Origin: a virus
Direction: 5' to 3' (one strand)
Virus record (IMG/VR): IMGVR_UViG_3300020183_004379
Coordinates: 1-64,000 of that record
DNA: 64,000 bases
Below, piece after piece: positions 1 to 64,000 of the stretch (position 1 is its first letter; the number at the start of each line of letters is the position of its first letter). The notes under the pieces were generated by a model. That model had not been told where the DNA came from. It saw only the letters and a list, made by a program, of their open reading frames with translations, and made no database searches. Position numbers and translations under genes: made by a program.

Positions 1-79
1 TGGTGGGTCAGGTGGCAGTTCTGGTGGGTCAGGTGGCAGTTCTGGTGGGTCGGGCGGCGGCTACGGAGGATATTATTAA
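1..79 (+). CDS. 3' end of a truncated structural gene with a Gly/Ser tail (GGSGGSSGGSGGSSGGSGGGYGGYY*)
   Basis: Frame from nt 2 is open to TAA at 77-79; lies upstream of structural genes. Confidence 0.6.
   Translation, partial: GGSGGSSGGSGGSSGGSGGGYGGYY
2..51 (+). repeat. 21-bp tandem repeat (GGTGGGTCAGGTGGCAGTTCT, about 2.4 copies)
   Basis: Read directly; encodes GGSGGSS. Confidence 0.9.
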
Positions 80-155
80 TGAGTAGATTTTTTGCGAAAG
101 TATTTCTAGCATACATGAATACATCGCTCTTAGTTTGTAGGAATTGCAACCATGC

Positions 156-161
156 TAAATA
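156..161 (+). promoter_or_regulatory. T4-like late promoter core TAAATA
   Basis: TAAATA exactly 5 nt before ATG at 167; the motif recurs ahead of many late genes. Confidence 0.6.
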
Positions 162-166
162 AGGAT

Positions 167-856
167 ATGGACAAAGAAAACGAGACAAAACCCATGCATA
201 ATGCTCAAATGCAGCCTGATCTTTCAAAAGAAAAACAGCCCGATGTTGTGGCTGGTATCTATGTGCGCGGCCATATCAAAATTCATGACCCTGAATCAGG
301 CGAAATTTTTGTAGACAAGCCAAACGCAATTCATTATGAAAACATGAGCGAGGCTATTGCTTATTCACTCAGTCATAGAAATCTATTGTACATGTATGAA
401 ATGCATTTTGGTAATGGTGGTACAGCAGTGGACAGCACCGGAGTCATCACTTATCTGGTTCCCAACACAACCAGCCAAAGTGCTGAGTTATACAATCCAA
501 CATATTACAAAGTTGTTGATGACACAGACATAACCAATAATCCAGATTCTACTAATAATAAAATGACTGTGCGTCATATTCCTGGAAATCCGTATAGTGA
601 TATAATCATTACCTGCTTGCTGGACTACGGCGAGCCAGGTACTCAGAATGTTTTTGATAACAGCACCACACTCAACGATACCTTTACTTTTGATGAATTA
701 GGTATCAAAGCTCGTGCTCTTGATGGCACAGCAGGCGCTGGAAAATTACTCACGCATGTAATTTTTCACCCAGTGCAAAAATCACTGAACCGCCTGATAC
801 AAATCGACTATACTGTGAGAATCCAGACCCTAACAAATCTCAGCGCGATAGGATGA
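167..856 (+). CDS. Putative virion structural (baseplate/tail) protein
   Basis: ORF track 152..856; start moved to ATG 167 after TAAATA; beta-rich, C-terminal FDELG...LLTHVIFHPVQKSLNR; structural context. Confidence 0.6.
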   Translation: MDKENETKPMHNAQMQPDLSKEKQPDVVAGIYVRGHIKIHDPESGEIFVDKPNAIHYENMSEAIAYSLSHRNLLYMYEMHFGNGGTAVDSTGVITYLVPNTTSQSAELYNPTYYKVVDDTDITNNPDSTNNKMTVRHIPGNPYSDIIITCLLDYGEPGTQNVFDNSTTLNDTFTFDELGIKARALDGTAGAGKLLTHVIFHPVQKSLNRLIQIDYTVRIQTLTNLSAIG

Positions 857-861
857 TGTAA

Positions 862-3444
862 ATGGCTTATACTATAACCAAAACTAACGGCGACACGCTT
901 GTTACCATTCCAGACACAGAACGCAATACTGATTTTGGTATTAGCCTTGTTGGGCGTAACTACTCGGGCTACGGAGTTTATCTTAACGACAATTTTGTGG
1001 CACTCATGGAAAACTTTTCCAAAAGCACTGCGCCTGCTAGTCCACTAGAAGGACAACTTTGGTGGAACAGCAGCAACAATGATCTGCAAATTTGGACTGG
1101 TGCAGTTTGGAAAAAAATAGGACATGTAACAGCATCTGGCTCTGCGCCTACTGCGGCAGGCAGAGTAGTTGGCGACTTGTGGTGGGACAGTACAAATCAA
1201 CAGCTCAAGGCTTGGGCAGGCGAAACTTCGGCCAACAGCACAGCAATTTACGGCAGTTCGCAATACATTGTGAGCATGGTGACTACCAATGCTGTGCGAA
1301 TTGGTGATATTCTAACCACTGGTAATGTTTTGAGTGCAAATGCAGTAACCGTAACACAAATCCTTAACACCAGCAATGTGCGTATCAGTACGCCAGCCAC
1401 AATTTTTGCAGGCGAAACAGTCACCTTTACCCGCGGTACTGGGTGGAATTTGATTGGCCCAACACATACCAAAGACCAACAGCTGACTGGTATTTTTCCA
1501 CGCACAGTTTTAGATAACCAAGGCATCGAAAGAGTGCTGGGTTTGATATATCAGAAAGGTAGTGTGGTAGGAGCTGTAAGTAAAGAAAACGAATACACCA
1601 TTGGCGATGCATTTGCAATTGACAGATTATCTGTTATCAAACCAGGTATTACACTGATTGAAGATGCCGCACCGCAACTGGTACGCACTGTTCTTGCCAA
1701 TGCAACTGGTACCAGTGGCAATACCGTGGTATCTTTAACTCAGACTGAAGGTTTAGCCGTCGGCGATTATGTGATAACTGCAAACATTGCTTTTAGCGCA
1801 CTCAAACAAATTACAGAAATTTACGGAAACGGTGCAATTAGATTCAATGCCACCACAACACTACAAGAAAATGAAGTGATAGTTTTTCAAAGAGGCATTG
1901 ATCAAAGCAACATGTTCAATGGTACTGCTACCAATGCTCAGAGACTCAATGGAGTAACTGCTGACAAGTTTGCCACTCTAGACAGTAATCAGTTCTTTTT
2001 AGCCAATGTTACTATTGACGGCAACCTAGCAATTGGACGCACAGCACTGGGCGAAGCTCAGTCTCGTATCAGACATGACGGTGCCAACCTTTCCATAACC
2101 AACACTGTGGCCAATGGAAATATCAGTATTGCAACAGTGGTTTCTACCATTGGCGGTACACCAACAACCGTAATGCATGTGAATGGCTTGAACGGCCTGA
2201 TTGAAGTTAGAAGCGTGCCAGTGACTGCGAATGGTGTAGCAACCAAGAGCTATGTTGATAACAGTCAAGGCACAGCGTTGTCTGCAATCACAGCAAATGT
2301 TAATGCATTGATCAACGGCGCCAGCATTGACAAACGAGATTTTGGAAATGTTGCTACAATTTTGAACAGTCAAGCAAATGCCATGGTGTTGGCCAACAGC
2401 GAAATTGCTGTGCGAGCCAATATCGAAAGCCCAGTCTTTACTGGAATACCTGCTGCTCCAACAGCCAGCTCGGGCACCAATACAACACAAATTGCAACCA
2501 CAGCATTTGTTGTGGCTTCGGTCACTGATGCAAATACCGCAGCATTTGCCAATGCTGCTACCCAAGCAGTGACACTGGCCCAAAAAGCAAATATTTTAAG
2601 TCCTACCTTTACCGGCGAGCCAAGAGCACCAACTCCTGATGGCGCATCAGATACAACACACATTGCAACAACCAGCTGGGTAAGAAGTTTTGTATACACT
2701 GAAGTTACCACAGCCACATCAGGATTAGGCGGTAAAGCCAATAGCCTTGCTCCGGTGTTCACAGGATTGGCAGTAACCCCAACCGCACCAAACATAACAT
2801 ATCCTGCGACCCCGGGCACAACAACTAGCCTTAACATTCGCAGTACCTTTGTAAACCCAACACAGATTGCAACTGTGGGATTTGTGGCCAATGCAATTGC
2901 AACCATGCCGGCCCAGGACCTGAGCGCCTATGCACCATTGGCCAATCCGGCACTCACAGGAGCGCCTACTGCACCAACACCGTCAGAAGGTGACAATAGT
3001 ACAAAGATAGCGACCACGGCGTTTGTGAAAACTCGCTCACCTGTATTAAGTGTAAACGGTGAAACTGGTACCGTGGTATTGGATGTTGGTGACATAAGCG
3101 GCGCTGCTCCAATTAACAATCCCACTTTCACAGGAGTTGCAACATTGGCAACTGTGCCAAGCGGCGACAGCGACAACGGTACTATTCCTACCACCAGCTG
3201 GGTAAAAGATATCACAGATACCAAGGCGCCGTTGAATGCTCCTACTTTTATTGGTTTAGTAACTGCTCCTACTCCGGTAGAAAACAGTAATACAACCACA
3301 GTGGCAACCACAGCATGGGTGGTGGCTAGGATTTCTTCAGCCAGTGTTCCAAAATGGGGCGGATCGGCTAAATTTGTAAGCACAGCCACACCAGGTAGCG
3401 GTGACGGACAAAATGGAGACATTTGGTTCAAGTACCAGGCTTAA
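862..3444 (+). CDS. Tail fibre / baseplate-attached fibre protein
   Basis: 860 aa, Thr/Ala/Gly rich; GQLWW/GDLWW motifs; about 6 copies of P(T/V)FTG.P.APT....T.IATT.(F/W)V tail-fibre repeat. Confidence 0.75.
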   Translation: MAYTITKTNGDTLVTIPDTERNTDFGISLVGRNYSGYGVYLNDNFVALMENFSKSTAPASPLEGQLWWNSSNNDLQIWTGAVWKKIGHVTASGSAPTAAGRVVGDLWWDSTNQQLKAWAGETSANSTAIYGSSQYIVSMVTTNAVRIGDILTTGNVLSANAVTVTQILNTSNVRISTPATIFAGETVTFTRGTGWNLIGPTHTKDQQLTGIFPRTVLDNQGIERVLGLIYQKGSVVGAVSKENEYTIGDAFAIDRLSVIKPGITLIEDAAPQLVRTVLANATGTSGNTVVSLTQTEGLAVGDYVITANIAFSALKQITEIYGNGAIRFNATTTLQENEVIVFQRGIDQSNMFNGTATNAQRLNGVTADKFATLDSNQFFLANVTIDGNLAIGRTALGEAQSRIRHDGANLSITNTVANGNISIATVVSTIGGTPTTVMHVNGLNGLIEVRSVPVTANGVATKSYVDNSQGTALSAITANVNALINGASIDKRDFGNVATILNSQANAMVLANSEIAVRANIESPVFTGIPAAPTASSGTNTTQIATTAFVVASVTDANTAAFANAATQAVTLAQKANILSPTFTGEPRAPTPDGASDTTHIATTSWVRSFVYTEVTTATSGLGGKANSLAPVFTGLAVTPTAPNITYPATPGTTTSLNIRSTFVNPTQIATVGFVANAIATMPAQDLSAYAPLANPALTGAPTAPTPSEGDNSTKIATTAFVKTRSPVLSVNGETGTVVLDVGDISGAAPINNPTFTGVATLATVPSGDSDNGTIPTTSWVKDITDTKAPLNAPTFIGLVTAPTPVENSNTTTVATTAWVVARISSASVPKWGGSAKFVSTATPGSGDGQNGDIWFKYQA

Positions 3445-3469
3445 TTAACAACCCATAAAAAACCATGCA

Positions 3470-3475
3470 TAAATA
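3470..3475 (+). promoter_or_regulatory. Late promoter core TAAATA followed by GGAG RBS
   Basis: CATAAATAC in the intergenic gap upstream of 3498. Confidence 0.6.
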
Positions 3476-3497
3476 CAGTGAATTGGAGTCTAAGTAA

Positions 3498-6095
3498 ATG
3501 GCGTATAACATAACCAAATCAGATGGTACTCCGTTAGCTACCATCAGCGACGGTCAAACCAACAGCACAGCCACAAGTCTTACCTTGGTAGGTAAGAATT
3601 TTGCAGGCTATGGAACTTTTCTTAATGAAAACTTTGTAAAAGTGTTGGAGCACTTTGCTAATAGTACCGAGCCAGCCAATGCAAAGGCAGGCCAACTTTG
3701 GTATCAAACCAGTACAAAACTGCTTCAAGTCTACGACGGCGTGGCTTGGAAAAGTGTAAGTGGCGCACAGAATGTGGCAGATGAACCAACATACAGGGTA
3801 GCCGGCGACTTATGGTTTGACTCAGTTAACCAACAATTGAAAGTTTGGTCTGGTGCAGGCTGGGTGGTTATTGGACCTTCATTTACCAGTACCACAGGTA
3901 CTTCGGGTGCAGTAGCTGACACTGTTATTGATTCAAGTCAGTTCAGCCATGTGGTTGTAAAGTTTTTTGTACAAAACCAATTGGTAGCAGTTTTAAGTAA
4001 AGACGCCACTTTCCAGCCTGCTACCACTATTCCTGGTTTTCCAAGTATCAAGCCTGGTCTAAACCTGGCTAGAGGCACCTCACCCGAGCTGGTGTTTTAT
4101 GAAAATGCTAACAATGCCAGTTACCTGGGTCAAATTGCAGCTGGCCAGTATCTAACCAAGGACAATGCACTGTTAACCAGTAAACTGGTTATTCGTAACA
4201 ACGACGGTATAGAACTAGAAGACCCCTCTGGCACTGGTATTACCAATTTCCAACTTAAAATTGATAATAACGACATTCAACTGAACAGTTTGATTCGCGG
4301 CAACGGACTTATATTTAACACCAAGCCTGACAATGCAGGTGGTGCTACTCAAACAGTACTGCGTGTGGACAAGGTAACTGGTTTGATTACAGTGCTGAAT
4401 GATCCAACCAGTGAAACAGGTATTGCAACTAAAAACTATGTTGATACAAATCGTAACAACACCAGAACCATGTTGCAGAACAATGTGCTGAGTATCAACA
4501 GTAATGTTAGTACGCTTAGTGCCAATGTGGGCGGCAATCCTCCAGGGACCAGTATCTACAGTAATGTACGCACCATACAAACTCACCTAGGATTCCGCAA
4601 AGGCGGCCCAGGAAGTCAAGATGATTTACGATATACTGAACTTACTGTGACCAACAATGACAGTTTTGTAAACAACATTTTCACACTGTGGGGCAATGTA
4701 AGTTCTATTGTGGCCAATGTACTTACTAGAACAGGCGACGGCGGCCCAGGGGGCACAGCTGGCAGTTCTATGTATGCTAATGTGCGTTCACTGCAAGGAC
4801 GAGCTAGTGTTTTAGAAAACGAAACAGTGCGTCGTGATGGTACTCTAAGTATCACTGGTATTCTTGTACCAGATACGACCCACACAAGAAATTTTGGTAG
4901 TAGCGATAAGCGATTTGGTGCCGGTCATATCAATCACATGGTGTTAGGCAGTGCCACTAATGATGGTGCAAACTTGCCAGCTGGTACAATTGTCAATCTA
5001 AAAACAATTAACTATACTGGCAGTCGTGGCAAATACGATCCAATCACACTGGTGGTCAATCCGCTTACTGTCACAGGTAATATTAAATTCAATGACAACA
5101 TTGACGGTACACCAACCGGTAACCTAGCACTTGGTATTGACGGACCTTTACGTGTGCAAGGTGCTTTGAGTGTGACAGGAAGTATTGCCATGCCAGACGC
5201 CGCAGCGTACAACGAAGTGTACGATATTGGTGTGAGTGCCACACGCAGGTATAACAACCTATATGTTAAAACAATAAATGCAGAAGCACTCAATGTCTCT
5301 GGCGGCTTGGGTGGTCCAGGTGTGCCAGCTACCTTTGGTTCAGTTACCTCAAGAGATATCATTCCTGAAACTGATGCAACTTACAGCATTGGTAATACAA
5401 GTGGTCCACGCCGTTGGGTGAATGTGTTTGCAAGTTCATTCACAAGTTCAAACTTTGTAAGCCTAGGCTCAAGCGGAGTGCAGTGGGCAGGTACAGATGC
5501 AACAGTGGATATTGGAAGTTCTAGCAAAAGATTCAATATCTTGTATGCTAAAAACTGGCAAGGCGAATCATTACAAACAACCAGTGCCGGTCTTTTCTTA
5601 CAAACAGGTATAGGAACAAACACCATTGACATTGGCGCAACCGGCGCTATTTTTAGAACCATTTATGCTACCACATTCAATGGTAAAGCCACCAGCGCAC
5701 AGTACGCTGACTTGGCAGAACGCTTTGCAGCAGATGCCCCTTATGCTCCAGGAACCTTGGTACGCATTGGAGGTGTAGCAGAAGTCACAGCCGAAAACGA
5801 AGTTGCCAGCACAGAAGTGTTAGGTGTAGTGAGTTCACAGCCTGCGCATTTGATGAATGCAGAAGCTGGTTCAAACGAAACACATCCTCCAATTGCTATG
5901 GTAGGAAGGGTACCAGTGCGATGCATTGGCGAAATTCGCAAAGGCGACAGGCTAATTAGTGCCGGTAACGGTTGTGCAATGGCAGCAAAATTTGCTCGAG
6001 AATTGGGCGGCGGTCAAATAATTGGTCGTGCGCTTGCAGACAAACTAAGTAATAATGAAGGCCTAGTTGAAGCCATAGTAAAGGTGAGTGTGTAG
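3498..6095 (+). CDS. Tail fibre-like protein with C-terminal intramolecular chaperone/autocleavage domain
   Basis: N-terminus paralogous to 862..3444; C-terminal SAQYADLAE...GVVS..PA..MN...G.VPV...KGD.L pattern of Peptidase_G2-like chaperone domains. Confidence 0.7.
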   Translation: MAYNITKSDGTPLATISDGQTNSTATSLTLVGKNFAGYGTFLNENFVKVLEHFANSTEPANAKAGQLWYQTSTKLLQVYDGVAWKSVSGAQNVADEPTYRVAGDLWFDSVNQQLKVWSGAGWVVIGPSFTSTTGTSGAVADTVIDSSQFSHVVVKFFVQNQLVAVLSKDATFQPATTIPGFPSIKPGLNLARGTSPELVFYENANNASYLGQIAAGQYLTKDNALLTSKLVIRNNDGIELEDPSGTGITNFQLKIDNNDIQLNSLIRGNGLIFNTKPDNAGGATQTVLRVDKVTGLITVLNDPTSETGIATKNYVDTNRNNTRTMLQNNVLSINSNVSTLSANVGGNPPGTSIYSNVRTIQTHLGFRKGGPGSQDDLRYTELTVTNNDSFVNNIFTLWGNVSSIVANVLTRTGDGGPGGTAGSSMYANVRSLQGRASVLENETVRRDGTLSITGILVPDTTHTRNFGSSDKRFGAGHINHMVLGSATNDGANLPAGTIVNLKTINYTGSRGKYDPITLVVNPLTVTGNIKFNDNIDGTPTGNLALGIDGPLRVQGALSVTGSIAMPDAAAYNEVYDIGVSATRRYNNLYVKTINAEALNVSGGLGGPGVPATFGSVTSRDIIPETDATYSIGNTSGPRRWVNVFASSFTSSNFVSLGSSGVQWAGTDATVDIGSSSKRFNILYAKNWQGESLQTTSAGLFLQTGIGTNTIDIGATGAIFRTIYATTFNGKATSAQYADLAERFAADAPYAPGTLVRIGGVAEVTAENEVASTEVLGVVSSQPAHLMNAEAGSNETHPPIAMVGRVPVRCIGEIRKGDRLISAGNGCAMAAKFARELGGGQIIGRALADKLSNNEGLVEAIVKVSV

Positions 6096-6096
6096 C

Positions 6097-7167
6097 ATGA
6101 CTTATTCAAGTGGACAAATTATCGATGATGCAGATTATAACAATTTTGTTTACGGTGACAGCACTGGCTCCGGCACCATAAATGTAACCAATAATCTATA
6201 TTACCTTATTGGCCCTGGCAGAGCAGATCGAGGGTTAAATCAAGACTTTTCTGGTTTAGTTCCTGGACTGCCGGGTAGTACCAGTGGAACCATTGGTGGT
6301 GTCCCATACAATGATAGAGTTGGTACGCTTGACCCGGTAGATGCACCAGACGATATTCTTGCTCAACAATGGATTGGTTTTTTTAGTTCTTTGAACAGAA
6401 CAAGATACTATCAAAGCGGTGCTGGCGGTAATGTGTCTCTGGCAACACCTCCTGCATTTGGTAGCAGAATTGATGTTATAGCCAGTATAAACAGTACTTT
6501 GAACTCTGCCAATCTGTGGTTCGCAAGTCCTACTCCAGTGCAAGGTATCAACTCTGTTACCAATGATAATAAAACTGTGGCACTTATTGTGGCAACCACA
6601 CCTGATCCTATATCACGAACTTATACAAGATCTGTGGAATTTTCCAATGGCGGCGATCATGCTCGTTGGTTTTTTAACAGTGGTGGCCAGATTAGAGTTT
6701 CTGTAACTGCAACTAGAGCAACTGGCAGTCGTAGCCAAGCCTTGGCAACCGCACTTCAACAGTTTGGCACCTGCACTTGGGGAGCTTATACCAACAGTGG
6801 ATTTAGCACAAACGACACCCCCTCGCCCAGTGGTGCCAATAAAGGTTACTGGAATACTGGTACTTCTTACTTAACATTAGGTAGCAACACATTGGGTGCA
6901 GGAGCATACTCTACCACGGTGGTAGCTATGGAAGTTCGTGTACCTACCACCGGCGGTGGTGCAACACAAAATGGCGCAGTAGGACGCTTAATAGAATTTA
7001 GGCTCAGTCTAACGAGTAGTGCAGGCGGAACTGGACCAGAACCAGCCTGGTCCACAGATCAATTGGACATAGACATAGCCTTTAATTTTGATATTGTTAA
7101 TAAAACTGGAGCAGGAGCCACTCTTACTCAAACCTGGCAGATCCCGCAAATGAGTGCAATAACTTAA
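6097..7167 (+). CDS. Putative virion structural protein
   Basis: Gly/Thr/Ser rich; ARWFFNSGGQI motif; follows fibre genes; start at ATG 6097. Confidence 0.55.
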   Translation: MTYSSGQIIDDADYNNFVYGDSTGSGTINVTNNLYYLIGPGRADRGLNQDFSGLVPGLPGSTSGTIGGVPYNDRVGTLDPVDAPDDILAQQWIGFFSSLNRTRYYQSGAGGNVSLATPPAFGSRIDVIASINSTLNSANLWFASPTPVQGINSVTNDNKTVALIVATTPDPISRTYTRSVEFSNGGDHARWFFNSGGQIRVSVTATRATGSRSQALATALQQFGTCTWGAYTNSGFSTNDTPSPSGANKGYWNTGTSYLTLGSNTLGAGAYSTTVVAMEVRVPTTGGGATQNGAVGRLIEFRLSLTSSAGGTGPEPAWSTDQLDIDIAFNFDIVNKTGAGATLTQTWQIPQMSAIT

Positions 7168-7186
7168 ACAGCGGATCAGCTGCTTA

Positions 7187-7192
7187 TAAGTA
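7187..7192 (+). promoter_or_regulatory. Late promoter variant TAAGTA
   Basis: 5 nt upstream of ATG 7198 with no SD; heads the GT/radical SAM operon. Confidence 0.5.
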
Positions 7193-7197
7193 AGTGC

Positions 7198-7509
7198 ATG
7201 GAATTAAAAACTCTAGCACAAGTCATTCGTCAGAACACTGATTATCAAAACAACCGACAAAAACTACAAGAGCAGATAAAGACTGATCTTGTTCTTGCTC
7301 ACGCTCACAGTTTATTTCAAATCACTCCAGAACTTATAGCGTTTCTTCATGCCTGGGATCAGGATCAAATTTATGTAGAAGACCAATTTGGAAATCCTAT
7401 TCTTTGCAACAGAACAGAACTATTACACGAAGCAAAACAGCATTATCATAGAACATTGAATCGGTGGCATACATTGCATGAGGAATTAAAACATGCAAGA
7501 AAGATCTAA
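7198..7509 (+). CDS. Hypothetical protein
   Basis: 103 aa ORF coupled to the next gene. Confidence 0.7.
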   Translation: MELKTLAQVIRQNTDYQNNRQKLQEQIKTDLVLAHAHSLFQITPELIAFLHAWDQDQIYVEDQFGNPILCNRTELLHEAKQHYHRTLNRWHTLHEELKHARKI

Positions 7510-8251
7510 AGGCATACTGGCCTACGCCTGCAACACAGCCACAGTGGATTACATAGGCATAGCCAAGCAGACGCTTGCACTAGCTAGTGCTCAGCTGAAC
7601 ATACCATATACTTTAATCACCCCGGAAACACCGTCCAATTGGCAAAATTTTAGAAAAGATATTGACACCAACCAGGCAGTGCCGTGGAACAACTTTGATA
7701 GATACAGATGTTATGAACAATCACCATATGATCAAACTCTGGTTATAGATGTAGATTATCTAGTAACAACCAAGCGACTACTGTCAGTTTTTTGTTCTAA
7801 ACAAAACCTGCTATTGTGTCATAAAAACAACTGCTTGTACGAATCAACCTCTACACGCCAGCAGCTTCACCCGGTTTGGGCCACAGTATTTTATTTTGCC
7901 AGGTCTGTGCAAGCAGAATTGTTTTTTCAGTTGGTAGGCAAGATTCAGCGCAATTGGGAATATTATAGAACTTTTTTTGGATTGCAACAGAGTCAATTTA
8001 GAAATGACTATGCATTTGCTATGGCAGAACTTATATCCAGTGGATACAAATTAACCAAACAAACAGCATTACCATGGCATATCACCACAGTTGATAAGAC
8101 ACCAGAAGAGATTGATGTTAACGACAATTGGATAGTGGTACGAGACTCTGCGAAAGCTTTGATATTGCCAAGACAAGACCTACATGTCATGAGCAAGGCA
8201 TGGCTGCAAACTAGCAAATTACAAAATTTTATTTCAAAGGCCCTAGCATGA
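7493..8251 (+). CDS. GT-A fold glycosyltransferase-like protein
   Basis: SPYDQTLVIDVD (DxD) motif; RNDYAF motif; GT8-like layout. Confidence 0.6.
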   Translation: MQERSKGILAYACNTATVDYIGIAKQTLALASAQLNIPYTLITPETPSNWQNFRKDIDTNQAVPWNNFDRYRCYEQSPYDQTLVIDVDYLVTTKRLLSVFCSKQNLLLCHKNNCLYESTSTRQQLHPVWATVFYFARSVQAELFFQLVGKIQRNWEYYRTFFGLQQSQFRNDYAFAMAELISSGYKLTKQTALPWHITTVDKTPEEIDVNDNWIVVRDSAKALILPRQDLHVMSKAWLQTSKLQNFISKALA

Positions 8252-9069
8252 GTGACCGTGGCTTTGTATGCCTTGCTCAAAATAATTCTAGCACTAATTA
8301 TGTAAAGCTAGCTAAACTTCAATGCATGAGTATCAAGCATCATATGCCAGGTGCTAGCTATACTCTTATAACTGATGCACCCAGCGCAAACACAGTTGAT
8401 AACTCTTTGTTTGATCATGTGATCGTGATGCCAGTGGACTGGGCCAAAGATCAGGATTGGAAGCAAAAAAATGACTGGCAAGTTGGTATGCTGTCGCCAT
8501 ATAGACAAACTATAAAATTAGAAGCCGATGTCTTGATCACAAGAAACATTAACCATTGGTGGAGAATGTTAGAGCATCAAGACATTGTGCTTAGTCTAGG
8601 TTGTAGAGATTATTTTGGACAGCCTGCGACCTCTCGCGATTACAGATATCAATTTGATGCAAACAATTTACCAGATGTATATAGTGGGCTCATGTACTTT
8701 AGGCGCAGCCAAACCAGTTCAGATTTTTTTGCACTGGTCAAGCAATTATTTTGGACCTGGGACGAAGTTAAAAAAGAAATGATCAAGTGTAACGACACGG
8801 GCAGCAACGACATGATATATGCATGTGCAGCAGCCATGCTAGGTACTAACAATGCAACTTTGCCGTCAGCAGATTTTTTTAATTTTGTTCATCTCAAACC
8901 TGCCATAAATGGATTGAAAAATGGAGCAGTGACTGAGCAGGTCAACATAGAATTCAACAATTTTGAAATACGAATAAACGCTCAAGCACAACACTTCCCA
9001 GTGCATTATCATGACAAACGCTGGGGCCTTGAAATACTTAAACAATATGAACATACTTCGAGCATTTGA
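8248..9069 (+). CDS. GT-A fold glycosyltransferase-like protein (paralogue of 7493)
   Basis: SPYRQTIKLEAD motif, YSGLMYF, C-terminal HYH. Confidence 0.6.
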   Translation: MSDRGFVCLAQNNSSTNYVKLAKLQCMSIKHHMPGASYTLITDAPSANTVDNSLFDHVIVMPVDWAKDQDWKQKNDWQVGMLSPYRQTIKLEADVLITRNINHWWRMLEHQDIVLSLGCRDYFGQPATSRDYRYQFDANNLPDVYSGLMYFRRSQTSSDFFALVKQLFWTWDEVKKEMIKCNDTGSNDMIYACAAAMLGTNNATLPSADFFNFVHLKPAINGLKNGAVTEQVNIEFNNFEIRINAQAQHFPVHYHDKRWGLEILKQYEHTSSI

Positions 9070-9409
9070 AATTTTCCAAGAGCAGCAAGCTCAGGTTCAA
9101 AAACTTGAACCACGAGAATTCTATAGGCTCTACTACACAGACAATCATCAACAAGCAGCGTTTGGGCCGCCGTGGCCAGATTTAGATTGGCCTTACATTG
9201 ATATAACAGCAGCACAGGCCACTAATTTATCTCGTTATAAATTAGCAAATGGAAGACTAGAATTGATTGACACAGGCCGTACAGGTAGTGTAAAATACAA
9301 AGAAAATGAAAATGGCCCACATGTGGTGGTTGCCGATCATATGGCATTAGTTGTGGAAACCGGAGAAGAATACCATGCAATCAAACGAGTCTCGGCAGAC
9401 ACTGATTGA
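9047..9409 (+). CDS. Hypothetical protein
   Basis: ORF within a coupled operon. Confidence 0.6.
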   Translation: MNILRAFEIFQEQQAQVQKLEPREFYRLYYTDNHQQAAFGPPWPDLDWPYIDITAAQATNLSRYKLANGRLELIDTGRTGSVKYKENENGPHVVVADHMALVVETGEEYHAIKRVSADTD

Positions 9410-10292
9410 TATTGCTGATCTTGATGTGATATTTCTTACCTACGACGAACCAAAAAAAGAAGAATTCTGGATCAAAATCAAAAACATGGTGCCGTGGGCA
9501 AAGAGAGTGGACGGAGTCAAAGGCTCCGACGCAGCACACAAGTCTGCTGCTGCTGCTAGCGAAACAGATCGTTTTGTTTTGATTGACGGTGACAATATTC
9601 CTGATCCTGCATTTTTTAACAGTCAGCTGGTTCTTGATAACACCAATCATGATAAAGTTTTCCGTTGGCGTGCCAGAAACGCAATCAATGGACTTATGTA
9701 TGGCAACGGCGGAATCAGCTGTTGGACCAAACAATTTGTTAATGACATGCGCACTCACGAAGCCAGTGACGGAGCACCATCTACTGCTGTGGAATTTTGT
9801 TTTGATCCAAACTATTGGGCCATGCATGATTGTTATTCTACCACATATCCAAATGCGTCTCCATACCAGGCCTGGCGTGCAGGATTCCGCGAAGGCGTTA
9901 AGATGTGCCTAGACAGGGGACAACGACCCAGTCTGGAAGAATTTGAACAGAGAATACACAACCGTAATCTTGATCATTTGCAAATTTGGCATGCTGTGGG
10001 ATTTGATGTTGATCAAGGAGCATGGGCCATTGCTGGTGCAAAACAAGGCACATTCATGACCATGCTCACCAGCTGGGACTACACCAAGGTGCAAGATTTT
10101 TCTGAACTGGAATACATGTGGAATCACGAAGTAAACTTGCGTGATCCATTGGAAATCATCGATCACATTGGCGATGAACTTTCATACAGATTGGATTTAC
10201 CGCAAGTGGTTCTAACAAGCAAAGCCAGCAAATTTTTCAAACATCACTACAAAAGCAATTTTGTCAATAAAGGAATAATGGTTCGTGAGTAG
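9375..10292 (+). CDS. GT-A (family 2-like) glycosyltransferase
   Basis: DVIFLTYDEP, FVLIDGDN (DxD), AWRAGFREGVK; GGAG RBS before ATG 9375. Confidence 0.65.
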   Translation: MQSNESRQTLIDIADLDVIFLTYDEPKKEEFWIKIKNMVPWAKRVDGVKGSDAAHKSAAAASETDRFVLIDGDNIPDPAFFNSQLVLDNTNHDKVFRWRARNAINGLMYGNGGISCWTKQFVNDMRTHEASDGAPSTAVEFCFDPNYWAMHDCYSTTYPNASPYQAWRAGFREGVKMCLDRGQRPSLEEFEQRIHNRNLDHLQIWHAVGFDVDQGAWAIAGAKQGTFMTMLTSWDYTKVQDFSELEYMWNHEVNLRDPLEIIDHIGDELSYRLDLPQVVLTSKASKFFKHHYKSNFVNKGIMVRE

Positions 10293-11655
10293 CGATTTCA
10301 AAGCAGCCGCTGAGCTCATGCAAGAAAAATTAGGTACAGGACTCTGTTTGGCCAAATGGCAACAGGTAAGTTTGCATCTCGGCACAGGCATGAACAACAG
10401 TTGCTACCATCCGCCATTGCATGAAATACCAACAGAATTACTTGAATCCAACCCTGGAGTTCTCCACAATACTCCATACAAAAAAGAACAACGCAAAATT
10501 ATGTTGCGTCAAGAACGACCTTTAGAGTGCGGATATTGTTGGAGTGCCGAAGACAACAATCAATTGAGTGACAGGCACTATAGGTCAGGCGAACCATGGG
10601 CAGCTGAGCATTTTGATAAAATAAAGGACAGTACAGGAGAAGAAGATGTCATACCAAGTTATGTTGAAGTTAATTTTAGTAATGTTTGCAACTTAGCATG
10701 TTCTTACTGCTCTCCGCAATTTTCGAGTGTATGGGCACAAGAAGCCAATAAACATGGCGCTTATCCTACAAGCAATCGTCATAATGATCCTGGCTATTTT
10801 GTTGGTCGTAGGAAACCCATTCCCGTCAGAGATGACAACCCCTATGTCGACGCATTCTGGTTGTGGTGGCCAGAATTGTATCCGCGTCTAAAACATCTGA
10901 GGTTGACTGGCGGGGAACCACTGCTAGACTACAACACCTATAGGGTGTTTGATTATGTGTTGGCTTTGCCTAAACCAGATCTGCATCTAGATGTTACCAG
11001 TAATTTTTCAGTTGAAAACAAAGTATTCAACAAGTACATAGATTATGTTAAAAAATTGTGTGGTACTCAAATTGAACATTTCATGCAGTATGTAAGTCTT
11101 GATACTGGTAAAAATTCGCAGGCAGAATACATTCGCCACATGCTTGATGCCTCCTTACTGCTTGATAATGTGCATAGGTTTTTACAAGACATACCTGAAA
11201 AAAATAGTCTTACATTCATTGTGACAATTAATAATTTATCCATATCGGGTCTATATGATCTTTTGGATTGGATCTTAGAATTGCGAGCAAAGTATAGTAG
11301 AACATATCAACGAGTTTGGTTTGATACACCGCTGCTGAGGTATCCCCGTTGGCAAAGTATTCAAACACTTACTCCTGCGTATCAGCACGAATTAGAGAAC
11401 ACCATTGAATGGATGAAAGAACAAACTATGACAGATGGCTTTGTGGGATTCAAAGACTATGAAATTCAACGCATGGAGCGTAATCTTGCCTGGATGAAAC
11501 AACCTCTTGATGACAAACAGTTAGTCACTGACCGGGCCGACTTCTACAAATTTTTTAGTGAACATGATCGTAGACGCAAAAGTAACTTTTTAAGAACATT
11601 CCCAGAAATGAGAGAATTCTGGAGCATGTGTAAATATTATGCCGAAACAGAATAA
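10285..11655 (+). CDS. Radical SAM protein with N-terminal twitch/SPASM-like domain (copy 1)
   Basis: CLAKW..SCYH..ECGYC, then CNLACSYC and GGEP. Confidence 0.85.
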   Translation: MSSDFKAAAELMQEKLGTGLCLAKWQQVSLHLGTGMNNSCYHPPLHEIPTELLESNPGVLHNTPYKKEQRKIMLRQERPLECGYCWSAEDNNQLSDRHYRSGEPWAAEHFDKIKDSTGEEDVIPSYVEVNFSNVCNLACSYCSPQFSSVWAQEANKHGAYPTSNRHNDPGYFVGRRKPIPVRDDNPYVDAFWLWWPELYPRLKHLRLTGGEPLLDYNTYRVFDYVLALPKPDLHLDVTSNFSVENKVFNKYIDYVKKLCGTQIEHFMQYVSLDTGKNSQAEYIRHMLDASLLLDNVHRFLQDIPEKNSLTFIVTINNLSISGLYDLLDWILELRAKYSRTYQRVWFDTPLLRYPRWQSIQTLTPAYQHELENTIEWMKEQTMTDGFVGFKDYEIQRMERNLAWMKQPLDDKQLVTDRADFYKFFSEHDRRRKSNFLRTFPEMREFWSMCKYYAETE

Positions 11656-12979
11656 CGAATCAGATCTCGATTACAAACGCAGAGTGATAGATATAAAATC
11701 TCAATCATTCTGCGGTGCCAAATGGTACAATGCTACCATATGGTTGGGCTCTGGGCAAACAACCAGTTGTCACCATCCGCCTGCGCATGCTATACCGCCG
11801 GTGCAGCAGTTAGAACAAAATCCTAGCTTGCTACACAACACTCCAGAAAAGAAAAAAGATAGGCACCAGATGCAGCAGGGCAAACGCCCTCCTGGTTGTG
11901 ACTATTGCTGGAAAATCGAAGACATGACACCCAATGCGGTGTCGGATCGTGTGTACAAAACTGTTTTATATTCAGACAAGGAGTTAGAAAATGCATTCAA
12001 CACACCATTTAACCAAGATGTCAACCTTCGGACATTGGAAATCTCTTTTGATAGAACTTGTCAGCTTGCTTGCAGTTATTGCAACCCTGCTTTTAGTAGC
12101 ACATGGGTCAATGACATACGCAAAAACGGAGCCTACACTGACTTGGTATCAGACGGGCGCAATCATTTTACTCACACTCATGATCATAGTCAACTTTATA
12201 AATTCCATGAGACTAATCCGTATGTGGAGGCTTTTTTCCGCTGGTGGGAGACAGACCTCCACAGAACTCTCCAAGAACTCCGTATCACCGGAGGAGAACC
12301 TCTTATGTCAGGATATACCTGGAAGTTACTTGACTGGTTCAGGACAAATAAAGGAGCAAGTACAACTAGACTTGCCATTAACACAAACCTCGGCCCACAA
12401 GTAGATGTTGACAAACTTTTGGCCAGTACAGATAGTATCGAGCTCGATGTTTACAGTAGCAACGAAAGTATGGATGCTCAGGCAGAATACATTCGTGATG
12501 GACTAAACATGTTTGAATGGCGCTACAACATGGGCAAGTTAATGTCGTCGGGTAAACTACGAGGTTTGCATGTGATGTGTACTATCAATGCTCTGTGCTT
12601 GGAGAGTTTGCCAGAGTTTTTAGATATGCTTGTAAACTGGAAAAAAGTTTGGGGTAAAAATTTTCCTAGCTTCAGCGTTAACATTTTAAGGTTTCCTAAC
12701 TTCCAGTCGGTGTTGGTGTTACCTGTAGAGATTAGACAACAACATGCAGATAGACTTTCACAGTTTCTAATCAAGCATAAAGATCACAGTTATCTACACG
12801 AGCACGAAATAAACCAGACTTTGCGATTAATTGATTATCTTAAACAATCGACTACGCCCACGGACATACTCAAATTACAAAATGACTTCAAAAACTTTTA
12901 TGCTCAGTATGACAAAAGAAGAAACAAAAACTTTGTAAATACTTTCTCAACCTTAAAAGATTTCTATGACCAAATCTAA
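11639..12979 (+). CDS. Radical SAM protein with N-terminal twitch-like domain (copy 2)
   Basis: CGAKW..SCHH..GCDYC, then CQLACSYC, GGEP, NTN. Confidence 0.85.
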   Translation: MPKQNNESDLDYKRRVIDIKSQSFCGAKWYNATIWLGSGQTTSCHHPPAHAIPPVQQLEQNPSLLHNTPEKKKDRHQMQQGKRPPGCDYCWKIEDMTPNAVSDRVYKTVLYSDKELENAFNTPFNQDVNLRTLEISFDRTCQLACSYCNPAFSSTWVNDIRKNGAYTDLVSDGRNHFTHTHDHSQLYKFHETNPYVEAFFRWWETDLHRTLQELRITGGEPLMSGYTWKLLDWFRTNKGASTTRLAINTNLGPQVDVDKLLASTDSIELDVYSSNESMDAQAEYIRDGLNMFEWRYNMGKLMSSGKLRGLHVMCTINALCLESLPEFLDMLVNWKKVWGKNFPSFSVNILRFPNFQSVLVLPVEIRQQHADRLSQFLIKHKDHSYLHEHEINQTLRLIDYLKQSTTPTDILKLQNDFKNFYAQYDKRRNKNFVNTFSTLKDFYDQI

Positions 12980-14279
12980 ATATCCAAGAGACTATACCTA
13001 TAATAGTCGTGTGCCTATTCACGCAAACCTGCATGAAATGTCCGACAGGCATCAGGACCTGCTGACCATTGATCCTTACTTCTGCATGATACCTTGGATA
13101 CACATGCATGCGTTTCCTGACGGAAGAGCTTATCCTTGCTGTATGAGCGAATATCATATGCCCATTGGTGATCTAAAAAAACAAACCATGCGTAAAGTCT
13201 GGAACAGCCAAGGCATTCGACAGATGCGAGTAAATATGCTTTCGGGTAAACCTAGTGCCGAATGCGGGCGCTGTTATGAACAAGAACGAGCAGGTTTTGT
13301 AAGTATGCGACACAGCACTAGTCAAAATTTTGGACAACATATTGCACTTGTGGATGATACAAAAGAAGATGGAACAGTGGAAGATTTCAAACTGCGGTAT
13401 TATGACATACGCTTCAGTAATGTTTGTAATTTTCGCTGTCGTAGTTGCGGCAGCATTTTTAGTAGTAATTGGTACAACGACGAAGTCAAACTATATGGCA
13501 CTAGAGATCATCCAAGGATCATGTATGCCGGTAGTACAGAGGAAGACATGTGGAAACAGATGCAAGAGCATATTCCTTACCTAGATCAAATCTATTTTGC
13601 AGGCGGTGAACCACTAATCATGGAGGAACACTATCGACTGCTAAATGAACTTGTTAAAAGAGAAATGTTTCATGTAAGACTAGTTTATAATACTAATTTT
13701 AGCAAGCTGGCCTACAAGGATCAAAATGTTCTTGAATTATGGAAACTTTTTAATACGGTAAGCGTAGGTGCAAGTTTAGATGGAAGTGGTGCGAGAGCCG
13801 AATACATACGCAAAGGACAAGATTGGAACGAAACAGTGGAAAATCGCCAGCGTATGTTATCAGTTTGCCCTAATGTTGATTTTTATGTCAGCAGTACAAT
13901 CAGTATATACAATGCTTTGCACATCAGTGATTTTCATAGAGAGTGGGTTGATTTAGGTTTAATCAAACCGCAGGACTTTAACATTAACATACTGCAAAGT
14001 CCAAATTGGTTTCGCATTGATGCATTGCCGGACAACATCAAACAACTTGTTAGAGGAAAAATTGAACAACATATAAAATGGTTAGAGCCGCAGGACAAGT
14101 TGACCAGAGCTACCAGTGGATATCGCGGCATGCTCTCCTTTATGAATGCTCAAGATCTGACTTTGGAATTGCCAGGATTTTTTAACAGAACCTTTGAACT
14201 AGATAATCTTCGTAGTGAAGATTTTTTTGCAACCTTCCCTGAGCTAAAAGGTTTACAACACTATGTTGCCGCATCCTAA
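12966..14279 (+). CDS. Radical SAM protein with N-terminal twitch-like domain (copy 3)
   Basis: CMIPW..PCC..ECGRC, then CNFRCRSC, GGEP, YNTN. Confidence 0.85.
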   Translation: MTKSKYPRDYTYNSRVPIHANLHEMSDRHQDLLTIDPYFCMIPWIHMHAFPDGRAYPCCMSEYHMPIGDLKKQTMRKVWNSQGIRQMRVNMLSGKPSAECGRCYEQERAGFVSMRHSTSQNFGQHIALVDDTKEDGTVEDFKLRYYDIRFSNVCNFRCRSCGSIFSSNWYNDEVKLYGTRDHPRIMYAGSTEEDMWKQMQEHIPYLDQIYFAGGEPLIMEEHYRLLNELVKREMFHVRLVYNTNFSKLAYKDQNVLELWKLFNTVSVGASLDGSGARAEYIRKGQDWNETVENRQRMLSVCPNVDFYVSSTISIYNALHISDFHREWVDLGLIKPQDFNINILQSPNWFRIDALPDNIKQLVRGKIEQHIKWLEPQDKLTRATSGYRGMLSFMNAQDLTLELPGFFNRTFELDNLRSEDFFATFPELKGLQHYVAAS

Positions 14280-15465
14280 AATATGCATACTACCTTGGGT
14301 GAGTGTAGAAACCACACCCACTGGTACCATGCGGCCTTGCTGTTTGTCTACTAAAGAAATTACGCATGACGGACAATTATTGTCTGTTGATCAAGGACTA
14401 AGCACAGCCTATAAAAGTGATAGTATGGTGCAACTGCGGCAGCAGTTTATTCGCGGCGAACAACCTGCTGACTGTGAACGCTGTTGGGCAGAAGAAAATG
14501 CTGGTCGTACTAGTAAAAGACAATGGCACTTGCGAAAGTTTGCTAATCAAACAGCAAAGGTGAATTGGTACGATACACAACCAGACCAGCTTTGGTTTTT
14601 AGACTTGAAGCTAGGCAATATTTGTAATCTTAAATGTCGAATCTGCGGAACATGGAGTAGTAGTCGGTGGGCACAAGAAGAAATAGACTTTCAAACTATA
14701 ACAAATCCAAAGCAAACTCGTGCATATCACCAACTGAAACAAGGGCAATGGCCCAGACAGAGTGATAATTTTTGGCAAGATCTACGCTCCCTGTTGCCTC
14801 AAGTGAGGTATTTTGAGTTCACTGGCGGCGAACCTTTTTTAATTAAAGAACACATTGTTCTATTACAGCAGGCAGTTGTTCTTGGATTGGCTAAAGAAAT
14901 TAGTATTCATTATAATACTAACGGCACAGTATGGGATCAAGATTTAGTAGCAGTATGGCAACATTTTAAGTCAGTAGAAATAGCATTTAGCATTGACAAC
15001 ATCAGAACACGATTCGAATTGGAACGCAGTGGTGCAAAATGGTCTGATGTATGTGGAAATGTAGCTCGTGCCAAATTATTAAGGCAACAAAATAAAAATA
15101 TCAAACTACAAGTATGCATGACTATTAATATACAAAATGTTTTTTATTTTGATGAACTAAGTAACTGGGCTCTTGAGCAAGGATTTGATATGATATATGT
15201 TAACATGTTGCACGATCCGCCACACATGAACATTGGACACATGACTAAAGAAGCAGTTGATCTAGTTACCAATAAATTAAAAAATACTGAATTTCATTTT
15301 GTTTTACAAAATGATGTACAAGGCATAATTCGTTTTATTCAAAATGGTGCAGGAAGCAACGGGCAAGACTTTTGTAATTTTATGAGAAGAACAGATGTTA
15401 ATCGTGAAGAAAATTTTTCTGTAACGCATCCAGAGATAGCTAGGGCTATGGGTTATATATCATGA
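14263..15465 (+). CDS. Radical SAM protein with N-terminal twitch-like domain (copy 4)
   Basis: CILPW..PCC..DCERC, then CNLKCRIC, GGEP, YNTNG. Confidence 0.85.
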   Translation: MLPHPKICILPWVSVETTPTGTMRPCCLSTKEITHDGQLLSVDQGLSTAYKSDSMVQLRQQFIRGEQPADCERCWAEENAGRTSKRQWHLRKFANQTAKVNWYDTQPDQLWFLDLKLGNICNLKCRICGTWSSSRWAQEEIDFQTITNPKQTRAYHQLKQGQWPRQSDNFWQDLRSLLPQVRYFEFTGGEPFLIKEHIVLLQQAVVLGLAKEISIHYNTNGTVWDQDLVAVWQHFKSVEIAFSIDNIRTRFELERSGAKWSDVCGNVARAKLLRQQNKNIKLQVCMTINIQNVFYFDELSNWALEQGFDMIYVNMLHDPPHMNIGHMTKEAVDLVTNKLKNTEFHFVLQNDVQGIIRFIQNGAGSNGQDFCNFMRRTDVNREENFSVTHPEIARAMGYIS

Positions 15466-15500
15466 TTTAGTAATAGTAAAAAACGCAATAGGAAAAAAAC

Positions 15501-16814
15501 TTGATCAGTAGATCTAATCCTAATCTATGCATGGCACCGTGGGTACACACATACCTGAGTCCTCAGACTGAGCGCAGAATGTGCTGTGCTAGTCGTGAGC
15601 CTGCGCAAAACTTTCAACAGTATATCGACACGGCCGCCGGCACCGGGAAGTATATACCAATCACACTGGACGAACATTGGAACGGACCTCACATGCGGTC
15701 CGTAAGAAATCGCATGTTAGCCGGGGAAATCTTACCAGAGTGTGAAGTATGTAATGATAAACTGTTGAACAGTTCTGTGTACAGAGATTATTTTTGGAAT
15801 CTCTTTGCGCACAAATATCCAGAAGTACTATCTAATACTGCGTCTGATGGTAGTACTACCATGTTACCTGTTAGTTGGGATTATCGCTTTTCAAATCTTT
15901 GCAATTTCAAATGCCGTACCTGCGGAGACAAATTGAGTAGCAGTTGGGAAAGCGAACTTAAACAAATGAATGCCGTGAGCAGAGACTATTGGGAACAACC
16001 GGATAATCTATGGATGAAACCTGATGTAAAAAGTGCTATAATTGCATTTCAAGAAAACACAGTTGAACAAGAATTTGCACAGGCAGTTGAAGAACATAGA
16101 GTGGAAGAAGTCTACTGGGTTGGTGGCGAGCCCCTCATGTATGAACAACATTGGAAATACATGCGCCGCATAATTGAGCTTGGAGACGGAAAGACCACTT
16201 ATGCTAGATATAATACTAATCTCAGTCGTGTTAATTATCGGGGTATCAATCTTTATTCCGACATTTTGATCCATTTGCGTGATTGGCAAATTTGTGCTAG
16301 TCTCGACGGCACGAGCAAGACTGGGGAATACATTCGAACAGGTCTTGATTATCAGGCGTGGCTTTCTAACTTTAAGGCCGGAGTTGAAATACAACGATAC
16401 AAAAGGCAGATGAGAATTGACTTTACACTTACTTTGCCTGGCATGTTTGAAGTAGAGAACATTCATAATCTAGCCAAAGAACTAGGCGTAGATATTCTTG
16501 CCAAGGTGGTGTTTAGTTTTAGTCCAGACATATCAATGTCTCCTTTGCTACTGCCCAAGGAACTACTCCATCCTTGGATTGACGAAATCTTGCAGTCCAT
16601 TGATAAAGGACCGTTGCAGGAAATGCTTGAACGACTAAAAACTAGACCTACCTTTGCTGAACAATGGCCAGACACTTGGCAAGCAGGATTGCGTAAAGCC
16701 AAGTTTACAGTAGATAACTTAGAATCACACAGACAAGATACTTACACACTAGAGTGTATTCTAGCACAAAGACCTGAGGTATTGAAATGGTGGCAAAAAA
16801 TCAAGTACAAGTAA
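15501..16814 (+). CDS. Radical SAM protein with N-terminal twitch-like domain (copy 5)
   Basis: CMAPW..MCC..ECEVC, then CNFKCRTC, GGEP, YNTN; TTG start. Confidence 0.85.
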   Translation: MISRSNPNLCMAPWVHTYLSPQTERRMCCASREPAQNFQQYIDTAAGTGKYIPITLDEHWNGPHMRSVRNRMLAGEILPECEVCNDKLLNSSVYRDYFWNLFAHKYPEVLSNTASDGSTTMLPVSWDYRFSNLCNFKCRTCGDKLSSSWESELKQMNAVSRDYWEQPDNLWMKPDVKSAIIAFQENTVEQEFAQAVEEHRVEEVYWVGGEPLMYEQHWKYMRRIIELGDGKTTYARYNTNLSRVNYRGINLYSDILIHLRDWQICASLDGTSKTGEYIRTGLDYQAWLSNFKAGVEIQRYKRQMRIDFTLTLPGMFEVENIHNLAKELGVDILAKVVFSFSPDISMSPLLLPKELLHPWIDEILQSIDKGPLQEMLERLKTRPTFAEQWPDTWQAGLRKAKFTVDNLESHRQDTYTLECILAQRPEVLKWWQKIKYK

Positions 16815-17863
16815 CACTAATCAATAGCGTAGGGAACAAGTTACCTTACATGATTACAACTGAAAACAATTCTTTAGCTTGTGATTGGTTAGCGGCATTG
16901 AATCGTGTGCTTGCCAACGGCCTTAGGTTGAACAAAAGCTACTGCTTCTTGGGTTTTCCTCGTACACTCCGTAGTATTGAATATCTATGTTCAGTATTAA
17001 ACAATTCAGTTTATGCTATTAATACACACGACTGGAAACAGTACGGACTGGCTCCTTACCGAATAGAAGAATGGTTTGCACCAGATGTGGTACGCTTTGG
17101 TCAAGAATATGCAGCGCCAACACAGATGTATCCTGAAATGTTATTTCATAGTACCAAGCACGAGATTATGAATCGTGTGCATAATCATTTTGAAAAATTA
17201 CAAGGCACAATTGATAATCCTAGCAACTACGCAAGACTTGCGCCAGAGCCTATTAAAAAAGCCATTGGTAGATTAAACACAGTTTGTCATGAAATAGAAA
17301 ATCTTGTGTTAAGTCAACGCAAGCATCTACTGCTGCCTGAATGGACCAGGCCTTGTCAAATAACTACATTTGATCATGCGCCTAGATATGAACTTACTGC
17401 GGAACATAGACAATTGTTTTTACAAAATGGTTTTAACAGAAAGTTTGGCGGAGTGTACATGCATTGGGCACAAATTGGCAAAACTTATTTTGAAGTTTTT
17501 CGTGACGAGCATGCTTCCGAACTTACTAACACTGTGTGTGAGGCAATCACGCAACTTAAATACTATAGTGGTGAATTTGATGTTGAATGGGGAAAAACCA
17601 TAATAGATGGAGTGTTCGACTGGCATGACAAACAAATGTTAGAATTCAAACAATGGTTGGCAGACAACGGTATTGATGCTACGGATCCAAACAACAGTCT
17701 TGGTTATCTACCAATTGGACAGATAGATGTAGCTGAAGCATTTGGCACAGATGATCCATTCAAAGTTTGGGATATTTTGTCGGACTATCTAGATATACAC
17801 AGTATAGAAACTGCCGATCATGCATGCGTATATCATCATACCTGGAGAGATGAAGATGCATGA
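16787..17863 (+). CDS. Hypothetical protein in the radical SAM/GT operon
   Basis: 358 aa ORF overlapping both neighbours. Confidence 0.75.
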   Translation: MVAKNQVQVTLINSVGNKLPYMITTENNSLACDWLAALNRVLANGLRLNKSYCFLGFPRTLRSIEYLCSVLNNSVYAINTHDWKQYGLAPYRIEEWFAPDVVRFGQEYAAPTQMYPEMLFHSTKHEIMNRVHNHFEKLQGTIDNPSNYARLAPEPIKKAIGRLNTVCHEIENLVLSQRKHLLLPEWTRPCQITTFDHAPRYELTAEHRQLFLQNGFNRKFGGVYMHWAQIGKTYFEVFRDEHASELTNTVCEAITQLKYYSGEFDVEWGKTIIDGVFDWHDKQMLEFKQWLADNGIDATDPNNSLGYLPIGQIDVAEAFGTDDPFKVWDILSDYLDIHSIETADHACVYHHTWRDEDA

Positions 17864-19187
17864 TATTTTTATTGTGGACCTAGGCTCGCATGATCACAAT
17901 ATACAATCTATCATAGCAAAGTATCCACACGCTCAGGTCACAAGGTTCTACGGAGATGTTCTCAGCACACTAACAAGATGTGTTCGCAAAGCCAACACCA
18001 AACACTTTTGGTTTATCATCAGCTGCGCAGACATTGAAAATTTTGATTTAGACTGGGATCCAACTCCGTGGGAAAATAATCAAATACATGCCTGGCCTAC
18101 TACAAATCAAAAGTATGGGGATGTGTTACTGATTCCAAAACAGCAGTTTTTACAGCAGCAACCAGAAAAATTACATTGGTTTGAACATGTGAACTATCAT
18201 ACAGAAGTGATTGCCAGGGTGCCATGGCCAATTATGGTTTATCATGATAAGGATTTTACCACTTGTGTAAAACAAACCGATTTTGTTAGTGAATATCAAT
18301 ACTTCAGCGCAGAATCTTTTGTCAGTACCAGTACTCATGCAGAACCAGCTCTATGGGGCGAAGAAACCCTGCAATTGATATCCTACTCAGCTGATAATGC
18401 CACTTGTTTAGTACCAAGAGTGGCGCAAAATCATCTACATACACAGGCATATGATTATCCAACTCTAGCCAAATACCCATGCCTACCCTCTCAAGCTCAA
18501 GACATTGTGTTTATCAGCTACGACGAACCACAGGCTGATGAAAACTATGCAATACTGCAAAAACGATTTCCACAAGCCAAACGAGTACACGGAGTTGAAG
18601 GAATGGAGCATGCACTGCGTCGGGCAGCAGAAATCAGCCGTACGCCTTGGTTTTACGCAACATTTGCCAAAACAAGGTTACATGAAGATTGGAATTTTGG
18701 TTTTGTACCAGACCGTTGGCAAGAACCCAAACACTATATTTTCAATGCCATCAACAACAGCAATGATTTGTGTTATGGGCACATGGGTATTATACTTTAT
18801 CACAAGAACCTTGTGCTTGCGGCACCAGACTGGGACGGTATCTCTGGCATGGACTACACCATGAGTTTTGCAACTGAAAGTATTCCAATTGTTAGTGTGT
18901 ATGGTGAATTTGCAACAGATCCTTATAGAGCCTGGCGCACTGCTTTTCGTGAAACAGCCAAATTAACTCAGTGGTATCTGGACAATAACTGTATTGAAAC
19001 CAAATACAGAATTCATGTCTGGTGTAATCATGCCACAGGAGAACATGCAGAATGGGTCATGCGTGGAGCCAAGGACGGTGTGAAATATTTTGAAGATAAC
19101 CTATCAGACACACGAGCTCTGAAACGCATGTTTCGTTGGGACTGGCTCAACGAGCATTTCCAAGAACTTTATGCACATGATCTATAG
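17856..19187 (+). CDS. Two-domain glycosyltransferase-like protein (paralogue of 9375)
   Basis: C-terminal half DIVFISYDEP..AKRVHGVEG..AWRTAFRE matches 9375..10292; N-terminal half looks like a degenerate repeat. Confidence 0.6.
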   Translation: MHDIFIVDLGSHDHNIQSIIAKYPHAQVTRFYGDVLSTLTRCVRKANTKHFWFIISCADIENFDLDWDPTPWENNQIHAWPTTNQKYGDVLLIPKQQFLQQQPEKLHWFEHVNYHTEVIARVPWPIMVYHDKDFTTCVKQTDFVSEYQYFSAESFVSTSTHAEPALWGEETLQLISYSADNATCLVPRVAQNHLHTQAYDYPTLAKYPCLPSQAQDIVFISYDEPQADENYAILQKRFPQAKRVHGVEGMEHALRRAAEISRTPWFYATFAKTRLHEDWNFGFVPDRWQEPKHYIFNAINNSNDLCYGHMGIILYHKNLVLAAPDWDGISGMDYTMSFATESIPIVSVYGEFATDPYRAWRTAFRETAKLTQWYLDNNCIETKYRIHVWCNHATGEHAEWVMRGAKDGVKYFEDNLSDTRALKRMFRWDWLNEHFQELYAHDL

Positions 19188-20034
19188 TAACAGCAACTTC
19201 ATATGCATTTGTGATATTGGTACTGGGTTGTGTACGAGCTTTAACACACTCAACCCAATGTTGTAGTTCGTGCTCTAGCGGACTCAACGCAGAGTCATAA
19301 TCAAATTCAACTGTGTTTCCTTGCTCTGCACTGTTGTGTATAATGCGATTATTATGTATCACCACTTGATTACTGTCCTGGTTCCATTCAATTTGTCCAC
19401 GCGATCCAATGAATATAGTTTCTCGGGTCCGTACAGGCCAACACCAGCTGACATCTATATCATAGCTGATACGATTACTAACACCTGCAAACCACACACG
19501 ATCAAACTGTGTGCCGTTGCTTAGATGCCAGCCATGGGCAGAGGTTACTGTCATGTTGGGCGAGCTAAAACTTTGCACAATGCTTATGTCGTGTGCAGCC
19601 AAACTCAGCACAGGTGTGGTTCTTGTTTGATATATGCCCCAGTTGAGTCTGCGACTGGTAATGTGTTGCAGTGTTCCAATGCTGTTTTTATCAAGACAGT
19701 TTTTTATCAATTGCAATTGAGGATGGTGCAAAAATATATGGCCAACCATGAACAATTGATTTGGCTGTAGTATTAACTGCATTTTGGCCACTTGCACAGC
19801 AGATTCAGCAGCTGGTTTTTCAACATAAACATCATGCCCACGAGACAGTAAATGCACGCATTGATCATAATGATTCCATAATGGCGTGGCCAAAATTACT
19901 GGATCAAGAGTATCGATGTCGTTGATGCTTTGATTATTTTTTATGTCAATGATCTTGGCATCAACTCCCAGTTGAGAGAGACTATGATGAAGCTTTGTAC
20001 CCCAATAGCCTGCACCTACCAACCACATGTTCAT
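19147..20034 (-). CDS. Gfo/Idh/MocA family NAD(P)-dependent oxidoreductase
   Basis: VGAGYWG Rossmann motif, VYVEKP, MVGH, AHDIS. Confidence 0.9.
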   Translation of the reverse strand: MNMWLVGAGYWGTKLHHSLSQLGVDAKIIDIKNNQSINDIDTLDPVILATPLWNHYDQCVHLLSRGHDVYVEKPAAESAVQVAKMQLILQPNQLFMVGHIFLHHPQLQLIKNCLDKNSIGTLQHITSRRLNWGIYQTRTTPVLSLAAHDISIVQSFSSPNMTVTSAHGWHLSNGTQFDRVWFAGVSNRISYDIDVSWCWPVRTRETIFIGSRGQIEWNQDSNQVVIHNNRIIHNSAEQGNTVEFDYDSALSPLEHELQHWVECVKARTQPSTNITNAYEVAVTIDHVHKVLGNAR

Positions 20035-21116
20035 TGCGCGAATGCCTTGATTTGATCTACTATGTAACTGATTTGATCTTCAGTCATGCTATACCAACAG
20101 GGCAAGCTCAATATCTCGTTCACTGTTTTTTCTGCCACAGGGCAGGGTGTGTACCACTGAGAGAAGGCAGGCTGGTTGTGAACAGTGGTGGCATAATGAA
20201 CATTAGTGCCGATGCCCATGTTCTGAAGGTGTCGTTTGAGTTCATCTCTTTTGGGAGTTTGAATAACATACACATAGTAACTGTGTGTGTTGCCAAGTTC
20301 AATACGAGGAATTTGAACATAATTCCTCAACTGGTCAGAATAAAAATTGCACAATCTGCGTTTGCGTTGCAACCAATCTTTAAGATGTGGCAGTTTTGCC
20401 ATCACAATGTTGGCCTGCATGTTGTCTATGCGAGCGTTATAACCAATTTCTTTTATTTCATAACGACCGGTTCTACCATGATCTCTATACACACGCACTC
20501 GGTCCATCAATTCTTTGTTGCCTGTGCAAGCCCCGGCATCGCCCATGGCGCCTAGATTTTTAACTGGGTTAAAACTAAAACAAGTTATATCTGCCATGCT
20601 GCCAACTTTTTCCTGTTTCCAAAAGTTTCCAATACTGTGTGCAGCGTCTTCAACAAGGTAAAGATTGTGCGTTGTGCAAATCTCTCTCAAACGGTCCATG
20701 TTAGGACATTGACCATAAATGTCAACACTGAGCACTGCCTTGGTCGTGGGCGAAATTTTAGAAACCAATTGGTCTAGATCTATTAGATGTGTAAGTGGAT
20801 CAATGTCAACAAACACGGGAGTAGCGCCAACACTCACAATGGCTTCGGTGGTGGCAACAAAAGTATGTGGAGTGGTCAATACTTCGTGACCTGGTCCTAT
20901 GCCAAGAGCCCGCATGGCACATAGTAGAGCAGTTGTGCCTGATCCAGTGGCTGCGCAATCTTCAGCACCAACATATTTTGCAAATGCAGTTTCAAATTTG
21001 GTTGTGTCTGGACCTGTGATAAAGCTGCTGTTAACCACACTGTCAGCAATGGCCTGATTGATATCTACTGCACAATCAAGATACTGTTGATATAGATTAG
21101 TAAAAGGCACATTCAT
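20031..21116 (-). CDS. DegT/DnrJ/EryC1/StrS PLP-dependent sugar aminotransferase
   Basis: SGTTAL, TFVAT, EDAAH, FSFNPVKNLGAMGDAG (PLP Lys), GYNAR. Confidence 0.95.
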   Translation of the reverse strand: MNVPFTNLYQQYLDCAVDINQAIADSVVNSSFITGPDTTKFETAFAKYVGAEDCAATGSGTTALLCAMRALGIGPGHEVLTTPHTFVATTEAIVSVGATPVFVDIDPLTHLIDLDQLVSKISPTTKAVLSVDIYGQCPNMDRLREICTTHNLYLVEDAAHSIGNFWKQEKVGSMADITCFSFNPVKNLGAMGDAGACTGNKELMDRVRVYRDHGRTGRYEIKEIGYNARIDNMQANIVMAKLPHLKDWLQRKRRLCNFYSDQLRNYVQIPRIELGNTHSYYVYVIQTPKRDELKRHLQNMGIGTNVHYATTVHNQPAFSQWYTPCPVAEKTVNEILSLPCWYSMTEDQISYIVDQIKAFAQ

Positions 21117-22054
21117 TTTTTTAACCAATCATAATACCTGCGAAAGCCTTCTTCAATATCTATTTTAGGATCAAACCCAAAATCTCTTCGAGCAGCATCT
21201 ATATTCAATGCGCCCCTGCTGGGAAAGTCTGCATCTTTATCTTGGACTTGTATGCTACCTTGCCCCACTATGTTTACTGCCAATTCAGCTGCTCGTAGTA
21301 AACTATGACTATGACTCTTGGTAATATTGTAAGTTTTATTGTTTGTATAGGCACTACAGGCAGCGGCAACTATACCGTCAGCAGCGTCGTCAACATAGGT
21401 AAAGTCAAGCGTTTCATCAGCTCCATTTACCTTGAGTACTTCGCCTCGCATGGCGCTAAGAATAAACTTGCTGATCACACGATCCTCAACATCTAATTCG
21501 CCGTACACCGCACTAGGACGGATAATGGTATGGCTTATGCCATAACGACGAGTGTAATCTTTAAGCAACCACTCGCCTGCTAGTTTCATTATGCCGTATT
21601 GCCCTTGTGGATTGCACACAGCATCTTCAGTCACTTGATCGTCAAAGTCTCCGTATACCATGCTAGAACTGATGTACACAAATTTGCCCACTTGATGTTT
21701 GACTGATAATTCCAACAGGTTAAGCAGGCCCTCGCTCATAACTCGCGATCCTAGTCGTGGATTTACATTCACAATCTTTTGTCTGGGAAAGCTGGCTAAG
21801 TGGATCACAGTGTCTGGTTTGTGCTTGTCAAACATCCAGTCCATGCCTTGATTGTCTGCTATGTCAACACCGTAGATACGCGATGTTTTCACAATCTTTT
21901 GGATGCGCTGAGGCATAATTATGTCAAGTTCTGCCTGCGGAATCAAACCATAAGTGGTGCGTGTGTCTGTTACAAAAATGTCATGCTGCTGTTCTAATCG
22001 CTGCACAACATTGTGACCAATAAGTCCAAGACCGCCTGTAACAAGAATTTTCAT
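21113..22054 (-). CDS. NAD-dependent nucleotide-sugar epimerase/dehydratase (extended SDR)
   Basis: TGGLGLIG, SSSMVYG, YGIMK (YxxxK), DFTYVDD. Confidence 0.9.
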   Translation of the reverse strand: MKILVTGGLGLIGHNVVQRLEQQHDIFVTDTRTTYGLIPQAELDIIMPQRIQKIVKTSRIYGVDIADNQGMDWMFDKHKPDTVIHLASFPRQKIVNVNPRLGSRVMSEGLLNLLELSVKHQVGKFVYISSSMVYGDFDDQVTEDAVCNPQGQYGIMKLAGEWLLKDYTRRYGISHTIIRPSAVYGELDVEDRVISKFILSAMRGEVLKVNGADETLDFTYVDDAADGIVAAACSAYTNNKTYNITKSHSHSLLRAAELAVNIVGQGSIQVQDKDADFPSRGALNIDAARRDFGFDPKIDIEEGFRRYYDWLKK

Positions 22055-22284
22055 GTGTACTTCAACCTGTATATGATTTCATCGCATTCGTTAAGTTCAC
22101 CGTAAATGGCGCATTTCCATCCATAGGTTTCTAGACTAGGCATTATCCTAAAACTAGGCGTCTCAATCGCATGCTCCATGACCCATCTTCCTTGATCACT
22201 GTTTTGCCAATTAATGATAGGTTGGGCGGCATAAAGTTCTGGATCTTCAACATCGCCCATATAGAATTCTTTGAACACAATCAT
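22051..22284 (-). CDS. Hypothetical protein
   Basis: 77 aa ORF in operon. Confidence 0.65.
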   Translation of the reverse strand: MIVFKEFYMGDVEDPELYAAQPIINWQNSDQGRWVMEHAIETPSFRIMPSLETYGWKCAIYGELNECDEIIYRLKYT

Positions 22285-22291
22285 AACTGTA

Positions 22292-23203
22292 TTATACAGC
22301 CATGTCTGCAGAAATGCTAGAGTGACTCTGGTAGTTTTCTAACCGGATGTCTTCAATTCGAAACTGAGTAATATCTTTTATGTCAGGATTGAGCCAAAGT
22401 CGTGGAGCAGGGAATGGTTCACGTTGCATTTGTTCGTTTACCTGCTCTATATGATTCAGATATATGTGTGCATCGCCGAGTACATGAACAAACTCACCTA
22501 CTTGCAAGCCACACACATGAGCAATCATGTGTGTGAGCAAACTATAGCTCGCGATGTTAAAGGGAACACCCAAAAACATATCGCAGGATCTTTGATACAT
22601 CTGACACGACAGCCGGCCATCGGCTACATAAAATTGTGCAAAACAGTGACACGGGGGCAAGGCCATGACTTCTAATTCGCCTGGATTCCATGCAGTTAAT
22701 ATATGTCTTCGTCCGTATGGGTCTGTTTTGATACCCTTAATTAACTTTTTAAGCTGATCAACTTCTTTTATACTCACTCCGCCTTTGATGGTGTATGTAT
22801 GGCCAAATTCATTGGTAAAACTACCACCAATAACTTTTTCTGCTGTTCGCCAGTGTCGCCATTGCACGCCATACACCCTACCTAGGTCACCTGCATACTC
22901 TGCCTTGTGTTGCCAATAGGTTGCCGTGGCATTGTCGGTCCAGATGGTTGCTTTGGTTAGGTCTCGCGTACCATGGAGAATTTCCGCCAAGCGTCTCTCG
23001 TCCCCTGACCCTTCAATGAACCACAGCAACTCTGACACCACTGACTTCCAAGCCAGCTTCTTTGTAGTAACAGCAGGAAATCCTGCACTCAGGTCATAGC
23101 GTTGCTGCATACCAAACATGCTCAAAGTGCCTACACCGGTGCGGTCTGAGCGTACTTTGCCTTGCTCCAGCACAGTACGCAATGCGTCATGATACTGTTT
23201 CAT
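22292..23203 (-). CDS. thyA: Thymidylate synthase
   Basis: DRTGVGT, ELLWF, YGVQWR, MALPPCH, YQRSCDMFLGVPFN, GDAHIY. Confidence 0.97.
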   Translation of the reverse strand: MKQYHDALRTVLEQGKVRSDRTGVGTLSMFGMQQRYDLSAGFPAVTTKKLAWKSVVSELLWFIEGSGDERRLAEILHGTRDLTKATIWTDNATATYWQHKAEYAGDLGRVYGVQWRHWRTAEKVIGGSFTNEFGHTYTIKGGVSIKEVDQLKKLIKGIKTDPYGRRHILTAWNPGELEVMALPPCHCFAQFYVADGRLSCQMYQRSCDMFLGVPFNIASYSLLTHMIAHVCGLQVGEFVHVLGDAHIYLNHIEQVNEQMQREPFPAPRLWLNPDIKDITQFRIEDIRLENYQSHSSISADMAV

Positions 23204-23697
23204 TTTAGTCTAAAAAAATGTTTGTACACACACCAATTGATAGTTCTTGCTTGGTTTGGCATGCTACTGGTTATTCTTGTGCCTAAAAGATATCTGTTCA
23301 TGTCTACTCGTACATCAGTGTAGTAACTGCCCTTGCGATGTGCTACCCACATTTCTTCACAGATGTCTTTGGTTTTCATCAACAGATCAGCACCGCCAAT
23401 TACCCAAATATGTTTTTGCGGATTAATTGATTGAAGCTCTTTTATTATATCAATTGTATTTCCGCGTTTGACAACAGCATGTTGGATATAAGACTTACTT
23501 GTTAGTACCACGCAAGTGCATTTTGGCATCGGCTTGAGAAATTTTGGATCGTCCCAGGTGCGGCGCCCCATGACCACCACATGTCCTTCTGTGGCTTCTC
23601 TAAACCATGCCATATCGTCTGGGTCATTGGCCCAGGGCAGGGTGCCTTTGTTGCCAAGGCCTCCCCGCTGGTCTACTGAAAATATACTTCTAATCAT
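23200..23697 (-). CDS. folA: Dihydrofolate reductase
   Basis: LGNKGTLPW, DMAWF, VVMGRRTW, WVIGGA; adjacent to thyA. Confidence 0.92.
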   Translation of the reverse strand: MIRSIFSVDQRGGLGNKGTLPWANDPDDMAWFREATEGHVVVMGRRTWDDPKFLKPMPKCTCVVLTSKSYIQHAVVKRGNTIDIIKELQSINPQKHIWVIGGADLLMKTKDICEEMWVAHRKGSYYTDVRVDMNRYLLGTRITSSMPNQARTINWCVYKHFFRLK

Positions 23698-24020
23698 GAA
23701 AGGTGTTTTAAGATGTCGTCTGTGATTGGTTGAACAGTTTTTGCTACAGTTTCTATACTGATAAAAAAGTCTACATCCTTGATAATCTCATCCATTTTAC
23801 GCAACTTATCATTGAGTTCGTCTTTGATTTCGTCTGGGTTCTGGCCTTCGGCTAATAATTGCAAAATATCAACTTCGACCATGGTTCCATCAATGAGATT
23901 TACATGCACCTTTTCTAATAGGTTAATTGGCACTTCGTCCTTAGATACTGTTTTAAGAATCTGTTTCCAACGGTCACGAGCATCTACATTAATTCGCCTT
24001 GACTTTGGTTTTCGCGCCAT
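23694..24020 (-). CDS. Hypothetical protein
   Basis: 108 aa coupled ORF. Confidence 0.7.
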   Translation of the reverse strand: MARKPKSRRINVDARDRWKQILKTVSKDEVPINLLEKVHVNLIDGTMVEVDILQLLAEGQNPDEIKDELNDKLRKMDEIIKDVDFFISIETVAKTVQPITDDILKHLS

Positions 24021-24681
24021 TTGTTTTCTTAACCTTTACACCAGGGGTTAGTGAAGCTGCTTCTTCGGTCAGCCTTTTTACTTCTGCCATAAGACTCTCA
24101 GCATCACGCTGCATACGCCGAGCTTGAGCCAGTAAATTCTGTGCGATATCTGAATCAGATAATATACCGTCGGCAGCAGGTACTTCTACTGGTTTGGCAG
24201 CATTTGGTGGCGCACCAACCTCACGACCTTCTACTACTTTGTCTTTTGGCTTGGCAGCTTCGCGTTCTTGCATGCCTGGTTTCCAACCAGTCACTTTGGT
24301 ATCAAGTTCTGCCAGGCGTTGTACAGCTTCTTGGCCCTTAGCCATTTCGTCTAGAATGTCATTGAGTTCATCTAGTCGCACAGTACTCTTGGCATTGGCT
24401 TGAACAATAACCTGATTGGTAGGAACTTTTTGTATCATACCTTCTGAATGCAATACCTGAAGGGTGTTTCGTCCGTCAGGCATAATGTTGCGAAACAAGG
24501 CATCGGCTAAATCGCTTGCCTGTTGACCCGGAGCACTTTCTAATACCTTCATAATTTCGTCATGAATCATTCTGGGCAGCAGATCGCTGTAAACCAAAAG
24601 ACACATATGATCTTCACCGGGCACTCTGCGATACAACAGTGCAGCTCGGCGATTATTGTGTTTTACCACGTGCTTTAGCAT
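23989..24681 (-). CDS. Hypothetical protein with C-terminal coiled coil
   Basis: ORF; start placed at MLKHVVK. Confidence 0.7.
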   Translation of the reverse strand: MLKHVVKHNNRRAALLYRRVPGEDHMCLLVYSDLLPRMIHDEIMKVLESAPGQQASDLADALFRNIMPDGRNTLQVLHSEGMIQKVPTNQVIVQANAKSTVRLDELNDILDEMAKGQEAVQRLAELDTKVTGWKPGMQEREAAKPKDKVVEGREVGAPPNAAKPVEVPAADGILSDSDIAQNLLAQARRMQRDAESLMAEVKRLTEEAASLTPGVKVKKTNGAKTKVKAN

Positions 24682-24925
24682 TTTTTTTCTCCTTTGGTTC
24701 CGCTGCTGTTTCTGTTGACGGTGCGGTATCGTCAGCCGTAGTTCTAGTAACAGCACCAGCTGCTTCTAGAAATGCGATCAATTTGTCATAGGTATTGCCA
24801 ACTGTGCTAAGTTCTTCGGTTTTCCAGCTGCCTCTGCTGGTAGCCAATTGTATAATCTGGGCAATGTTCACCAAATCGTTTACGCCAAGCGTAGGACGCG
24901 GTTCGGGTGATTCCACTGTACTCAT
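24653..24925 (-). CDS. Hypothetical protein
   Basis: GGAG RBS and TAAATA (24954-24959) upstream. Confidence 0.7.
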   Translation of the reverse strand: MSTVESPEPRPTLGVNDLVNIAQIIQLATSRGSWKTEELSTVGNTYDKLIAFLEAAGAVTRTTADDTAPSTETAAEPKEKKNAKARGKTQ

Positions 24926-24988
24926 AAATTCTCCATTTGAATTACTGCTATTTTATTTACGGCAATACTGCCAGCCAATATTTTTTCT

Positions 24989-25282
24989 TTACCAAATACT
25001 ATCATTGTTTGAGTTATTGATTTGATCAAGGAACAGCCCCAAGTATGTGCTTTCGCTATGATTCTCAAATGCCAAAAGTTTGCACATGATTCTCTTGCCT
25101 GTGCTGTCAATGCTGATATAATCTCCAAAATAAAACCGACCATACAAATTTGTATAGACCCAATCTAAAATGTTTTGTTCATTTACACACAAGTCAAAAG
25201 GCACACGAACAAAATGCGGAGGACAAAAGTCCATGCGTCTGAGACCGTGTACATTAAGAGGATTGATTTCTGGAAATAACAT
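24989..25282 (-). CDS. Hypothetical protein
   Basis: 97 aa ORF. Confidence 0.6.
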   Translation of the reverse strand: MLFPEINPLNVHGLRRMDFCPPHFVRVPFDLCVNEQNILDWVYTNLYGRFYFGDYISIDSTGKRIMCKLLAFENHSESTYLGLFLDQINNSNNDSIW

Positions 25283-25448
25283 GTTTCTTTAAGATGAATA
25301 CATCGTTGTGTATGGTTACCAATTCGTACCCGCTTTGCCCCAAAGCGTTTAACAGTTCTAAATAATCTGTTGGATTGGTAGTGGTTTCGTTACTGGCCAA
25401 CACCATCGGGAGCATGGTGTATTGATAAGTGTGTTTTTCATCCGCCAT
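25254..25448 (-). CDS. Small hypothetical protein (DUF4177-like LNALGxxGYELV motif)
   Basis: 64 aa; sigma70-like promoter directly upstream. Confidence 0.55.
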   Translation of the reverse strand: MADEKHTYQYTMLPMVLASNETTTNPTDYLELLNALGQSGYELVTIHNDVFILKKHVISRNQSS

Positions 25449-25453
25449 ACTGT

Positions 25454-25482
25454 ATTATAACGAATTACAGTTTGTTTGTAAA
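25454..25482 (-). promoter_or_regulatory. Sigma70-like promoter TTTACA-N17-TATAAT
   Basis: Read directly. Confidence 0.65.
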
Positions 25483-26103
25483 CAAAATTATGGCTCGTTT
25501 GTTTTTCAAACGACTGCGATAATCGTCACTGGCATGCCATTGTTTTCTATCAAACAACACCAGGTCGCCGCGTTGCCATTCATACACTTTGTGTATGCTG
25601 AGAAAGAATCTATCCAGGGCTCTACAATGTCCAAGCATGTTGTTCCATTCAGTATGAGGCACATGATTGGGGATAGGTCCGTGTTCTTGTTTATAGCGGC
25701 CAAAGTCTTTATATGCAGCCCACTGATCAAAAAACACTGTGCGGGTAGACACAGTTTCTAATGGTATCATCACAGCATAATAAGGTTCTATGTCGGTGTG
25801 TTTGCATTCGATAATGTAGTCATTGTGAACATCCCATGGCAATTGACTTTCAAGTATATAACTAGCCATGCTTATATAATTGCCTAGTAAAGGATGTAAG
25901 ATTTCGTCCAAGGCAGATTTGACATCTGCATTGTCCGGGTTATCCCAATCCCAGATATGATGATTGGCCACTAGCCCTTGATTGATCCAAACACCTTTAG
26001 AGTCTTGATAAGGAACCAATTGACTCTTTGAGAGAATCAATTGTTCAAGTTCATCAAGTGTGCTGTTGTCGAGTTTTTGCGGGTGTATTTGCAATGGTAG
26101 CAT
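25465..26103 (-). CDS. Putative 2OG-Fe(II) oxygenase (double-stranded beta-helix)
   Basis: HxD (VHND), GDLVLFD..WH, terminal KRAIILF. Confidence 0.6.
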   Translation of the reverse strand: MLPLQIHPQKLDNSTLDELEQLILSKSQLVPYQDSKGVWINQGLVANHHIWDWDNPDNADVKSALDEILHPLLGNYISMASYILESQLPWDVHNDYIIECKHTDIEPYYAVMIPLETVSTRTVFFDQWAAYKDFGRYKQEHGPIPNHVPHTEWNNMLGHCRALDRFFLSIHKVYEWQRGDLVLFDRKQWHASDDYRSRLKNKRAIILFTNKL

Positions 26104-26108
26104 GCAAA

Positions 26109-26114
26109 TATTTA
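26109..26114 (-). promoter_or_regulatory. Late promoter core TAAATA
   Basis: Exactly 5 nt before ATG 26103. Confidence 0.6.
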
Positions 26115-26116
26115 TT

Positions 26117-26320
26117 TTACTTGGACTTGTATTTTTGCATTTCTTTTAGATAGTGAGCACAGTCAGCTCGCTGTTGATCAGTAATTTTATTGCGCTCAAC
26201 CATAATACCGCAATCTCTACGCAAAGCAGAGGCCTCGCGGTCTGCACGGGTAAAATAATAGACTATAAAAAAAACAGCGACTAACAAAGTAGTCGCTCTA
26301 ATTAACTCTTGATGTATCAT
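26117..26320 (-). CDS. Small membrane-anchored protein
   Basis: N-terminal hydrophobic helix. Confidence 0.6.
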   Translation of the reverse strand: MIHQELIRATTLLVAVFFIVYYFTRADREASALRRDCGIMVERNKITDQQRADCAHYLKEMQKYKSK

Positions 26321-26322
26321 TT

Positions 26323-26580
26323 CTACTTGGAATCTTTAATTATCTTAACAATTTCTTCCTGTTCTTCATTGTACTTATTCCAGGCATTTTTGATACCATC
26401 ATACAATATCCATTTAGCAACATAGCCAAGTATAATCACTGCGGCAGGAACTGCAAAAAACTGTTTGTACGCATCAGGAGCAGTTAAAGCACAACCAAAA
26501 AGAAACATGGCCAACAGCCAGAACCGTTGCCATGTTTCAAACTGCCGCCATCGCCATTGTAAAAAGTACCAAATCTTCAT
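26323..26580 (-). CDS. Small membrane protein (2 TM)
   Basis: Two hydrophobic segments; ATGA overlap with the upstream gene. Confidence 0.65.
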   Translation of the reverse strand: MKIWYFLQWRWRQFETWQRFWLLAMFLFGCALTAPDAYKQFFAVPAAVIILGYVAKWILYDGIKNAWNKYNEEQEEIVKIIKDSK

Positions 26581-27860
26581 TTGCTTTTTGCCGCCTCCTC
26601 GTAATGAGCCCACACACCAAATGGTGGTTGACAACCAGGATTACCTTTGATGATCCAGCACACATCGCAGTAGGCTTCTTCACCCCACTCGCCAAACGGC
26701 ATACCGTCAGTAAACATTACAAACTTCTTGGGCTGAATATCGTTGGCCTTCATCCATTCGTAGTTTGCCATAAAGTCTGTACCGCCGCCACCAGCTGGTT
26801 GGTAGTTGGCAATGTCTTCTAAGTTTTCACTAGTAAACACCTGCGGATTGTAAATCTCAGTGTCAAAGCACCACACATGAATCTTGTATTCATCGTAGGC
26901 TTCCATGATGCCTTTGATCTCGGCCATGAAGTCTTTGATGTCGCGCTCGCTGATTGAACCCGAAGTGTCAATTGCTACACAAATATCAATCTGTGTGCCA
27001 GGCAGCATGCCAGGCATGATAGCATCCATGTGCCATCCTTTGCGACTAGGCTTCATCCAAGTAAAGTCACTCTTGATTGTGCTCTGAATTTGCTGTTCCA
27101 ACAATGAGCGCCAATCAATCACACTTTCAGTCAAATCCTTGATCAGACGCTTGACACCTGCAGGCAAGTTGCCTGCACCTGACTGCTGAGCGGCATTCAG
27201 TACTGCTTCGCGAATCTCGTCACGAATCTGCTGTTTTTCTTCTTCGCTCAAACGCGGACGACCTTTACCATCCTTGTCACTTTCGCCGTCGCCTTCTCCG
27301 TCCTCCCCGTTGCCGTCCAAGTGTTCATCTAACAATTGTTCAACCAACTGTTCCAGAGATATTTTTTTGGCATTTTTCATGAGATCGTCGTAGATCTCTT
27401 CTGAACTCATACCGCGATATTTTGAATCGTACAGCATGGGCACAACATTGATGCGCTCACCAACTTTTTGATCAACCAAATCGCTGTTCACAGCAAAGTC
27501 ATTGGCCACATTAAAAATCATAGGATCACGGTCGCCTCGGCGACTCATGTGATCATATACTGCATGTAACACTTCATGTCCGACCAAGAACTCTAACTGC
27601 TTGGGCGGGAGCTTCTCAACGAATACAGTATTGTAATAAAAGTTACGGCCGTCCGTGGCTGCAGTAGGACACCAGTCATCGGCATTGATCAACTTCATGC
27701 GAGTTGCAAGATTGCCAAAGAACGGCGCCTTGAGTAACAGTGCAATACGAGCAGTGATTAGTTTTTCGCGGACGGCATTGTCGCGCTTCTGATCAAACTC
27801 AATCTTGGGTAAATCTTTTTTCTTAACTTTTTCGTTAAGTGTTGTGCTGGCTGTTGACAT
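26577..27860 (-). CDS. Metallopeptidase-like + VWA domain protein (DUF2201-type)
   Basis: TAATDG, GHEVLH (HExxH), DTSGS MIDAS, GGGGTDF, FTDG. Confidence 0.9.
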   Translation of the reverse strand: MSTASTTLNEKVKKKDLPKIEFDQKRDNAVREKLITARIALLLKAPFFGNLATRMKLINADDWCPTAATDGRNFYYNTVFVEKLPPKQLEFLVGHEVLHAVYDHMSRRGDRDPMIFNVANDFAVNSDLVDQKVGERINVVPMLYDSKYRGMSSEEIYDDLMKNAKKISLEQLVEQLLDEHLDGNGEDGEGDGESDKDGKGRPRLSEEEKQQIRDEIREAVLNAAQQSGAGNLPAGVKRLIKDLTESVIDWRSLLEQQIQSTIKSDFTWMKPSRKGWHMDAIMPGMLPGTQIDICVAIDTSGSISERDIKDFMAEIKGIMEAYDEYKIHVWCFDTEIYNPQVFTSENLEDIANYQPAGGGGTDFMANYEWMKANDIQPKKFVMFTDGMPFGEWGEEAYCDVCWIIKGNPGCQPPFGVWAHYEEAAKSK

Positions 27861-27883
27861 GCAGGCTCCTTGTGTGAGTATGT

Positions 27884-27912
27884 ATTATAAAACAGAGCGG
27901 GTTTATGGTCAA
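27884..27912 (-). promoter_or_regulatory. Sigma70-like promoter TTGACC-N17-TATAAT
   Basis: Read directly; AGGAG RBS follows. Confidence 0.75.
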
Positions 27913-27928
27913 ACCCACTCTGTTCATT

Positions 27929-29050
27929 TTAGGATTTCTCGCGAGCACTTGCAGCCAAGATGTACTTGCCAAATCTCTTGTGGAACTCGTCAAAGTTCTT
28001 GAGCTTGTTGGGGATCAACGGCAGGTTGTAGGTGGTGAGTGCAATACGCGAACCCATGACCACCAACTCAGTGTTGAAATTGTCCATCATATACTTGAGG
28101 AACCTGTCGGCCAACGGGTGCCATGCATCCATTTTGGCCTTGTCGCCTTGTACTTCCTGAAACTTCTCTTGCAGGCTGTAGCACAAGCTCACTGCCAGCG
28201 AGTACTGAGCACTAATTTCTTTGGTGTCAAGAGTAGTAACTTTGCCGCTGAGCACATCGTCGGGCTTGGGCATCTTGCCTGCAACCTTGCGGTGTGCCAT
28301 AAACTTGATGGCAATACCTTCGCCAACTGTACCTGCAATCAGGTTAGTTAACTCTGCGTCAGTTGTATCTTCGTCTTCACAAAACTGGCTCACGAAACTC
28401 CAGGTGCGTGGAGAAGCAAACGCACGGCTGGGACTGCGAGAGTCAAAGTCAAACAAGTCTTGTTTAGCGAAGCCAATATAACCGACCACATCTTTGTGGA
28501 TTTTATTGTTCACTGCCCACTGTTCCCAGGCGCCGTGATCCACACGCAATTCCTGGTGAACAAAGCGGTTGGCAAGAGGGGTCGGCATGCGGAATGTAAC
28601 ACCCTTGTCGCTTTCGCGGTTACCGGCGGCAACCATAACCACATTGTCGGGTAGTACATATTTGCCCACACGCCGATTTAGAATCAGCTGATACGCCGCA
28701 CTTTGCACAGCCGGCGCCGCTGAGTTAAGTTCGTCCAAGAATAGAACGATAATAGGATACTGGCTAGCCAGTTCTTGATCAGGCAAGTCAACAGGCGGAG
28801 CCCAATCCATCTTGCCCAGATCTTTGTTGTAAAACGGAATGCCTCGAATGTCAGTGGGCTCCATTTGACCTAGTCGCAAGTCGATCATGAAACCTTCAAG
28901 TTCGCCAGTGATTCCTGCCACAAGCTCGGATTTACCGATGCCTGGAGGGCCCCAAAGAAATACAGGACGCTGTTTCTTAAAGCATCGCATGATAGTCTTG
29001 CGAGCTTCAATTGCTGTGAGAGTACGATTTTCGCTTGTCTGTGCCGCCAT
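27929..29050 (-). CDS. MoxR/dynein-related AAA+ ATPase
   Basis: GPPGIGKS Walker A, LFLDE Walker B, AAGN sensor, LANRF Arg finger. Confidence 0.92.
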   Translation of the reverse strand: MAAQTSENRTLTAIEARKTIMRCFKKQRPVFLWGPPGIGKSELVAGITGELEGFMIDLRLGQMEPTDIRGIPFYNKDLGKMDWAPPVDLPDQELASQYPIIVLFLDELNSAAPAVQSAAYQLILNRRVGKYVLPDNVVMVAAGNRESDKGVTFRMPTPLANRFVHQELRVDHGAWEQWAVNNKIHKDVVGYIGFAKQDLFDFDSRSPSRAFASPRTWSFVSQFCEDEDTTDAELTNLIAGTVGEGIAIKFMAHRKVAGKMPKPDDVLSGKVTTLDTKEISAQYSLAVSLCYSLQEKFQEVQGDKAKMDAWHPLADRFLKYMMDNFNTELVVMGSRIALTTYNLPLIPNKLKNFDEFHKRFGKYILAASAREKS

Positions 29051-29082
29051 CTTAAACTCCTAAAAATGTGATTTGCAGGACT

Positions 29083-29111
29083 AGTATATTGCAGATGTGA
29101 ATTTGTGTCAA
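29083..29111 (-). promoter_or_regulatory. Sigma70-like promoter TTGACA-N17-TATACT
   Basis: Read directly; AGGAG RBS follows. Confidence 0.8.
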
Positions 29112-29133
29112 CAAAGTTTTGTTGCTGTAGTTT

Positions 29134-29400
29134 TTAAGCAACATCAAATAAATGTCCAAAAACTTTGGCATGGATTGATAAACTTACCCTGGCAGTGTTA
29201 GACCATGTTTGGAAATTGTGTACTTTAGCATGAATCTGATCTAGCGTGGTTACTTGCAAAGGAAGCTCGGTATAATAAGGTGCGTTGGCTTTGGTAAAGT
29301 TTGGTGCGGTACTAGCACATATTACAATACTAAAAACATTTTGGCTGTATGGTTGCTTTTTTAGCAACACTTTTGCATAAAGTGTGTTTGCTGGTTGCAT
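29134..29400 (-). CDS. Hypothetical early protein
   Basis: Strong AAGGAG RBS and its own promoter. Confidence 0.65.
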   Translation of the reverse strand: MQPANTLYAKVLLKKQPYSQNVFSIVICASTAPNFTKANAPYYTELPLQVTTLDQIHAKVHNFQTWSNTARVSLSIHAKVFGHLFDVA

Positions 29401-29426
29401 TTTGGCTCCTTTTTTACTCTAGCACA

Positions 29427-29456
29427 AGTATAGCAAAATGGAGCCTTTTTGGTCAA
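29427..29456 (-). promoter_or_regulatory. Sigma70-like promoter TTGACC-N18-TATACT
   Basis: Read directly. Confidence 0.7.
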
Positions 29457-29564
29457 CCGCTAAAAATCCAGCACAAGATGCCCGTGATGCCAATCCAGCA
29501 AGGTTGAATAGATCAATCGTTGGCGCCAACCCACTCGACCCAGTTCATATTAAATTGATTTCTG

Positions 29565-29960
29565 TCATGTAATCACCATGCTGTTTTTTGGTAAACGATT
29601 ACTAAACAGTTTGTTACCTCGTTCGCGTATTAAATCTGCCGCTTGTTGGGGGCTATCGTTAAATAACTGCCACATGTGCTGTTCTGTTATACTTGGGTCT
29701 ACCTGTATGGTGTACACTTCGTAAAATCTCTGACTGTTTACCCTAGCTCGCAACAAGATACATTGAATAGTTCTATTCAATGCTGCGCCAGTTCGATCGC
29801 CAGGATCCTTAGCCTCTGGATGGCTTAATATGGCCAACAATCGCATCTGCTCTTCTTGAACACGCAAAGACTCTAGCGTGGTAAGATCTATCAGGCTTTC
29901 AAGTCCGTGGATGTCCCAGCTGAGCAGAAACAATCGATTTTGTTTTATACGCTTTGCCAT
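29565..29960 (-). CDS. Hypothetical protein
   Basis: 131 aa ORF. Confidence 0.7.
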   Translation of the reverse strand: MAKRIKQNRLFLLSWDIHGLESLIDLTTLESLRVQEEQMRLLAILSHPEAKDPGDRTGAALNRTIQCILLRARVNSQRFYEVYTIQVDPSITEQHMWQLFNDSPQQAADLIRERGNKLFSNRLPKNSMVIT

Positions 29961-30120
29961 GTCGCTGTTGATGCCTGTATTCGCGTTTGAGCCAATATTT
30001 ATATCTGTGCCAATATTCTTTCAAAGAGTAAGGTAGTTCGTGAAACTCTTCGTGCTCACGACAGTTTTCTAGCCAGATGTTACGCAGCCAGTTTCTAAAA
30101 TATTCTTTATTTTTAGTCAC
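29899..30120 (-). CDS. Hypothetical protein
   Basis: 73 aa, GTGA overlap with upstream gene. Confidence 0.55.
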   Translation of the reverse strand: MTKNKEYFRNWLRNIWLENCREHEEFHELPYSLKEYWHRYKYWLKREYRHQQRHGKAYKTKSIVSAQLGHPRT

Positions 30121-30614
30121 ACCATGTGCCTTATGAGTAGGTCAATAGCTTTCTTTTGATCTTTAGTTTCTTCTGCAGTCAGTTCGTGCTGCACAAGTTT
30201 TTCGCTGTGTCTGTACACGCTTTCTTCGCCGTGTTCTGGCAGTTGTTCAGTAAGACCAATTAGCATGCGATAACTTTCCCATGCATGCCTAACACCTTCG
30301 TTTTGCAGCTCGGCCACGGTAGGAAAAAGATCCATCCAAACATACTCACGCGGAACCTTCATCACACCAATGCCGTTGGCACGAGGCTCAAGTATTTTTC
30401 CATTGTGAAACAATTCTAGAGCCACTGTTTCGCATGTGTGTTTGTCTAAACCATACAAATAGGTAGGTTCAGCCAGGTAACTGCCAACCACAGTTTTTAC
30501 ATGATCATCTGTTAGCATGTGTGTTCTAGCGATAATGCAAAGAACATCTTCTTGTTGGACAATGCCCTTCACAAGGTCGCGCACACATCGGCCAAAACTG
30601 AATCCAATTTTCAT
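30117..30614 (-). CDS. Hypothetical protein
   Basis: AGGAG RBS and promoter upstream. Confidence 0.75.
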   Translation of the reverse strand: MKIGFSFGRCVRDLVKGIVQQEDVLCIIARTHMLTDDHVKTVVGSYLAEPTYLYGLDKHTCETVALELFHNGKILEPRANGIGVMKVPREYVWMDLFPTVAELQNEGVRHAWESYRMLIGLTEQLPEHGEESVYRHSEKLVQHELTAEETKDQKKAIDLLIRHMV

Positions 30615-30637
30615 GACATCTCCTAGAATTTACCTGT

Positions 30638-30667
30638 AGTATAAAACAGTAGTGGCGTTTTTGTCAA
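30638..30667 (-). promoter_or_regulatory. Sigma70-like promoter TTGACA-N18-TATACT
   Basis: Read directly. Confidence 0.7.
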
Positions 30668-30668
30668 C

Positions 30669-30947
30669 CTAGGCCACAAGCCAAGCATCGTTACGAGAAA
30701 ATGGTAAAAAGATGTCTGGCACAAACACTCTTATTACCTCGAGGCCCTGAAACCATTCTACTACAAAGTGGTCGCCTGGTACTAGCCATTCTACTATTAG
30801 TTCAGGCGGAGCAGTAGGGTCTTGATTCAAAACTTTTTGCACTAGGTCTGGGTCAAACAATTTGGTTTGATCTTGATGTACGGTATACCATCCGGTTGTT
30901 GGGTTGGTCAACACAGCCACCCTGTTGTTTTTAACAAATTTATTCAT
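30669..30947 (-). CDS. Hypothetical protein
   Basis: 92 aa ORF. Confidence 0.6.
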   Translation of the reverse strand: MNKFVKNNRVAVLTNPTTGWYTVHQDQTKLFDPDLVQKVLNQDPTAPPELIVEWLVPGDHFVVEWFQGLEVIRVFVPDIFLPFSRNDAWLVA

Positions 30948-31290
30948 CGCCGAGGTTATCTAAATATTGTTTGAGATTACTAGCATGCAACTCCAGCATG
31001 ATAGCATCCTGTTCACCCATTAGTTCAATGTGTTTTCTATCACGAACAAAATACGGACTTGCTAATAATCTGTCCAATTGAAGCAATTGAAGATTGGTAA
31101 TGCTGTCCAGTTGAAATTTATAAAATTTTATTTGATTTTGCAACAGCAGACGATGCGCTGCCAGAGTAAGTCTAAGACTATTTGGGTTTAGAACATTACG
31201 CCAAATTTGGTCCGAAGGCATTTTGCCATTGGCAAACAATTGTTGTTCCCATTGTCTTTGCCTTCCAGGTTTATGGATAGATTTGATCAC
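30940..31290 (-). CDS. Hypothetical protein
   Basis: 116 aa ORF. Confidence 0.65.
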   Translation of the reverse strand: MIKSIHKPGRQRQWEQQLFANGKMPSDQIWRNVLNPNSLRLTLAAHRLLLQNQIKFYKFQLDSITNLQLLQLDRLLASPYFVRDRKHIELMGEQDAIMLELHASNLKQYLDNLGDE

Positions 31291-31558
31291 CTTGCTTGAG
31301 CAGTACCACCGAAAACTTATCAGTCTTGAAAAGGCTGTTTAATTTTTTTGCGAGATTGATGGCATGTCCGGGATTACTGAAACTGACTTTTTTATACTTT
31401 GGCCCTGGATAGGCTATAAGAATATTATGATTCTTAAGATTGATTGGTTTGCTGTCGTAGAATACCGCCCAGATGCCTTCACTGTTTAGCACTTGGTCGC
31501 TTTTGAATGTGGTCTTGTTCACATGCTCCAACAACACAACCGGTTTAGGTCTACTCAT
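31271..31558 (-). CDS. Hypothetical basic protein
   Basis: AGGA RBS; TAAATA at 31578-31583. Confidence 0.75.
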   Translation of the reverse strand: MSRPKPVVLLEHVNKTTFKSDQVLNSEGIWAVFYDSKPINLKNHNILIAYPGPKYKKVSFSNPGHAINLAKKLNSLFKTDKFSVVLLKQGDQIYP

Positions 31559-31604
31559 TTTAATTTCCTAGTAATATTATTTATCACAGAAATCTGGGCA
31601 TATA

Positions 31605-31823
31605 TTAGAACTTGCCCCCATCTAGTTGTACTTCAATTGTCTGGTTAGAATTATTTTGCAATTGAAGATGAAGCCTGGCTATTTCAGCCAGCATGGTGGT
31701 TATGTCAGCATGTAGATTATTTGCCTCCGCTGCGGTCAGACGCAGTTCAGGGGTACGCAATTGATTCAATGCACGAATTCTGTCGGAAAAATTCACAATA
31801 TGCATGGTAGGTTTATAGTCCAT
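31605..31823 (-). CDS. Hypothetical protein ending in LDGGKF
   Basis: ORF; start at MDYKPT. Confidence 0.6.
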   Translation of the reverse strand: MDYKPTMHIVNFSDRIRALNQLRTPELRLTAAEANNLHADITTMLAEIARLHLQLQNNSNQTIEVQLDGGKF

Positions 31824-32283
31824 AACACTTCCTTGCAGCCTGCAATTGTTCGTCGGCGGTGCGCCACGGTCCTTGAAAATCATATCTTTGCAAAGTTATT
31901 AATTTAGGATTGTATGCCTTGGTCCAGTTATGATTCAACTTCACAAGGTAATAACCGGCACAGTAAAAACTTTTGCTTTTATTGTTTTTGGTGTAAATTG
32001 GTAACCGTTTACTCACATCATATAATGCATTGTAAGGTTTGCCTACAGAAGGAAATCCATTTACTTCAGCAGCAGGTTTCTCTTTCTTTTTAGCAGTGGG
32101 TTTCACAAATTCCACATTGTGTTTGTTGGCCAACATCTTGATTGTGGGATACTTTTCTCTGCTGGCCGAGTCTACCCATACAATGCCATCGTTGGTGGTT
32201 TGGATAGTGGCCACTTTTTCACCATCCTTTTCCACAATCCAAAATTTATTTTTTACCACAGGGGTTGCTTTGAGTTCGGTCAT
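31813..32283 (-). CDS. Hypothetical protein
   Basis: ORF; start at MTELKA. Confidence 0.7.
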   Translation of the reverse strand: MTELKATPVVKNKFWIVEKDGEKVATIQTTNDGIVWVDSASREKYPTIKMLANKHNVEFVKPTAKKKEKPAAEVNGFPSVGKPYNALYDVSKRLPIYTKNNKSKSFYCAGYYLVKLNHNWTKAYNPKLITLQRYDFQGPWRTADEQLQAARKCYGL

Positions 32284-32290
32284 GCTGGTT

Positions 32291-32491
32291 TTACCTTGCT
32301 TTCTGTTTGTCATTTTCTGGTTCAAATTCAATGGTAAAATTAAAACTCAGTTTTCCATCTTCTACCTTGAGAGCAAATGTTTCTTGATCATTGAAATGAT
32401 TAATCATTTCATACATCTGTGTTATTTGGCCACGAGTGAGCTGTATGGTGGTAGGCTCATAGCCAAACTTTTCTTTTTTGAATTCAGTCAT
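32291..32491 (-). CDS. Small hypothetical protein
   Basis: GGAG RBS. Confidence 0.6.
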   Translation of the reverse strand: MTEFKKEKFGYEPTTIQLTRGQITQMYEMINHFNDQETFALKVEDGKLSFNFTIEFEPENDKQKAR

Positions 32492-32492
32492 G

Positions 32493-33029
32493 TCAATCTC
32501 CCTTATCTTCTTTGCATACCCAGCCTAGCTTGTATAGGTCATCGGCAATTTCTTCTGTGACTTCGCCTTCACCCACATAAGTTTTAGTGGGGTCATTACC
32601 GTGACCGTTGCCATTTCCGTCAGGACCCATGCCCGAACAATACCAGTCTATATAGTCCCCTTGCTCACGCATGTCTGCGATAATGCCGCCAGCATAGCGC
32701 CAGGAGCAGGACCAATATTCGTCTCGTAGTATGGGCATGACTTCGCGCTTTTGCCACTCTGTGTTGCACATGGCTGCGTAGAGATTCTGCGCATACGCAT
32801 CGCTTTCTCGTACCTTGGTCAAGATCCAGTCAGTGGTCAGGAGATCATACTCAAGGTTGTTTTCTCGGCTGGCGGGATCGTCAAACTTGTGTTTGTGATC
32901 TTCGAGTATGCGAGCAAACATGTTTATATAGTCTTCGTTGGGAGTTTCACCTTTTTCTTCCATGCGTTTCACATAGCCTTCTCGTTGAAAACTGTGTCGA
33001 TCAGGACTTGAGGCCGGTTTAGTCATCAT
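32493..33029 (-). CDS. Hypothetical protein
   Basis: YAQNLYAAMCN..SWRYAGGIIA..DYIDWYCSG. Confidence 0.7.
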   Translation of the reverse strand: MMTKPASSPDRHSFQREGYVKRMEEKGETPNEDYINMFARILEDHKHKFDDPASRENNLEYDLLTTDWILTKVRESDAYAQNLYAAMCNTEWQKREVMPILRDEYWSCSWRYAGGIIADMREQGDYIDWYCSGMGPDGNGNGHGNDPTKTYVGEGEVTEEIADDLYKLGWVCKEDKGD

Positions 33030-33645
33030 TTTTCTTTTTCTTTTTCTTTTTCTTGCTTTTATCGCCATCCTCGACCCAATATCCATCACCATCGGGGTAT
33101 TGGCTGTCTAGTGGACCGACACCGGTCCAGTCATTTAGCATTTCCGCTTGATCTATGGCATCTCGTATGATGCGCTCTATCAGCTGATTCAGCGTGATGT
33201 CCTGTTGATGTGCTACCTTCATCAGCTCGAACAAAACTGTTTCATCCAAGTCCAGGGGCACTTCTACTCGGGTGTCATAGTCCTCACCTGCGCGGATGGC
33301 CAGAGCCTTCTGGATAAAGTCGTCGTCGGTTTCTAGGTCCACATAGTTAACATCATCCCAGGCCTGTTTGGGATCGACCTTGCGATCGAGAGCTTCATCG
33401 TCGTGCGCTGCCTTGTAATCGGGATTGATCATGCGATAGGCACGCTGATTTTTGAAATCACAGGCTTCAACAGTGTAGACCACCTGTGTGTTGGAATCAA
33501 ACACGATGTTAAAACTACAGCCATCGTGGTCTCCGTTCCAAGAACTGAGGCCGAAGGCGTTATCTCCAAAACACTGCCACAGGTAATTGTCGCCTTCAGT
33601 GATGCGATATTCTACCAGTTCCATCCATTCTTTGAGAGTGATCAT
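33019..33645 (-). CDS. Hypothetical protein with possible C-terminal ribbon-helix-helix
   Basis: VPLDLD..LFELMK.AH..DITLNQLIE pattern. Confidence 0.65.
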   Translation of the reverse strand: MITLKEWMELVEYRITEGDNYLWQCFGDNAFGLSSWNGDHDGCSFNIVFDSNTQVVYTVEACDFKNQRAYRMINPDYKAAHDDEALDRKVDPKQAWDDVNYVDLETDDDFIQKALAIRAGEDYDTRVEVPLDLDETVLFELMKVAHQQDITLNQLIERIIRDAIDQAEMLNDWTGVGPLDSQYPDGDGYWVEDGDKSKKKKKKKKNDD

Positions 33646-33866
33646 TGCAAGTACCTTCCTTTGGAGTCTAGTGCGTTGACGAGTTTTTCTGCTTGGTCGG
33701 GCTCCAGATCGTCCCAATCCACCGGTTGGCTCATGGCCCGGATCTCCTCGGCTGTTTTACCTTCAAACATCTGCACGATTTCTTCCATGGCTTGATCCAA
33801 CTCTTCCTGAGTACCTTCAAAGTTTTCAAAAAACGCAGGATCAAAAACGATTTTAGGTGTGCTCAT
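33642..33866 (-). CDS. Small acidic hypothetical protein
   Basis: Coupled ORF. Confidence 0.65.
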   Translation of the reverse strand: MSTPKIVFDPAFFENFEGTQEELDQAMEEIVQMFEGKTAEEIRAMSQPVDWDDLEPDQAEKLVNALDSKGRYLQ

Positions 33867-34090
33867 TCTTCAACTCCCATTTGTGCCCTAATGCGATTAT
33901 ATGCCATTGCTATTCCTGCTTGAAATCCTTTATCAAAATCATCTTCGTTACCTAACCCATCCCCTTGTTTGATAATTGACATACATTCCCTAACAATCAA
34001 CTCGGCGAACTTTTCTGAGTTAAACCAAGAAGGGCCATACTGTCGAGGTTCCCAACATTGGGATTCAAGTTCTTTAATTCGTTCGTTCAT
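33863..34090 (-). CDS. Small hypothetical protein (EKFAELIV family, copy 1)
   Basis: MNERIKEL..EKFAELIVREC..GVEE. Confidence 0.7.
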   Translation of the reverse strand: MNERIKELESQCWEPRQYGPSWFNSEKFAELIVRECMSIIKQGDGLGNEDDFDKGFQAGIAMAYNRIRAQMGVEE

Positions 34091-34290
34091 TCTTCAACTC
34101 CGAAATGTTGTTTGATCTTGTCGCTGGGGTAGTTCTCACCATTGTCTTCGTTATTCACCCAATCATCGGCGATCCTAGAACACTCCCCGACGATCAACTC
34201 GGCAAACTTTTCTTGTATTTGCGGATTGATATCAGGATAGTGTGATCCACCTGCTTGTAACTGTAATTTTCTCAACAACTCTTTGTTCAT
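34087..34290 (-). CDS. Small hypothetical protein (EKFAELIV family, copy 2)
   Basis: EKFAELIVGEC..FGVEE. Confidence 0.7.
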   Translation of the reverse strand: MNKELLRKLQLQAGGSHYPDINPQIQEKFAELIVGECSRIADDWVNNEDNGENYPSDKIKQHFGVEE

Positions 34291-35282
34291 GTTTTCTCCG
34301 GATAGCCAGCATTCAAAAAGTCTACATACCGCTGTGCCTGGTCACCAATTTTTACAAGATTGTGTTTACCGCAAAACTTCATGAACTTAACTCCAATCTG
34401 TGGAATAGTTTTTGTCACAGAATTGATAGCAATGGTTTCTGCCATCCAACTCTTCACATGATTAGGTTGCGCAGTAAGATCAATCAAGGTGCGATTGCGT
34501 TCGTAATCATCCAACACGCGATGTTCAATTTCATTATGGTCAACCCAGCGTTGCAACATGAGATTGTTCCAATTGAAACCTTTACGGTCCATGTCGGCAA
34601 ATGCTTCTTGCAGGCCTACTTTGTTCTTGCTGCCTTTTACTCGCACACCTGGATAGGCCGAAAACACATTGTCACTCACATCACCACGCATGCACTTCTC
34701 AAACAGCAGCCATTTTGGATCAGGAATAACCTTGGGTTCCTTGGTCTTCTTGTCTATCACACGCCGGCCTTTGTAGTCAAAGATGCCTTCCGGTGTGTGA
34801 AGTTCGTCCGACACTCCATTGTACTGTGTGACATTGTCTGCTAACAGTTGATAGTAGTCTGTGTCGCTGCTCACAATCACATGATTGTCTGCGGGATGAC
34901 TTTGTATCCAGCCTGCCACAAGATCATCTGCTTCAAGGTTCTCGTGACGCAAGACTGTGCAGTTGGACTTTTCGTAGAAGAATGTTTTGAGATCGTCAAA
35001 GGCCTGCCAAAATGCACGATCTTCTTCTAGTTCGGCATCGGTGAGTGCCGCACGAGCCACAGCACGATTTTTCTTGTAGGGAGTGTAGTAGTCCTTGCGC
35101 CAGCTTCTACCCTCAAGGCAGATAACCACATGATTGGCCTTTTGATCACGCCAGGCCTTGTAGATACTGGATAAAGTCACATGAATAGCAAAGCCTACTT
35201 TTTCTTCCAGTGTGCTGGCTCTATGGGCTGCATGGCGAGCCCGAAAGAATGTGTTAGCAGTATCGACAATCAAGTAGTTCAT
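34287..35282 (-). CDS. rnh: T4-type RNase H / 5'-3' flap exonuclease
   Basis: LIVD, SWRKDYY..YKKNR, EADD, SSDTD..QL, GDVSDN. Confidence 0.9.
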   Translation of the reverse strand: MNYLIVDTANTFFRARHAAHRASTLEEKVGFAIHVTLSSIYKAWRDQKANHVVICLEGRSWRKDYYTPYKKNRAVARAALTDAELEEDRAFWQAFDDLKTFFYEKSNCTVLRHENLEADDLVAGWIQSHPADNHVIVSSDTDYYQLLADNVTQYNGVSDELHTPEGIFDYKGRRVIDKKTKEPKVIPDPKWLLFEKCMRGDVSDNVFSAYPGVRVKGSKNKVGLQEAFADMDRKGFNWNNLMLQRWVDHNEIEHRVLDDYERNRTLIDLTAQPNHVKSWMAETIAINSVTKTIPQIGVKFMKFCGKHNLVKIGDQAQRYVDFLNAGYPEKT

Positions 35283-35288
35283 GGAGTA

Positions 35289-35317
35289 ATAATAGCACTT
35301 TATTTATTCCATGTCAA
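35289..35317 (-). promoter_or_regulatory. Sigma70-like promoter TTGACA-N17-TATTAT with nested TAAATA
   Basis: Read directly. Confidence 0.65.
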
Positions 35318-35332
35318 CCACTAAATTTGGAG

Positions 35333-35746
35333 TCAGCTCACTTCGGTCCTGCCGTTGCCCAAATCTTTGCGTTGCAGTGTGAGTCTATCTTCTCTGGGCT
35401 GATTGGCTTCCCACTGTTCGAAATTTTCCATGACCACATTTCGGCAAATGTCCTGGAACCAGCGGTCCACAATTTGGGCATCATCGTTGCCTGTGTAACC
35501 TGCTCTTACAAGTTTAGCAACAAAATATTCGTTCCAGTCCAGTTCAAATGCTCCGTTGCCGGGATTGGTGTCGTCCAATTCAACACCAATCACAGCCACA
35601 TAAGGCTCTTTCTTTCTTGTGGCCACAGCCTTGGGATCTCTGGCTTTGGCCGTTACCTTGAGTGGAATAGTTTTGGCAACAACTTTCTTGGTATCTTTTT
35701 TGGGTGCTGCTTTTTTTGCAGCACCTGTTTTCTTAGCAGTGGCCAT
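35333..35746 (-). CDS. Hypothetical protein with Lys/Ala-rich N-terminus
   Basis: FELDWN motif; coupled to queE. Confidence 0.7.
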   Translation of the reverse strand: MATAKKTGAAKKAAPKKDTKKVVAKTIPLKVTAKARDPKAVATRKKEPYVAVIGVELDDTNPGNGAFELDWNEYFVAKLVRAGYTGNDDAQIVDRWFQDICRNVVMENFEQWEANQPREDRLTLQRKDLGNGRTEVS

Positions 35747-35748
35747 GT

Positions 35749-36645
35749 TTATTTGCCCCAGCCATTGCCCCACAAGTCTACATGCAGACGTGGGCTGTAA
35801 TTATAGCCTAGATTCAATGCAAATTCGGCAATGTCTTTTTTATGAACATCGTATAACTCGGTAGTGCCGCCAACTGGCATAATATAAACTTGTCCCATAA
35901 ACCCAGCATTACGGTACTCATTTACAGCTCGCTCAACTTCTAACATTGCGTCATGTGTGCCTACAACAAATTTTAAGTATGTCATTCCAAACTGCTGATA
36001 TTCAGTGATAATTTCTGGTTTGATAGCATCCTGCCATTTTTCACCACTACCACTTAGCTTAGGACTAACAGAAAATTGCATCTCTCTCCAACGACCAATG
36101 TATTGTTGGTGATCGTCTTCGGTGGTACCACGCCAAACAGTATGCCATTGCTCGATATATGCTTTGAACTCTTCGTCAAGATGTTGTGTTCCATTTGTTT
36201 CAAAAGTAATATAATCTAGATCGATCATTCTAGGATGTTCTAATAGGTCTGGGTATGCACGTTGCCAACCCAGCAGTGGCTCACCGCCTGTGATCACCAG
36301 ATGTACAGGATTGCCTGAATACTGATGCCAACGATTGTTTGGTGTTAGTTCCAACATTCTCTCAACAACGGCGTCGGTTTCTAGCATGGGACTGAGATCT
36401 TTGAATCGTGGATCCCAGCTGGCATAGCTATCGCAACCTGTATGCACAAGGGGCAAGCTGTTAAATGTTTTATACTTGCTGGGGTCTACGGCATCACGCT
36501 CAATACTAATTTCTCCATGCGGCATGCCAAATCCACCGCATGTAAAGTTGCAACCAAACGTGCGTAAGAACACGCTAGGCACACCAACATAACGACCTTC
36601 GCCCTGCAGGCTATAAAATATTTCACTGATTTTGATTTTGCTCAT
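35749..36645 (-). CDS. queE: 7-carboxy-7-deazaguanine synthase (radical SAM)
   Basis: EIFYSLQGEG..G.PSVFLRTFGCN, GCDS, ITGGEP, ETNGT, SVSPK, RLHVDLWG. Confidence 0.9.
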   Translation of the reverse strand: MSKIKISEIFYSLQGEGRYVGVPSVFLRTFGCNFTCGGFGMPHGEISIERDAVDPSKYKTFNSLPLVHTGCDSYASWDPRFKDLSPMLETDAVVERMLELTPNNRWHQYSGNPVHLVITGGEPLLGWQRAYPDLLEHPRMIDLDYITFETNGTQHLDEEFKAYIEQWHTVWRGTTEDDHQQYIGRWREMQFSVSPKLSGSGEKWQDAIKPEIITEYQQFGMTYLKFVVGTHDAMLEVERAVNEYRNAGFMGQVYIMPVGGTTELYDVHKKDIAEFALNLGYNYSPRLHVDLWGNGWGK

Positions 36646-37508
36646 TTTATTTCCTCAAGTATCTTATTATACAATGTTTCAAAGTTGGCGTCAAGCCATT
36701 GCTCTACTGACAGTGGATTCCAATCTGGTAACACTGATAATAGTTTATTTAGATTGGCACGACTCTCCCATTGATATTTTTCAATCATGTGATCTGGCAT
36801 GGGAGTCACATACACCTGCACAGATTCTATACCAAACTGCTTTTGCACCATTCGTGCTATGTCTTCGAAAGTCAGTTGTTGCCCGGTACCAATGTTATAC
36901 ACGCCACTCACACCAAGATCTTTGAGACGCAGCATGGCATGGATGCAATCGTCCACGCTGATAAAATCTCTTGAGCCTAGTTTGCCATTGTGATGCCAAA
37001 CCATGAGTTTGCGTGTTGTGGCAGCACTTTCGATGTATCTACGCACAGGACTAGGTTGATTTTTATGCCCTTCATTGCGACCATACACATTGAAGAATCG
37101 CATGCCCTGCACAGGCACTTTGAACCGTTGCTCGGCACACCACATGTCAATGGTAATTTTGCTCACACCATAAGGATGCTGTGGTTGGAATGGTCCCCAC
37201 TCAGGACTGTTGCTCCATGGACCATACACACTGGCACTTGATGCATAGGTAATGCCGCATCCATGCTGTTCAGCAAAACGAACCCAGGCCTGTGTGTCTT
37301 GGATATTTTTCCTTACCAGCGCATCCCAGTCAAACACATTGGTTTCACTGATAGCACCCATATGAAATATCCATTCAATGGGTTCGGTAGCAGTCCAGGT
37401 CTTGCCGCGGTCTGCCCAATCAAGCGAATGAACTGTGTGTCCTTGATCTATTAGATGCTTCTTTAGCTCGCTACCAATAAAGCCTCTATCGCCTGTAACA
37501 ATTATCAT
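36642..37508 (-). CDS. Nucleotide-sugar epimerase, ADP-heptose 6-epimerase (HldD/RfaD)-like
   Basis: MIIVTGDRGFIG, HMGAIS, YASSASVYG, YGVSK, RFFNVYG.NE.HK, RDFI. Confidence 0.8.
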   Translation of the reverse strand: MIIVTGDRGFIGSELKKHLIDQGHTVHSLDWADRGKTWTATEPIEWIFHMGAISETNVFDWDALVRKNIQDTQAWVRFAEQHGCGITYASSASVYGPWSNSPEWGPFQPQHPYGVSKITIDMWCAEQRFKVPVQGMRFFNVYGRNEGHKNQPSPVRRYIESAATTRKLMVWHHNGKLGSRDFISVDDCIHAMLRLKDLGVSGVYNIGTGQQLTFEDIARMVQKQFGIESVQVYVTPMPDHMIEKYQWESRANLNKLLSVLPDWNPLSVEQWLDANFETLYNKILEEIK

Positions 37509-37948
37509 CAGTCTATGTCTCCGCCTTCGCTGTCACCAACTAATGCTGCGTCTGGCGTTGGTGTCTTTCTATAGTTGCCCTTGCCCGGAATAGTATTGCG
37601 TACACCGCCCACCGGGTCCGGTACATCGCCTTTTCTACGGGGTATAAGATGGATATGAGGCCATGGCACAGTTTGTCCCGCAGCTTCGCCATAATTAAAT
37701 CCAATGTTGAAACCATCCCATTCTCCTGAATCTACCATGCGTTTGCCATAATCAAATGCATCTTCAAAGGCTTCTTTGAGTATGCTGGTACTATTATACT
37801 GCGGAACAAACAGCAAGTGTCCTGGCGTACAGGGGTATTTGTCGTTGAATACTGCTATGTGGAAGTCTTTTCTTACAGTGTCATCCCATGGAGCATTGCT
37901 GTCTTCAATATGATCTGGCCCATTAAATATGCGTTTGTATATGGTCAT
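37508..37948 (-). CDS. HIT family nucleotide hydrolase
   Basis: YPCTPGHLLFVP, GFNIGFN.G.AAGQTV.WPHIHLIPR. Confidence 0.9.
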   Translation of the reverse strand: MTIYKRIFNGPDHIEDSNAPWDDTVRKDFHIAVFNDKYPCTPGHLLFVPQYNSTSILKEAFEDAFDYGKRMVDSGEWDGFNIGFNYGEAAGQTVPWPHIHLIPRRKGDVPDPVGGVRNTIPGKGNYRKTPTPDAALVGDSEGGDID

Positions 37949-37950
37949 GA

Positions 37951-38496
37951 TTATCCTTCGTAGATGGCACTGTTGCCAGCGTGTTCAAACACTTCAACAC
38001 TAATTAATTTAACTCTTTGGTGATCGTCGCCTAGCAAGTTTTGGTATTTGTTGGTTGGATCAGCAGCTAGCCATTGTGCAACATATTTGTAAACAAATTC
38101 TGAAAATGCCTCGCATCCCACAGCAGGAACAATTCGCAAATCAATTACACCTTGATTATGGTATGGGTTTTTCTGAACTTCATCTGGGTTGCCATCAACC
38201 TCGGCCATGCGACTCCACCCTGCCATTTGTTTGAAACGATCCAGTAGCGGATCATCTTCAGCGATAACGGTGGTATGATCAAACTGTGTGTCCAGCCAAG
38301 TCTTGATTTCTTTGAGTCCGCCAAAGTCTTGAACCCAATTGCGTTCGTCCAGTTGTTCGGCTTCAAACACAAAACGGAAACCTAAACTGTAGCCATGCAT
38401 GAGACTGCAATGGCTGTGAGTGGCCTGCCACTGTCTGAAACAGCATGAATAGCCGCGATCGTTGCCGTATGTTTTTGTTGAAAAATGTCTTGCCAT
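37951..38496 (-). CDS. queD: 6-carboxy-5,6,7,8-tetrahydropterin synthase
   Basis: HCSLMHGYS, DFGGLK, FDHT, EVFEH; T-fold. Confidence 0.85.
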   Translation of the reverse strand: MARHFSTKTYGNDRGYSCCFRQWQATHSHCSLMHGYSLGFRFVFEAEQLDERNWVQDFGGLKEIKTWLDTQFDHTTVIAEDDPLLDRFKQMAGWSRMAEVDGNPDEVQKNPYHNQGVIDLRIVPAVGCEAFSEFVYKYVAQWLAADPTNKYQNLLGDDHQRVKLISVEVFEHAGNSAIYEG

Positions 38497-38572
38497 GGTA
38501 CTTCTCCTATGTTAAAGTTTAGCATAGGCGGCAGAGTTTGTAAAGCGGGATGACGCCGAAAGACCGCTGGTT
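38497..38572 (-). ncRNA. Candidate cis-regulatory pseudoknot leader of queD
   Basis: P1 AGCGG/CCGCT; loop CGGCG pairs with downstream TGCCG; CCTATG/CATAGG hairpin covers the AGGAG RBS. Confidence 0.55.
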
Positions 38573-39070
38573 TTATTTCTCGCTTGGACCTTTGCGGTCA
38601 TCTGGAATACTGTCAAACGCTCCTTCTTTGGCCAATTTGCTTTTGATTTCTTCAGCACTGGCCACTCGTTGGCGTAATTCACTGGAACTGAAACTGTGGT
38701 CACGGCCATTAAAGAACAAGTCAATGCCACGCTTGTGACAAATTTCTCGCCCTGTGAACTCTTTGCCTTCGTATTCTACTCCTAGAATACGCACATCAAT
38801 TGGCAGTATCAGCAGCAGATCCTCTAGATCCTTTTCAGTATTGTACACCCAAACCTCATCAACATACTTACAGGCAACAAGTTGCAGTTGCCGTTCCACA
38901 ATACTCTGCACAGGTTTGTTCTTGCTAGGACGATCCAGTGTTGGATCATTCTGCAAAGCGCAGATAAGATATTCACAATGTTCTTTTGCTTCTTTCAACA
39001 TAGCCACATGCCCTGCATGTAGTAAATCAAATGTGCTTGCGGTAAATCCTATTTTTTTGCCATTAATCAT
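38573..39070 (-). CDS. Cytidylyltransferase (TagD/HldE-like HxGH nucleotidyltransferase)
   Basis: FDLLHAGH, ER..QL.A.KYVDEV, SSSELR. Confidence 0.88.
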   Translation of the reverse strand: MINGKKIGFTASTFDLLHAGHVAMLKEAKEHCEYLICALQNDPTLDRPSKNKPVQSIVERQLQLVACKYVDEVWVYNTEKDLEDLLLILPIDVRILGVEYEGKEFTGREICHKRGIDLFFNGRDHSFSSSELRQRVASAEEIKSKLAKEGAFDSIPDDRKGPSEK

Positions 39071-39636
39071 TTTGCCCACCAATTCTCCCAAGGGAATTCA
39101 ATCCAGCAAGGGTTTTCATGTTTGTTAATAATTAGTCCTGCAAAGTCCACGCCTTTGAATTCGCTTGAATCATTGTCTACAACGGTGGCAAATTGAACAT
39201 TATGATGCCAGATATCGTTCCAGATTTCGTCGCGGGGCAAGCAACCAGACTCCCAATCGTCCTTGATCCATTGCAATGTGCGCCCAGTATCATTGATATC
39301 ATCTACAATTAAAATGTTTTTGCGAAGTTTGGGGTCAGTTACAGGTGTGTCTTGGGGTCTAGGAACAATGTCTGTAGGTACATAACCAAAGGCAGCCTCG
39401 GCCATCCACAAGTTGCTTTCTGGTCCCATATCGTTGTCACGAAAGCTAACGTCAAGAGTATGCAGCGGTACATCCAGATATTGACTTAGCAACACAGCTG
39501 GCACAAGACCGCCACGAGATATGCCAACAATGTAGTCAGGTTGGAAATGAAATTTGTGCATCTGTCTTATGATACTGTGGATGTAACCATTTAACTGTTC
39601 ATAGCTGATGGTAACAATTTTGTTAGGAGTTGTCAT
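39067..39636 (-). CDS. Purine phosphoribosyltransferase (Gpt-like)
   Basis: VGISRGGLVPA, ILIVDDINDTG.T PRPP loop, WIEFPWE. Confidence 0.88.
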   Translation of the reverse strand: MTTPNKIVTISYEQLNGYIHSIIRQMHKFHFQPDYIVGISRGGLVPAVLLSQYLDVPLHTLDVSFRDNDMGPESNLWMAEAAFGYVPTDIVPRPQDTPVTDPKLRKNILIVDDINDTGRTLQWIKDDWESGCLPRDEIWNDIWHHNVQFATVVDNDSSEFKGVDFAGLIINKHENPCWIEFPWENWWAK

Positions 39637-39709
39637 ATTCTGGTACCTTTATGTCGTGATTGATAATTGCCTCGTAAAATTTACACATGAGCTGGCATAG
39701 GTATGGATC

Positions 39710-40195
39710 TTAAACGGCTTTAGTGCCCCCACGCCGGGCGAGATAACTTTCATTGTGTTCCCAATCTTTATTTGGATCTTTACCTACCAAAAATCCCCAT
39801 TCTCTTTTGTGTGGACCTGGCATGAACAAGGTCCAAGCAGTTACGCCATCCTTAAGTTCAATACGATGAAAGCTACCAGCCCGGCAACGGCGGAAATGGC
39901 CAGGACCACGCCAATGCCGTGTTTCACCGATCTTGGTACCTGAGTCATCAAACTCTGGTACCCATTCGTAATAACCTCCCGCAAGTATAAAAGTACAATA
40001 CGGCCATGGGTGATCATGTACATCGTCGAGATCTCCTTTAAGGAATTTATGTAAGAAAATATTGAATGGAAAACGATTGCGTTCTTTCAAGAATAGATAA
40101 TATCTTTCAAGATAGGGTTCGTCGCTAACTCTATCCATGATGATTCTCTTCCGTTTGAGTTTTTCTAGCAATTTAAGCAACATCGGATTGACCAA
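39710..40195 (-). CDS. Cupin-fold hypothetical protein
   Basis: HDHPW..GGYYE..FHRIEL; start uncertain. Confidence 0.65.
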   Translation of the reverse strand: MVNPMLLKLLEKLKRKRIIMDRVSDEPYLERYYLFLKERNRFPFNIFLHKFLKGDLDDVHDHPWPYCTFILAGGYYEWVPEFDDSGTKIGETRHWRGPGHFRRCRAGSFHRIELKDGVTAWTLFMPGPHKREWGFLVGKDPNKDWEHNESYLARRGGTKAV

Positions 40196-40432
40196 TCAAG
40201 TGGGTTTGGGAATGTATTTCTGATCTATCCCGGGTACTTCTATGCTCACACACCAAGAATTCATGTGCAGGTGTTCTTGCAATGGCGTGCGTGAATTCAT
40301 AGTGGTATTGATGTGTTGGTAACATGTTTTTCTATCTCGAAAATAGCCTTGGTATTGTATCAGCTCACATTTTTCAGCAGGTATGCTACACACGACTATT
40401 ACAGGTATAAACAAAGTTACTAGTTCAATCAT
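40196..40432 (-). CDS. Small Cys-containing secreted/membrane protein
   Basis: Hydrophobic N-terminus, 4 Cys. Confidence 0.55.
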   Translation of the reverse strand: MIELVTLFIPVIVVCSIPAEKCELIQYQGYFRDRKTCYQHINTTMNSRTPLQEHLHMNSWCVSIEVPGIDQKYIPKPT

Positions 40433-40850
40433 CGAATACTTCTTCTTCTAGATAACGTCTCAGTTCTTTGTCTGTAGGCTCAACTGAATAGTTCTGTTTG
40501 AAGAAAATCTCATATGAATCGGAACCATATTTGCCGATACCATACAGCATTGTAGCATCATTGCCATTCCAGGTCAAGTAGTCCTTACTCATTCTTAGCA
40601 ATCTTGTGTACCGTACATTGACCATGCCCAGAGGCTGTATAATACTTTTGACAAAATCTTCGTCAGCATTAATCAACACTTTAGGCCAAGGAAACCAATA
40701 CAAGAATTCGGGTAATACTTTTTTTACAGTTACGCGACTGGTTTGATTGAGCATGATAACCCCAATCATGTGTTCCCATGAGTTGCTGACCTGCTGTTGT
40801 ACCATGAGATCTGGTCTCATGGGCTGCAGACATTCAAGAAATTTTGACAT
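40425..40850 (-). CDS. HhH-GPD DNA glycosylase, MBD4-like
   Basis: IMLNQT, QPLG...R, LYGIGKYGSDSYEIF (HhH), PTDKEL (catalytic Asp). Confidence 0.8.
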   Translation of the reverse strand: MSKFLECLQPMRPDLMVQQQVSNSWEHMIGVIMLNQTSRVTVKKVLPEFLYWFPWPKVLINADEDFVKSIIQPLGMVNVRYTRLLRMSKDYLTWNGNDATMLYGIGKYGSDSYEIFFKQNYSVEPTDKELRRYLEEEVFDD

Positions 40851-41250
40851 CAACTGTGCCCACGCTAGAGCCTTTGTAGTTTGATTTTAACAGATCGTCC
40901 ACTCTTTCTGCAATGGTTTCCCCTGCCGAATTAGGGGGGTCAAAAGCATAACTAGTTGTGCTTTTTGCCATAGCACTGTTTTGAGCATGAGTAGAATCTT
41001 TTGTCTCAAGTTTTTCCAACCTCAGTTGCAGGTTTTTTACATCTTCAAACAGTCTGCGCATGGGTCCTTGCCACAGCTGGTAGCGACGGTCGCCGTGTGC
41101 ATTATGATTACGGGCCAGCGAGGCAATAACCATTAGGTGTTGCAGTGCCTTTTGCACACTGGGATCGTCACTGGTTAGTGCTTCATCAAACAATTCAATG
41201 AAAGATTCTAAATCAAAATCTGCAGAGTCTTTTTCTCTTTGAGCATTCAT
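40834..41250 (-). CDS. Hypothetical protein
   Basis: Coupled ORF. Confidence 0.65.
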   Translation of the reverse strand: MNAQREKDSADFDLESFIELFDEALTSDDPSVQKALQHLMVIASLARNHNAHGDRRYQLWQGPMRRLFEDVKNLQLRLEKLETKDSTHAQNSAMAKSTTSYAFDPPNSAGETIAERVDDLLKSNYKGSSVGTVDVKIS

Positions 41251-41462
41251 TTTTGATTCTTCAAATTCCAATAGGTATTAAGTGTTTCAAGTTTGTCGCA
41301 ATGTTCACTCATCTTGCTCAATTCAGAATCAATGGCACTCATGATATCGGTATGGTCGTGAATAGCCATTGGGTTTTCCAACATCACTTCAATGTTGGTT
41401 TTGTGTTTTTCGATGCCTGCTTCAAGATGCGCCTGTGTTGCCTTAATAATATCTTTTTTCAT
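41247..41462 (-). CDS. Small hypothetical protein
   Basis: Coupled ORF, AAGGAG RBS. Confidence 0.65.
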   Translation of the reverse strand: MKKDIIKATQAHLEAGIEKHKTNIEVMLENPMAIHDHTDIMSAIDSELSKMSEHCDKLETLNTYWNLKNQK

Positions 41463-41701
41463 AAATCGTCTCCTTCTAGTTGTCTAAGCCAAGCGTCAAC
41501 TTGGTTTTCTGCTTCTTCCAGAGTTATGGCATACACTGTGGCAACCATGCGTCCGCTTTTGTTGATCTTTAGATCAAATGGTACTACCCCTGCGCTTAAA
41601 ATAATATCAGCATCGTCCAGCTGCCTTACAATGCGGAACTTTTGCATGGCCTTGGCTCTACTGATTAAATTTTCTGTTATTTCCTTAGCTGTTTTCATCA
41701 A
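41459..41701 (-). CDS. Small hypothetical protein
   Basis: AGGAG RBS. Confidence 0.65.
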   Translation of the reverse strand: MMKTAKEITENLISRAKAMQKFRIVRQLDDADIILSAGVVPFDLKINKSGRMVATVYAITLEEAENQVDAWLRQLEGDDL

Positions 41702-41706
41702 TGCTC

Positions 41707-41925
41707 CTAGTTGATGCTTGGTGGCGTTATCTTTATAACTTTGCCACGCAAGTCACTAATGTTATCTACCATGTTGTTGTAATCAGTTTCATTTAACGCA
41801 CTTCTGTATAAAGAAAGGCCTGCTGTGCTCAGAACTGCTGCGATTTCAATTACTTCGTAACCTTCGCCACACAGGTTATCTATCTGTTGCCATACAATCT
41901 CATGAAGTTTATTCAAATTTTTCAT
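41707..41925 (-). CDS. Small hypothetical protein
   Basis: ATGA overlap with the folE stop. Confidence 0.6.
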   Translation of the reverse strand: MKNLNKLHEIVWQQIDNLCGEGYEVIEIAAVLSTAGLSLYRSALNETDYNNMVDNISDLRGKVIKITPPSIN

Positions 41926-42689
41926 CGTGGAGCAAACTCCTGTTGTAGTTTGATATTGTCCATGAACTCTTTCTTAACTCCTGGATCACTTTTGAATACG
42001 CCAGTGAGCACAGTTGTTTGAGTCAATGAACTATGTGCCATGATGCCACGGTTTTCACAACATCCGTGTGTGGCTTGAATGTATACACCTACATCTCGAC
42101 TTCCAGTGGCTTTCATGATCTCTCTAGCAATGTCATTGCATAACTCTTCCTGTAGTGTACCACGGCGAGCACACCATTGAGCAAGGCGAGTGTACTTAGA
42201 CAGTCCAATGAGTTTTTCGGCAGCAATGATTCCAATATATGCCACTCCATTAACTGGTTGATGATGATGACTGCACATACTGCGAAGCTCGCTGCGGACA
42301 ACTAGCATGCCGTCATAACGGTCTTGTGTATCGTTTGGAAATGCTGTGGCGCTGGGTGATGGATCATATCTGCCTGCCATAATTTCATGAAAGTACATCT
42401 TGGCCAATCGCCGAGCTGTACCTTGACTGTTAGGATCTGTTTCTCTATCTATTAACAGTGTATCTAGTACTTGTTCAAACGCAGTTGTGGCTTCATCTAT
42501 CAACTGTGTTTTCATGTAATCATCAACATATTCGCTGATATTGTCTCCGGCCCAAAATCTTTTACCATCTCGCCGCATCTTGAATGCAAGATGTTTATGT
42601 GCTTGGCCTATTTCATATCCGCCATTGCCGGGCATAGCATCTAATCCTGTTTCTGAATTATTACTAATGTGTGCTTTGTTGTAAACCAT
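41922..42689 (-). CDS. folE: GTP cyclohydrolase I
   Basis: TARRLAKMY, SMCSHH, GLSK..R, R..LQE, HGC...RG. Confidence 0.96.
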   Translation of the reverse strand: MVYNKAHISNNSETGLDAMPGNGGYEIGQAHKHLAFKMRRDGKRFWAGDNISEYVDDYMKTQLIDEATTAFEQVLDTLLIDRETDPNSQGTARRLAKMYFHEIMAGRYDPSPSATAFPNDTQDRYDGMLVVRSELRSMCSHHHQPVNGVAYIGIIAAEKLIGLSKYTRLAQWCARRGTLQEELCNDIAREIMKATGSRDVGVYIQATHGCCENRGIMAHSSLTQTTVLTGVFKSDPGVKKEFMDNIKLQQEFAPR

Positions 42690-42723
42690 TTATTTCTCCG
42701 AGTTATAGCCGAGGATGGCTAGC
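42690..42723 (-). ncRNA. Candidate compact pseudoknot leader of folE
   Basis: TAGCC-ATCCTC-GGCTA stem-loop; loop TCC can pair with GGA of the RBS; TAACTC linker. Confidence 0.45.
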
Positions 42724-42728
42724 GTTTT

Positions 42729-42757
42729 ATTATAGATTTATTTAGATGTTGTGTCAA
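42729..42757 (-). promoter_or_regulatory. Sigma70 consensus promoter TTGACA-N17-TATAAT with nested TAAATA
   Basis: Perfect consensus read directly. Confidence 0.85.
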
Positions 42758-43727
42758 CTGAATTTGATGGGTTATTATACCAGTTCCAGGCTGAACGCAC
42801 AATATTGCTCAGATCTGAATGTTCAGGACTCCATCCTAGAATTGTTTTTGCCAATTGATTGCTTGCAACCAATCGATCAGGATCTCCAGGCCTTCGAGGG
42901 CCAATGGCTGTGCGAATTTCTCCAATTTCTTTAGTCACGCAATCCATCACTTGCTGGTTGCTATAACCTTGTGACGATCCAAGATTAAGTGCCAAACACG
43001 ATTCCATGTCGCTTAACAGATAAGAAACTGCCAGGCTATGTGCATTGGCTAGATCAGTCACATGCACATAGTCTCGTATGCAAGTGCCATCTGGTGTATT
43101 ATAATCGTTGCCATTCAGAGTAAACACAGTGTCATTTCGTATGCTCTCAAGAAGTCTTGCCACTATGTGTGTGGCGTCAGGTGCTTGTCCTAATGTGCCT
43201 GATTCATCTGCACCGCAGGCGTTGAAGAAGCGCAAACTTGCACTCTTCATTCCATACGCTCTATTGAAATCTGTAAGCATGATTTCTATCATGGCCTTGC
43301 TCTGGCCATAAGGACTTAGAGGATTGTAAGGATCTTGTTCCTGGATGTTGTCTTTGTCAGGCGCTCCATACACTGCTGCACTGCTGGAAAAAACAACCAC
43401 AGGCGTAGTGTCAAGATATCTAAGTGAATTGAGTAAAGCAGCAGTCTTTGCCACATTGTTTGTGTAGTACTCGCCAGGATTGGCCACGCTTGGACCTACC
43501 AAACTGGTACCTGCCAGATGAACTACCGCTTGGGGTGCATGCTGTACCAGTGCATCAACGCAGGTTGGGCTATGATAATCAGCTTCAATGAACTGATCCA
43601 TGTGTTTCAGAGTGTGTTCTCTGCGCACACGATCAAGACCAATTACTTCATAACCATCTTCTTTTAATTTCTTACACACATGGCTACCAATGTAACCAGT
43701 TGCTCCTGTAACAAATACTTTGATCAT
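42738..43727 (-). CDS. galE: UDP-glucose 4-epimerase
   Basis: TGATGYIGSH, FSSSAAVYG, YGQSK, LRFFNACGA, TPDGTCIRDYVHV.DLA, RRPGD. Confidence 0.9.
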   Translation of the reverse strand: MIKVFVTGATGYIGSHVCKKLKEDGYEVIGLDRVRREHTLKHMDQFIEADYHSPTCVDALVQHAPQAVVHLAGTSLVGPSVANPGEYYTNNVAKTAALLNSLRYLDTTPVVVFSSSAAVYGAPDKDNIQEQDPYNPLSPYGQSKAMIEIMLTDFNRAYGMKSASLRFFNACGADESGTLGQAPDATHIVARLLESIRNDTVFTLNGNDYNTPDGTCIRDYVHVTDLANAHSLAVSYLLSDMESCLALNLGSSQGYSNQQVMDCVTKEIGEIRTAIGPRRPGDPDRLVASNQLAKTILGWSPEHSDLSNIVRSAWNWYNNPSNSVDTTSK

Positions 43728-43942
43728 TTTTTATCTCTTTTTTTAACTGCGTCTGACAACATGCTTTTAACCAGTAGAACCACTCTACCTTTTTCTTTTT
43801 CCGTTAACACCTGTACCAGCATCTGCTTGTCTTCGTAGCTTTTGGCATTGTCTAAAAATTCCTCAGGCACAGCTAATTTCTTTTTCTTTTTGAGGTCTTT
43901 TTTTATCTTGTCTAACTCGTCTTTGGGATCTGTATCACTCAT
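43724..43942 (-). CDS. Small Lys-rich hypothetical protein
   Basis: Coupled ORF. Confidence 0.6.
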   Translation of the reverse strand: MSDTDPKDELDKIKKDLKKKKKLAVPEEFLDNAKSYEDKQMLVQVLTEKEKGRVVLLVKSMLSDAVKKRDKK

Positions 43943-44429
43943 CTTCTTTGAAGTCTGTTACATTGCCATGCTCATCTGCAATGATAATACGAACTGTTTC
44001 TTCTTGCTCATTGACAATTTCAATAGGACCCCATATCCAGCATTCGGTGTCACTTAAATACCAATCTTCTTGATCCTCTAGTGCATAGAATCCTTCTTCT
44101 TCGATCAGTTCCATCAAACTATCTTGTTCTTCTTCCGACATGTCATCTGGAAAATCAATATCTTCCCAACAGCCATCCCAGGTTTCAATCAGTTCAACAT
44201 TCTCAATGTTGTTGTTGTAACAGTTGTTCATGTCAATACTGTCTTTGCGACCGTCACCACCGGGTACAAAATCATATTCAAATTCCGGAGGATTGTCGTC
44301 TGTGGTAGTCACAGTCCAAGAGCCAGTACGCCAACCAATTTTGCGTGTGATTTCTTTACCGTCCTTGACAAAATGTTCATGCTCTTCAACGGTTTTTTTG
44401 TAGTAGTTCTTAACAGTCCATATAGCCAT
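43935..44429 (-). CDS. Acidic hypothetical protein
   Basis: GAGGAG RBS. Confidence 0.75.
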   Translation of the reverse strand: MAIWTVKNYYKKTVEEHEHFVKDGKEITRKIGWRTGSWTVTTTDDNPPEFEYDFVPGGDGRKDSIDMNNCYNNNIENVELIETWDGCWEDIDFPDDMSEEEQDSLMELIEEEGFYALEDQEDWYLSDTECWIWGPIEIVNEQEETVRIIIADEHGNVTDFKEDE

Positions 44430-44438
44430 GATATCTCC

Positions 44439-45515
44439 TCAATTGATAGATTGTACAGGTTCACCACAGTCAGGGCAACACATTTGGCCATCCCAGTCAT
44501 TGGTGTTGTTGGCACTACCACTCCAACCGCAGTGATCGCAATTTAATACTTCATCTTGCTCTTCAACAGCAAGTGACAAATACATTTGATACAATTCGTC
44601 ACGATGAAACTGCTCATCTGGGTCATAGGCAATCCCTCGCCATTGTTTAATTTTTAAGGGCGTTTTTGTTCCCCCCCATTCACTGTGCCAGAACTTGCCA
44701 GACCATATGGCATAATAGATATGTCCCTGCTTGTCTTCTACTTCATACTTGCCTGCAACTACAGGTTTAGTTTTTTTAGGAAACCAATCAGTGAGCCCGT
44801 ATTTGATATCGTCCATGTCACGATATCTTGTGTACCCTTGGTCCGCAGTGTTACTGCCTGCAATGTAAAATGCAAAATCAGATCCTTTGCCATTGGTATC
44901 ACCGCCATCATTGCACAGTTCTTCACCATCGTACTCTGCACCTGTGATAATCTCATTTGAATCAAAATCATCTATGATCAAGCATAGTTTTTCTGGATCA
45001 AAAGGAGCACTGAGTTCTATGTCTGCTGAGAAGAAAGTTCCTTTGTCAGCAGTATAACCAAAAAATACAACTGTGCCTTTGGGTTGGCTGTCAATCCAAA
45101 TTTCGTCGCGAGTGGTCAACTCTACATCACACCCATCAAGTGCTTCTAAACTGCGTTCATACACTACTTCGCTATTTTCATCCAAAATCTGCATGGTGCC
45201 AGATGCTCGGTCTACTCCGTACACATGTCCCATGTTTTCGCATTCATGCCAAGATCCTGGAAAAAATGGCCACATGGATTCTGGTATATTATGTGTTTCA
45301 GCGTAATCACTGTCCCAGGCAAAATCAGCCACACTCAGTCTGCGTTTGCGAAAGTAATCGTATATGTTTCTATCAACTGTGCCCATGGCGTACTCGCCGC
45401 CGTAGCCCCACAGCTGGATTTTATAAGTTCGCGGTGTGAACTTCAGTACTTTGATCAGATGTTCGTGGTCCGGGTTAACTGGTTCAGCAGTGTTTTGAGT
45501 TGATTTCTTCACCAT
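44439..45515 (-). CDS. Hypothetical protein with C-terminal Zn ribbon
   Basis: CDHCG...CPDCG. Confidence 0.75.
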   Translation of the reverse strand: MVKKSTQNTAEPVNPDHEHLIKVLKFTPRTYKIQLWGYGGEYAMGTVDRNIYDYFRKRRLSVADFAWDSDYAETHNIPESMWPFFPGSWHECENMGHVYGVDRASGTMQILDENSEVVYERSLEALDGCDVELTTRDEIWIDSQPKGTVVFFGYTADKGTFFSADIELSAPFDPEKLCLIIDDFDSNEIITGAEYDGEELCNDGGDTNGKGSDFAFYIAGSNTADQGYTRYRDMDDIKYGLTDWFPKKTKPVVAGKYEVEDKQGHIYYAIWSGKFWHSEWGGTKTPLKIKQWRGIAYDPDEQFHRDELYQMYLSLAVEEQDEVLNCDHCGWSGSANNTNDWDGQMCCPDCGEPVQSIN

Positions 45516-45759
45516 GATAAGTTCCTTTGAGAGTTTCTAGTAGTTTATACTGTTCAAAAAGTTTTGTCATGTCCACACGCTCGGATCCAGATTGCATGAA
45601 AAATTTCTGATCATGTGCCCAAGCCACAGCACTGCGTTGCAAGATGTCGCGAGCCATGCTAGGATTGATGTCGTGCCAATACACAGTTTCAGTTAACAAT
45701 TGGTGCCACAACTCAAAGTCCATCAGGATCCTGGTCATGATGTTTGGTTTCGCTGTCAA
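45484..45759 (-). CDS. Hypothetical protein
   Basis: ORF; true start probably a downstream ATG. Confidence 0.55.
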   Translation of the reverse strand: MTAKPNIMTRILMDFELWHQLLTETVYWHDINPSMARDILQRSAVAWAHDQKFFMQSGSERVDMTKLFEQYKLLETLKGTYHGEEINSKHC

Positions 45760-45817
45760 CCATGCGTATGAAAAAATACATGGCCACTACCAGAAGAATT
45801 CCGAGGACATAAATCAT
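45713..45817 (-). CDS. 34-aa single-pass membrane peptide (not in ORF track)
   Basis: MIYVLGILLVVAMYFFIRMVDSETKHHDQDPDGL*, starts 2 nt after the GT stop. Confidence 0.5.
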   Translation of the reverse strand: MIYVLGILLVVAMYFFIRMVDSETKHHDQDPDGL

Positions 45818-45819
45818 GA

Positions 45820-47010
45820 TTAGAATTTACTTTCGTGAGTGTGTTTACGATAGTCAGTGCTCATGCGTAGCCATTGCTCGCCAGAACCTTGCATGATGTC
45901 AACAATGCGATCCACGGTGCCGTTGGTCCAGTCTGAAATTTGTCCTATCCTTGGACTCTCCATGTACAAGAGTTTTTCCAGTTTTTTACAAGCGTCTTTT
46001 AATGACCAAGGAACATATAGTCTTGTATGGTCATTAGCAAAAGTTTCAGGGAAAGACCTATAAGCAGGATATAGAACATTGCACCCAAGAGTATCTGCTT
46101 CCGAGACTGTGTTGGAAACCCAATCTTGAAGGGCGCAATTAAACAGCACACGAGTATCATTGAGCAGAGCATAGTACACATTTTTTTCCAAGTCCTGATG
46201 GATCTTCAATCTACCGTCGGCCTGCATCTGTCGTGTACGAGCCATGTAGCTGTCGTTGTTGCTACGCAATGGCGCACCAGAGAATACACAAAACTCCACT
46301 TGATTGCCAGGATTGCGTTGGTTGTACAGTTCAATCAAGTCCATGTAAAAATTTGGCTGTTTCTCTTGATCCCAACGAGCTGCAAATCCCACCCGCATGG
46401 CTCTTTCCAAGAAAGGTTTGAGTTCTCCGGGCACACGCTCGCGCACTTCTTCCTTGCCAAAGGCCAGGCCGGATATGTTGTAGATAGGACAGTCCCAACC
46501 AGCAATCTTCATGTGCATGACCATTTCTTCGTTGGTGGCTAGGATCGCACCCCCGGAGTCTCGCACCAACTCGCATACCATTTTTTCATAGATGCCCATC
46601 CACTTTGACATGCCCCATACATGTACAAAATCATCAGGATCAATGGCTTGAGCAAGACAACGCACAAAAATCCTAGGACGCAGAGACTCAGGCACTTGAT
46701 TGAGAATGTAAGGTAAGCTCTCGATACCGGGTTGAAACATGTCTTCAAAGTAGATAACGTCTTCACTTGTGACTTCTCCTTGTTGCATCAGTCGCACCAG
46801 ATTCATCAATTGGCTCATGCCAAAGTAGCTGCGGCCGTGTGCATCCAACACCTGACCAACCACGATCTTTTGCCCGTTGTCTAGTGTAAGGCCAGGAACA
46901 TAACTAACATCTAGACCGCGCCGCTCAAACACACGCCGGTTCCACTCTGTGAGTTGTAGTGTGTAACGGGCTTTGTATGATTCAAGACCCATGTAGTAGA
47001 GTTTACGCAT
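45820..47010 (-). CDS. GT-B fold glycosyltransferase
   Basis: FAARWDQEKQP, then QDWVSNTVSEA..LGC..LYP...SFPE (GT-B C-domain E-x7-E-like region). Confidence 0.7.
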   Translation of the reverse strand: MRKLYYMGLESYKARYTLQLTEWNRRVFERRGLDVSYVPGLTLDNGQKIVVGQVLDAHGRSYFGMSQLMNLVRLMQQGEVTSEDVIYFEDMFQPGIESLPYILNQVPESLRPRIFVRCLAQAIDPDDFVHVWGMSKWMGIYEKMVCELVRDSGGAILATNEEMVMHMKIAGWDCPIYNISGLAFGKEEVRERVPGELKPFLERAMRVGFAARWDQEKQPNFYMDLIELYNQRNPGNQVEFCVFSGAPLRSNNDSYMARTRQMQADGRLKIHQDLEKNVYYALLNDTRVLFNCALQDWVSNTVSEADTLGCNVLYPAYRSFPETFANDHTRLYVPWSLKDACKKLEKLLYMESPRIGQISDWTNGTVDRIVDIMQGSGEQWLRMSTDYRKHTHESKF

Positions 47011-47314
47011 TGTTGCGATTTCCTGATCTATAGTTGTTCAACCCTCTTGGGCCACGATTGTCTCGATTGAAAGGCTTGCGTGGAGCCTCGTTTGGATCTT
47101 TGTTAGCCCAGTTCCAGTGATTTTTAGTATATCCTCGTTCTTTGAAACGCATGAAATCAGAAAAATCTTTATCGCGTTCATTGTACAATGCTGCCTCATT
47201 AAATACACGACCGTGTGAAACACAGAACTCGCGATATTTTTCCAAGTCATCATAGATTTGATTGACTTCTGGTTTCATAACAAAGTATTTGGTAAGCCAC
47301 TTTGGGTTTGCCAT
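47003..47314 (-). CDS. Hypothetical protein
   Basis: AGGAG RBS; start MANPKW. Confidence 0.7.
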   Translation of the reverse strand: MANPKWLTKYFVMKPEVNQIYDDLEKYREFCVSHGRVFNEAALYNERDKDFSDFMRFKERGYTKNHWNWANKDPNEAPRKPFNRDNRGPRGLNNYRSGNRNNA

Positions 47315-47328
47315 CTTGATTTCTCCTA

Positions 47329-47775
47329 TTATACTGGATGGTAAAAAGTTTTTTCTGGGGTGCGGGGATCTCGATAAACAATTTCGCAACCGTTTTCGTC
47401 GTCTTCGCTTACAGAGATAATAACATGTCTGCCAGGATAGCGCAAGTTGATTTGAGTGTACAAGTCGTCTGCGATCATTTCGCAGCTTTTGTAATCCAGT
47501 TCTAGAACCGAATTGGAACCATTATACAGGCTTTCCAGCCATCGTTTGAATTGGATGAACTCGATGTCCCGATCATTGTGGAACACAGAGATTGACACCC
47601 GAAAGTGAAAGATATGGCGATGAGGGTAACCAAGAAAAGATACATCCGCAAGACGAGGATCCTCCAGTGCTGCTGGGTATTTATGTATGCCTTCTTTTTG
47701 AAATCGTACCCAGATCATGCGATCTGCAACTTCGCTGTTAATATTTGTTTGTTCGCGTTCTGCAAAAATACTCAT
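47329..47775 (-). CDS. Second T-fold QueD paralogue, DpdL-like (putative CDG decarboxylase)
   Basis: FLGYPHRHIFHF (LxxxHRHxF), RDIEF, SCEM, VSEDDENG. Confidence 0.6.
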   Translation of the reverse strand: MSIFAEREQTNINSEVADRMIWVRFQKEGIHKYPAALEDPRLADVSFLGYPHRHIFHFRVSISVFHNDRDIEFIQFKRWLESLYNGSNSVLELDYKSCEMIADDLYTQINLRYPGRHVIISVSEDDENGCEIVYRDPRTPEKTFYHPV

Positions 47776-47924
47776 TTGCCAAACCATCCTTTGATAGTGT
47801 TAATTAATGTTAGATATCGAAAGTGATATGGAGTAAAATTCCACATGGGTGGATGCAATGGGCATCGACCTTGATTGTAGTCACAGGCCGGAGTGTACTC
47901 TTTGCCGCAAGTGTCACAGGTCAT
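47772..47924 (-). CDS. 50-aa Cys/His peptide (not in ORF track)
   Basis: MTCDTCGKEYTPACDYNQGRCPLHPP...; ATGA overlaps at both ends. Confidence 0.6.
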   Translation of the reverse strand: MTCDTCGKEYTPACDYNQGRCPLHPPMWNFTPYHFRYLTLINTIKGWFGK

Positions 47925-48124
47925 GACAGTAGCCCTTTTACCATGTTTTGTATGTGTGCATCCTCAAGGAAAAACTGATAGGTGCTGTCATTAACTATTT
48001 CACCTTGATCATTTAGGCTTTCTCCGGTAAACTCCACGCACCAAAGATTCTCCGGGCTTAGACACTTGTTCATACGCCCTTTTAATCTAAATGCAGGTTC
48101 ATCTCTAATTAAAAATTCTTTCAT
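47921..48124 (-). CDS. Small hypothetical protein
   Basis: Coupled ORF, GAGG RBS. Confidence 0.6.
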   Translation of the reverse strand: MKEFLIRDEPAFRLKGRMNKCLSPENLWCVEFTGESLNDQGEIVNDSTYQFFLEDAHIQNMVKGLLS

Positions 48125-48639
48125 GTTATCACCTCGTCTTGAGAGTATTTAGACCAGTCTGTAAACACCGCACGATTTTTTAGATCATGCAAACTATGAC
48201 ACCAGACACCAGGATTTGTAGCTTGAAAATCTTTGTCGTCAATTTTGATAATTGTATTGTAGTTGTACAATTTGGCATATGGTAGTTTAACACTGATCAT
48301 GGGTATAAATCTATCATGTTCGATCAAACTGCCTTCCAAAAGTCCTTCAGCTGACTTTAGATCTAGATCCAGCGTACACCATGCGCCATGCATGAGACAC
48401 GCACCAATCATGCTTTCCCAGGCATGCCATGTGTCGGCATCGTTCACAACAGGATTAGGAAAACTTTGGTTTGCACCGAAGTAGATATGCTCACAGTTGT
48501 TGCGCTGTGCAGCAGTCACAATATTCTTAGGATCCTGTACGCCAATTACGAATAATGTTTTCATGCCATAGGCAGGACTATGCTCTACTTCGGTGCCAAC
48601 AAACATTTGGACTGATTCGTGGCCTGTTCTGTTCATCAT
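48121..48639 (-). CDS. Conserved hypothetical protein in the deazaguanine cluster
   Basis: GTEVEHSPAYG, HIYFGANQSF, NPGVWCH. Confidence 0.75.
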   Translation of the reverse strand: MMNRTGHESVQMFVGTEVEHSPAYGMKTLFVIGVQDPKNIVTAAQRNNCEHIYFGANQSFPNPVVNDADTWHAWESMIGACLMHGAWCTLDLDLKSAEGLLEGSLIEHDRFIPMISVKLPYAKLYNYNTIIKIDDKDFQATNPGVWCHSLHDLKNRAVFTDWSKYSQDEVIT

Positions 48640-48666
48640 ATTTTGAGACTTTCAATGGTTAGGATA

Positions 48667-48885
48667 TTAGTGATCATTGTAATCCTCGGGTAGGCGTTCG
48701 TGTTTGTCTTCCCATTCAAGGCGTGTGAGTCTTGAAATTTCGTCCTTGTATTTTAACTTCTGTTTCTTTAATTCTGCAACCTTTTGTTCATCCACATGAG
48801 AATGTCGCTCCATTTCTGTAATTTTGAGATCAATGACTCTATGCATCTCTTCCAAATGACGGATTCTATTTTTGATGTCACCCAT
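48667..48885 (-). CDS. YdcH/DUF465-like small coiled-coil protein
   Basis: LEEMHRVIDLKI..LKKQKLKYKDEI. Confidence 0.7.
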   Translation of the reverse strand: MGDIKNRIRHLEEMHRVIDLKITEMERHSHVDEQKVAELKKQKLKYKDEISRLTRLEWEDKHERLPEDYNDH

Positions 48886-48886
48886 T

Positions 48887-50488
48887 TCATTCTCCTCCGT
48901 GATCGAGTCTAAGTATGTTTCCAAGTCTAGCTTCTGCTGCTTCTTCTGCCATTTTCTCATCGGCTTCGGTCTCCTGTGCTTCTGGTTCTACAAATTCAAA
49001 TAGTACATTAAATTGACTATGAGCATTCCGGGTCTTGTCACCTTTGAATCCACGAGTGCCCACTATGTCCATCCAGTATCTGTTGTAGTGTTCAATTATG
49101 TCTAGGCTATCTTGTTTGGTAGGCGCAGCAAAAACTGCATCTACAATGTCTCGAAAACGAGCATGATCGCCTGTGCGACCTTTAGTGCCTTGGTTCCACA
49201 TCATGGCTGGCCATGTGCCTGCATCGTACTCTTGATTGGCTCTTTGCACAGCTTCAATATGCGTCCATACATTATGACCCATCATGAGCGCATATGAAAA
49301 GCTGTCCCAAGATGTTTTGCCTTCCTTGCCAATCTTGTTTTTATCACCAGGTTTGTATATACACACATCTTTGATCTGTAGATGCCGGCTTATTGGGCTT
49401 TCATCAAAATGTGGAAAAACATTATCCTGTAGTACAGTGTCTCGGAAACTTCTTGTGTCAACAGCATACTTCTTGTCATCCGCACTGGGCCCCATTCTAT
49501 AGCACCATTTGTCGTTGTGAGGCAGATCTATATGATGATACATTTGGCCATTTGCTGTAGCCAAGAACGGACTTGCACAATCAAAACTAATGGTAAAATT
49601 AGGATTAACATATTTTCGCACGGCTCGTTGAATATCAGTGAGCAACAATGCCCATTCTAATTTGCTGGTACCTAAAAAGTGCATCCAGTCATGTACACCT
49701 TCTTGCAACAGGTTGTCATGGCGTAAAGCAACCAATCTTTTTAGCACAAGATGCACATCGCACATGTTCTGTCCGCCCATGGCCCATCCATCAAAATGCT
49801 TTCCTGGATATGCAACAGGATCACAGTACACTTTCATGGTGTCATACCATTCGTCGGCACTGGTATGATTATCGCCTTGCAACACATTCAAGAATCTAGC
49901 ACCACCATCTTTAATACCTTTGCGATTCTTGATAAAATACTCATTGTTGTACTTGGTGGCATCTACTGCTTCTTGCAGCGTGGTTATCTGACAAGCTCGT
50001 GAAGCTTTTTTGTCGTGTATGACCCAGGTAGGTATGTCAAGGATCATGCCGTAGTCAGCGATACCGTCTAGCCATTTGAGTATAGAACTGCGTTTCTTTT
50101 CTGCCTTGGCACAACCTGAATTGGCCTTCCAATCACCTTCCCACAAACCCTTGGCAATCTGGAATCCACCCGAGTCGCCTAGTATGAATGAGCCAGGTTC
50201 GCGATTACGAACCATGTCCTCACTCCAGTCCTGTTTGTTTAGATCTAGATTAGCATGTCCACCTGAGTACAAACTCCATTTATAAGGAAACAAAGATTTT
50301 TGGCTGTTGAGCCAGTTCATCTGTTCCATATCCTGTACGCCTACTGGCATCCTGGCAAGATCAACATAAGGAGACCCAGATGTATCTCGTTGTTTGCCGA
50401 TAAAAGTGGCATAGAATCCGCTGATGGCCGGCAAGAACACAGCATAGTCCTGCTGTTTGCTAGTTAGATCATCTTGACTCATGGACAT
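48887..50488 (-). CDS. tRNA-guanine transglycosylase-like protein (DpdA-type DNA transglycosylase candidate)
   Basis: LGDSGGFQ, ILDIP, NVLQG, HFLG, SFDCAS, GHN; clustered with folE/queD/queE. Confidence 0.75.
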   Translation of the reverse strand: MSMSQDDLTSKQQDYAVFLPAISGFYATFIGKQRDTSGSPYVDLARMPVGVQDMEQMNWLNSQKSLFPYKWSLYSGGHANLDLNKQDWSEDMVRNREPGSFILGDSGGFQIAKGLWEGDWKANSGCAKAEKKRSSILKWLDGIADYGMILDIPTWVIHDKKASRACQITTLQEAVDATKYNNEYFIKNRKGIKDGGARFLNVLQGDNHTSADEWYDTMKVYCDPVAYPGKHFDGWAMGGQNMCDVHLVLKRLVALRHDNLLQEGVHDWMHFLGTSKLEWALLLTDIQRAVRKYVNPNFTISFDCASPFLATANGQMYHHIDLPHNDKWCYRMGPSADDKKYAVDTRSFRDTVLQDNVFPHFDESPISRHLQIKDVCIYKPGDKNKIGKEGKTSWDSFSYALMMGHNVWTHIEAVQRANQEYDAGTWPAMMWNQGTKGRTGDHARFRDIVDAVFAAPTKQDSLDIIEHYNRYWMDIVGTRGFKGDKTRNAHSQFNVLFEFVEPEAQETEADEKMAEEAAEARLGNILRLDHGGE

Positions 50489-50551
50489 AGTTCATGCTGG
50501 GATTGCCGTTGTTCGCCTGTACATAACGGTTGCCGGAGTATATGGCTTTGT

Positions 50552-51280
50552 TTATTTTTGTTGAGCTGGCAGTAGATAGTTGTATTCTGCAATGCCTGAA
50601 TCAACAGTGATCTGCATAACACCTTCATCGCTGATTTTCATGTTTTTGTCGCCGGACAAATTTAGAATACCAATCACGGCATTCACTGGCCAGTTCCATG
50701 GTTTGTTCAACACACCCACACCATCCTGGAAAACAAAATCGCCAGCGTGACTGCTGTGGTCACCAAAGAAAAATTTTAGTTTACCGTTGTCTGTTTTGGC
50801 GATAAAAGTAGTTTCTTCGCTGTTTGCGCTGGCTTGAAATTTAAGTCTCTGAATGTTAGAAACTGTGGGATTAAAGTCCACATTCCATTTGACCTGTTTC
50901 ATTTTTACGGCCTTGAGTTTGTCACTTATAATTTCACTTGCCATGAAACGATATTCATTCTTGAAGTCACCATTTTTGTTTTCAAAGTGTATGCCTACGG
51001 GCACCTGATTGCCGTTGCGATCTTGACTTAGTATGGTTAGCTTTGCATCTTCTTTGTATTCGGGAATGTTAAGGATGGTGTTTAGTTTACCTAGGTTGGG
51101 CATGCCAAACACTCCGACAAATTCTGGTACTGGATTTTTGAATCGAGCCTGCACGATCACGCTGCGATCCTCAGCGATACTGTCAATAAAGGTTTCTTGA
51201 TCATTGCCGGTAATCTTTACTAGGTCAATAATACCAAGGCTGTGCGTGTGTTGCACAATGTCGTGTAAGTAGTCTTTCAT
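50552..51280 (-). CDS. DNA polymerase sliding clamp (gp45-like)
   Basis: 242 aa beta/alpha repeat layout; C-terminal YNYLLPA; near the DNA polymerase. Confidence 0.7.
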   Translation of the reverse strand: MKDYLHDIVQHTHSLGIIDLVKITGNDQETFIDSIAEDRSVIVQARFKNPVPEFVGVFGMPNLGKLNTILNIPEYKEDAKLTILSQDRNGNQVPVGIHFENKNGDFKNEYRFMASEIISDKLKAVKMKQVKWNVDFNPTVSNIQRLKFQASANSEETTFIAKTDNGKLKFFFGDHSSHAGDFVFQDGVGVLNKPWNWPVNAVIGILNLSGDKNMKISDEGVMQITVDSGIAEYNYLLPAQQK

Positions 51281-51302
51281 TGATTCTCCTTTGAGTTTAT
51301 TG

Positions 51303-51331
51303 ATTATAACATGATCTATTTAGATCGTCAA
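51303..51331 (-). promoter_or_regulatory. Sigma70-like promoter TTGACG-N17-TATAAT with nested TAAATA inside the palindrome GATCTA-AA-TAGATC
   Basis: Read directly. Confidence 0.75.
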
Positions 51332-51336
51332 CGGTA

Positions 51337-52302
51337 CTAGGACTTTTTTACTATGCCAATTGACCATTTAGTTTTGTCAGATTGTAAAACACCGGGTACG
51401 CTCAACGATACTGAAACCAAGTCAGATCCTCGATTGACCCACATAGATACTTCCATTTCTAATTTTAGAGCCATGGCATCTATTTGTGCTCTGTTCATCC
51501 CTCCAATTTTGCCGTCGCTGATGAACGCAGCAGAATTGCTACTGTCAGCATCAAACATGTTGAAAAAAACTTGTCCTCCGGGTCGTAACAGTGGCTTTAT
51601 TTGTGTTAAAAAAGTCTCAGCTGCATACAAATTGAATCTTTCAAATAGATTCCACACCACCACAAGACCCATCTGCCCTTTTGGCACTCCCCAGTGCATT
51701 TGATGTTCGTTGAAACCAATATTGGTGTCCCAATCTAAATTATTCCAATTTCGCACAGTGTGAAATTTTACTCTAGGTTGCACACTGTTCTCAATGCTAT
51801 TGTATTTTTTAATTAATAGATCTCTGTCTGTATCAATCATGTACAACAGATAGTAACTGATTAATATTTTTATTACTTCGTCGTGTTGAGCATTAATCAT
51901 GGCCGCAGGGTATTTCCATGGGTCGTTGGTGCGGCTCCATATCAATAACAAATCTTGAATTTGATTTGGATTGCACAGCCATTTGTCTCGCTGATGGTCA
52001 GCAATATCAAGATGCTGTTTGAACCATGCGCGGTCACTCACATGATCCAGAATCTGTTGATATTCATTTCCTACCTGTTGTTTAAGATTCATTAAACGAG
52101 AGTGGCTAGCAAACAGCATATCTTTGCACTGTGCTAGATCATCTAACTCTTTTTGGACCAATTGGTCCACATCAGGCAACAGTGCCATGAGCTCTTGAGT
52201 TTTTTCTATCTGTGGTGTAACATCAGTTGCGTTACCAAAGTTTTTTAGTAGATTGCGTAGTTCTGCCAGTCTTGGAAACCTAGAAAGTTGTTCAGGTGTC
52301 AT
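51337..52302 (-). CDS. Coiled coil + class I SAM methyltransferase-like domain
   Basis: LVVVWNLF..FL.QI..LLRPGGQVFFN motif; motif I degenerate. Confidence 0.5.
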   Translation of the reverse strand: MTPEQLSRFPRLAELRNLLKNFGNATDVTPQIEKTQELMALLPDVDQLVQKELDDLAQCKDMLFASHSRLMNLKQQVGNEYQQILDHVSDRAWFKQHLDIADHQRDKWLCNPNQIQDLLLIWSRTNDPWKYPAAMINAQHDEVIKILISYYLLYMIDTDRDLLIKKYNSIENSVQPRVKFHTVRNWNNLDWDTNIGFNEHQMHWGVPKGQMGLVVVWNLFERFNLYAAETFLTQIKPLLRPGGQVFFNMFDADSSNSAAFISDGKIGGMNRAQIDAMALKLEMEVSMWVNRGSDLVSVSLSVPGVLQSDKTKWSIGIVKKS

Positions 52303-52303
52303 G

Positions 52304-54964
52304 TTATTCAAAAGTAAACAAATTGTCAAATGTGGTTGTGATTTGAGTGTTCTCTGCTATGTTCCATTTTAGAACGCCCAAGAGATTTTCTACCTTTTGT
52401 TCCACAATAGTTGTTTCCATGAGTGCATCGTCAAATGGCAGTTCTTTGAACCAGGTAGGAATATGCAATTCATCTGTGGGATATCCTACTGAGGTAAAGC
52501 CTAGTGGATTATCTTTTAATTTACACACAATGGTTTTCATACCGTCCACAATGGCCATTGAGTAGTTGTCACCATGCATGCGTTTGAGATTGTTCCAGTT
52601 CATGGCTGCTCGCACATGACCTGGCATGTTGGCTCGGCCCAGTCGTTCTTCTTCACGAGTGAACTTGGTCAAGTTGTTCACACGCTTGGGTGTGCCTTTT
52701 TCCCAGGCTGGACGATCTTGAAACGCAATCTTGAACTCTCGCACTCGGTCATAAACATGTTCTTTGGCACATCCGGTTAGCACATCTTGTAGCAAACTGC
52801 TCAAGAAGTCTTGTACCACCTTGGGAGTATCGGATCGCTTTAGGTCCAGGCCCATGGCTTTGACCTTGCCTGGTTTTCCATGTGTGTCTAGTCTTGCACC
52901 TTCAAGATCATATATCAGTACTGCATAACGCTTTTTCTTAATATATAGACCTTTTTCTGCTACAAGTTCTCGTCCACCTTTGATAAGCGACCCCATACTC
53001 CTTGGACAGTGACATGCCCGTTCCATAAACGCAGGGAAACTGGCATTGACTTGATCAGCGATGGTGTCATAGAGCTGTACACAGGTTTCTTTGTTCCACT
53101 CCATGCGTCCTGCGGCAACTTCTTCTCGTATAGCGGGCCAGGCTGTAAAATAGCAGCTATCAGTATCTCCATAGATGATACTTGCACCCACGTGATCGTA
53201 CTCTCCCATGATACACTCGTTAATATAAGCGTCCATGTGTCGCGCGATGATTCTTCCAGTGAGAGTAGTACTCTGACCAATTCGCTTGTCGAAGAAACGG
53301 CAACCTGGGTTGAGAATCGCTCCGTACAAACTGTTAAGATTAATCTTCTTGACCAACTGACGCTTGTCCCAAAAAGCAGTATCTTCAGCGGTGGTGGCTT
53401 CTCTTTTTTTAGCTTGCATCTCTTTTCGTTCTGCATACCACCTCTCTAGTAATCCAGGAATCACACCCTTCTTTTCATAAGTGAAGATTGTGCCGTTGGC
53501 ACTGAGAATCCAACTGCTGTTGCTGTCAAAGATTATGCGCCAGACTTCCGCAGCAGAATGCACGGTTGGGTCTGCACCCTCCCAGTCAATGGTAATTTCT
53601 GTGCCTGCCTGACATTCCATAACGGCTGTGTATTCCAAGGTACCAAACATGTTTTCCCATGCGTCAGCAAAACTGCTACCTGCATCCATTTTCTCCTTGA
53701 TGTAACGATCTGTCATGATTGGTCTTAGCTGACCAACAATGGTTTCTGGCCCCATGTTCAGCGCACGGATTGCACTAGGGTATAGGCTGTTGATATCAAT
53801 GGCACCAACCCAGTCATGCATGCCGGCTTTTGGAAACGCCACATAGGCCCCTGCTGCCTGTGTATCACCCTGACTGTCTCTACTGGTACGATTTGGAACT
53901 ACCAGTCCCAGTTGATGTGCTTCGTTTATGATTGCCTGATCTGTTACGGCCACAGCACCCATGGTGGTTTGTAGTAGCACTGTGTTGTCATGTGCTAGTT
54001 CGTTGGCTAGATCCAGGAACCTGAGCTTCTTGTCAAGTTTGGCGACCAGCATAGCATCCTGCCGGTTGTAGTCGATGAATTTTTCAAAGTCTTTGTTGTA
54101 CAGCTGATCCAAGGTACCTTCGTAGGCAATTTTCCGTTCGTCAAGTTCGTATTCGCCAATGGCATCCAAACTGTAGGAGTGTCTTTCTTCATAAGTGTAT
54201 TTCCTATAAAGTTGCATGTAATCCATATGCACACGACCGATCAAGTCGAAGGTCAGTGTCTCGGCACCAAAGCGTTCAAAGTATCTTTCCTTGGGATACT
54301 GACCCCATAGACAAAATCTGCGAAGATCATCGCGACTGAGCACACGATTGGTACGCATCACAAGATAAGGAATATCAAATCCTTCACTGTTCCATCCGCT
54401 GAGTACATCCGCATCATCAATGATGTCAAGAAATGTGTTTAGTAGATCAGCTTCGCGCTCAAATAAAAAACAGTTGTCGTATCTAGCTGCAATTTCTTCT
54501 GCTGTTTCCCAGCTCATGTTCTTGGGTGGAATGACCAGAGTTACCAGTTTGTTCATCCAGTCAAGGTATACTGTTACAGCGGTTATTGGATTGAAAGGAT
54601 CTTCTGGTTTGGAAAAACCTCGCACTGGATCAAAGTCAACTTCAATATCAAAGAACGCAGTTTGCAGTTTGGGAGATTTAGCACCAAGGTAGTTGTGTTC
54701 GAGACAACGAAATATAGGATTGATATCACTTTCCCACAGGCGTTTGCCTGAGTTGATCTTGATTTCTTTGTGATATTCTTTGCTGTTACGAGTGGCAAAC
54801 CTGCTCACTGGTGTGCCGTAAATTGTGCGGAACTTGCCGCGAGGATCATCGTAGTAGAAAATATATTCTGCGGGAAATTCTTTGTATTCTCTACCGCCGG
54901 CATTGCGCTCAACAACATAGATGCGATCTTTATCTCTGTCAAACAGAGCATCAACATAACTCAT
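52304..54964 (-). CDS. Family B DNA polymerase (T4 gp43-like)
   Basis: ExoI DIE, ExoII GWNSEGFDIPY, ExoIII YNRQD; Pol DINSLYPS, KINLNSLYG, YGDTDS. Confidence 0.97.
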   Translation of the reverse strand: MSYVDALFDRDKDRIYVVERNAGGREYKEFPAEYIFYYDDPRGKFRTIYGTPVSRFATRNSKEYHKEIKINSGKRLWESDINPIFRCLEHNYLGAKSPKLQTAFFDIEVDFDPVRGFSKPEDPFNPITAVTVYLDWMNKLVTLVIPPKNMSWETAEEIAARYDNCFLFEREADLLNTFLDIIDDADVLSGWNSEGFDIPYLVMRTNRVLSRDDLRRFCLWGQYPKERYFERFGAETLTFDLIGRVHMDYMQLYRKYTYEERHSYSLDAIGEYELDERKIAYEGTLDQLYNKDFEKFIDYNRQDAMLVAKLDKKLRFLDLANELAHDNTVLLQTTMGAVAVTDQAIINEAHQLGLVVPNRTSRDSQGDTQAAGAYVAFPKAGMHDWVGAIDINSLYPSAIRALNMGPETIVGQLRPIMTDRYIKEKMDAGSSFADAWENMFGTLEYTAVMECQAGTEITIDWEGADPTVHSAAEVWRIIFDSNSSWILSANGTIFTYEKKGVIPGLLERWYAERKEMQAKKREATTAEDTAFWDKRQLVKKINLNSLYGAILNPGCRFFDKRIGQSTTLTGRIIARHMDAYINECIMGEYDHVGASIIYGDTDSCYFTAWPAIREEVAAGRMEWNKETCVQLYDTIADQVNASFPAFMERACHCPRSMGSLIKGGRELVAEKGLYIKKKRYAVLIYDLEGARLDTHGKPGKVKAMGLDLKRSDTPKVVQDFLSSLLQDVLTGCAKEHVYDRVREFKIAFQDRPAWEKGTPKRVNNLTKFTREEERLGRANMPGHVRAAMNWNNLKRMHGDNYSMAIVDGMKTIVCKLKDNPLGFTSVGYPTDELHIPTWFKELPFDDALMETTIVEQKVENLLGVLKWNIAENTQITTTFDNLFTFE

Positions 54965-55034
54965 TCTATTCTCCATGTGCAGTTTCTAGCCTGCACTTGC
55001 TCTACATGCCGTTTTGTGTCCGACGAGACAAAAA
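54965..55034 (-). promoter_or_regulatory. Structured 5' leader of the DNA polymerase gene
   Basis: TTTTGT/ACAAAA hairpin plus GTGCAG-GCTAGAAA-CTGCAC hairpin abutting GGAG. Confidence 0.55.
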
Positions 55035-55037
55035 TAT

Positions 55038-55166
55038 TTAACGAAACAAATGATCAGTTATGTATTCACATAATCTAGCAAAACACAACGCACTGTACAT
55101 CATAGTCCACATCATGATGGCCATCAGTACCCAGTAAACAATAATTTCTAGTGCTATCAGTATCAT
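55038..55166 (-). CDS. 42-aa hydrophobic peptide (not in ORF track)
   Basis: MILIALEIIVYWVLMAIMMWTMMYSALCF...; ATGA overlap. Confidence 0.5.
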   Translation of the reverse strand: MILIALEIIVYWVLMAIMMWTMMYSALCFARLCEYITDHLFR

Positions 55167-55450
55167 GTGAGCATTCGTATCAAACCAACGGTGTCAATCG
55201 TGACCAACAATAGGTAATTGGCCAACATACCAAAGGAACCACGACTATAAGCACACCCAGCGTATATAGCACAACCTGCAATCCAGATTGGGTACAGGAC
55301 AAGAAGGGGTGGATTAGGCACGGTGAGGGCCATGACGATACTACAACCAATAGATATAGCCCAAGCAAGGACCTCAAATAAAAAACGAAGTTTATTACTC
55401 GAGTAGTCTTGTCTGATCCAGTTAGCGGTTCCACTTAGTATTTCGGTCAA
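55163..55450 (-). CDS. Small 3-TM membrane protein
   Basis: Three hydrophobic segments. Confidence 0.7.
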   Translation of the reverse strand: MTEILSGTANWIRQDYSSNKLRFLFEVLAWAISIGCSIVMALTVPNPPLLVLYPIWIAGCAIYAGCAYSRGSFGMLANYLLLVTIDTVGLIRMLT

Positions 55451-55707
55451 AGTGTCTTGCCTACAGTTTGCAAAATTGTATTTAATTCTTCATTTTCTTT
55501 GTTTGTCTCACCTAGCTTGGCTTTGTGAGCAATACGAATGGCCTTGCTTAACACAGCAGGTTTAATTTCCATTTCCTCAGCAATGGCTTTGACTGTGTCT
55601 TTGAGACCTTCTTGTAGTGTTTCGACTTCTTGCATGACCTGCATGCCTTCGTTAATCAATTGTGTGAGCTTGGCCTTTTCGGCGGAACCAAACATTCTAG
55701 TTGACAT
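55447..55707 (-). CDS. Small dsDNA-binding protein (T4 DsbA / GapR-like)
   Basis: Helical, LKDTVKAIAEE..IKPAVL.KAI; AGGAG RBS. Confidence 0.55.
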   Translation of the reverse strand: MSTRMFGSAEKAKLTQLINEGMQVMQEVETLQEGLKDTVKAIAEEMEIKPAVLSKAIRIAHKAKLGETNKENEELNTILQTVGKTL

Positions 55708-55730
55708 GATATCTCCTAATTGAAAATCAT

Positions 55731-55759
55731 ATTATACACTTTACTTACACACACTGCAA
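55731..55759 (-). promoter_or_regulatory. Sigma70-like promoter TTGCAG-N17-TATAAT with nested TAAGTA
   Basis: Read directly. Confidence 0.6.
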
Positions 55760-55772
55760 CACCTATGAACAA

Positions 55773-56546
55773 TTATTCACACTCGGCCCAGATCAAGTTT
55801 GTCCACTTTTTATACAGCCATGATCCTTTTGGCGGTATGCAGTTTCCTAGTTCCGGAAACCGTTCAATTCTATTTTGAACAACAATAGTAAATATTAAAA
55901 CTATTCCTACAATGAACATCAAAACCAGGCTCCAGCAGGTGATTTTATAAATGAACTTCTTGCGCTTTCGTCTGGCAATCTTATCAGTTTCCGCCTGTTT
56001 ACGCATCTGTTGAGCTATGGCTAGCTTTTGCTCTTTGCCCATCACCTGCATCATGTCATTTACTTCGGTCCATAATGCGCCCAGCTCTGGAGGTGATTGG
56101 TATACCATGATTTCTCGCAGTTCGGCGGCCATGTGCTCCAGCTGTTTTTTCATCAGCACTCGTTGCAGTGCTCTCTTGCCAATGCTGGCGTCACCAGTGT
56201 ACACTTCGTTTTTGCTTCTACGCTCTTCTTCTTCAAAGATAGCAAAACACTTGTGGTAGTTGTCAAAGTATGTGCCCAGGTGATTGCCAATTTCTGTGTA
56301 GATGTTGGTGGTTTCACCGTCACGCTTGTTCAACTCAATAACGCGATTTTTTTCTGAGATATATTGATTTTTTTCTGCTACTGTGGGAGTGCGGTCTTTG
56401 AACTTGCGGTGAAATTGGTCATCAAGGTCCTTGAGAATGTCCTTGACATCTCCAGCGGCGCCTTTTATATCTTTATAAAGTTTGCACCCTTCTTTGACCA
56501 ACTTGACCGCACCATTGGCCAGTGCAAACAGCGTTAACGGATCCAT
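55773..56546 (-). CDS. Coiled-coil protein with C-terminal TM helix
   Basis: MDPLTLFALA N-terminus; hydrophobic stretch near the C-terminus. Confidence 0.75.
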   Translation of the reverse strand: MDPLTLFALANGAVKLVKEGCKLYKDIKGAAGDVKDILKDLDDQFHRKFKDRTPTVAEKNQYISEKNRVIELNKRDGETTNIYTEIGNHLGTYFDNYHKCFAIFEEEERRSKNEVYTGDASIGKRALQRVLMKKQLEHMAAELREIMVYQSPPELGALWTEVNDMMQVMGKEQKLAIAQQMRKQAETDKIARRKRKKFIYKITCWSLVLMFIVGIVLIFTIVVQNRIERFPELGNCIPPKGSWLYKKWTNLIWAECE

Positions 56547-56623
56547 TCCTCTTTGATTCCCGGTTTTTCATTTTAATTGACGGAATCAGAGTTTGTAACT
56601 TAATTGAGCTCTAGAGTATTTAT

Positions 56624-57331
56624 TTAGGATCGTAAGTGTGCAAGTCGCATGTGTTGTAATATGCGTATATAAAACCAACCAATATCAAATTCCCAAGGCT
56701 TTAACGACAACTTTGGGTTAGCAGGGTCCAGATGATGATTATTGTGAAGCTCTTCGCCGCCAACAATAATACCCCATGGACTAATATTTCTAGATTGATC
56801 TCGTGTTTGGCCATTGCGATACCCCCAGGTGTGTGCTACGCCATTGATTACCCCTGCAGCCCAAAACGGTATCCATAGCATTTGTACCAGCCAGATGATC
56901 AAACCCACAGGTCCAAACATCAACGAATTGATCACAGACAAAATCAACACTCCTGCCCAGGGATGAGCAGAGTAGATGTGCTGTTCTATCCAGTCGTCGG
57001 GAGTGCCTACACCATAGTTTTCAATCATGAGTTTGTTTTTTGCAGCCTTGTTGTACAGCAGTGCCCCTCCAAACAATACTTGCCATATGCCGTATACCAC
57101 GGGACTGTGGGGATCGCCTTCGCTGTCAGAGTGTTTATGATGCTTGCGATGCACAGCTACCCATTGTTTTGTGATCATGCCTGTAGTCAGCCACAGCCAA
57201 GCTCGCATGAAGTGGACCACAATCGGATGAAATAAAACTGCACGGTGTGCCAGGCTGCGATGCAGATACAGAGTTACACACGCGATAGTGATGTGTGTGA
57301 CTGTGAGTGTATATAAGATCTCGGTAATCAA
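56624..57331 (-). CDS. Membrane fatty acid (delta-9 type) desaturase
   Basis: His boxes HRSLAH, HRKHH, HNNHH; GDPHSP. Confidence 0.92.
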
Positions 57332-58602
57332 TGAAACTGTTCCTCTTCTGTGCTGCCTTTCAATGCCTGTGTTGAAGCATCTTTTTCTATGGTAGTGGTC
57401 ACTCTATCGAAATAACTGGTACCTACTTCTCGCTGATGCTTGACTGCTTCAAATCCTCTGTCAGCGGCAGCGAACTCTTTCTCTTGTAGTTCCACAAATG
57501 CTGGCATGCCTTCCCTAGCATAGCCATGAGCCATATCAAACATATGGTAGTTAAGATTATGAAACCCAGCGAGTGTAATGAACTGGAACCGATAACCCAT
57601 TGCTCCAAGCTCACGCTGGAAACGGCTAATTGTGTCTGCATCTAGATTCTTCCTCCAATTAAATGATGGTGAACAGTTGTATGCTAACATCTTGTTCGGG
57701 AAATGTCTATGGATTCCTTCTGCAAAACGCCGCGCGAAATCAAGATCAGGTGTTCCAGTTTCACACCAGATAAGGTCTGCGTAGGGTGCGTAGGCGATTC
57801 CTCTGGCCAGAGCTTGATCGAATCCGTTGCGGGTGCGGTAGAATCCCTCTACAGTACGCTCGCCAGTGAGAAAAGGAAGATCACGATCATCTACATCGCT
57901 AGTGACAAGATTTCCAGCTTCGGCATCTGTGCGAGCAAGAAGGATGGTAGGAACGCCCAAGACATCGGCTGCCAGGCGAGCTGCCACCAGTTTGTTGACG
58001 GCTTCTTTTGTTGGTACAAGTACCTTGCCTCCCATATGGCCGCATTTTTTTACTGACGCCAGCTGATCTTCAAAATGCACTCCGGCAGCACCTGCTTCTA
58101 TCATGTGCTTCATTAGCTCAAATGCATTTAGCACGCCACCGAACCCGGCCTCGGCATCGGCCACTATGGGTGCAAAAAAATCTCTGCTGCCGGTGCCTTC
58201 CATCCACTGGATCTGGTCTGCGCGGGCGAATGTGTTGTTGATCTTTCGCACCACTGCAGGAACTGAATCTACTGGATACAGGCTCTGATCCGGATACATC
58301 TCTCCTGCTGTGTTGGCATCACCTGCCACTTGCCAGCCTGACAGATATATGGCCTTGAGACCGGCCTTGACCTGTTGCAAGGCCTGCAGGCCTGTCATGG
58401 CTCCCAAGGTGTGTACATATGGTTCAGTCTGTAACAGTTCCCACAGGCGATTGGCACCTAGCTTGGCATGCGTGTGTTCCACTTGCCGGCTGCCTTGTAG
58501 GTCTACCACATGCTCAGCAGAGTATTCGCGGCGCACACCGGCCCATCTGGGATTGATACTCCAGTCTTGCTGCATTTTTTTTATTCTTTGATCACGATTC
58601 AC
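57328..58602 (-). CDS. aceA: Isocitrate lyase
   Basis: [53 protein letters not shown]. Confidence 0.97.
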
Positions 58603-58625
58603 AGTTGTTCCTTTTGATAAAGCAG

Positions 58626-58631
58626 TATTTA
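58626..58631 (-). promoter_or_regulatory. Late promoter core TAAATA upstream of aceA
   Basis: GTAAATAC followed by AAGGA RBS. Confidence 0.55.
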
Positions 58632-58633
58632 CA

Positions 58634-59269
58634 CTAATCGTAGGTAACTGTGTCGGAATCTCCTAGTCGCCATTTGGGGTTAGTCTCGCACACATATTTC
58701 TTTGTGCAGACCTTGAAGTCGGGAAACAGCATTTCTTTGGGGTTGCTAGCCGCGTCGAAGAACAGGCAGCGATTGTTGGGTTGCGCGGCATACTGTCCGT
58801 TGGCCAGCTGTATGAAATTAAAGCTCTTGTGGTCTTCAGGCCATTCGGAATAACTGGTGTCCAGGACATTTAGATCAGGCGCGGCATTGTCCACTGTGAA
58901 CATGTAGTCGCCTGCGTACATGTTTTTGTCTTTGGCATAAAACTTGCATGTGAGATTGCGCAGGAACGCTTTCTGTATCACAGCGATGTCGTAGCTGAAA
59001 CAGTCCCATATCTGCAAGGTGTCTAAAGGTAAAAATTGCTCAGGGTCAATATCCTCTGTGCGTGACACATACGCATGCAGAGGTAGTTTGTCATAAAGTG
59101 CTCCATAGCGTGGAAGATAACTTTCTATACGAAATGCCTGGCTGCGCAGGCTCTTGATTGTGACCCAGATACAGGGTTCATACTCTCCATAGCCCTGTTT
59201 GAAATCGTACAGGAATTCTTTTCGCACCCAGCAGTGCACCGGCGGGAGATTAGCGACCAGGAAGCTCAT
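58634..59269 (-). CDS. Conserved hypothetical protein
   Basis: 211 aa; [16 protein letters not shown]. Confidence 0.75.
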
Positions 59270-59573
59270 GTTGTATTGATTTGATTTCTTTGAGATCTTG
59301 ATGCGTTTGTTCCAGCAGAGTCTGCGCTGTGTCTACTCGTTGCAGGATGTCTGTCCACCAGAACACCATGTTGTACAGCGTTTTGACTACCCAGACGGTC
59401 CAAGCAGAGATGATCACAAACAAGGATCCGATGATCCACTGAGTGGTAATTCCAACAGTGCCGAGATCAAATACATGATATGCTGCCCATAGAAACAAAG
59501 TGCAAACAAATACCACAGCAGAGATTTTGTATCCCCACTGGCATTCTTTGCATGCAGTTGATGTTGGGGTCAT
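59250..59573 (-). CDS. 2-TM membrane protein
   Basis: Two hydrophobic segments then a coiled tail. Confidence 0.6.
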   Translation of the reverse strand: MTPTSTACKECQWGYKISAVVFVCTLFLWAAYHVFDLGTVGITTQWIIGSLFVIISAWTVWVVKTLYNMVFWWTDILQRVDTAQTLLEQTHQDLKEIKSIQHELPGR

Positions 59574-60004
59574 TGCAGTGTAGAGCGTAACATCCATGAA
59601 TGCTTGCGATGTGCATCCATGCGATTGGCCAGGAAATCTGCTAGGCCTTCTTCACCTAACTCTGTTGCGATGTCAAACACATACTTCAAAATCTTTACCA
59701 TTTTATCACTATCATCTAACAACTCGGCGACCATATCGCCGTCGTCAGGAATACTGGTTTCATCTTCAATTTGACTCAACATACTGAATCTTGTGTAGCT
59801 GGCAGGAACAAAAGCTCCAGCACTGCGAATTTCTTCTGCAAACTGATCAATGCTGCCATACACTTCCTCGTATATTTTGCCAAATAGATCATGTAGTTGA
59901 CTGAAAAAAGGTCCAGTCACATTCCAGTGATAATTATGCGCTTTTAGATAAAAACTAAATTCACTTGCAAAAGCTATTTTCAGTGCTTTGTGTAGTTGTT
60001 CCAT
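59570..60004 (-). CDS. dps: Dps / DNA-binding ferritin-like protein
   Basis: KAHNYHWNVTGP.F..LH..F, D.FAE.IR, K..WML. Confidence 0.93.
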   Translation of the reverse strand: MEQLHKALKIAFASEFSFYLKAHNYHWNVTGPFFSQLHDLFGKIYEEVYGSIDQFAEEIRSAGAFVPASYTRFSMLSQIEDETSIPDDGDMVAELLDDSDKMVKILKYVFDIATELGEEGLADFLANRMDAHRKHSWMLRSTLQ

Positions 60005-60020
60005 TGTGTTGTCCTAATAA

Positions 60021-61067
60021 TCAACTATCGTCTGCAGGAGCTGCTCTGGTGCCGCCACTGCCGTATCGAAAATTTTCTGCCAACTCCGATGACGACAATG
60101 ATGGTTCTTGTGTAAGCAATCGCCAGGTACTTGCTACTTTAATATAAGTTTCGTCAACTTCTATCCAATTGGATTCATCTGTTTTGATATAGGTATTGGT
60201 AACTGGCTTCCATACACCATCTACTTTTACATAAGGCATAGAAACTGGTTCCAGCGATACGATCATATGTCCAGGAGTGCCACTTGTGCCACTTGATCCA
60301 ACTTTTGCTGATACTCCGCCAGTGGCGTAAGTAGGTGTCACTGTGTATTCATCAATGCTGGGAGGAGTTCTACCACTGCCTGTGTATGTGGTCGCGCTTA
60401 CAACTGCGCCACCAACTGAGGCTACAAAACTTGCACCAGTTCCTCCAGCTAACGCACCTTGGTCGCCGCTGCGTAGTCCGCCGTACACACCACCAAACTT
60501 TCCACCACCACCACCACCGCCACCGCCACCGTCGCCGTTTTTACCTTGACCGTTTTGCCCAGTGCTACTGCTATTTGCACCAGTGGAAGGCGTTGCACTT
60601 GCATTTGCGCCGGCGGTAGTGCCAACATTGCCGCCGCCGCCGCCACCTCCTCCGCCGGCTGCAATAGCAATTATGGTATCATTAAGCAACAGTACTGATG
60701 CACCTCCTCCACCTCCGCCACTGCCAGAAGTGCCTCTTGCTCCGCAAGGCCCGCCTGTGCCGCCGCCGTAACGATTATTGCTAGTATCAATGTAAGATGC
60801 ACCTGCTGCGCCACCAGAAGTGCGTTTACCATTAGTGCCTGCTATTCCTTTATCGCCAATACCAAATTCTAGTACATCTCCTGCGGAAAGATTAAGGACA
60901 ATTTTAATTGCATTACCGCAGGCTCCTGCACCCCCTGCGCCAGGATTATCGTCGCCGCCTGCTCCGCCGCCGGCACCCCATAGATAAACAGTAGCTTGTG
61001 GCTGAAACCCAGCTGGTATTGTGATTCGTTGTGCGCGAGAAACAAATTGAAAATTGTACAAAGGCAT
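60021..61067 (-). CDS. Glycine-rich virion/adhesin-like protein
   Basis: LWGAGGG, multiple poly-Gly tracts, C-terminal YVK..G.W repeats. Confidence 0.65.
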   Translation of the reverse strand: MPLYNFQFVSRAQRITIPAGFQPQATVYLWGAGGGAGGDDNPGAGGAGACGNAIKIVLNLSAGDVLEFGIGDKGIAGTNGKRTSGGAAGASYIDTSNNRYGGGTGGPCGARGTSGSGGGGGGASVLLLNDTIIAIAAGGGGGGGGGNVGTTAGANASATPSTGANSSSTGQNGQGKNGDGGGGGGGGGGKFGGVYGGLRSGDQGALAGGTGASFVASVGGAVVSATTYTGSGRTPPSIDEYTVTPTYATGGVSAKVGSSGTSGTPGHMIVSLEPVSMPYVKVDGVWKPVTNTYIKTDESNWIEVDETYIKVASTWRLLTQEPSLSSSELAENFRYGSGGTRAAPADDS

Positions 61068-61069
61068 AG

Positions 61070-61348
61070 TTATTTTTTCGCAGTCTTGGCAGCATCTCGC
61101 CAGGCCTGTGCAGTTGGCGCTTTGGGATGATCTTTGTCTCTGCTGGTGCCTGCTTTCTTGCGTTTGTTCACATTGTAGTACAGGCCTTTGTTTTCTTCAG
61201 ATTCCTCCACTGGCACACAGTTGTTCACACGCACGCCGCCCTTCATCTTGGTGCCTTGTTTTTTGTAACCAGTCCAGCACTTGGGATCTAAACGCTGTTT
61301 GTCTTCATTTTTTGCATCCAATGCTTCAAACAATTCGTATATTAACAT
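61070..61348 (-). CDS. Small basic modular protein, putative internal head protein
   Basis: MLIYELFE N-terminus; CWTGYKKQG..NCVPVEE and GLYYNVNKRKK modules. Confidence 0.6.
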   Translation of the reverse strand: MLIYELFEALDAKNEDKQRLDPKCWTGYKKQGTKMKGGVRVNNCVPVEESEENKGLYYNVNKRKKAGTSRDKDHPKAPTAQAWRDAAKTAKK

Positions 61349-62061
61349 TATTGTATTCCTTTTGTTGCTATGCGCTTAAGATTGCTGGTCATAGTTTGAG
61401 CAGCTTGATTGTTTTTCAAAATTGGTTCTATGGCATTAACCACATGTGCCAATTGTTCTGCATCAGCAGCAGTGGTATGCTGGGGATCTTTTTCTATAGC
61501 ATCAACAGTTTTTTGTATGTTCAATGAAGGGTCAAGTTTTTTTAGACCTGTAATATTCTTGGTGAGATCTGCGGTTTGTTTAAGTTTTAATGCTGCCTGT
61601 TGGCTGTCTATTTGTTGTCCAGGTTGACCAGTTTGACCAGTTTGACCAGTTTGACCAGGTTGGTCAGGTTGACCAGGTTGAACGGGTTGATCATTGGCTT
61701 TGCTGGCCAAACTAGATTTTTGATCGCCTTGTGCTTGTAAAGCAGGATTAGTGTTGGCTGTGCCCACACCCGGTGGATTGATCTGTGCCACAGGACTGTT
61801 AGGTTGATCTGGGTTGGATTTATTCTGCGCAAGATTACCAACTTCAAACATTTTATATTCCAACATGAGACTTTCTACTAGATCTTGATCATAGTATTCT
61901 TCTTTGCTTTCATTGGCCCCAACCAGGCGTCCTGCAAAAGGATGTTTTTTACTGATGCCCCTGGTGGCCTTCTCATGACCGCGTACTTGGTCTCCAGCCT
62001 TTTGTTTTGGCTCTCCAGCAAATTTATCAATGCTCTCTAAGAGCTTGCGCATATCGCTCAT
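61348..62061 (-). CDS. Putative internal head protein with Gln/Pro-rich repeats
   Basis: MRKLLE N-terminus, HPFAGRLVG, GQP/GQT repeats. Confidence 0.6.
   Translation of the reverse strand: MSDMRKLLESIDKFAGEPKQKAGDQVRGHEKATRGISKKHPFAGRLVGANESKEEYYDQDLVESLMLEYKMFEVGNLAQNKSNPDQPNSPVAQINPPGVGTANTNPALQAQGDQKSSLASKANDQPVQPGQPDQPGQTGQTGQTGQPGQQIDSQQAALKLKQTADLTKNITGLKKLDPSLNIQKTVDAIEKDPQHTTAADAEQLAHVVNAIEPILKNNQAAQTMTSNLKRIATKGIQ
61617..61690. repeat. 9-bp tandem repeats (TTGACCAGT/TTGACCAGG) encoding GQT/GQP
   Basis: Read directly. Confidence 0.85.
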
Positions 62062-62237
62062 TTTTTCTTCCTTGGTTTTTTGACCGGCTGCTGAAAAGGG
62101 TTATCTCTCTGTTGATAATCTCCGCCAAACAAAGTGCCTGCACCTGGCTTTATAAAACTGGCCATGCCACCAGCACTAGAACTTCCGCTGCTGGCAAATT
62201 CTTGCAAATGTTTTGAAACTATTTCTTTTATTTTCAT
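62058..62237 (-). CDS. 59-aa protein (not in ORF track), putative internal head protein
   Basis: MKIKEIVSKHLQEFASSGSSSAGG...; TAAATA 5 nt upstream; ATGA overlap with the next gene. Confidence 0.65.
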   Translation of the reverse strand: MKIKEIVSKHLQEFASSGSSSAGGMASFIKPGAGTLFGGDYQQRDNPFQQPVKKPRKKK

Positions 62238-62242
62238 TATAG

Positions 62243-62248
62243 TATTTA
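62243..62248 (-). promoter_or_regulatory. Late promoter core TAAATA
   Basis: Exactly 5 nt before ATG 62237. Confidence 0.6.
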
Positions 62249-62572
62249 CTCAAGTAAAAACTGTGCCTGAGGTATGCTCACAGTGTTAAGTTTAATATTT
62301 TTTAATGACACATTCAGCCAACCACTTGGGTCCTGGATTGTCAATTTATAATTGCCGTGGTCAAGACTCAGGTAGTGTGTTTCGTGTATATAAAATGGAT
62401 TGAAAATATCAAACATTCTATCACTTAATAGTTCATTGCTAGGCTCTAGGTAGATCCGATAAGGCACCTGTTTTCCAAGCGCACGCAGCCCTCTACCCAT
62501 TGGATCTTTGAGCATTTTTTCTGTGTTCAAAGTCCAATGAACTTCGTACTCTAGTTTTACAGGTTGTTTCAT
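62246..62572 (-). CDS. Hypothetical protein
   Basis: 108 aa ORF, ATGA overlap. Confidence 0.65.
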   Translation of the reverse strand: MKQPVKLEYEVHWTLNTEKMLKDPMGRGLRALGKQVPYRIYLEPSNELLSDRMFDIFNPFYIHETHYLSLDHGNYKLTIQDPSGWLNVSLKNIKLNTVSIPQAQFLLE

Positions 62573-64000
62573 TTCTTAAATGCTCTAGATCTAATTCCGC
62601 CTTGTCTGCGAATGCGTTCTAACTCTTGGTGCGCCAGTTCTATTTCTTGTGCAATAGGATCAAGGTTCAAGTTTTTTAATTTCTTGTACACATGCTCCCA
62701 CATGGCAGCATTGTCAAGATGTTCACCGTTCCGCTCTAGCTCGGCGGCAAATTCTTTTACTCTGCGAATCATACTCTGTTTCCAGCCGCGTAAGGTCATG
62801 CGACCCATGCCCACATCAGGTGCAAATTCGCTGTTGTAGGGATCTGCCTTGTCATATTGATACAGGCTTTCTTCAACATCGTCTTCTGGCAGTTGATGTG
62901 TCTTTTTCAAGGTTTTGAACCTGTTTTTTTTGTAGTCCAAGCCTAGATGTTTGGAGTGGTCGTCTGCTTCCTGCACAGCCACACACGCAACAGGCACACT
63001 GATTTTGTCTTGATTGTGTATGTCAACAACCACAAATTTGCCTGCATAACCAAATGATTCAACGATTCCTGACAAGTTGGTCATAGGTCCTGCTGTGACC
63101 GTTACTATGTCTCCGATAGCAATCTGAGACTCTGTGGCCAGCATGCGCTTGATATTTCCTATTCTTGCAGCAATATCTCTGTGCTTGGTCCAAACTCTGT
63201 GATCATCACTGTACTCATAGTCTCTGTCAAACACACGTTCTAGATCTGCCAGTTGTTGTTCTAACTCTTGACGTTTTTCTGGAGACAAAGGCTCAGGTTT
63301 GGTCACAGGCATTTCTCTGCGCAGTGGCTCTTCATTGGTTTTTTCTTTAGAATTTTTTGGATAGCCATGTCGAATTTCTAATGCATATCCTGATAATCCT
63401 TGTTTGTTTAATACATTAGTGATAAATTTTTCTGCTTCTCGAGCATTGCTAAATTTATCACCAAGATTATATTGTCTTACTTCGCCGTCTATTATCACAG
63501 TAGCGATTGTAATTGGTTTAACAGGTTCAGAAGCCTGTGCAGGTGCTCCTAATAAATTAGCAGCGGCTAGTGCAGCTCCGGCTGCTTTACTTTTCCATCC
63601 TTCTTCAACATCGTCTTCTGGCAGTTGATGTGTCTTTTTCATGGCTTTGAACCTGTTCTTCTTGTAGTGTAGGTGCAGATTTTCATAACTATCCTCATCA
63701 AACTCGTCTTCTGCCAATTGTGCATCGTTGTTGGGCACAGCATCCTGTTTGGGAGTTTTAGATTTCTTGGTCTGGTTGGTAGATACTTTTACAAGATCTT
63801 TTTTTGCATTTTTCATTTTAGCCGCAGGAGGCTCAACAGGTTCCGGAGTGCCATGCGGAATTTTGTCAAGTATATGCCCTAGCTCTGGGTCAGTGCGCCC
63901 GTACAGTTGTTGTAAAAATTCTTTGCGTTGTTCTGGATTGTCACGCACTTGATTCCATAATTCTCGAGTTTGAGTTCCGTGACTGGCGTCGTAACTCTGG
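62569..64000 (-). CDS. 5'-truncated modular polyprotein-like protein with a duplicated basic peptide and a KOW motif
   Basis: Frame stays open to the window edge; YKKNRFK..KKTHQLPEDDVEE occurs twice; IGDIVTVTAGPMTNLSGIV (KOW). Confidence 0.7.
   Translation of the reverse strand, partial: QSYDASHGTQTRELWNQVRDNPEQRKEFLQQLYGRTDPELGHILDKIPHGTPEPVEPPAAKMKNAKKDLVKVSTNQTKKSKTPKQDAVPNNDAQLAEDEFDEDSYENLHLHYKKNRFKAMKKTHQLPEDDVEEGWKSKAAGAALAAANLLGAPAQASEPVKPITIATVIIDGEVRQYNLGDKFSNAREAEKFITNVLNKQGLSGYALEIRHGYPKNSKEKTNEEPLRREMPVTKPEPLSPEKRQELEQQLADLERVFDRDYEYSDDHRVWTKHRDIAARIGNIKRMLATESQIAIGDIVTVTAGPMTNLSGIVESFGYAGKFVVVDIHNQDKISVPVACVAVQEADDHSKHLGLDYKKNRFKTLKKTHQLPEDDVEESLYQYDKADPYNSEFAPDVGMGRMTLRGWKQSMIRRVKEFAAELERNGEHLDNAAMWEHVYKKLKNLNLDPIAQEIELAHQELERIRRQGGIRSRAFKK
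62869..63641. repeat. 41-bp perfect direct repeat (62869-62909 and 63601-63641), extending imperfectly about 27 bp
   Basis: TTCTTCAACATCGTCTTCTGGCAGTTGATGTGTCTTTTTCA at both sites. Confidence 0.9.

Follow-up and report, generated by a model that had tools for sequence, protein, structure and literature searches.

What would a phage do with five radical SAM enzymes encoded in a row, and on what would they act? This question is raised by a 12-gene block at positions 7198-19187 of the 64,000-nt window analysed here, a stretch of IMGVR_UViG_3300020183_004379, an uncultured lake jumbo phage with an estimated genome of ~360 kb. The block encodes five radical SAM proteins (R1-R5) and four glycosyltransferase-like ones (two GT8-like, two with a weaker GT-A likeness), together with gA, gD, and gF (Table 1). 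Fibre genes precede it, as a preliminary description made from the sequence had noticed; two upstream genes match PHROG tail-fibre families, and the N-termini of their products share 48% identity. The same description held that the genes of the block mostly overlap, which is the case for 10 of the 11 junctions with the starts as listed, the sole exception being R4/R5 (a gap of 35 nt). A KD19 scan detected no transmembrane-grade hydrophobic stretch in any block protein (maximum over the proteins, 1.53).

Table 1. Features of the radical SAM block and its surroundings in the 64,000-nt window.
Feature	Coordinates	Strand	Characteristics
Two tail-fibre-like genes (context only)	862..3444, 3498..6095	+	PHROG tail fiber, E 3e-29 and 1.6e-11
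g0b	6088..7167	+	359 aa, Ser/Thr/Gly-rich (S+T 22.3%, G 12.3%)
Promoter-like element TATAAGTA	7185..7192	+	7/8 match to T4 late-promoter consensus, 6 nt before gA start
gA, conserved	7198..7509	+	103 aa; no family match; alignment A7, 14 sequences, 20 invariant columns
gB, GT8-like (GT-A)	7493..8251	+	Invariant D86-x-D88 (alignment A3); gC paralogue
gC, GT8-like / nucleotide-diphospho-sugar transferase-like	8248..9069	+	E92-x-D94 at the DxD place
gD, small, fast-evolving	9011..9409	+	ORF between gC and gE in related loci
gE, GT-A-like fold	9351..10292	+	Invariant D79-G-D81 (alignment A5); AF2 model
R1, N-terminal-twitch radical SAM	10285..11655	+	NF033640 302.6 bits; motifs; own orthogroup, SH-aLRT 98
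R2, N-terminal-twitch radical SAM, sister of R1	11639..12979	+	NF033640 284.4 bits; tree
R3, N-terminal-twitch radical SAM	12966..14279	+	NF033640 407.2 bits; Pfam SPASM
R4, N-terminal-twitch radical SAM	14263..15465	+	NF033640 338.2 bits; Pfam SPASM
R5, N-terminal-twitch radical SAM	15501..16814	+	NF033640 286.0 bits; TTG start as listed
gF, conserved	16787..17863	+	Alignment A2, 73 invariant columns; AF2 pLDDT 84.5, pTM 0.80
gG, two-part	17820..19187	+	N-terminal half without recognised family; gE-like C-terminal half without DxD
GFO/IDH/MocA oxidoreductase	19147..20034	-	Pfam GFO_IDH_MocA 28 bits
DegT-family aminotransferase	20031..21128	-	Pfam DegT_DnrJ_EryC1 358.7 bits
SDR dehydratase/epimerase	21113..22054	-	Pfam Epimerase 148.2 bits
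GalE	42738..43727		Above family cut-off

The radical SAM genes (10285-16814) are tandem, anciently diverged paralogues with pairwise identities of 21-30%, and they contain the motifs reported for them earlier: the alignment of R1-R5 has an invariant N-terminal module (C21, W25, C40, C82, and C85; CxxxW ... C[Y/H/C] ... CxxC) followed by the core, C135xxxC139xxC142 and then G209-G-E-P212. The N-terminal position of the twitch domain is indeed present in all five, but its novelty had been overstated: NCBIfam already has a curated family with this arrangement, NF033640 (N_Twi_rSAM, twitch domain-containing radical SAM protein). All R proteins match this family nearly end to end and above its cut-off (284-407 bits versus 170 bits), and they resemble it throughout, with a four-Cys N-terminal module before CxxxCxxC and no difference. 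NF033640 is a catalogue entry for which no reaction, substrate, or structure was found in the libraries and literature searched; the lack of a reaction was counted against a sugar-tailoring reading. Pfam SPASM was located at the N-terminus of R3 (residues 40-104, 46.2 bits) and R4 (residues 8-75, 22.8 bits), fell below its 21.5-bit cut-off in R5 (17.1 bits), and was not matched in R1 or R2. A quick 66-row tree separates the R proteins into five orthogroups (SH-aLRT 96-100), R3 being the copy closest to the bacterial homologues retrieved with it. Six solved sequences matched the R core at E<=0.01, BtrN not among them; the nearest were viperin (E 4.1e-7), SkfB (E 5.5e-7), and MoaA (E 3.6e-4), each match spanning part of the SAM-binding core only. 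Viperin and MoaA are nucleotide-handling, which was counted for the sugar-tailoring reading. The N-terminal module alone had no match among solved SPASM/twitch proteins.

The flanking genes had been described as four GT-A-like genes, and this likeness, judged from profiles and models, is real but remote: none of gB, gC, gE, and gG reaches a Pfam or NCBIfam threshold. The gC profile matched glycogenin-1 (E 0.002, residues 3-111), and gC also matched phrog_1903 (E 2.7e-8) and falls in Atlas clusters named GT8, Nucleotid_trans, and nucleotide-diphospho-sugar transferase (0.96-0.98). By itself gB gave no Pfam, NCBIfam, or PDB profile match; it aligns with gC (hhalign 98.5%, E 1.7e-15). The AF2 model of gE (pLDDT 70.5), whose true start is likely Met9 at 9375 (the Atlas entry begins at residue 9), had no Foldseek match at E<=0.001, and 48 of the 50 VIA-align rows were, by title, glycosyl- or sugar-nucleotidyl-transferases (Z 4.4-6.1, residues 18-168). 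Homology between gE and the C-terminal half of gG was clear from both blastp (E 5e-15) and hhalign (99.4%, E 9e-22, residues 225-421), with the DGD of gE opposite ...FAK... in gG, which had no PDB match. Between gC and gE, a 114-123 aa ORF occupies the interval in the eight related loci aligned (of 10 inspected); these gD relatives are only 17-27% identical to the window copy, and the start of gD is likely an invariant Met at about 9047. gF, conserved on a par with the block enzymes, is probably an enzyme of a family not recognised here. In its model, a helical bundle is inserted into a beta-barrel; VIA-align paired this model with cyclophilin-type barrels at a middling score (Z 6.0-7.7, 130-153 residues), and no PDB sequence or Foldseek match was obtained. 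Both the remoteness of the glycosyltransferase assignments and the lack of a recognised function for gF were counted against sugar tailoring.

The block was also said to lie behind a late-type promoter. TATAAGTA has one match against 1.62 expected by chance, and the T4 late consensus TATAAATA is found a single time in the window, at another place. A related motif, ATAA[AGT]TA, lies no more than 25 nt from the gA start in 12 of the 41 distinct upstream regions compared and in none of 51 control stretches. We therefore consider an element to be present, but its class is putative: the "late" label derives from the 7/8 motif, and a sigma70-like promoter stands ahead of the operon in 14 of the 41 relatives.

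How constant is this arrangement? We examined 60 related IMG/VR loci, which represent one clade rather than independent samples because they were chosen by R3 similarity. All five R orthologues are kept in 50 of them, in the same order in 50/50, with median identities of 51-69% (R5 the most conserved, 69%); gA is present in 50/60, and gA to gF follow in order in 42/60. The neighbourhood comparison suggested by the preliminary description found the GT-like partners constant and, in 40 of the 50 loci having gA, a fibre-like match ahead of that gene. Relatives add a NodU/CmcH-type carbamoyltransferase (48/60), and their inserts (54 ORFs scanned) include APS-kinase-like proteins, four radical SAM enzymes of the B12-binding type, and DUF6071 proteins whose Ser/Asp/His motifs are SGNH-like; by sequence, these variable inserts are sugar-type tailoring enzymes. 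Carbamoyl, SGNH, APS-kinase, and B12 radical SAM genes were not found in the window itself, and its lack of accessory tailoring genes was counted against the sugar reading.

Three groups of cultured phages have distant homologues that likewise lie beside glycosyltransferases, or SGNH and carbamoyl enzymes. In Vibrio K566, two Pfam GT8 proteins are interspersed among four radical SAM copies; in KVP40, 0274 (PF00534 according to the note in the record), 0273, and the radical SAM gene 0272 stand in a row; and in Ralstonia phage RsoM2USA the R2 orthologue, gp202 (47% identity, full length), has a carbamoyltransferase and three DUF6071 genes around it. Fusion to a GT domain was seen in two of the 19 multi-domain family members scanned (GT2 in P0175 and Glyco_transf_7C in P0178). 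Five of six bacterial or MAG loci have GT2, GT1, PMT_2, DegT, SDR, carbamoyltransferase, or GDSL neighbours. A Pfam scan of the sixth (L115) revealed no recognisable sugar gene nearby, which was counted against sugar tailoring, and tblastn with a limited query set found none near many single-copy bacterial homologues.

Within the window, three nucleotide-sugar genes (19147..22054) run convergent to the block; such genes are present in 7/60 related loci within the DNA fetched. Their best NCBIfam matches (PseC, dTDP-glucose 4,6-dehydratase, and UDP-GlcNAc 3-dehydrogenase) are all under equivalog cut-offs, and the aminotransferase scored 167.7 bits with TIGR04427 PLP_DesI, far under the 650-bit cut-off. 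In DesI/DesII deoxysugar logic, a DegT aminotransferase acts first and a radical SAM enzyme then works on the TDP-amino-sugar, and DesII has no auxiliary cluster; the phage block resembles this system in adjoining a DegT aminotransferase and an SDR dehydratase-like gene but differs in having five enzymes of another family. BtrN-type enzymes, which belong to aminoglycoside pathways, are dehydrogenases of the twitch radical SAM type. R1-R5 share with them a radical SAM core, one predicted auxiliary cluster on about four cysteines, and a context of aminotransferase and sugar-modifying genes, whereas the twitch is C-terminal in BtrN and N-terminal in R1-R5, for which a dehydrogenase reaction would be speculative. 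To our knowledge, no radical SAM enzymes are involved in mycobacteriophage virion glycosylation. In that system, glycans on capsid and tail proteins (Freeman et al. 2023, as cited in the portion of PMC12619734 available) go with phage GT genes next to structural genes, and the likeness of the block is at the level of gene arrangement. In the accessible passages of PMC7029224, GT8 glycosyltransferases and radical SAM cassettes occupy a tail-fibre hypervariable region of pelagimyophages (aquatic T4-like phages), both noted in passing and the former read as host O-chain modifiers. The likeness to our block, glycosyltransferases and radical SAM genes beside fibre genes, is one of description; unlike these cassettes as described there, R1-R5 form a core of fixed composition and order within a clade of jumbo phages.

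Considering these data, the reading that we favour, at about an even chance, is a cytoplasmic carbohydrate-tailoring pathway in which the radical SAM enzymes edit sugars and the acceptor may be a phage structural protein. Gene families, order, conservation, and recurring partners are its observed part; from them we infer the sugar substrate, the reaction type, and the acceptor. Nucleotide sugars would be supplied by the host, by phage GalE, and by the dehydratase, aminotransferase, and oxidoreductase encoded convergently to the block, and would be transferred by gB, gC, gE, and perhaps gG. Each R protein would perform a different edit on a nucleotide sugar or the growing glycan by 5'-deoxyadenosyl-radical H-abstraction, the auxiliary 4Fe-4S cluster handling an electron; oxidation, dehydration/deamination, epimerisation, or a carbon-skeleton change may be involved. 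Five distinct steps rather than redundancy would fit the separate orthogroups and the conserved order. As all proteins of the block are soluble, a cytoplasmic macromolecule is the probable acceptor, and the leading candidate is one of the phage's structural proteins, for instance the Ser/Thr-rich fibre proteins encoded next to the block. g0b, which has no family match, might serve as an adhesin or fibre tip and is another candidate acceptor.

Most SPASM/twitch enzymes act on polypeptides, and R1-R5 might instead edit (cross-links, epimerisation, or other) a polypeptide of the fibre, g0b, gA, or gD that the GT-like proteins also glycosylate. We regard this as unlikely, although the position behind the fibre genes agrees with it, as do the SkfB match given above and weak secondary NCBIfam matches to SkfB, PapB, ScmE, and other peptide maturases, far under cut-offs. 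TPR-radical SAM fusions were seen in all five proteins scanned on MAG contig L105, TPR or Sel1 fusions in 3/19 multi-domain family members and a partial subtilase in 1/19, and the L141 homologue has a TPR protein and a C39-peptidase ABC exporter as neighbours; the TPR/Sel1 fusions and the exporter point to protein or peptide substrates and were counted against the sugar reading. However, unlike SPASM/twitch peptide maturases, R1-R5 have no PqqD/RRE-type domain reported at E<=0.01, and no precursor peptide was found. Moreover, gA has, in alignment A7, no cysteine or Ser/Thr pattern, gD is poorly conserved, the enzymes are far more conserved than neighbouring g0b (only 23-44% identity across related loci), and the carbamoyltransferase, SGNH, DegT, and SDR accessory genes are typical of sugar pathways.

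It is rather improbable that the target is a host envelope glycan (O-antigen, capsule, or S-layer glycan) remodelled during infection, for example to block superinfection, as proposed in part of PMC7029224 for glycosyltransferases of pelagimyophage hypervariable regions. Several nucleotide-sugar enzymes in the window would suit such a role, but the block has no membrane-spanning protein, initiating polyprenyl-phosphate transferase, flippase, or polymerase; since the window covers 64 of ~360 kb, such genes may lie elsewhere or be the host's.

Production of a free small molecule, aminoglycoside-like or otherwise sugar-derived, appears very unlikely. The combination of DegT, oxidoreductase, twitch and B12 radical SAM, carbamoyltransferase, and GT genes resembles aminoglycoside and deoxysugar clusters, and an excerpt of PMC12801897 lists a cyanophage AHBA_syn-family gene, radical SAM maturase, and amidinotransferase as "antibiotic synthesis genes"; but the block has no exporter or resistance gene, and its constant site behind the fibre genes would have no obvious reason.

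That the GT-like and radical SAM proteins hypermodify phage DNA with a glycan is scarcely credible, for although DNA-glycosylating phage GTs are well known (citations in the part of PMC12619734 available) and the window has 7-deazaguanine genes (QueE-like and GTP cyclohydrolase I), the adjoining ThyA homologue passes the thymidylate-synthase equivalog cut-off (365.6 versus 327 bits), no pyrimidine hydroxymethylase was seen in these 64 kb of the ~360-kb genome, and the block groups with fibre rather than replication genes.

The overall interpretation of the preliminary description is partly supported, its carbohydrate link being supported by independent gene context: the GT-like partners, the convergent nucleotide-sugar genes, the accessory enzymes of relatives, the GT neighbours in cultured phages, and the radical SAM-GT fusions. 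For this jumbo phage, the likeliest role of the operon is to assemble an unusual sugar decoration and to modify it chemically.

The five radical SAM paralogues of the block (R1-R5) all belong to the curated NCBIfam family NF033640 (N_Twi_rSAM, N-terminal twitch radical SAM), with scores of 302.6 (R1), 284.4 (R2), 407.2 (R3), 338.2 (R4), and 286.0 bits (R5) against a cut-off of 170 bits, and the same five places were found when the whole record was searched. Pairwise identity among them is 21-30%, and their alignment contains invariant C21-xxx-W25, C40, and C82-xx-C85, followed by C135-xxx-C139-xx-C142 and GGEP, with the cysteine module (C21, C40, C82, and C85) lying N-terminal to the radical SAM core in each protein. 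This alignment and NF033640 bear out the motif reading of the preliminary description, in which an N-terminal Cys cluster preceded CxxxCxxC and GGEP. The domain order proposed there also stands, being supported by the Cys alignment and by Pfam SPASM matches at the N-terminus (R3 and R4 pass the cut-off, R5 falls short of it, and R1 and R2 have no match), but its novelty does not, since the arrangement is already a curated family. PF04055 (gathering threshold 29.5 bits) was exceeded by R3 (31.7) and R4 (37.5) and was not reached by R1 (23.6), R2 (17.8), and R5 (26.2), in which the cluster and GGE-type motifs are still invariant. In a quick tree of 66 rows, a single branch set each of R1-R5 apart (SH-aLRT 96-100), with R1 and R2 as sisters. 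Assignment as a BtrN-like twitch dehydrogenase was rejected because the module is N-terminal rather than C-terminal and BtrN was absent from the matches at E<=0.01. Searching PDB with a profile of the N-terminal twitch module returned nothing useful. No study of the N-terminal-twitch radical SAM family was found in the openly accessible literature, and the system is not mentioned in the amoC-phage preprint or the moraphage paper.

The twelve ORFs of the block (gA-gE, R1-R5, gF, and gG) overlap at 10 of 11 junctions according to their listed starts, no membrane-grade hydrophobic segment was detected in any of their products, and a megablast search of the phage collection with the block gave no match. 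Four of the proteins resemble glycosyltransferases (GTs) to different degrees. The gC profile matched the GT8 enzyme glycogenin-1 weakly (E 0.002), and the named Atlas clusters closest to gC comprise GT8 or nucleotide-diphospho-sugar transferases (0.96-0.98); hhalign identifies gB as a paralogue of gC (98.5%). These signals are remote only; neither gB nor gC reached PF01501 (GT8) or had any Pfam or NCBIfam match at E<=0.01. DxD-type motifs were observed in the alignments of gB (invariant D86-x-D88), gC (E92-x-D94), and gE (invariant D79-G-D81). By hhalign, gE showed no relation to gC, and its structural model (pLDDT 70.5) had no Foldseek match at E<=0.001; among 50 VIA-align rows, 48 were GT-A-type transferases by title, but with middling Z scores of 4.4-6.1. 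Homology to gE extends over the C-terminal half of gG (hhalign 99.4%), which has no acidic pair at the aligned place and lacks the DGD motif invariant in gE; this half may be a non-catalytic or differently working paralogue. No matches were obtained for the N-terminal 225 residues of gG. The conserved protein gF, a beta-barrel with an inserted helical bundle, has 73 invariant columns in its alignment and a model pLDDT of 84.5. It had no sequence match and no Foldseek match at E<=0.001, and VIA-align gave middling similarity to cyclophilin-type barrels (Z 6.0-7.7) and helical bundles (up to 8.2), which indicates no function. PDB profile searches with gF, gB, gE, and gG yielded nothing useful. 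Of the remaining two proteins, gA is small and conserved and has no cysteine pattern, and gD is small and fast-evolving with its position kept.

The window spans the initial 64 kb of an 83.4-kb IMG/VR record; since CheckV puts the completeness of this record at 23%, the whole genome should measure about 360 kb. Other genes in the window specify tail-fibre-like proteins, a family B DNA polymerase, thymidylate synthase, DHFR, 7-deazaguanine genes, isocitrate lyase, and several nucleotide-sugar enzymes; genes for a GFO/IDH/MocA oxidoreductase, a DegT aminotransferase, and an SDR dehydratase/epimerase are convergent on gG, and the dehydratase and aminotransferase would be expected to yield a 4-amino-4,6-dideoxy-hexose. 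Several other features of the window were recorded separately, including possible auxiliary metabolic genes, a conserved phage gene pair, and two genes suggesting 7-deazaguanine DNA modification. One gene labelled as a ferredoxin was not counted as a reductant for the radical SAM enzymes because its translation contains no Cys-cluster motif, and the label looks doubtful.

Coordinates of the block, of other features in the window, and of two features in related loci
Feature	Position	Strand	Remark
Block of twelve genes	7198-19187	+	gA to gG
gG, GT-A-like protein	17820-19187	+	C-terminal half gE-like
Late-promoter-like element before gA	7185-7192		7-of-8 match to T4 late consensus
Exact T4 late consensus	29996-30003	other strand
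DUF2201 metallopeptidase/VWA-like gene adjoining AAA ATPase gene	26577-29050	-	ATPase is phrog_1297
QueE-like radical SAM gene and GTP cyclohydrolase I gene	35749-36645, 41922-42689	-
Isocitrate-lyase-family gene and fatty-acid-desaturase-family gene	56624-58602	-	354.9 bits for the lyase; the two overlap by a few bases
Gene labelled ferredoxin	58634-59269	-	phrog_3704, E 3e-85
ORF ending ...DPFIYK, example	L040:14813-14914		in a related phage locus
TPR-radical SAM fusion array, example	L105:254-13840		in an Elusimicrobia-labelled MAG

A scan of IMG/VR with R3 detected 60 loci with 43-83% identity, which, having been picked by similarity to R3, represent one clade. Orthologues of all five radical SAM proteins (coverage >=60%) are present in 50 of them, invariably in the order R1-R5 (50/50), and gA to gF occur in order in 42 of the 60, with most of the others interrupted by contig ends. 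The number of N-twitch-like segments per locus is five in 35 loci, six in 18, and seven in 4, and among the 50 gA-bearing loci, 40 have a fibre-like gene upstream of gA. Accessory genes were sought among 90 ORFs from ten loci without match to the window proteins. The 54 of these that were scanned included NodU/CmcH-type carbamoyltransferases, four B12-binding and six further radical SAM proteins, two APS-kinase-like P-loop proteins, one weak GDSL match, and five DUF6071 matches (three above cut-off). By tblastn, 48 of the 60 loci carry a carbamoyltransferase. When 11 DUF6071 proteins were aligned, SGNH-type Ser, Gly-x-Ser-Asn, and Asp/His motifs emerged, which are the marks of SGNH hydrolases. 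None of these extras (carbamoyltransferase, DUF6071, APS-kinase-like, GDSL, or B12 radical SAM) was found in the window itself. A simple script also detected a conserved basic ORF of 33-34 aa ending in ...DPFIYK directly upstream of the carbamoyltransferase gene in four loci (L026, L040, L042, and L061); this peptide, like the carbamoyltransferase, is absent from the window.

The region in front of gA was compared among 41 distinct gA-upstream regions, with 51 stretches inside R3 as controls. In the window, TATAAGTA occurs as a single match (1.62 expected by chance) immediately before gA, and the exact T4 late consensus TATAAATA occurs once, elsewhere in the window. ATAA[AGT]TA within 25 nt of the gA start was present in 12 of the 41 regions, including that of the window, and in none of the controls (0/51). 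A sigma70-like -35/-10 pair was detected in 14/41 regions versus 0/51 controls, and a terminator-like hairpin in 18/41 versus 1/51. Because promoter-like elements and hairpins are commoner in gA-upstream regions than in the controls, gA is predicted to head its own transcription unit, with a promoter class that appears to differ between subclades. In many members of the phage clade (L010-L069), a hairpin-plus-T-run terminator follows the fibre-tip gene and a promoter-like element then lies so near the gA ATG that gA may be translated from a leaderless or almost leaderless mRNA in many of these relatives.

Homologues of the radical SAM proteins are also present in cultured phages, as tblastn of R3 identified 28 phage records, all below 60% identity. 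Protein gp202 of Ralstonia phage RsoM2USA, with 47% identity to R2 along its entire length, groups with R2 in the tree and is encoded among three DUF6071 genes and a carbamoyltransferase gene. Vibrio phage K566 carries four distant copies interleaved with two proteins above the Pfam GT8 threshold, to which gB and gC showed no relation by hhalign, and in KVP40 the homologue 0272 follows 0274 (PF00534 according to the note of the record) and 0273. More widely, a search of 1.84 billion 50%-identity clusters with a five-paralogue profile retrieved 5,451 representatives at E<=1e-30. Among 19 multi-domain members scanned, two contain GT domains (GT2 and Glyco_transf_7C), three contain TPR or Sel1 repeats, and one contains a partial subtilase.

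Bacterial relatives were sought with an alignment of R3 orthologues as the search profile, a single-protein scan of genome contigs having given one locus only. Carbohydrate-type neighbours were found in five of the six bacterial or MAG loci scanned (49 ORFs): a Crocinitomicaceae locus with three copies, a carbamoyltransferase, and a GT1-UbiA-GDSL fusion; a Saprospiraceae locus with three copies and DegT, SDR, UbiA, and PhyH; and three loci with GT2 or PMT_2 neighbours. In one of these five, genes for a C39 ABC exporter and a TPR protein are also present. The Reichenbachiella locus, the sixth, contains neither carbohydrate-type genes nor a C39 exporter or TPR protein, and many single-copy bacterial homologues lacked a recognised partner by tblastn with a small query set. 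One Saprospiraceae contig (L094 and L114) carries runs of six to nine PhyH-type dioxygenase paralogues and GT1-UbiA fusions beside N-twitch radical SAM genes, possibly an island for the tailoring of glycolipids or glycans in bacteria. A MAG labelled Elusimicrobia contains arrays of TPR-radical SAM fusions (5/5 proteins scanned), which form a long tandem paralogue expansion over several contigs (L096-L109, L116, and L149). Another MAG (G001), whose locus L009 has five copies above cut-off, was rejected as a cellular context: since it is the sole carrier among 101 genomes of its phylum, the L009-bearing contigs are probably phage DNA in a bin.

Glycosyltransferases and enzymes of sugar tailoring recur as partners of this radical SAM family in the phage clade, in three unrelated cultured phages, in several bacteria, and in natural fusions. 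These partners, together with the solubility of all block proteins, argue for a sugar-tailoring pathway in the cytoplasm, with each of the five radical SAM enzymes making a different radical edit, a reading whose chances of being right or wrong seem to us about equal; as the simplest guess, the acceptor would be an adjacent virion protein. The radical SAM enzymes may instead work on the polypeptide of a glycoprotein, as the TPR/Sel1 fusions among family members and the kinship with peptide maturases would suggest, but no PqqD-type (RRE) Pfam domain was found in R1-R5 at E<=0.01, and the alignments of gA and gD contain no core-peptide pattern, although a protein substrate could be recognised by other means. 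The block might also remodel the host envelope, which is how the GTs of pelagimyophages are interpreted in a report that mentions radical SAM cassettes and GT8 genes by their tail fibres (PMC7029224). A cyanophage radical SAM maturase is listed among 'antibiotic genes' in another paper (PMC12801897). A free metabolite as the product is a weaker candidate, as is DNA glycosylation, against which the neighbouring ThyA qualifies under curated cut-offs as a true thymidylate synthase.

Sugar tailoring can be extended to a broader proposal, which we regard as possible but rather unlikely: the N-terminal-twitch radical SAM family would be a large, so far unrecognised class of glycan- or glycoprotein-editing radical enzymes, and the jumbo-phage clade would run five of them in fixed series with novel GT-A-like transferases and the fold-orphan gF, so that its tail fibres or other virion proteins would carry a hyper-modified, oxygen-independent sugar decoration. 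If so, this would be the first radical-SAM-dependent virion glycan, which could tune host range or shield the particle. The reading, if right, would add a new layer to the chemical disguise of virions or infected cells. It would also mean that phages spend at least five oxygen-sensitive Fe-S enzymes on the decoration of a product that arises late in the cytoplasm, and glyco-engineering would gain new radical chemistry on sugars. The question is experimentally tractable in cultured phages that carry smaller versions of the system (the KVP40 group and Vibrio phage K566), and a very large family without assigned chemistry would gain a testable substrate class, namely sugars or glycoproteins handled together with glycosyltransferases.
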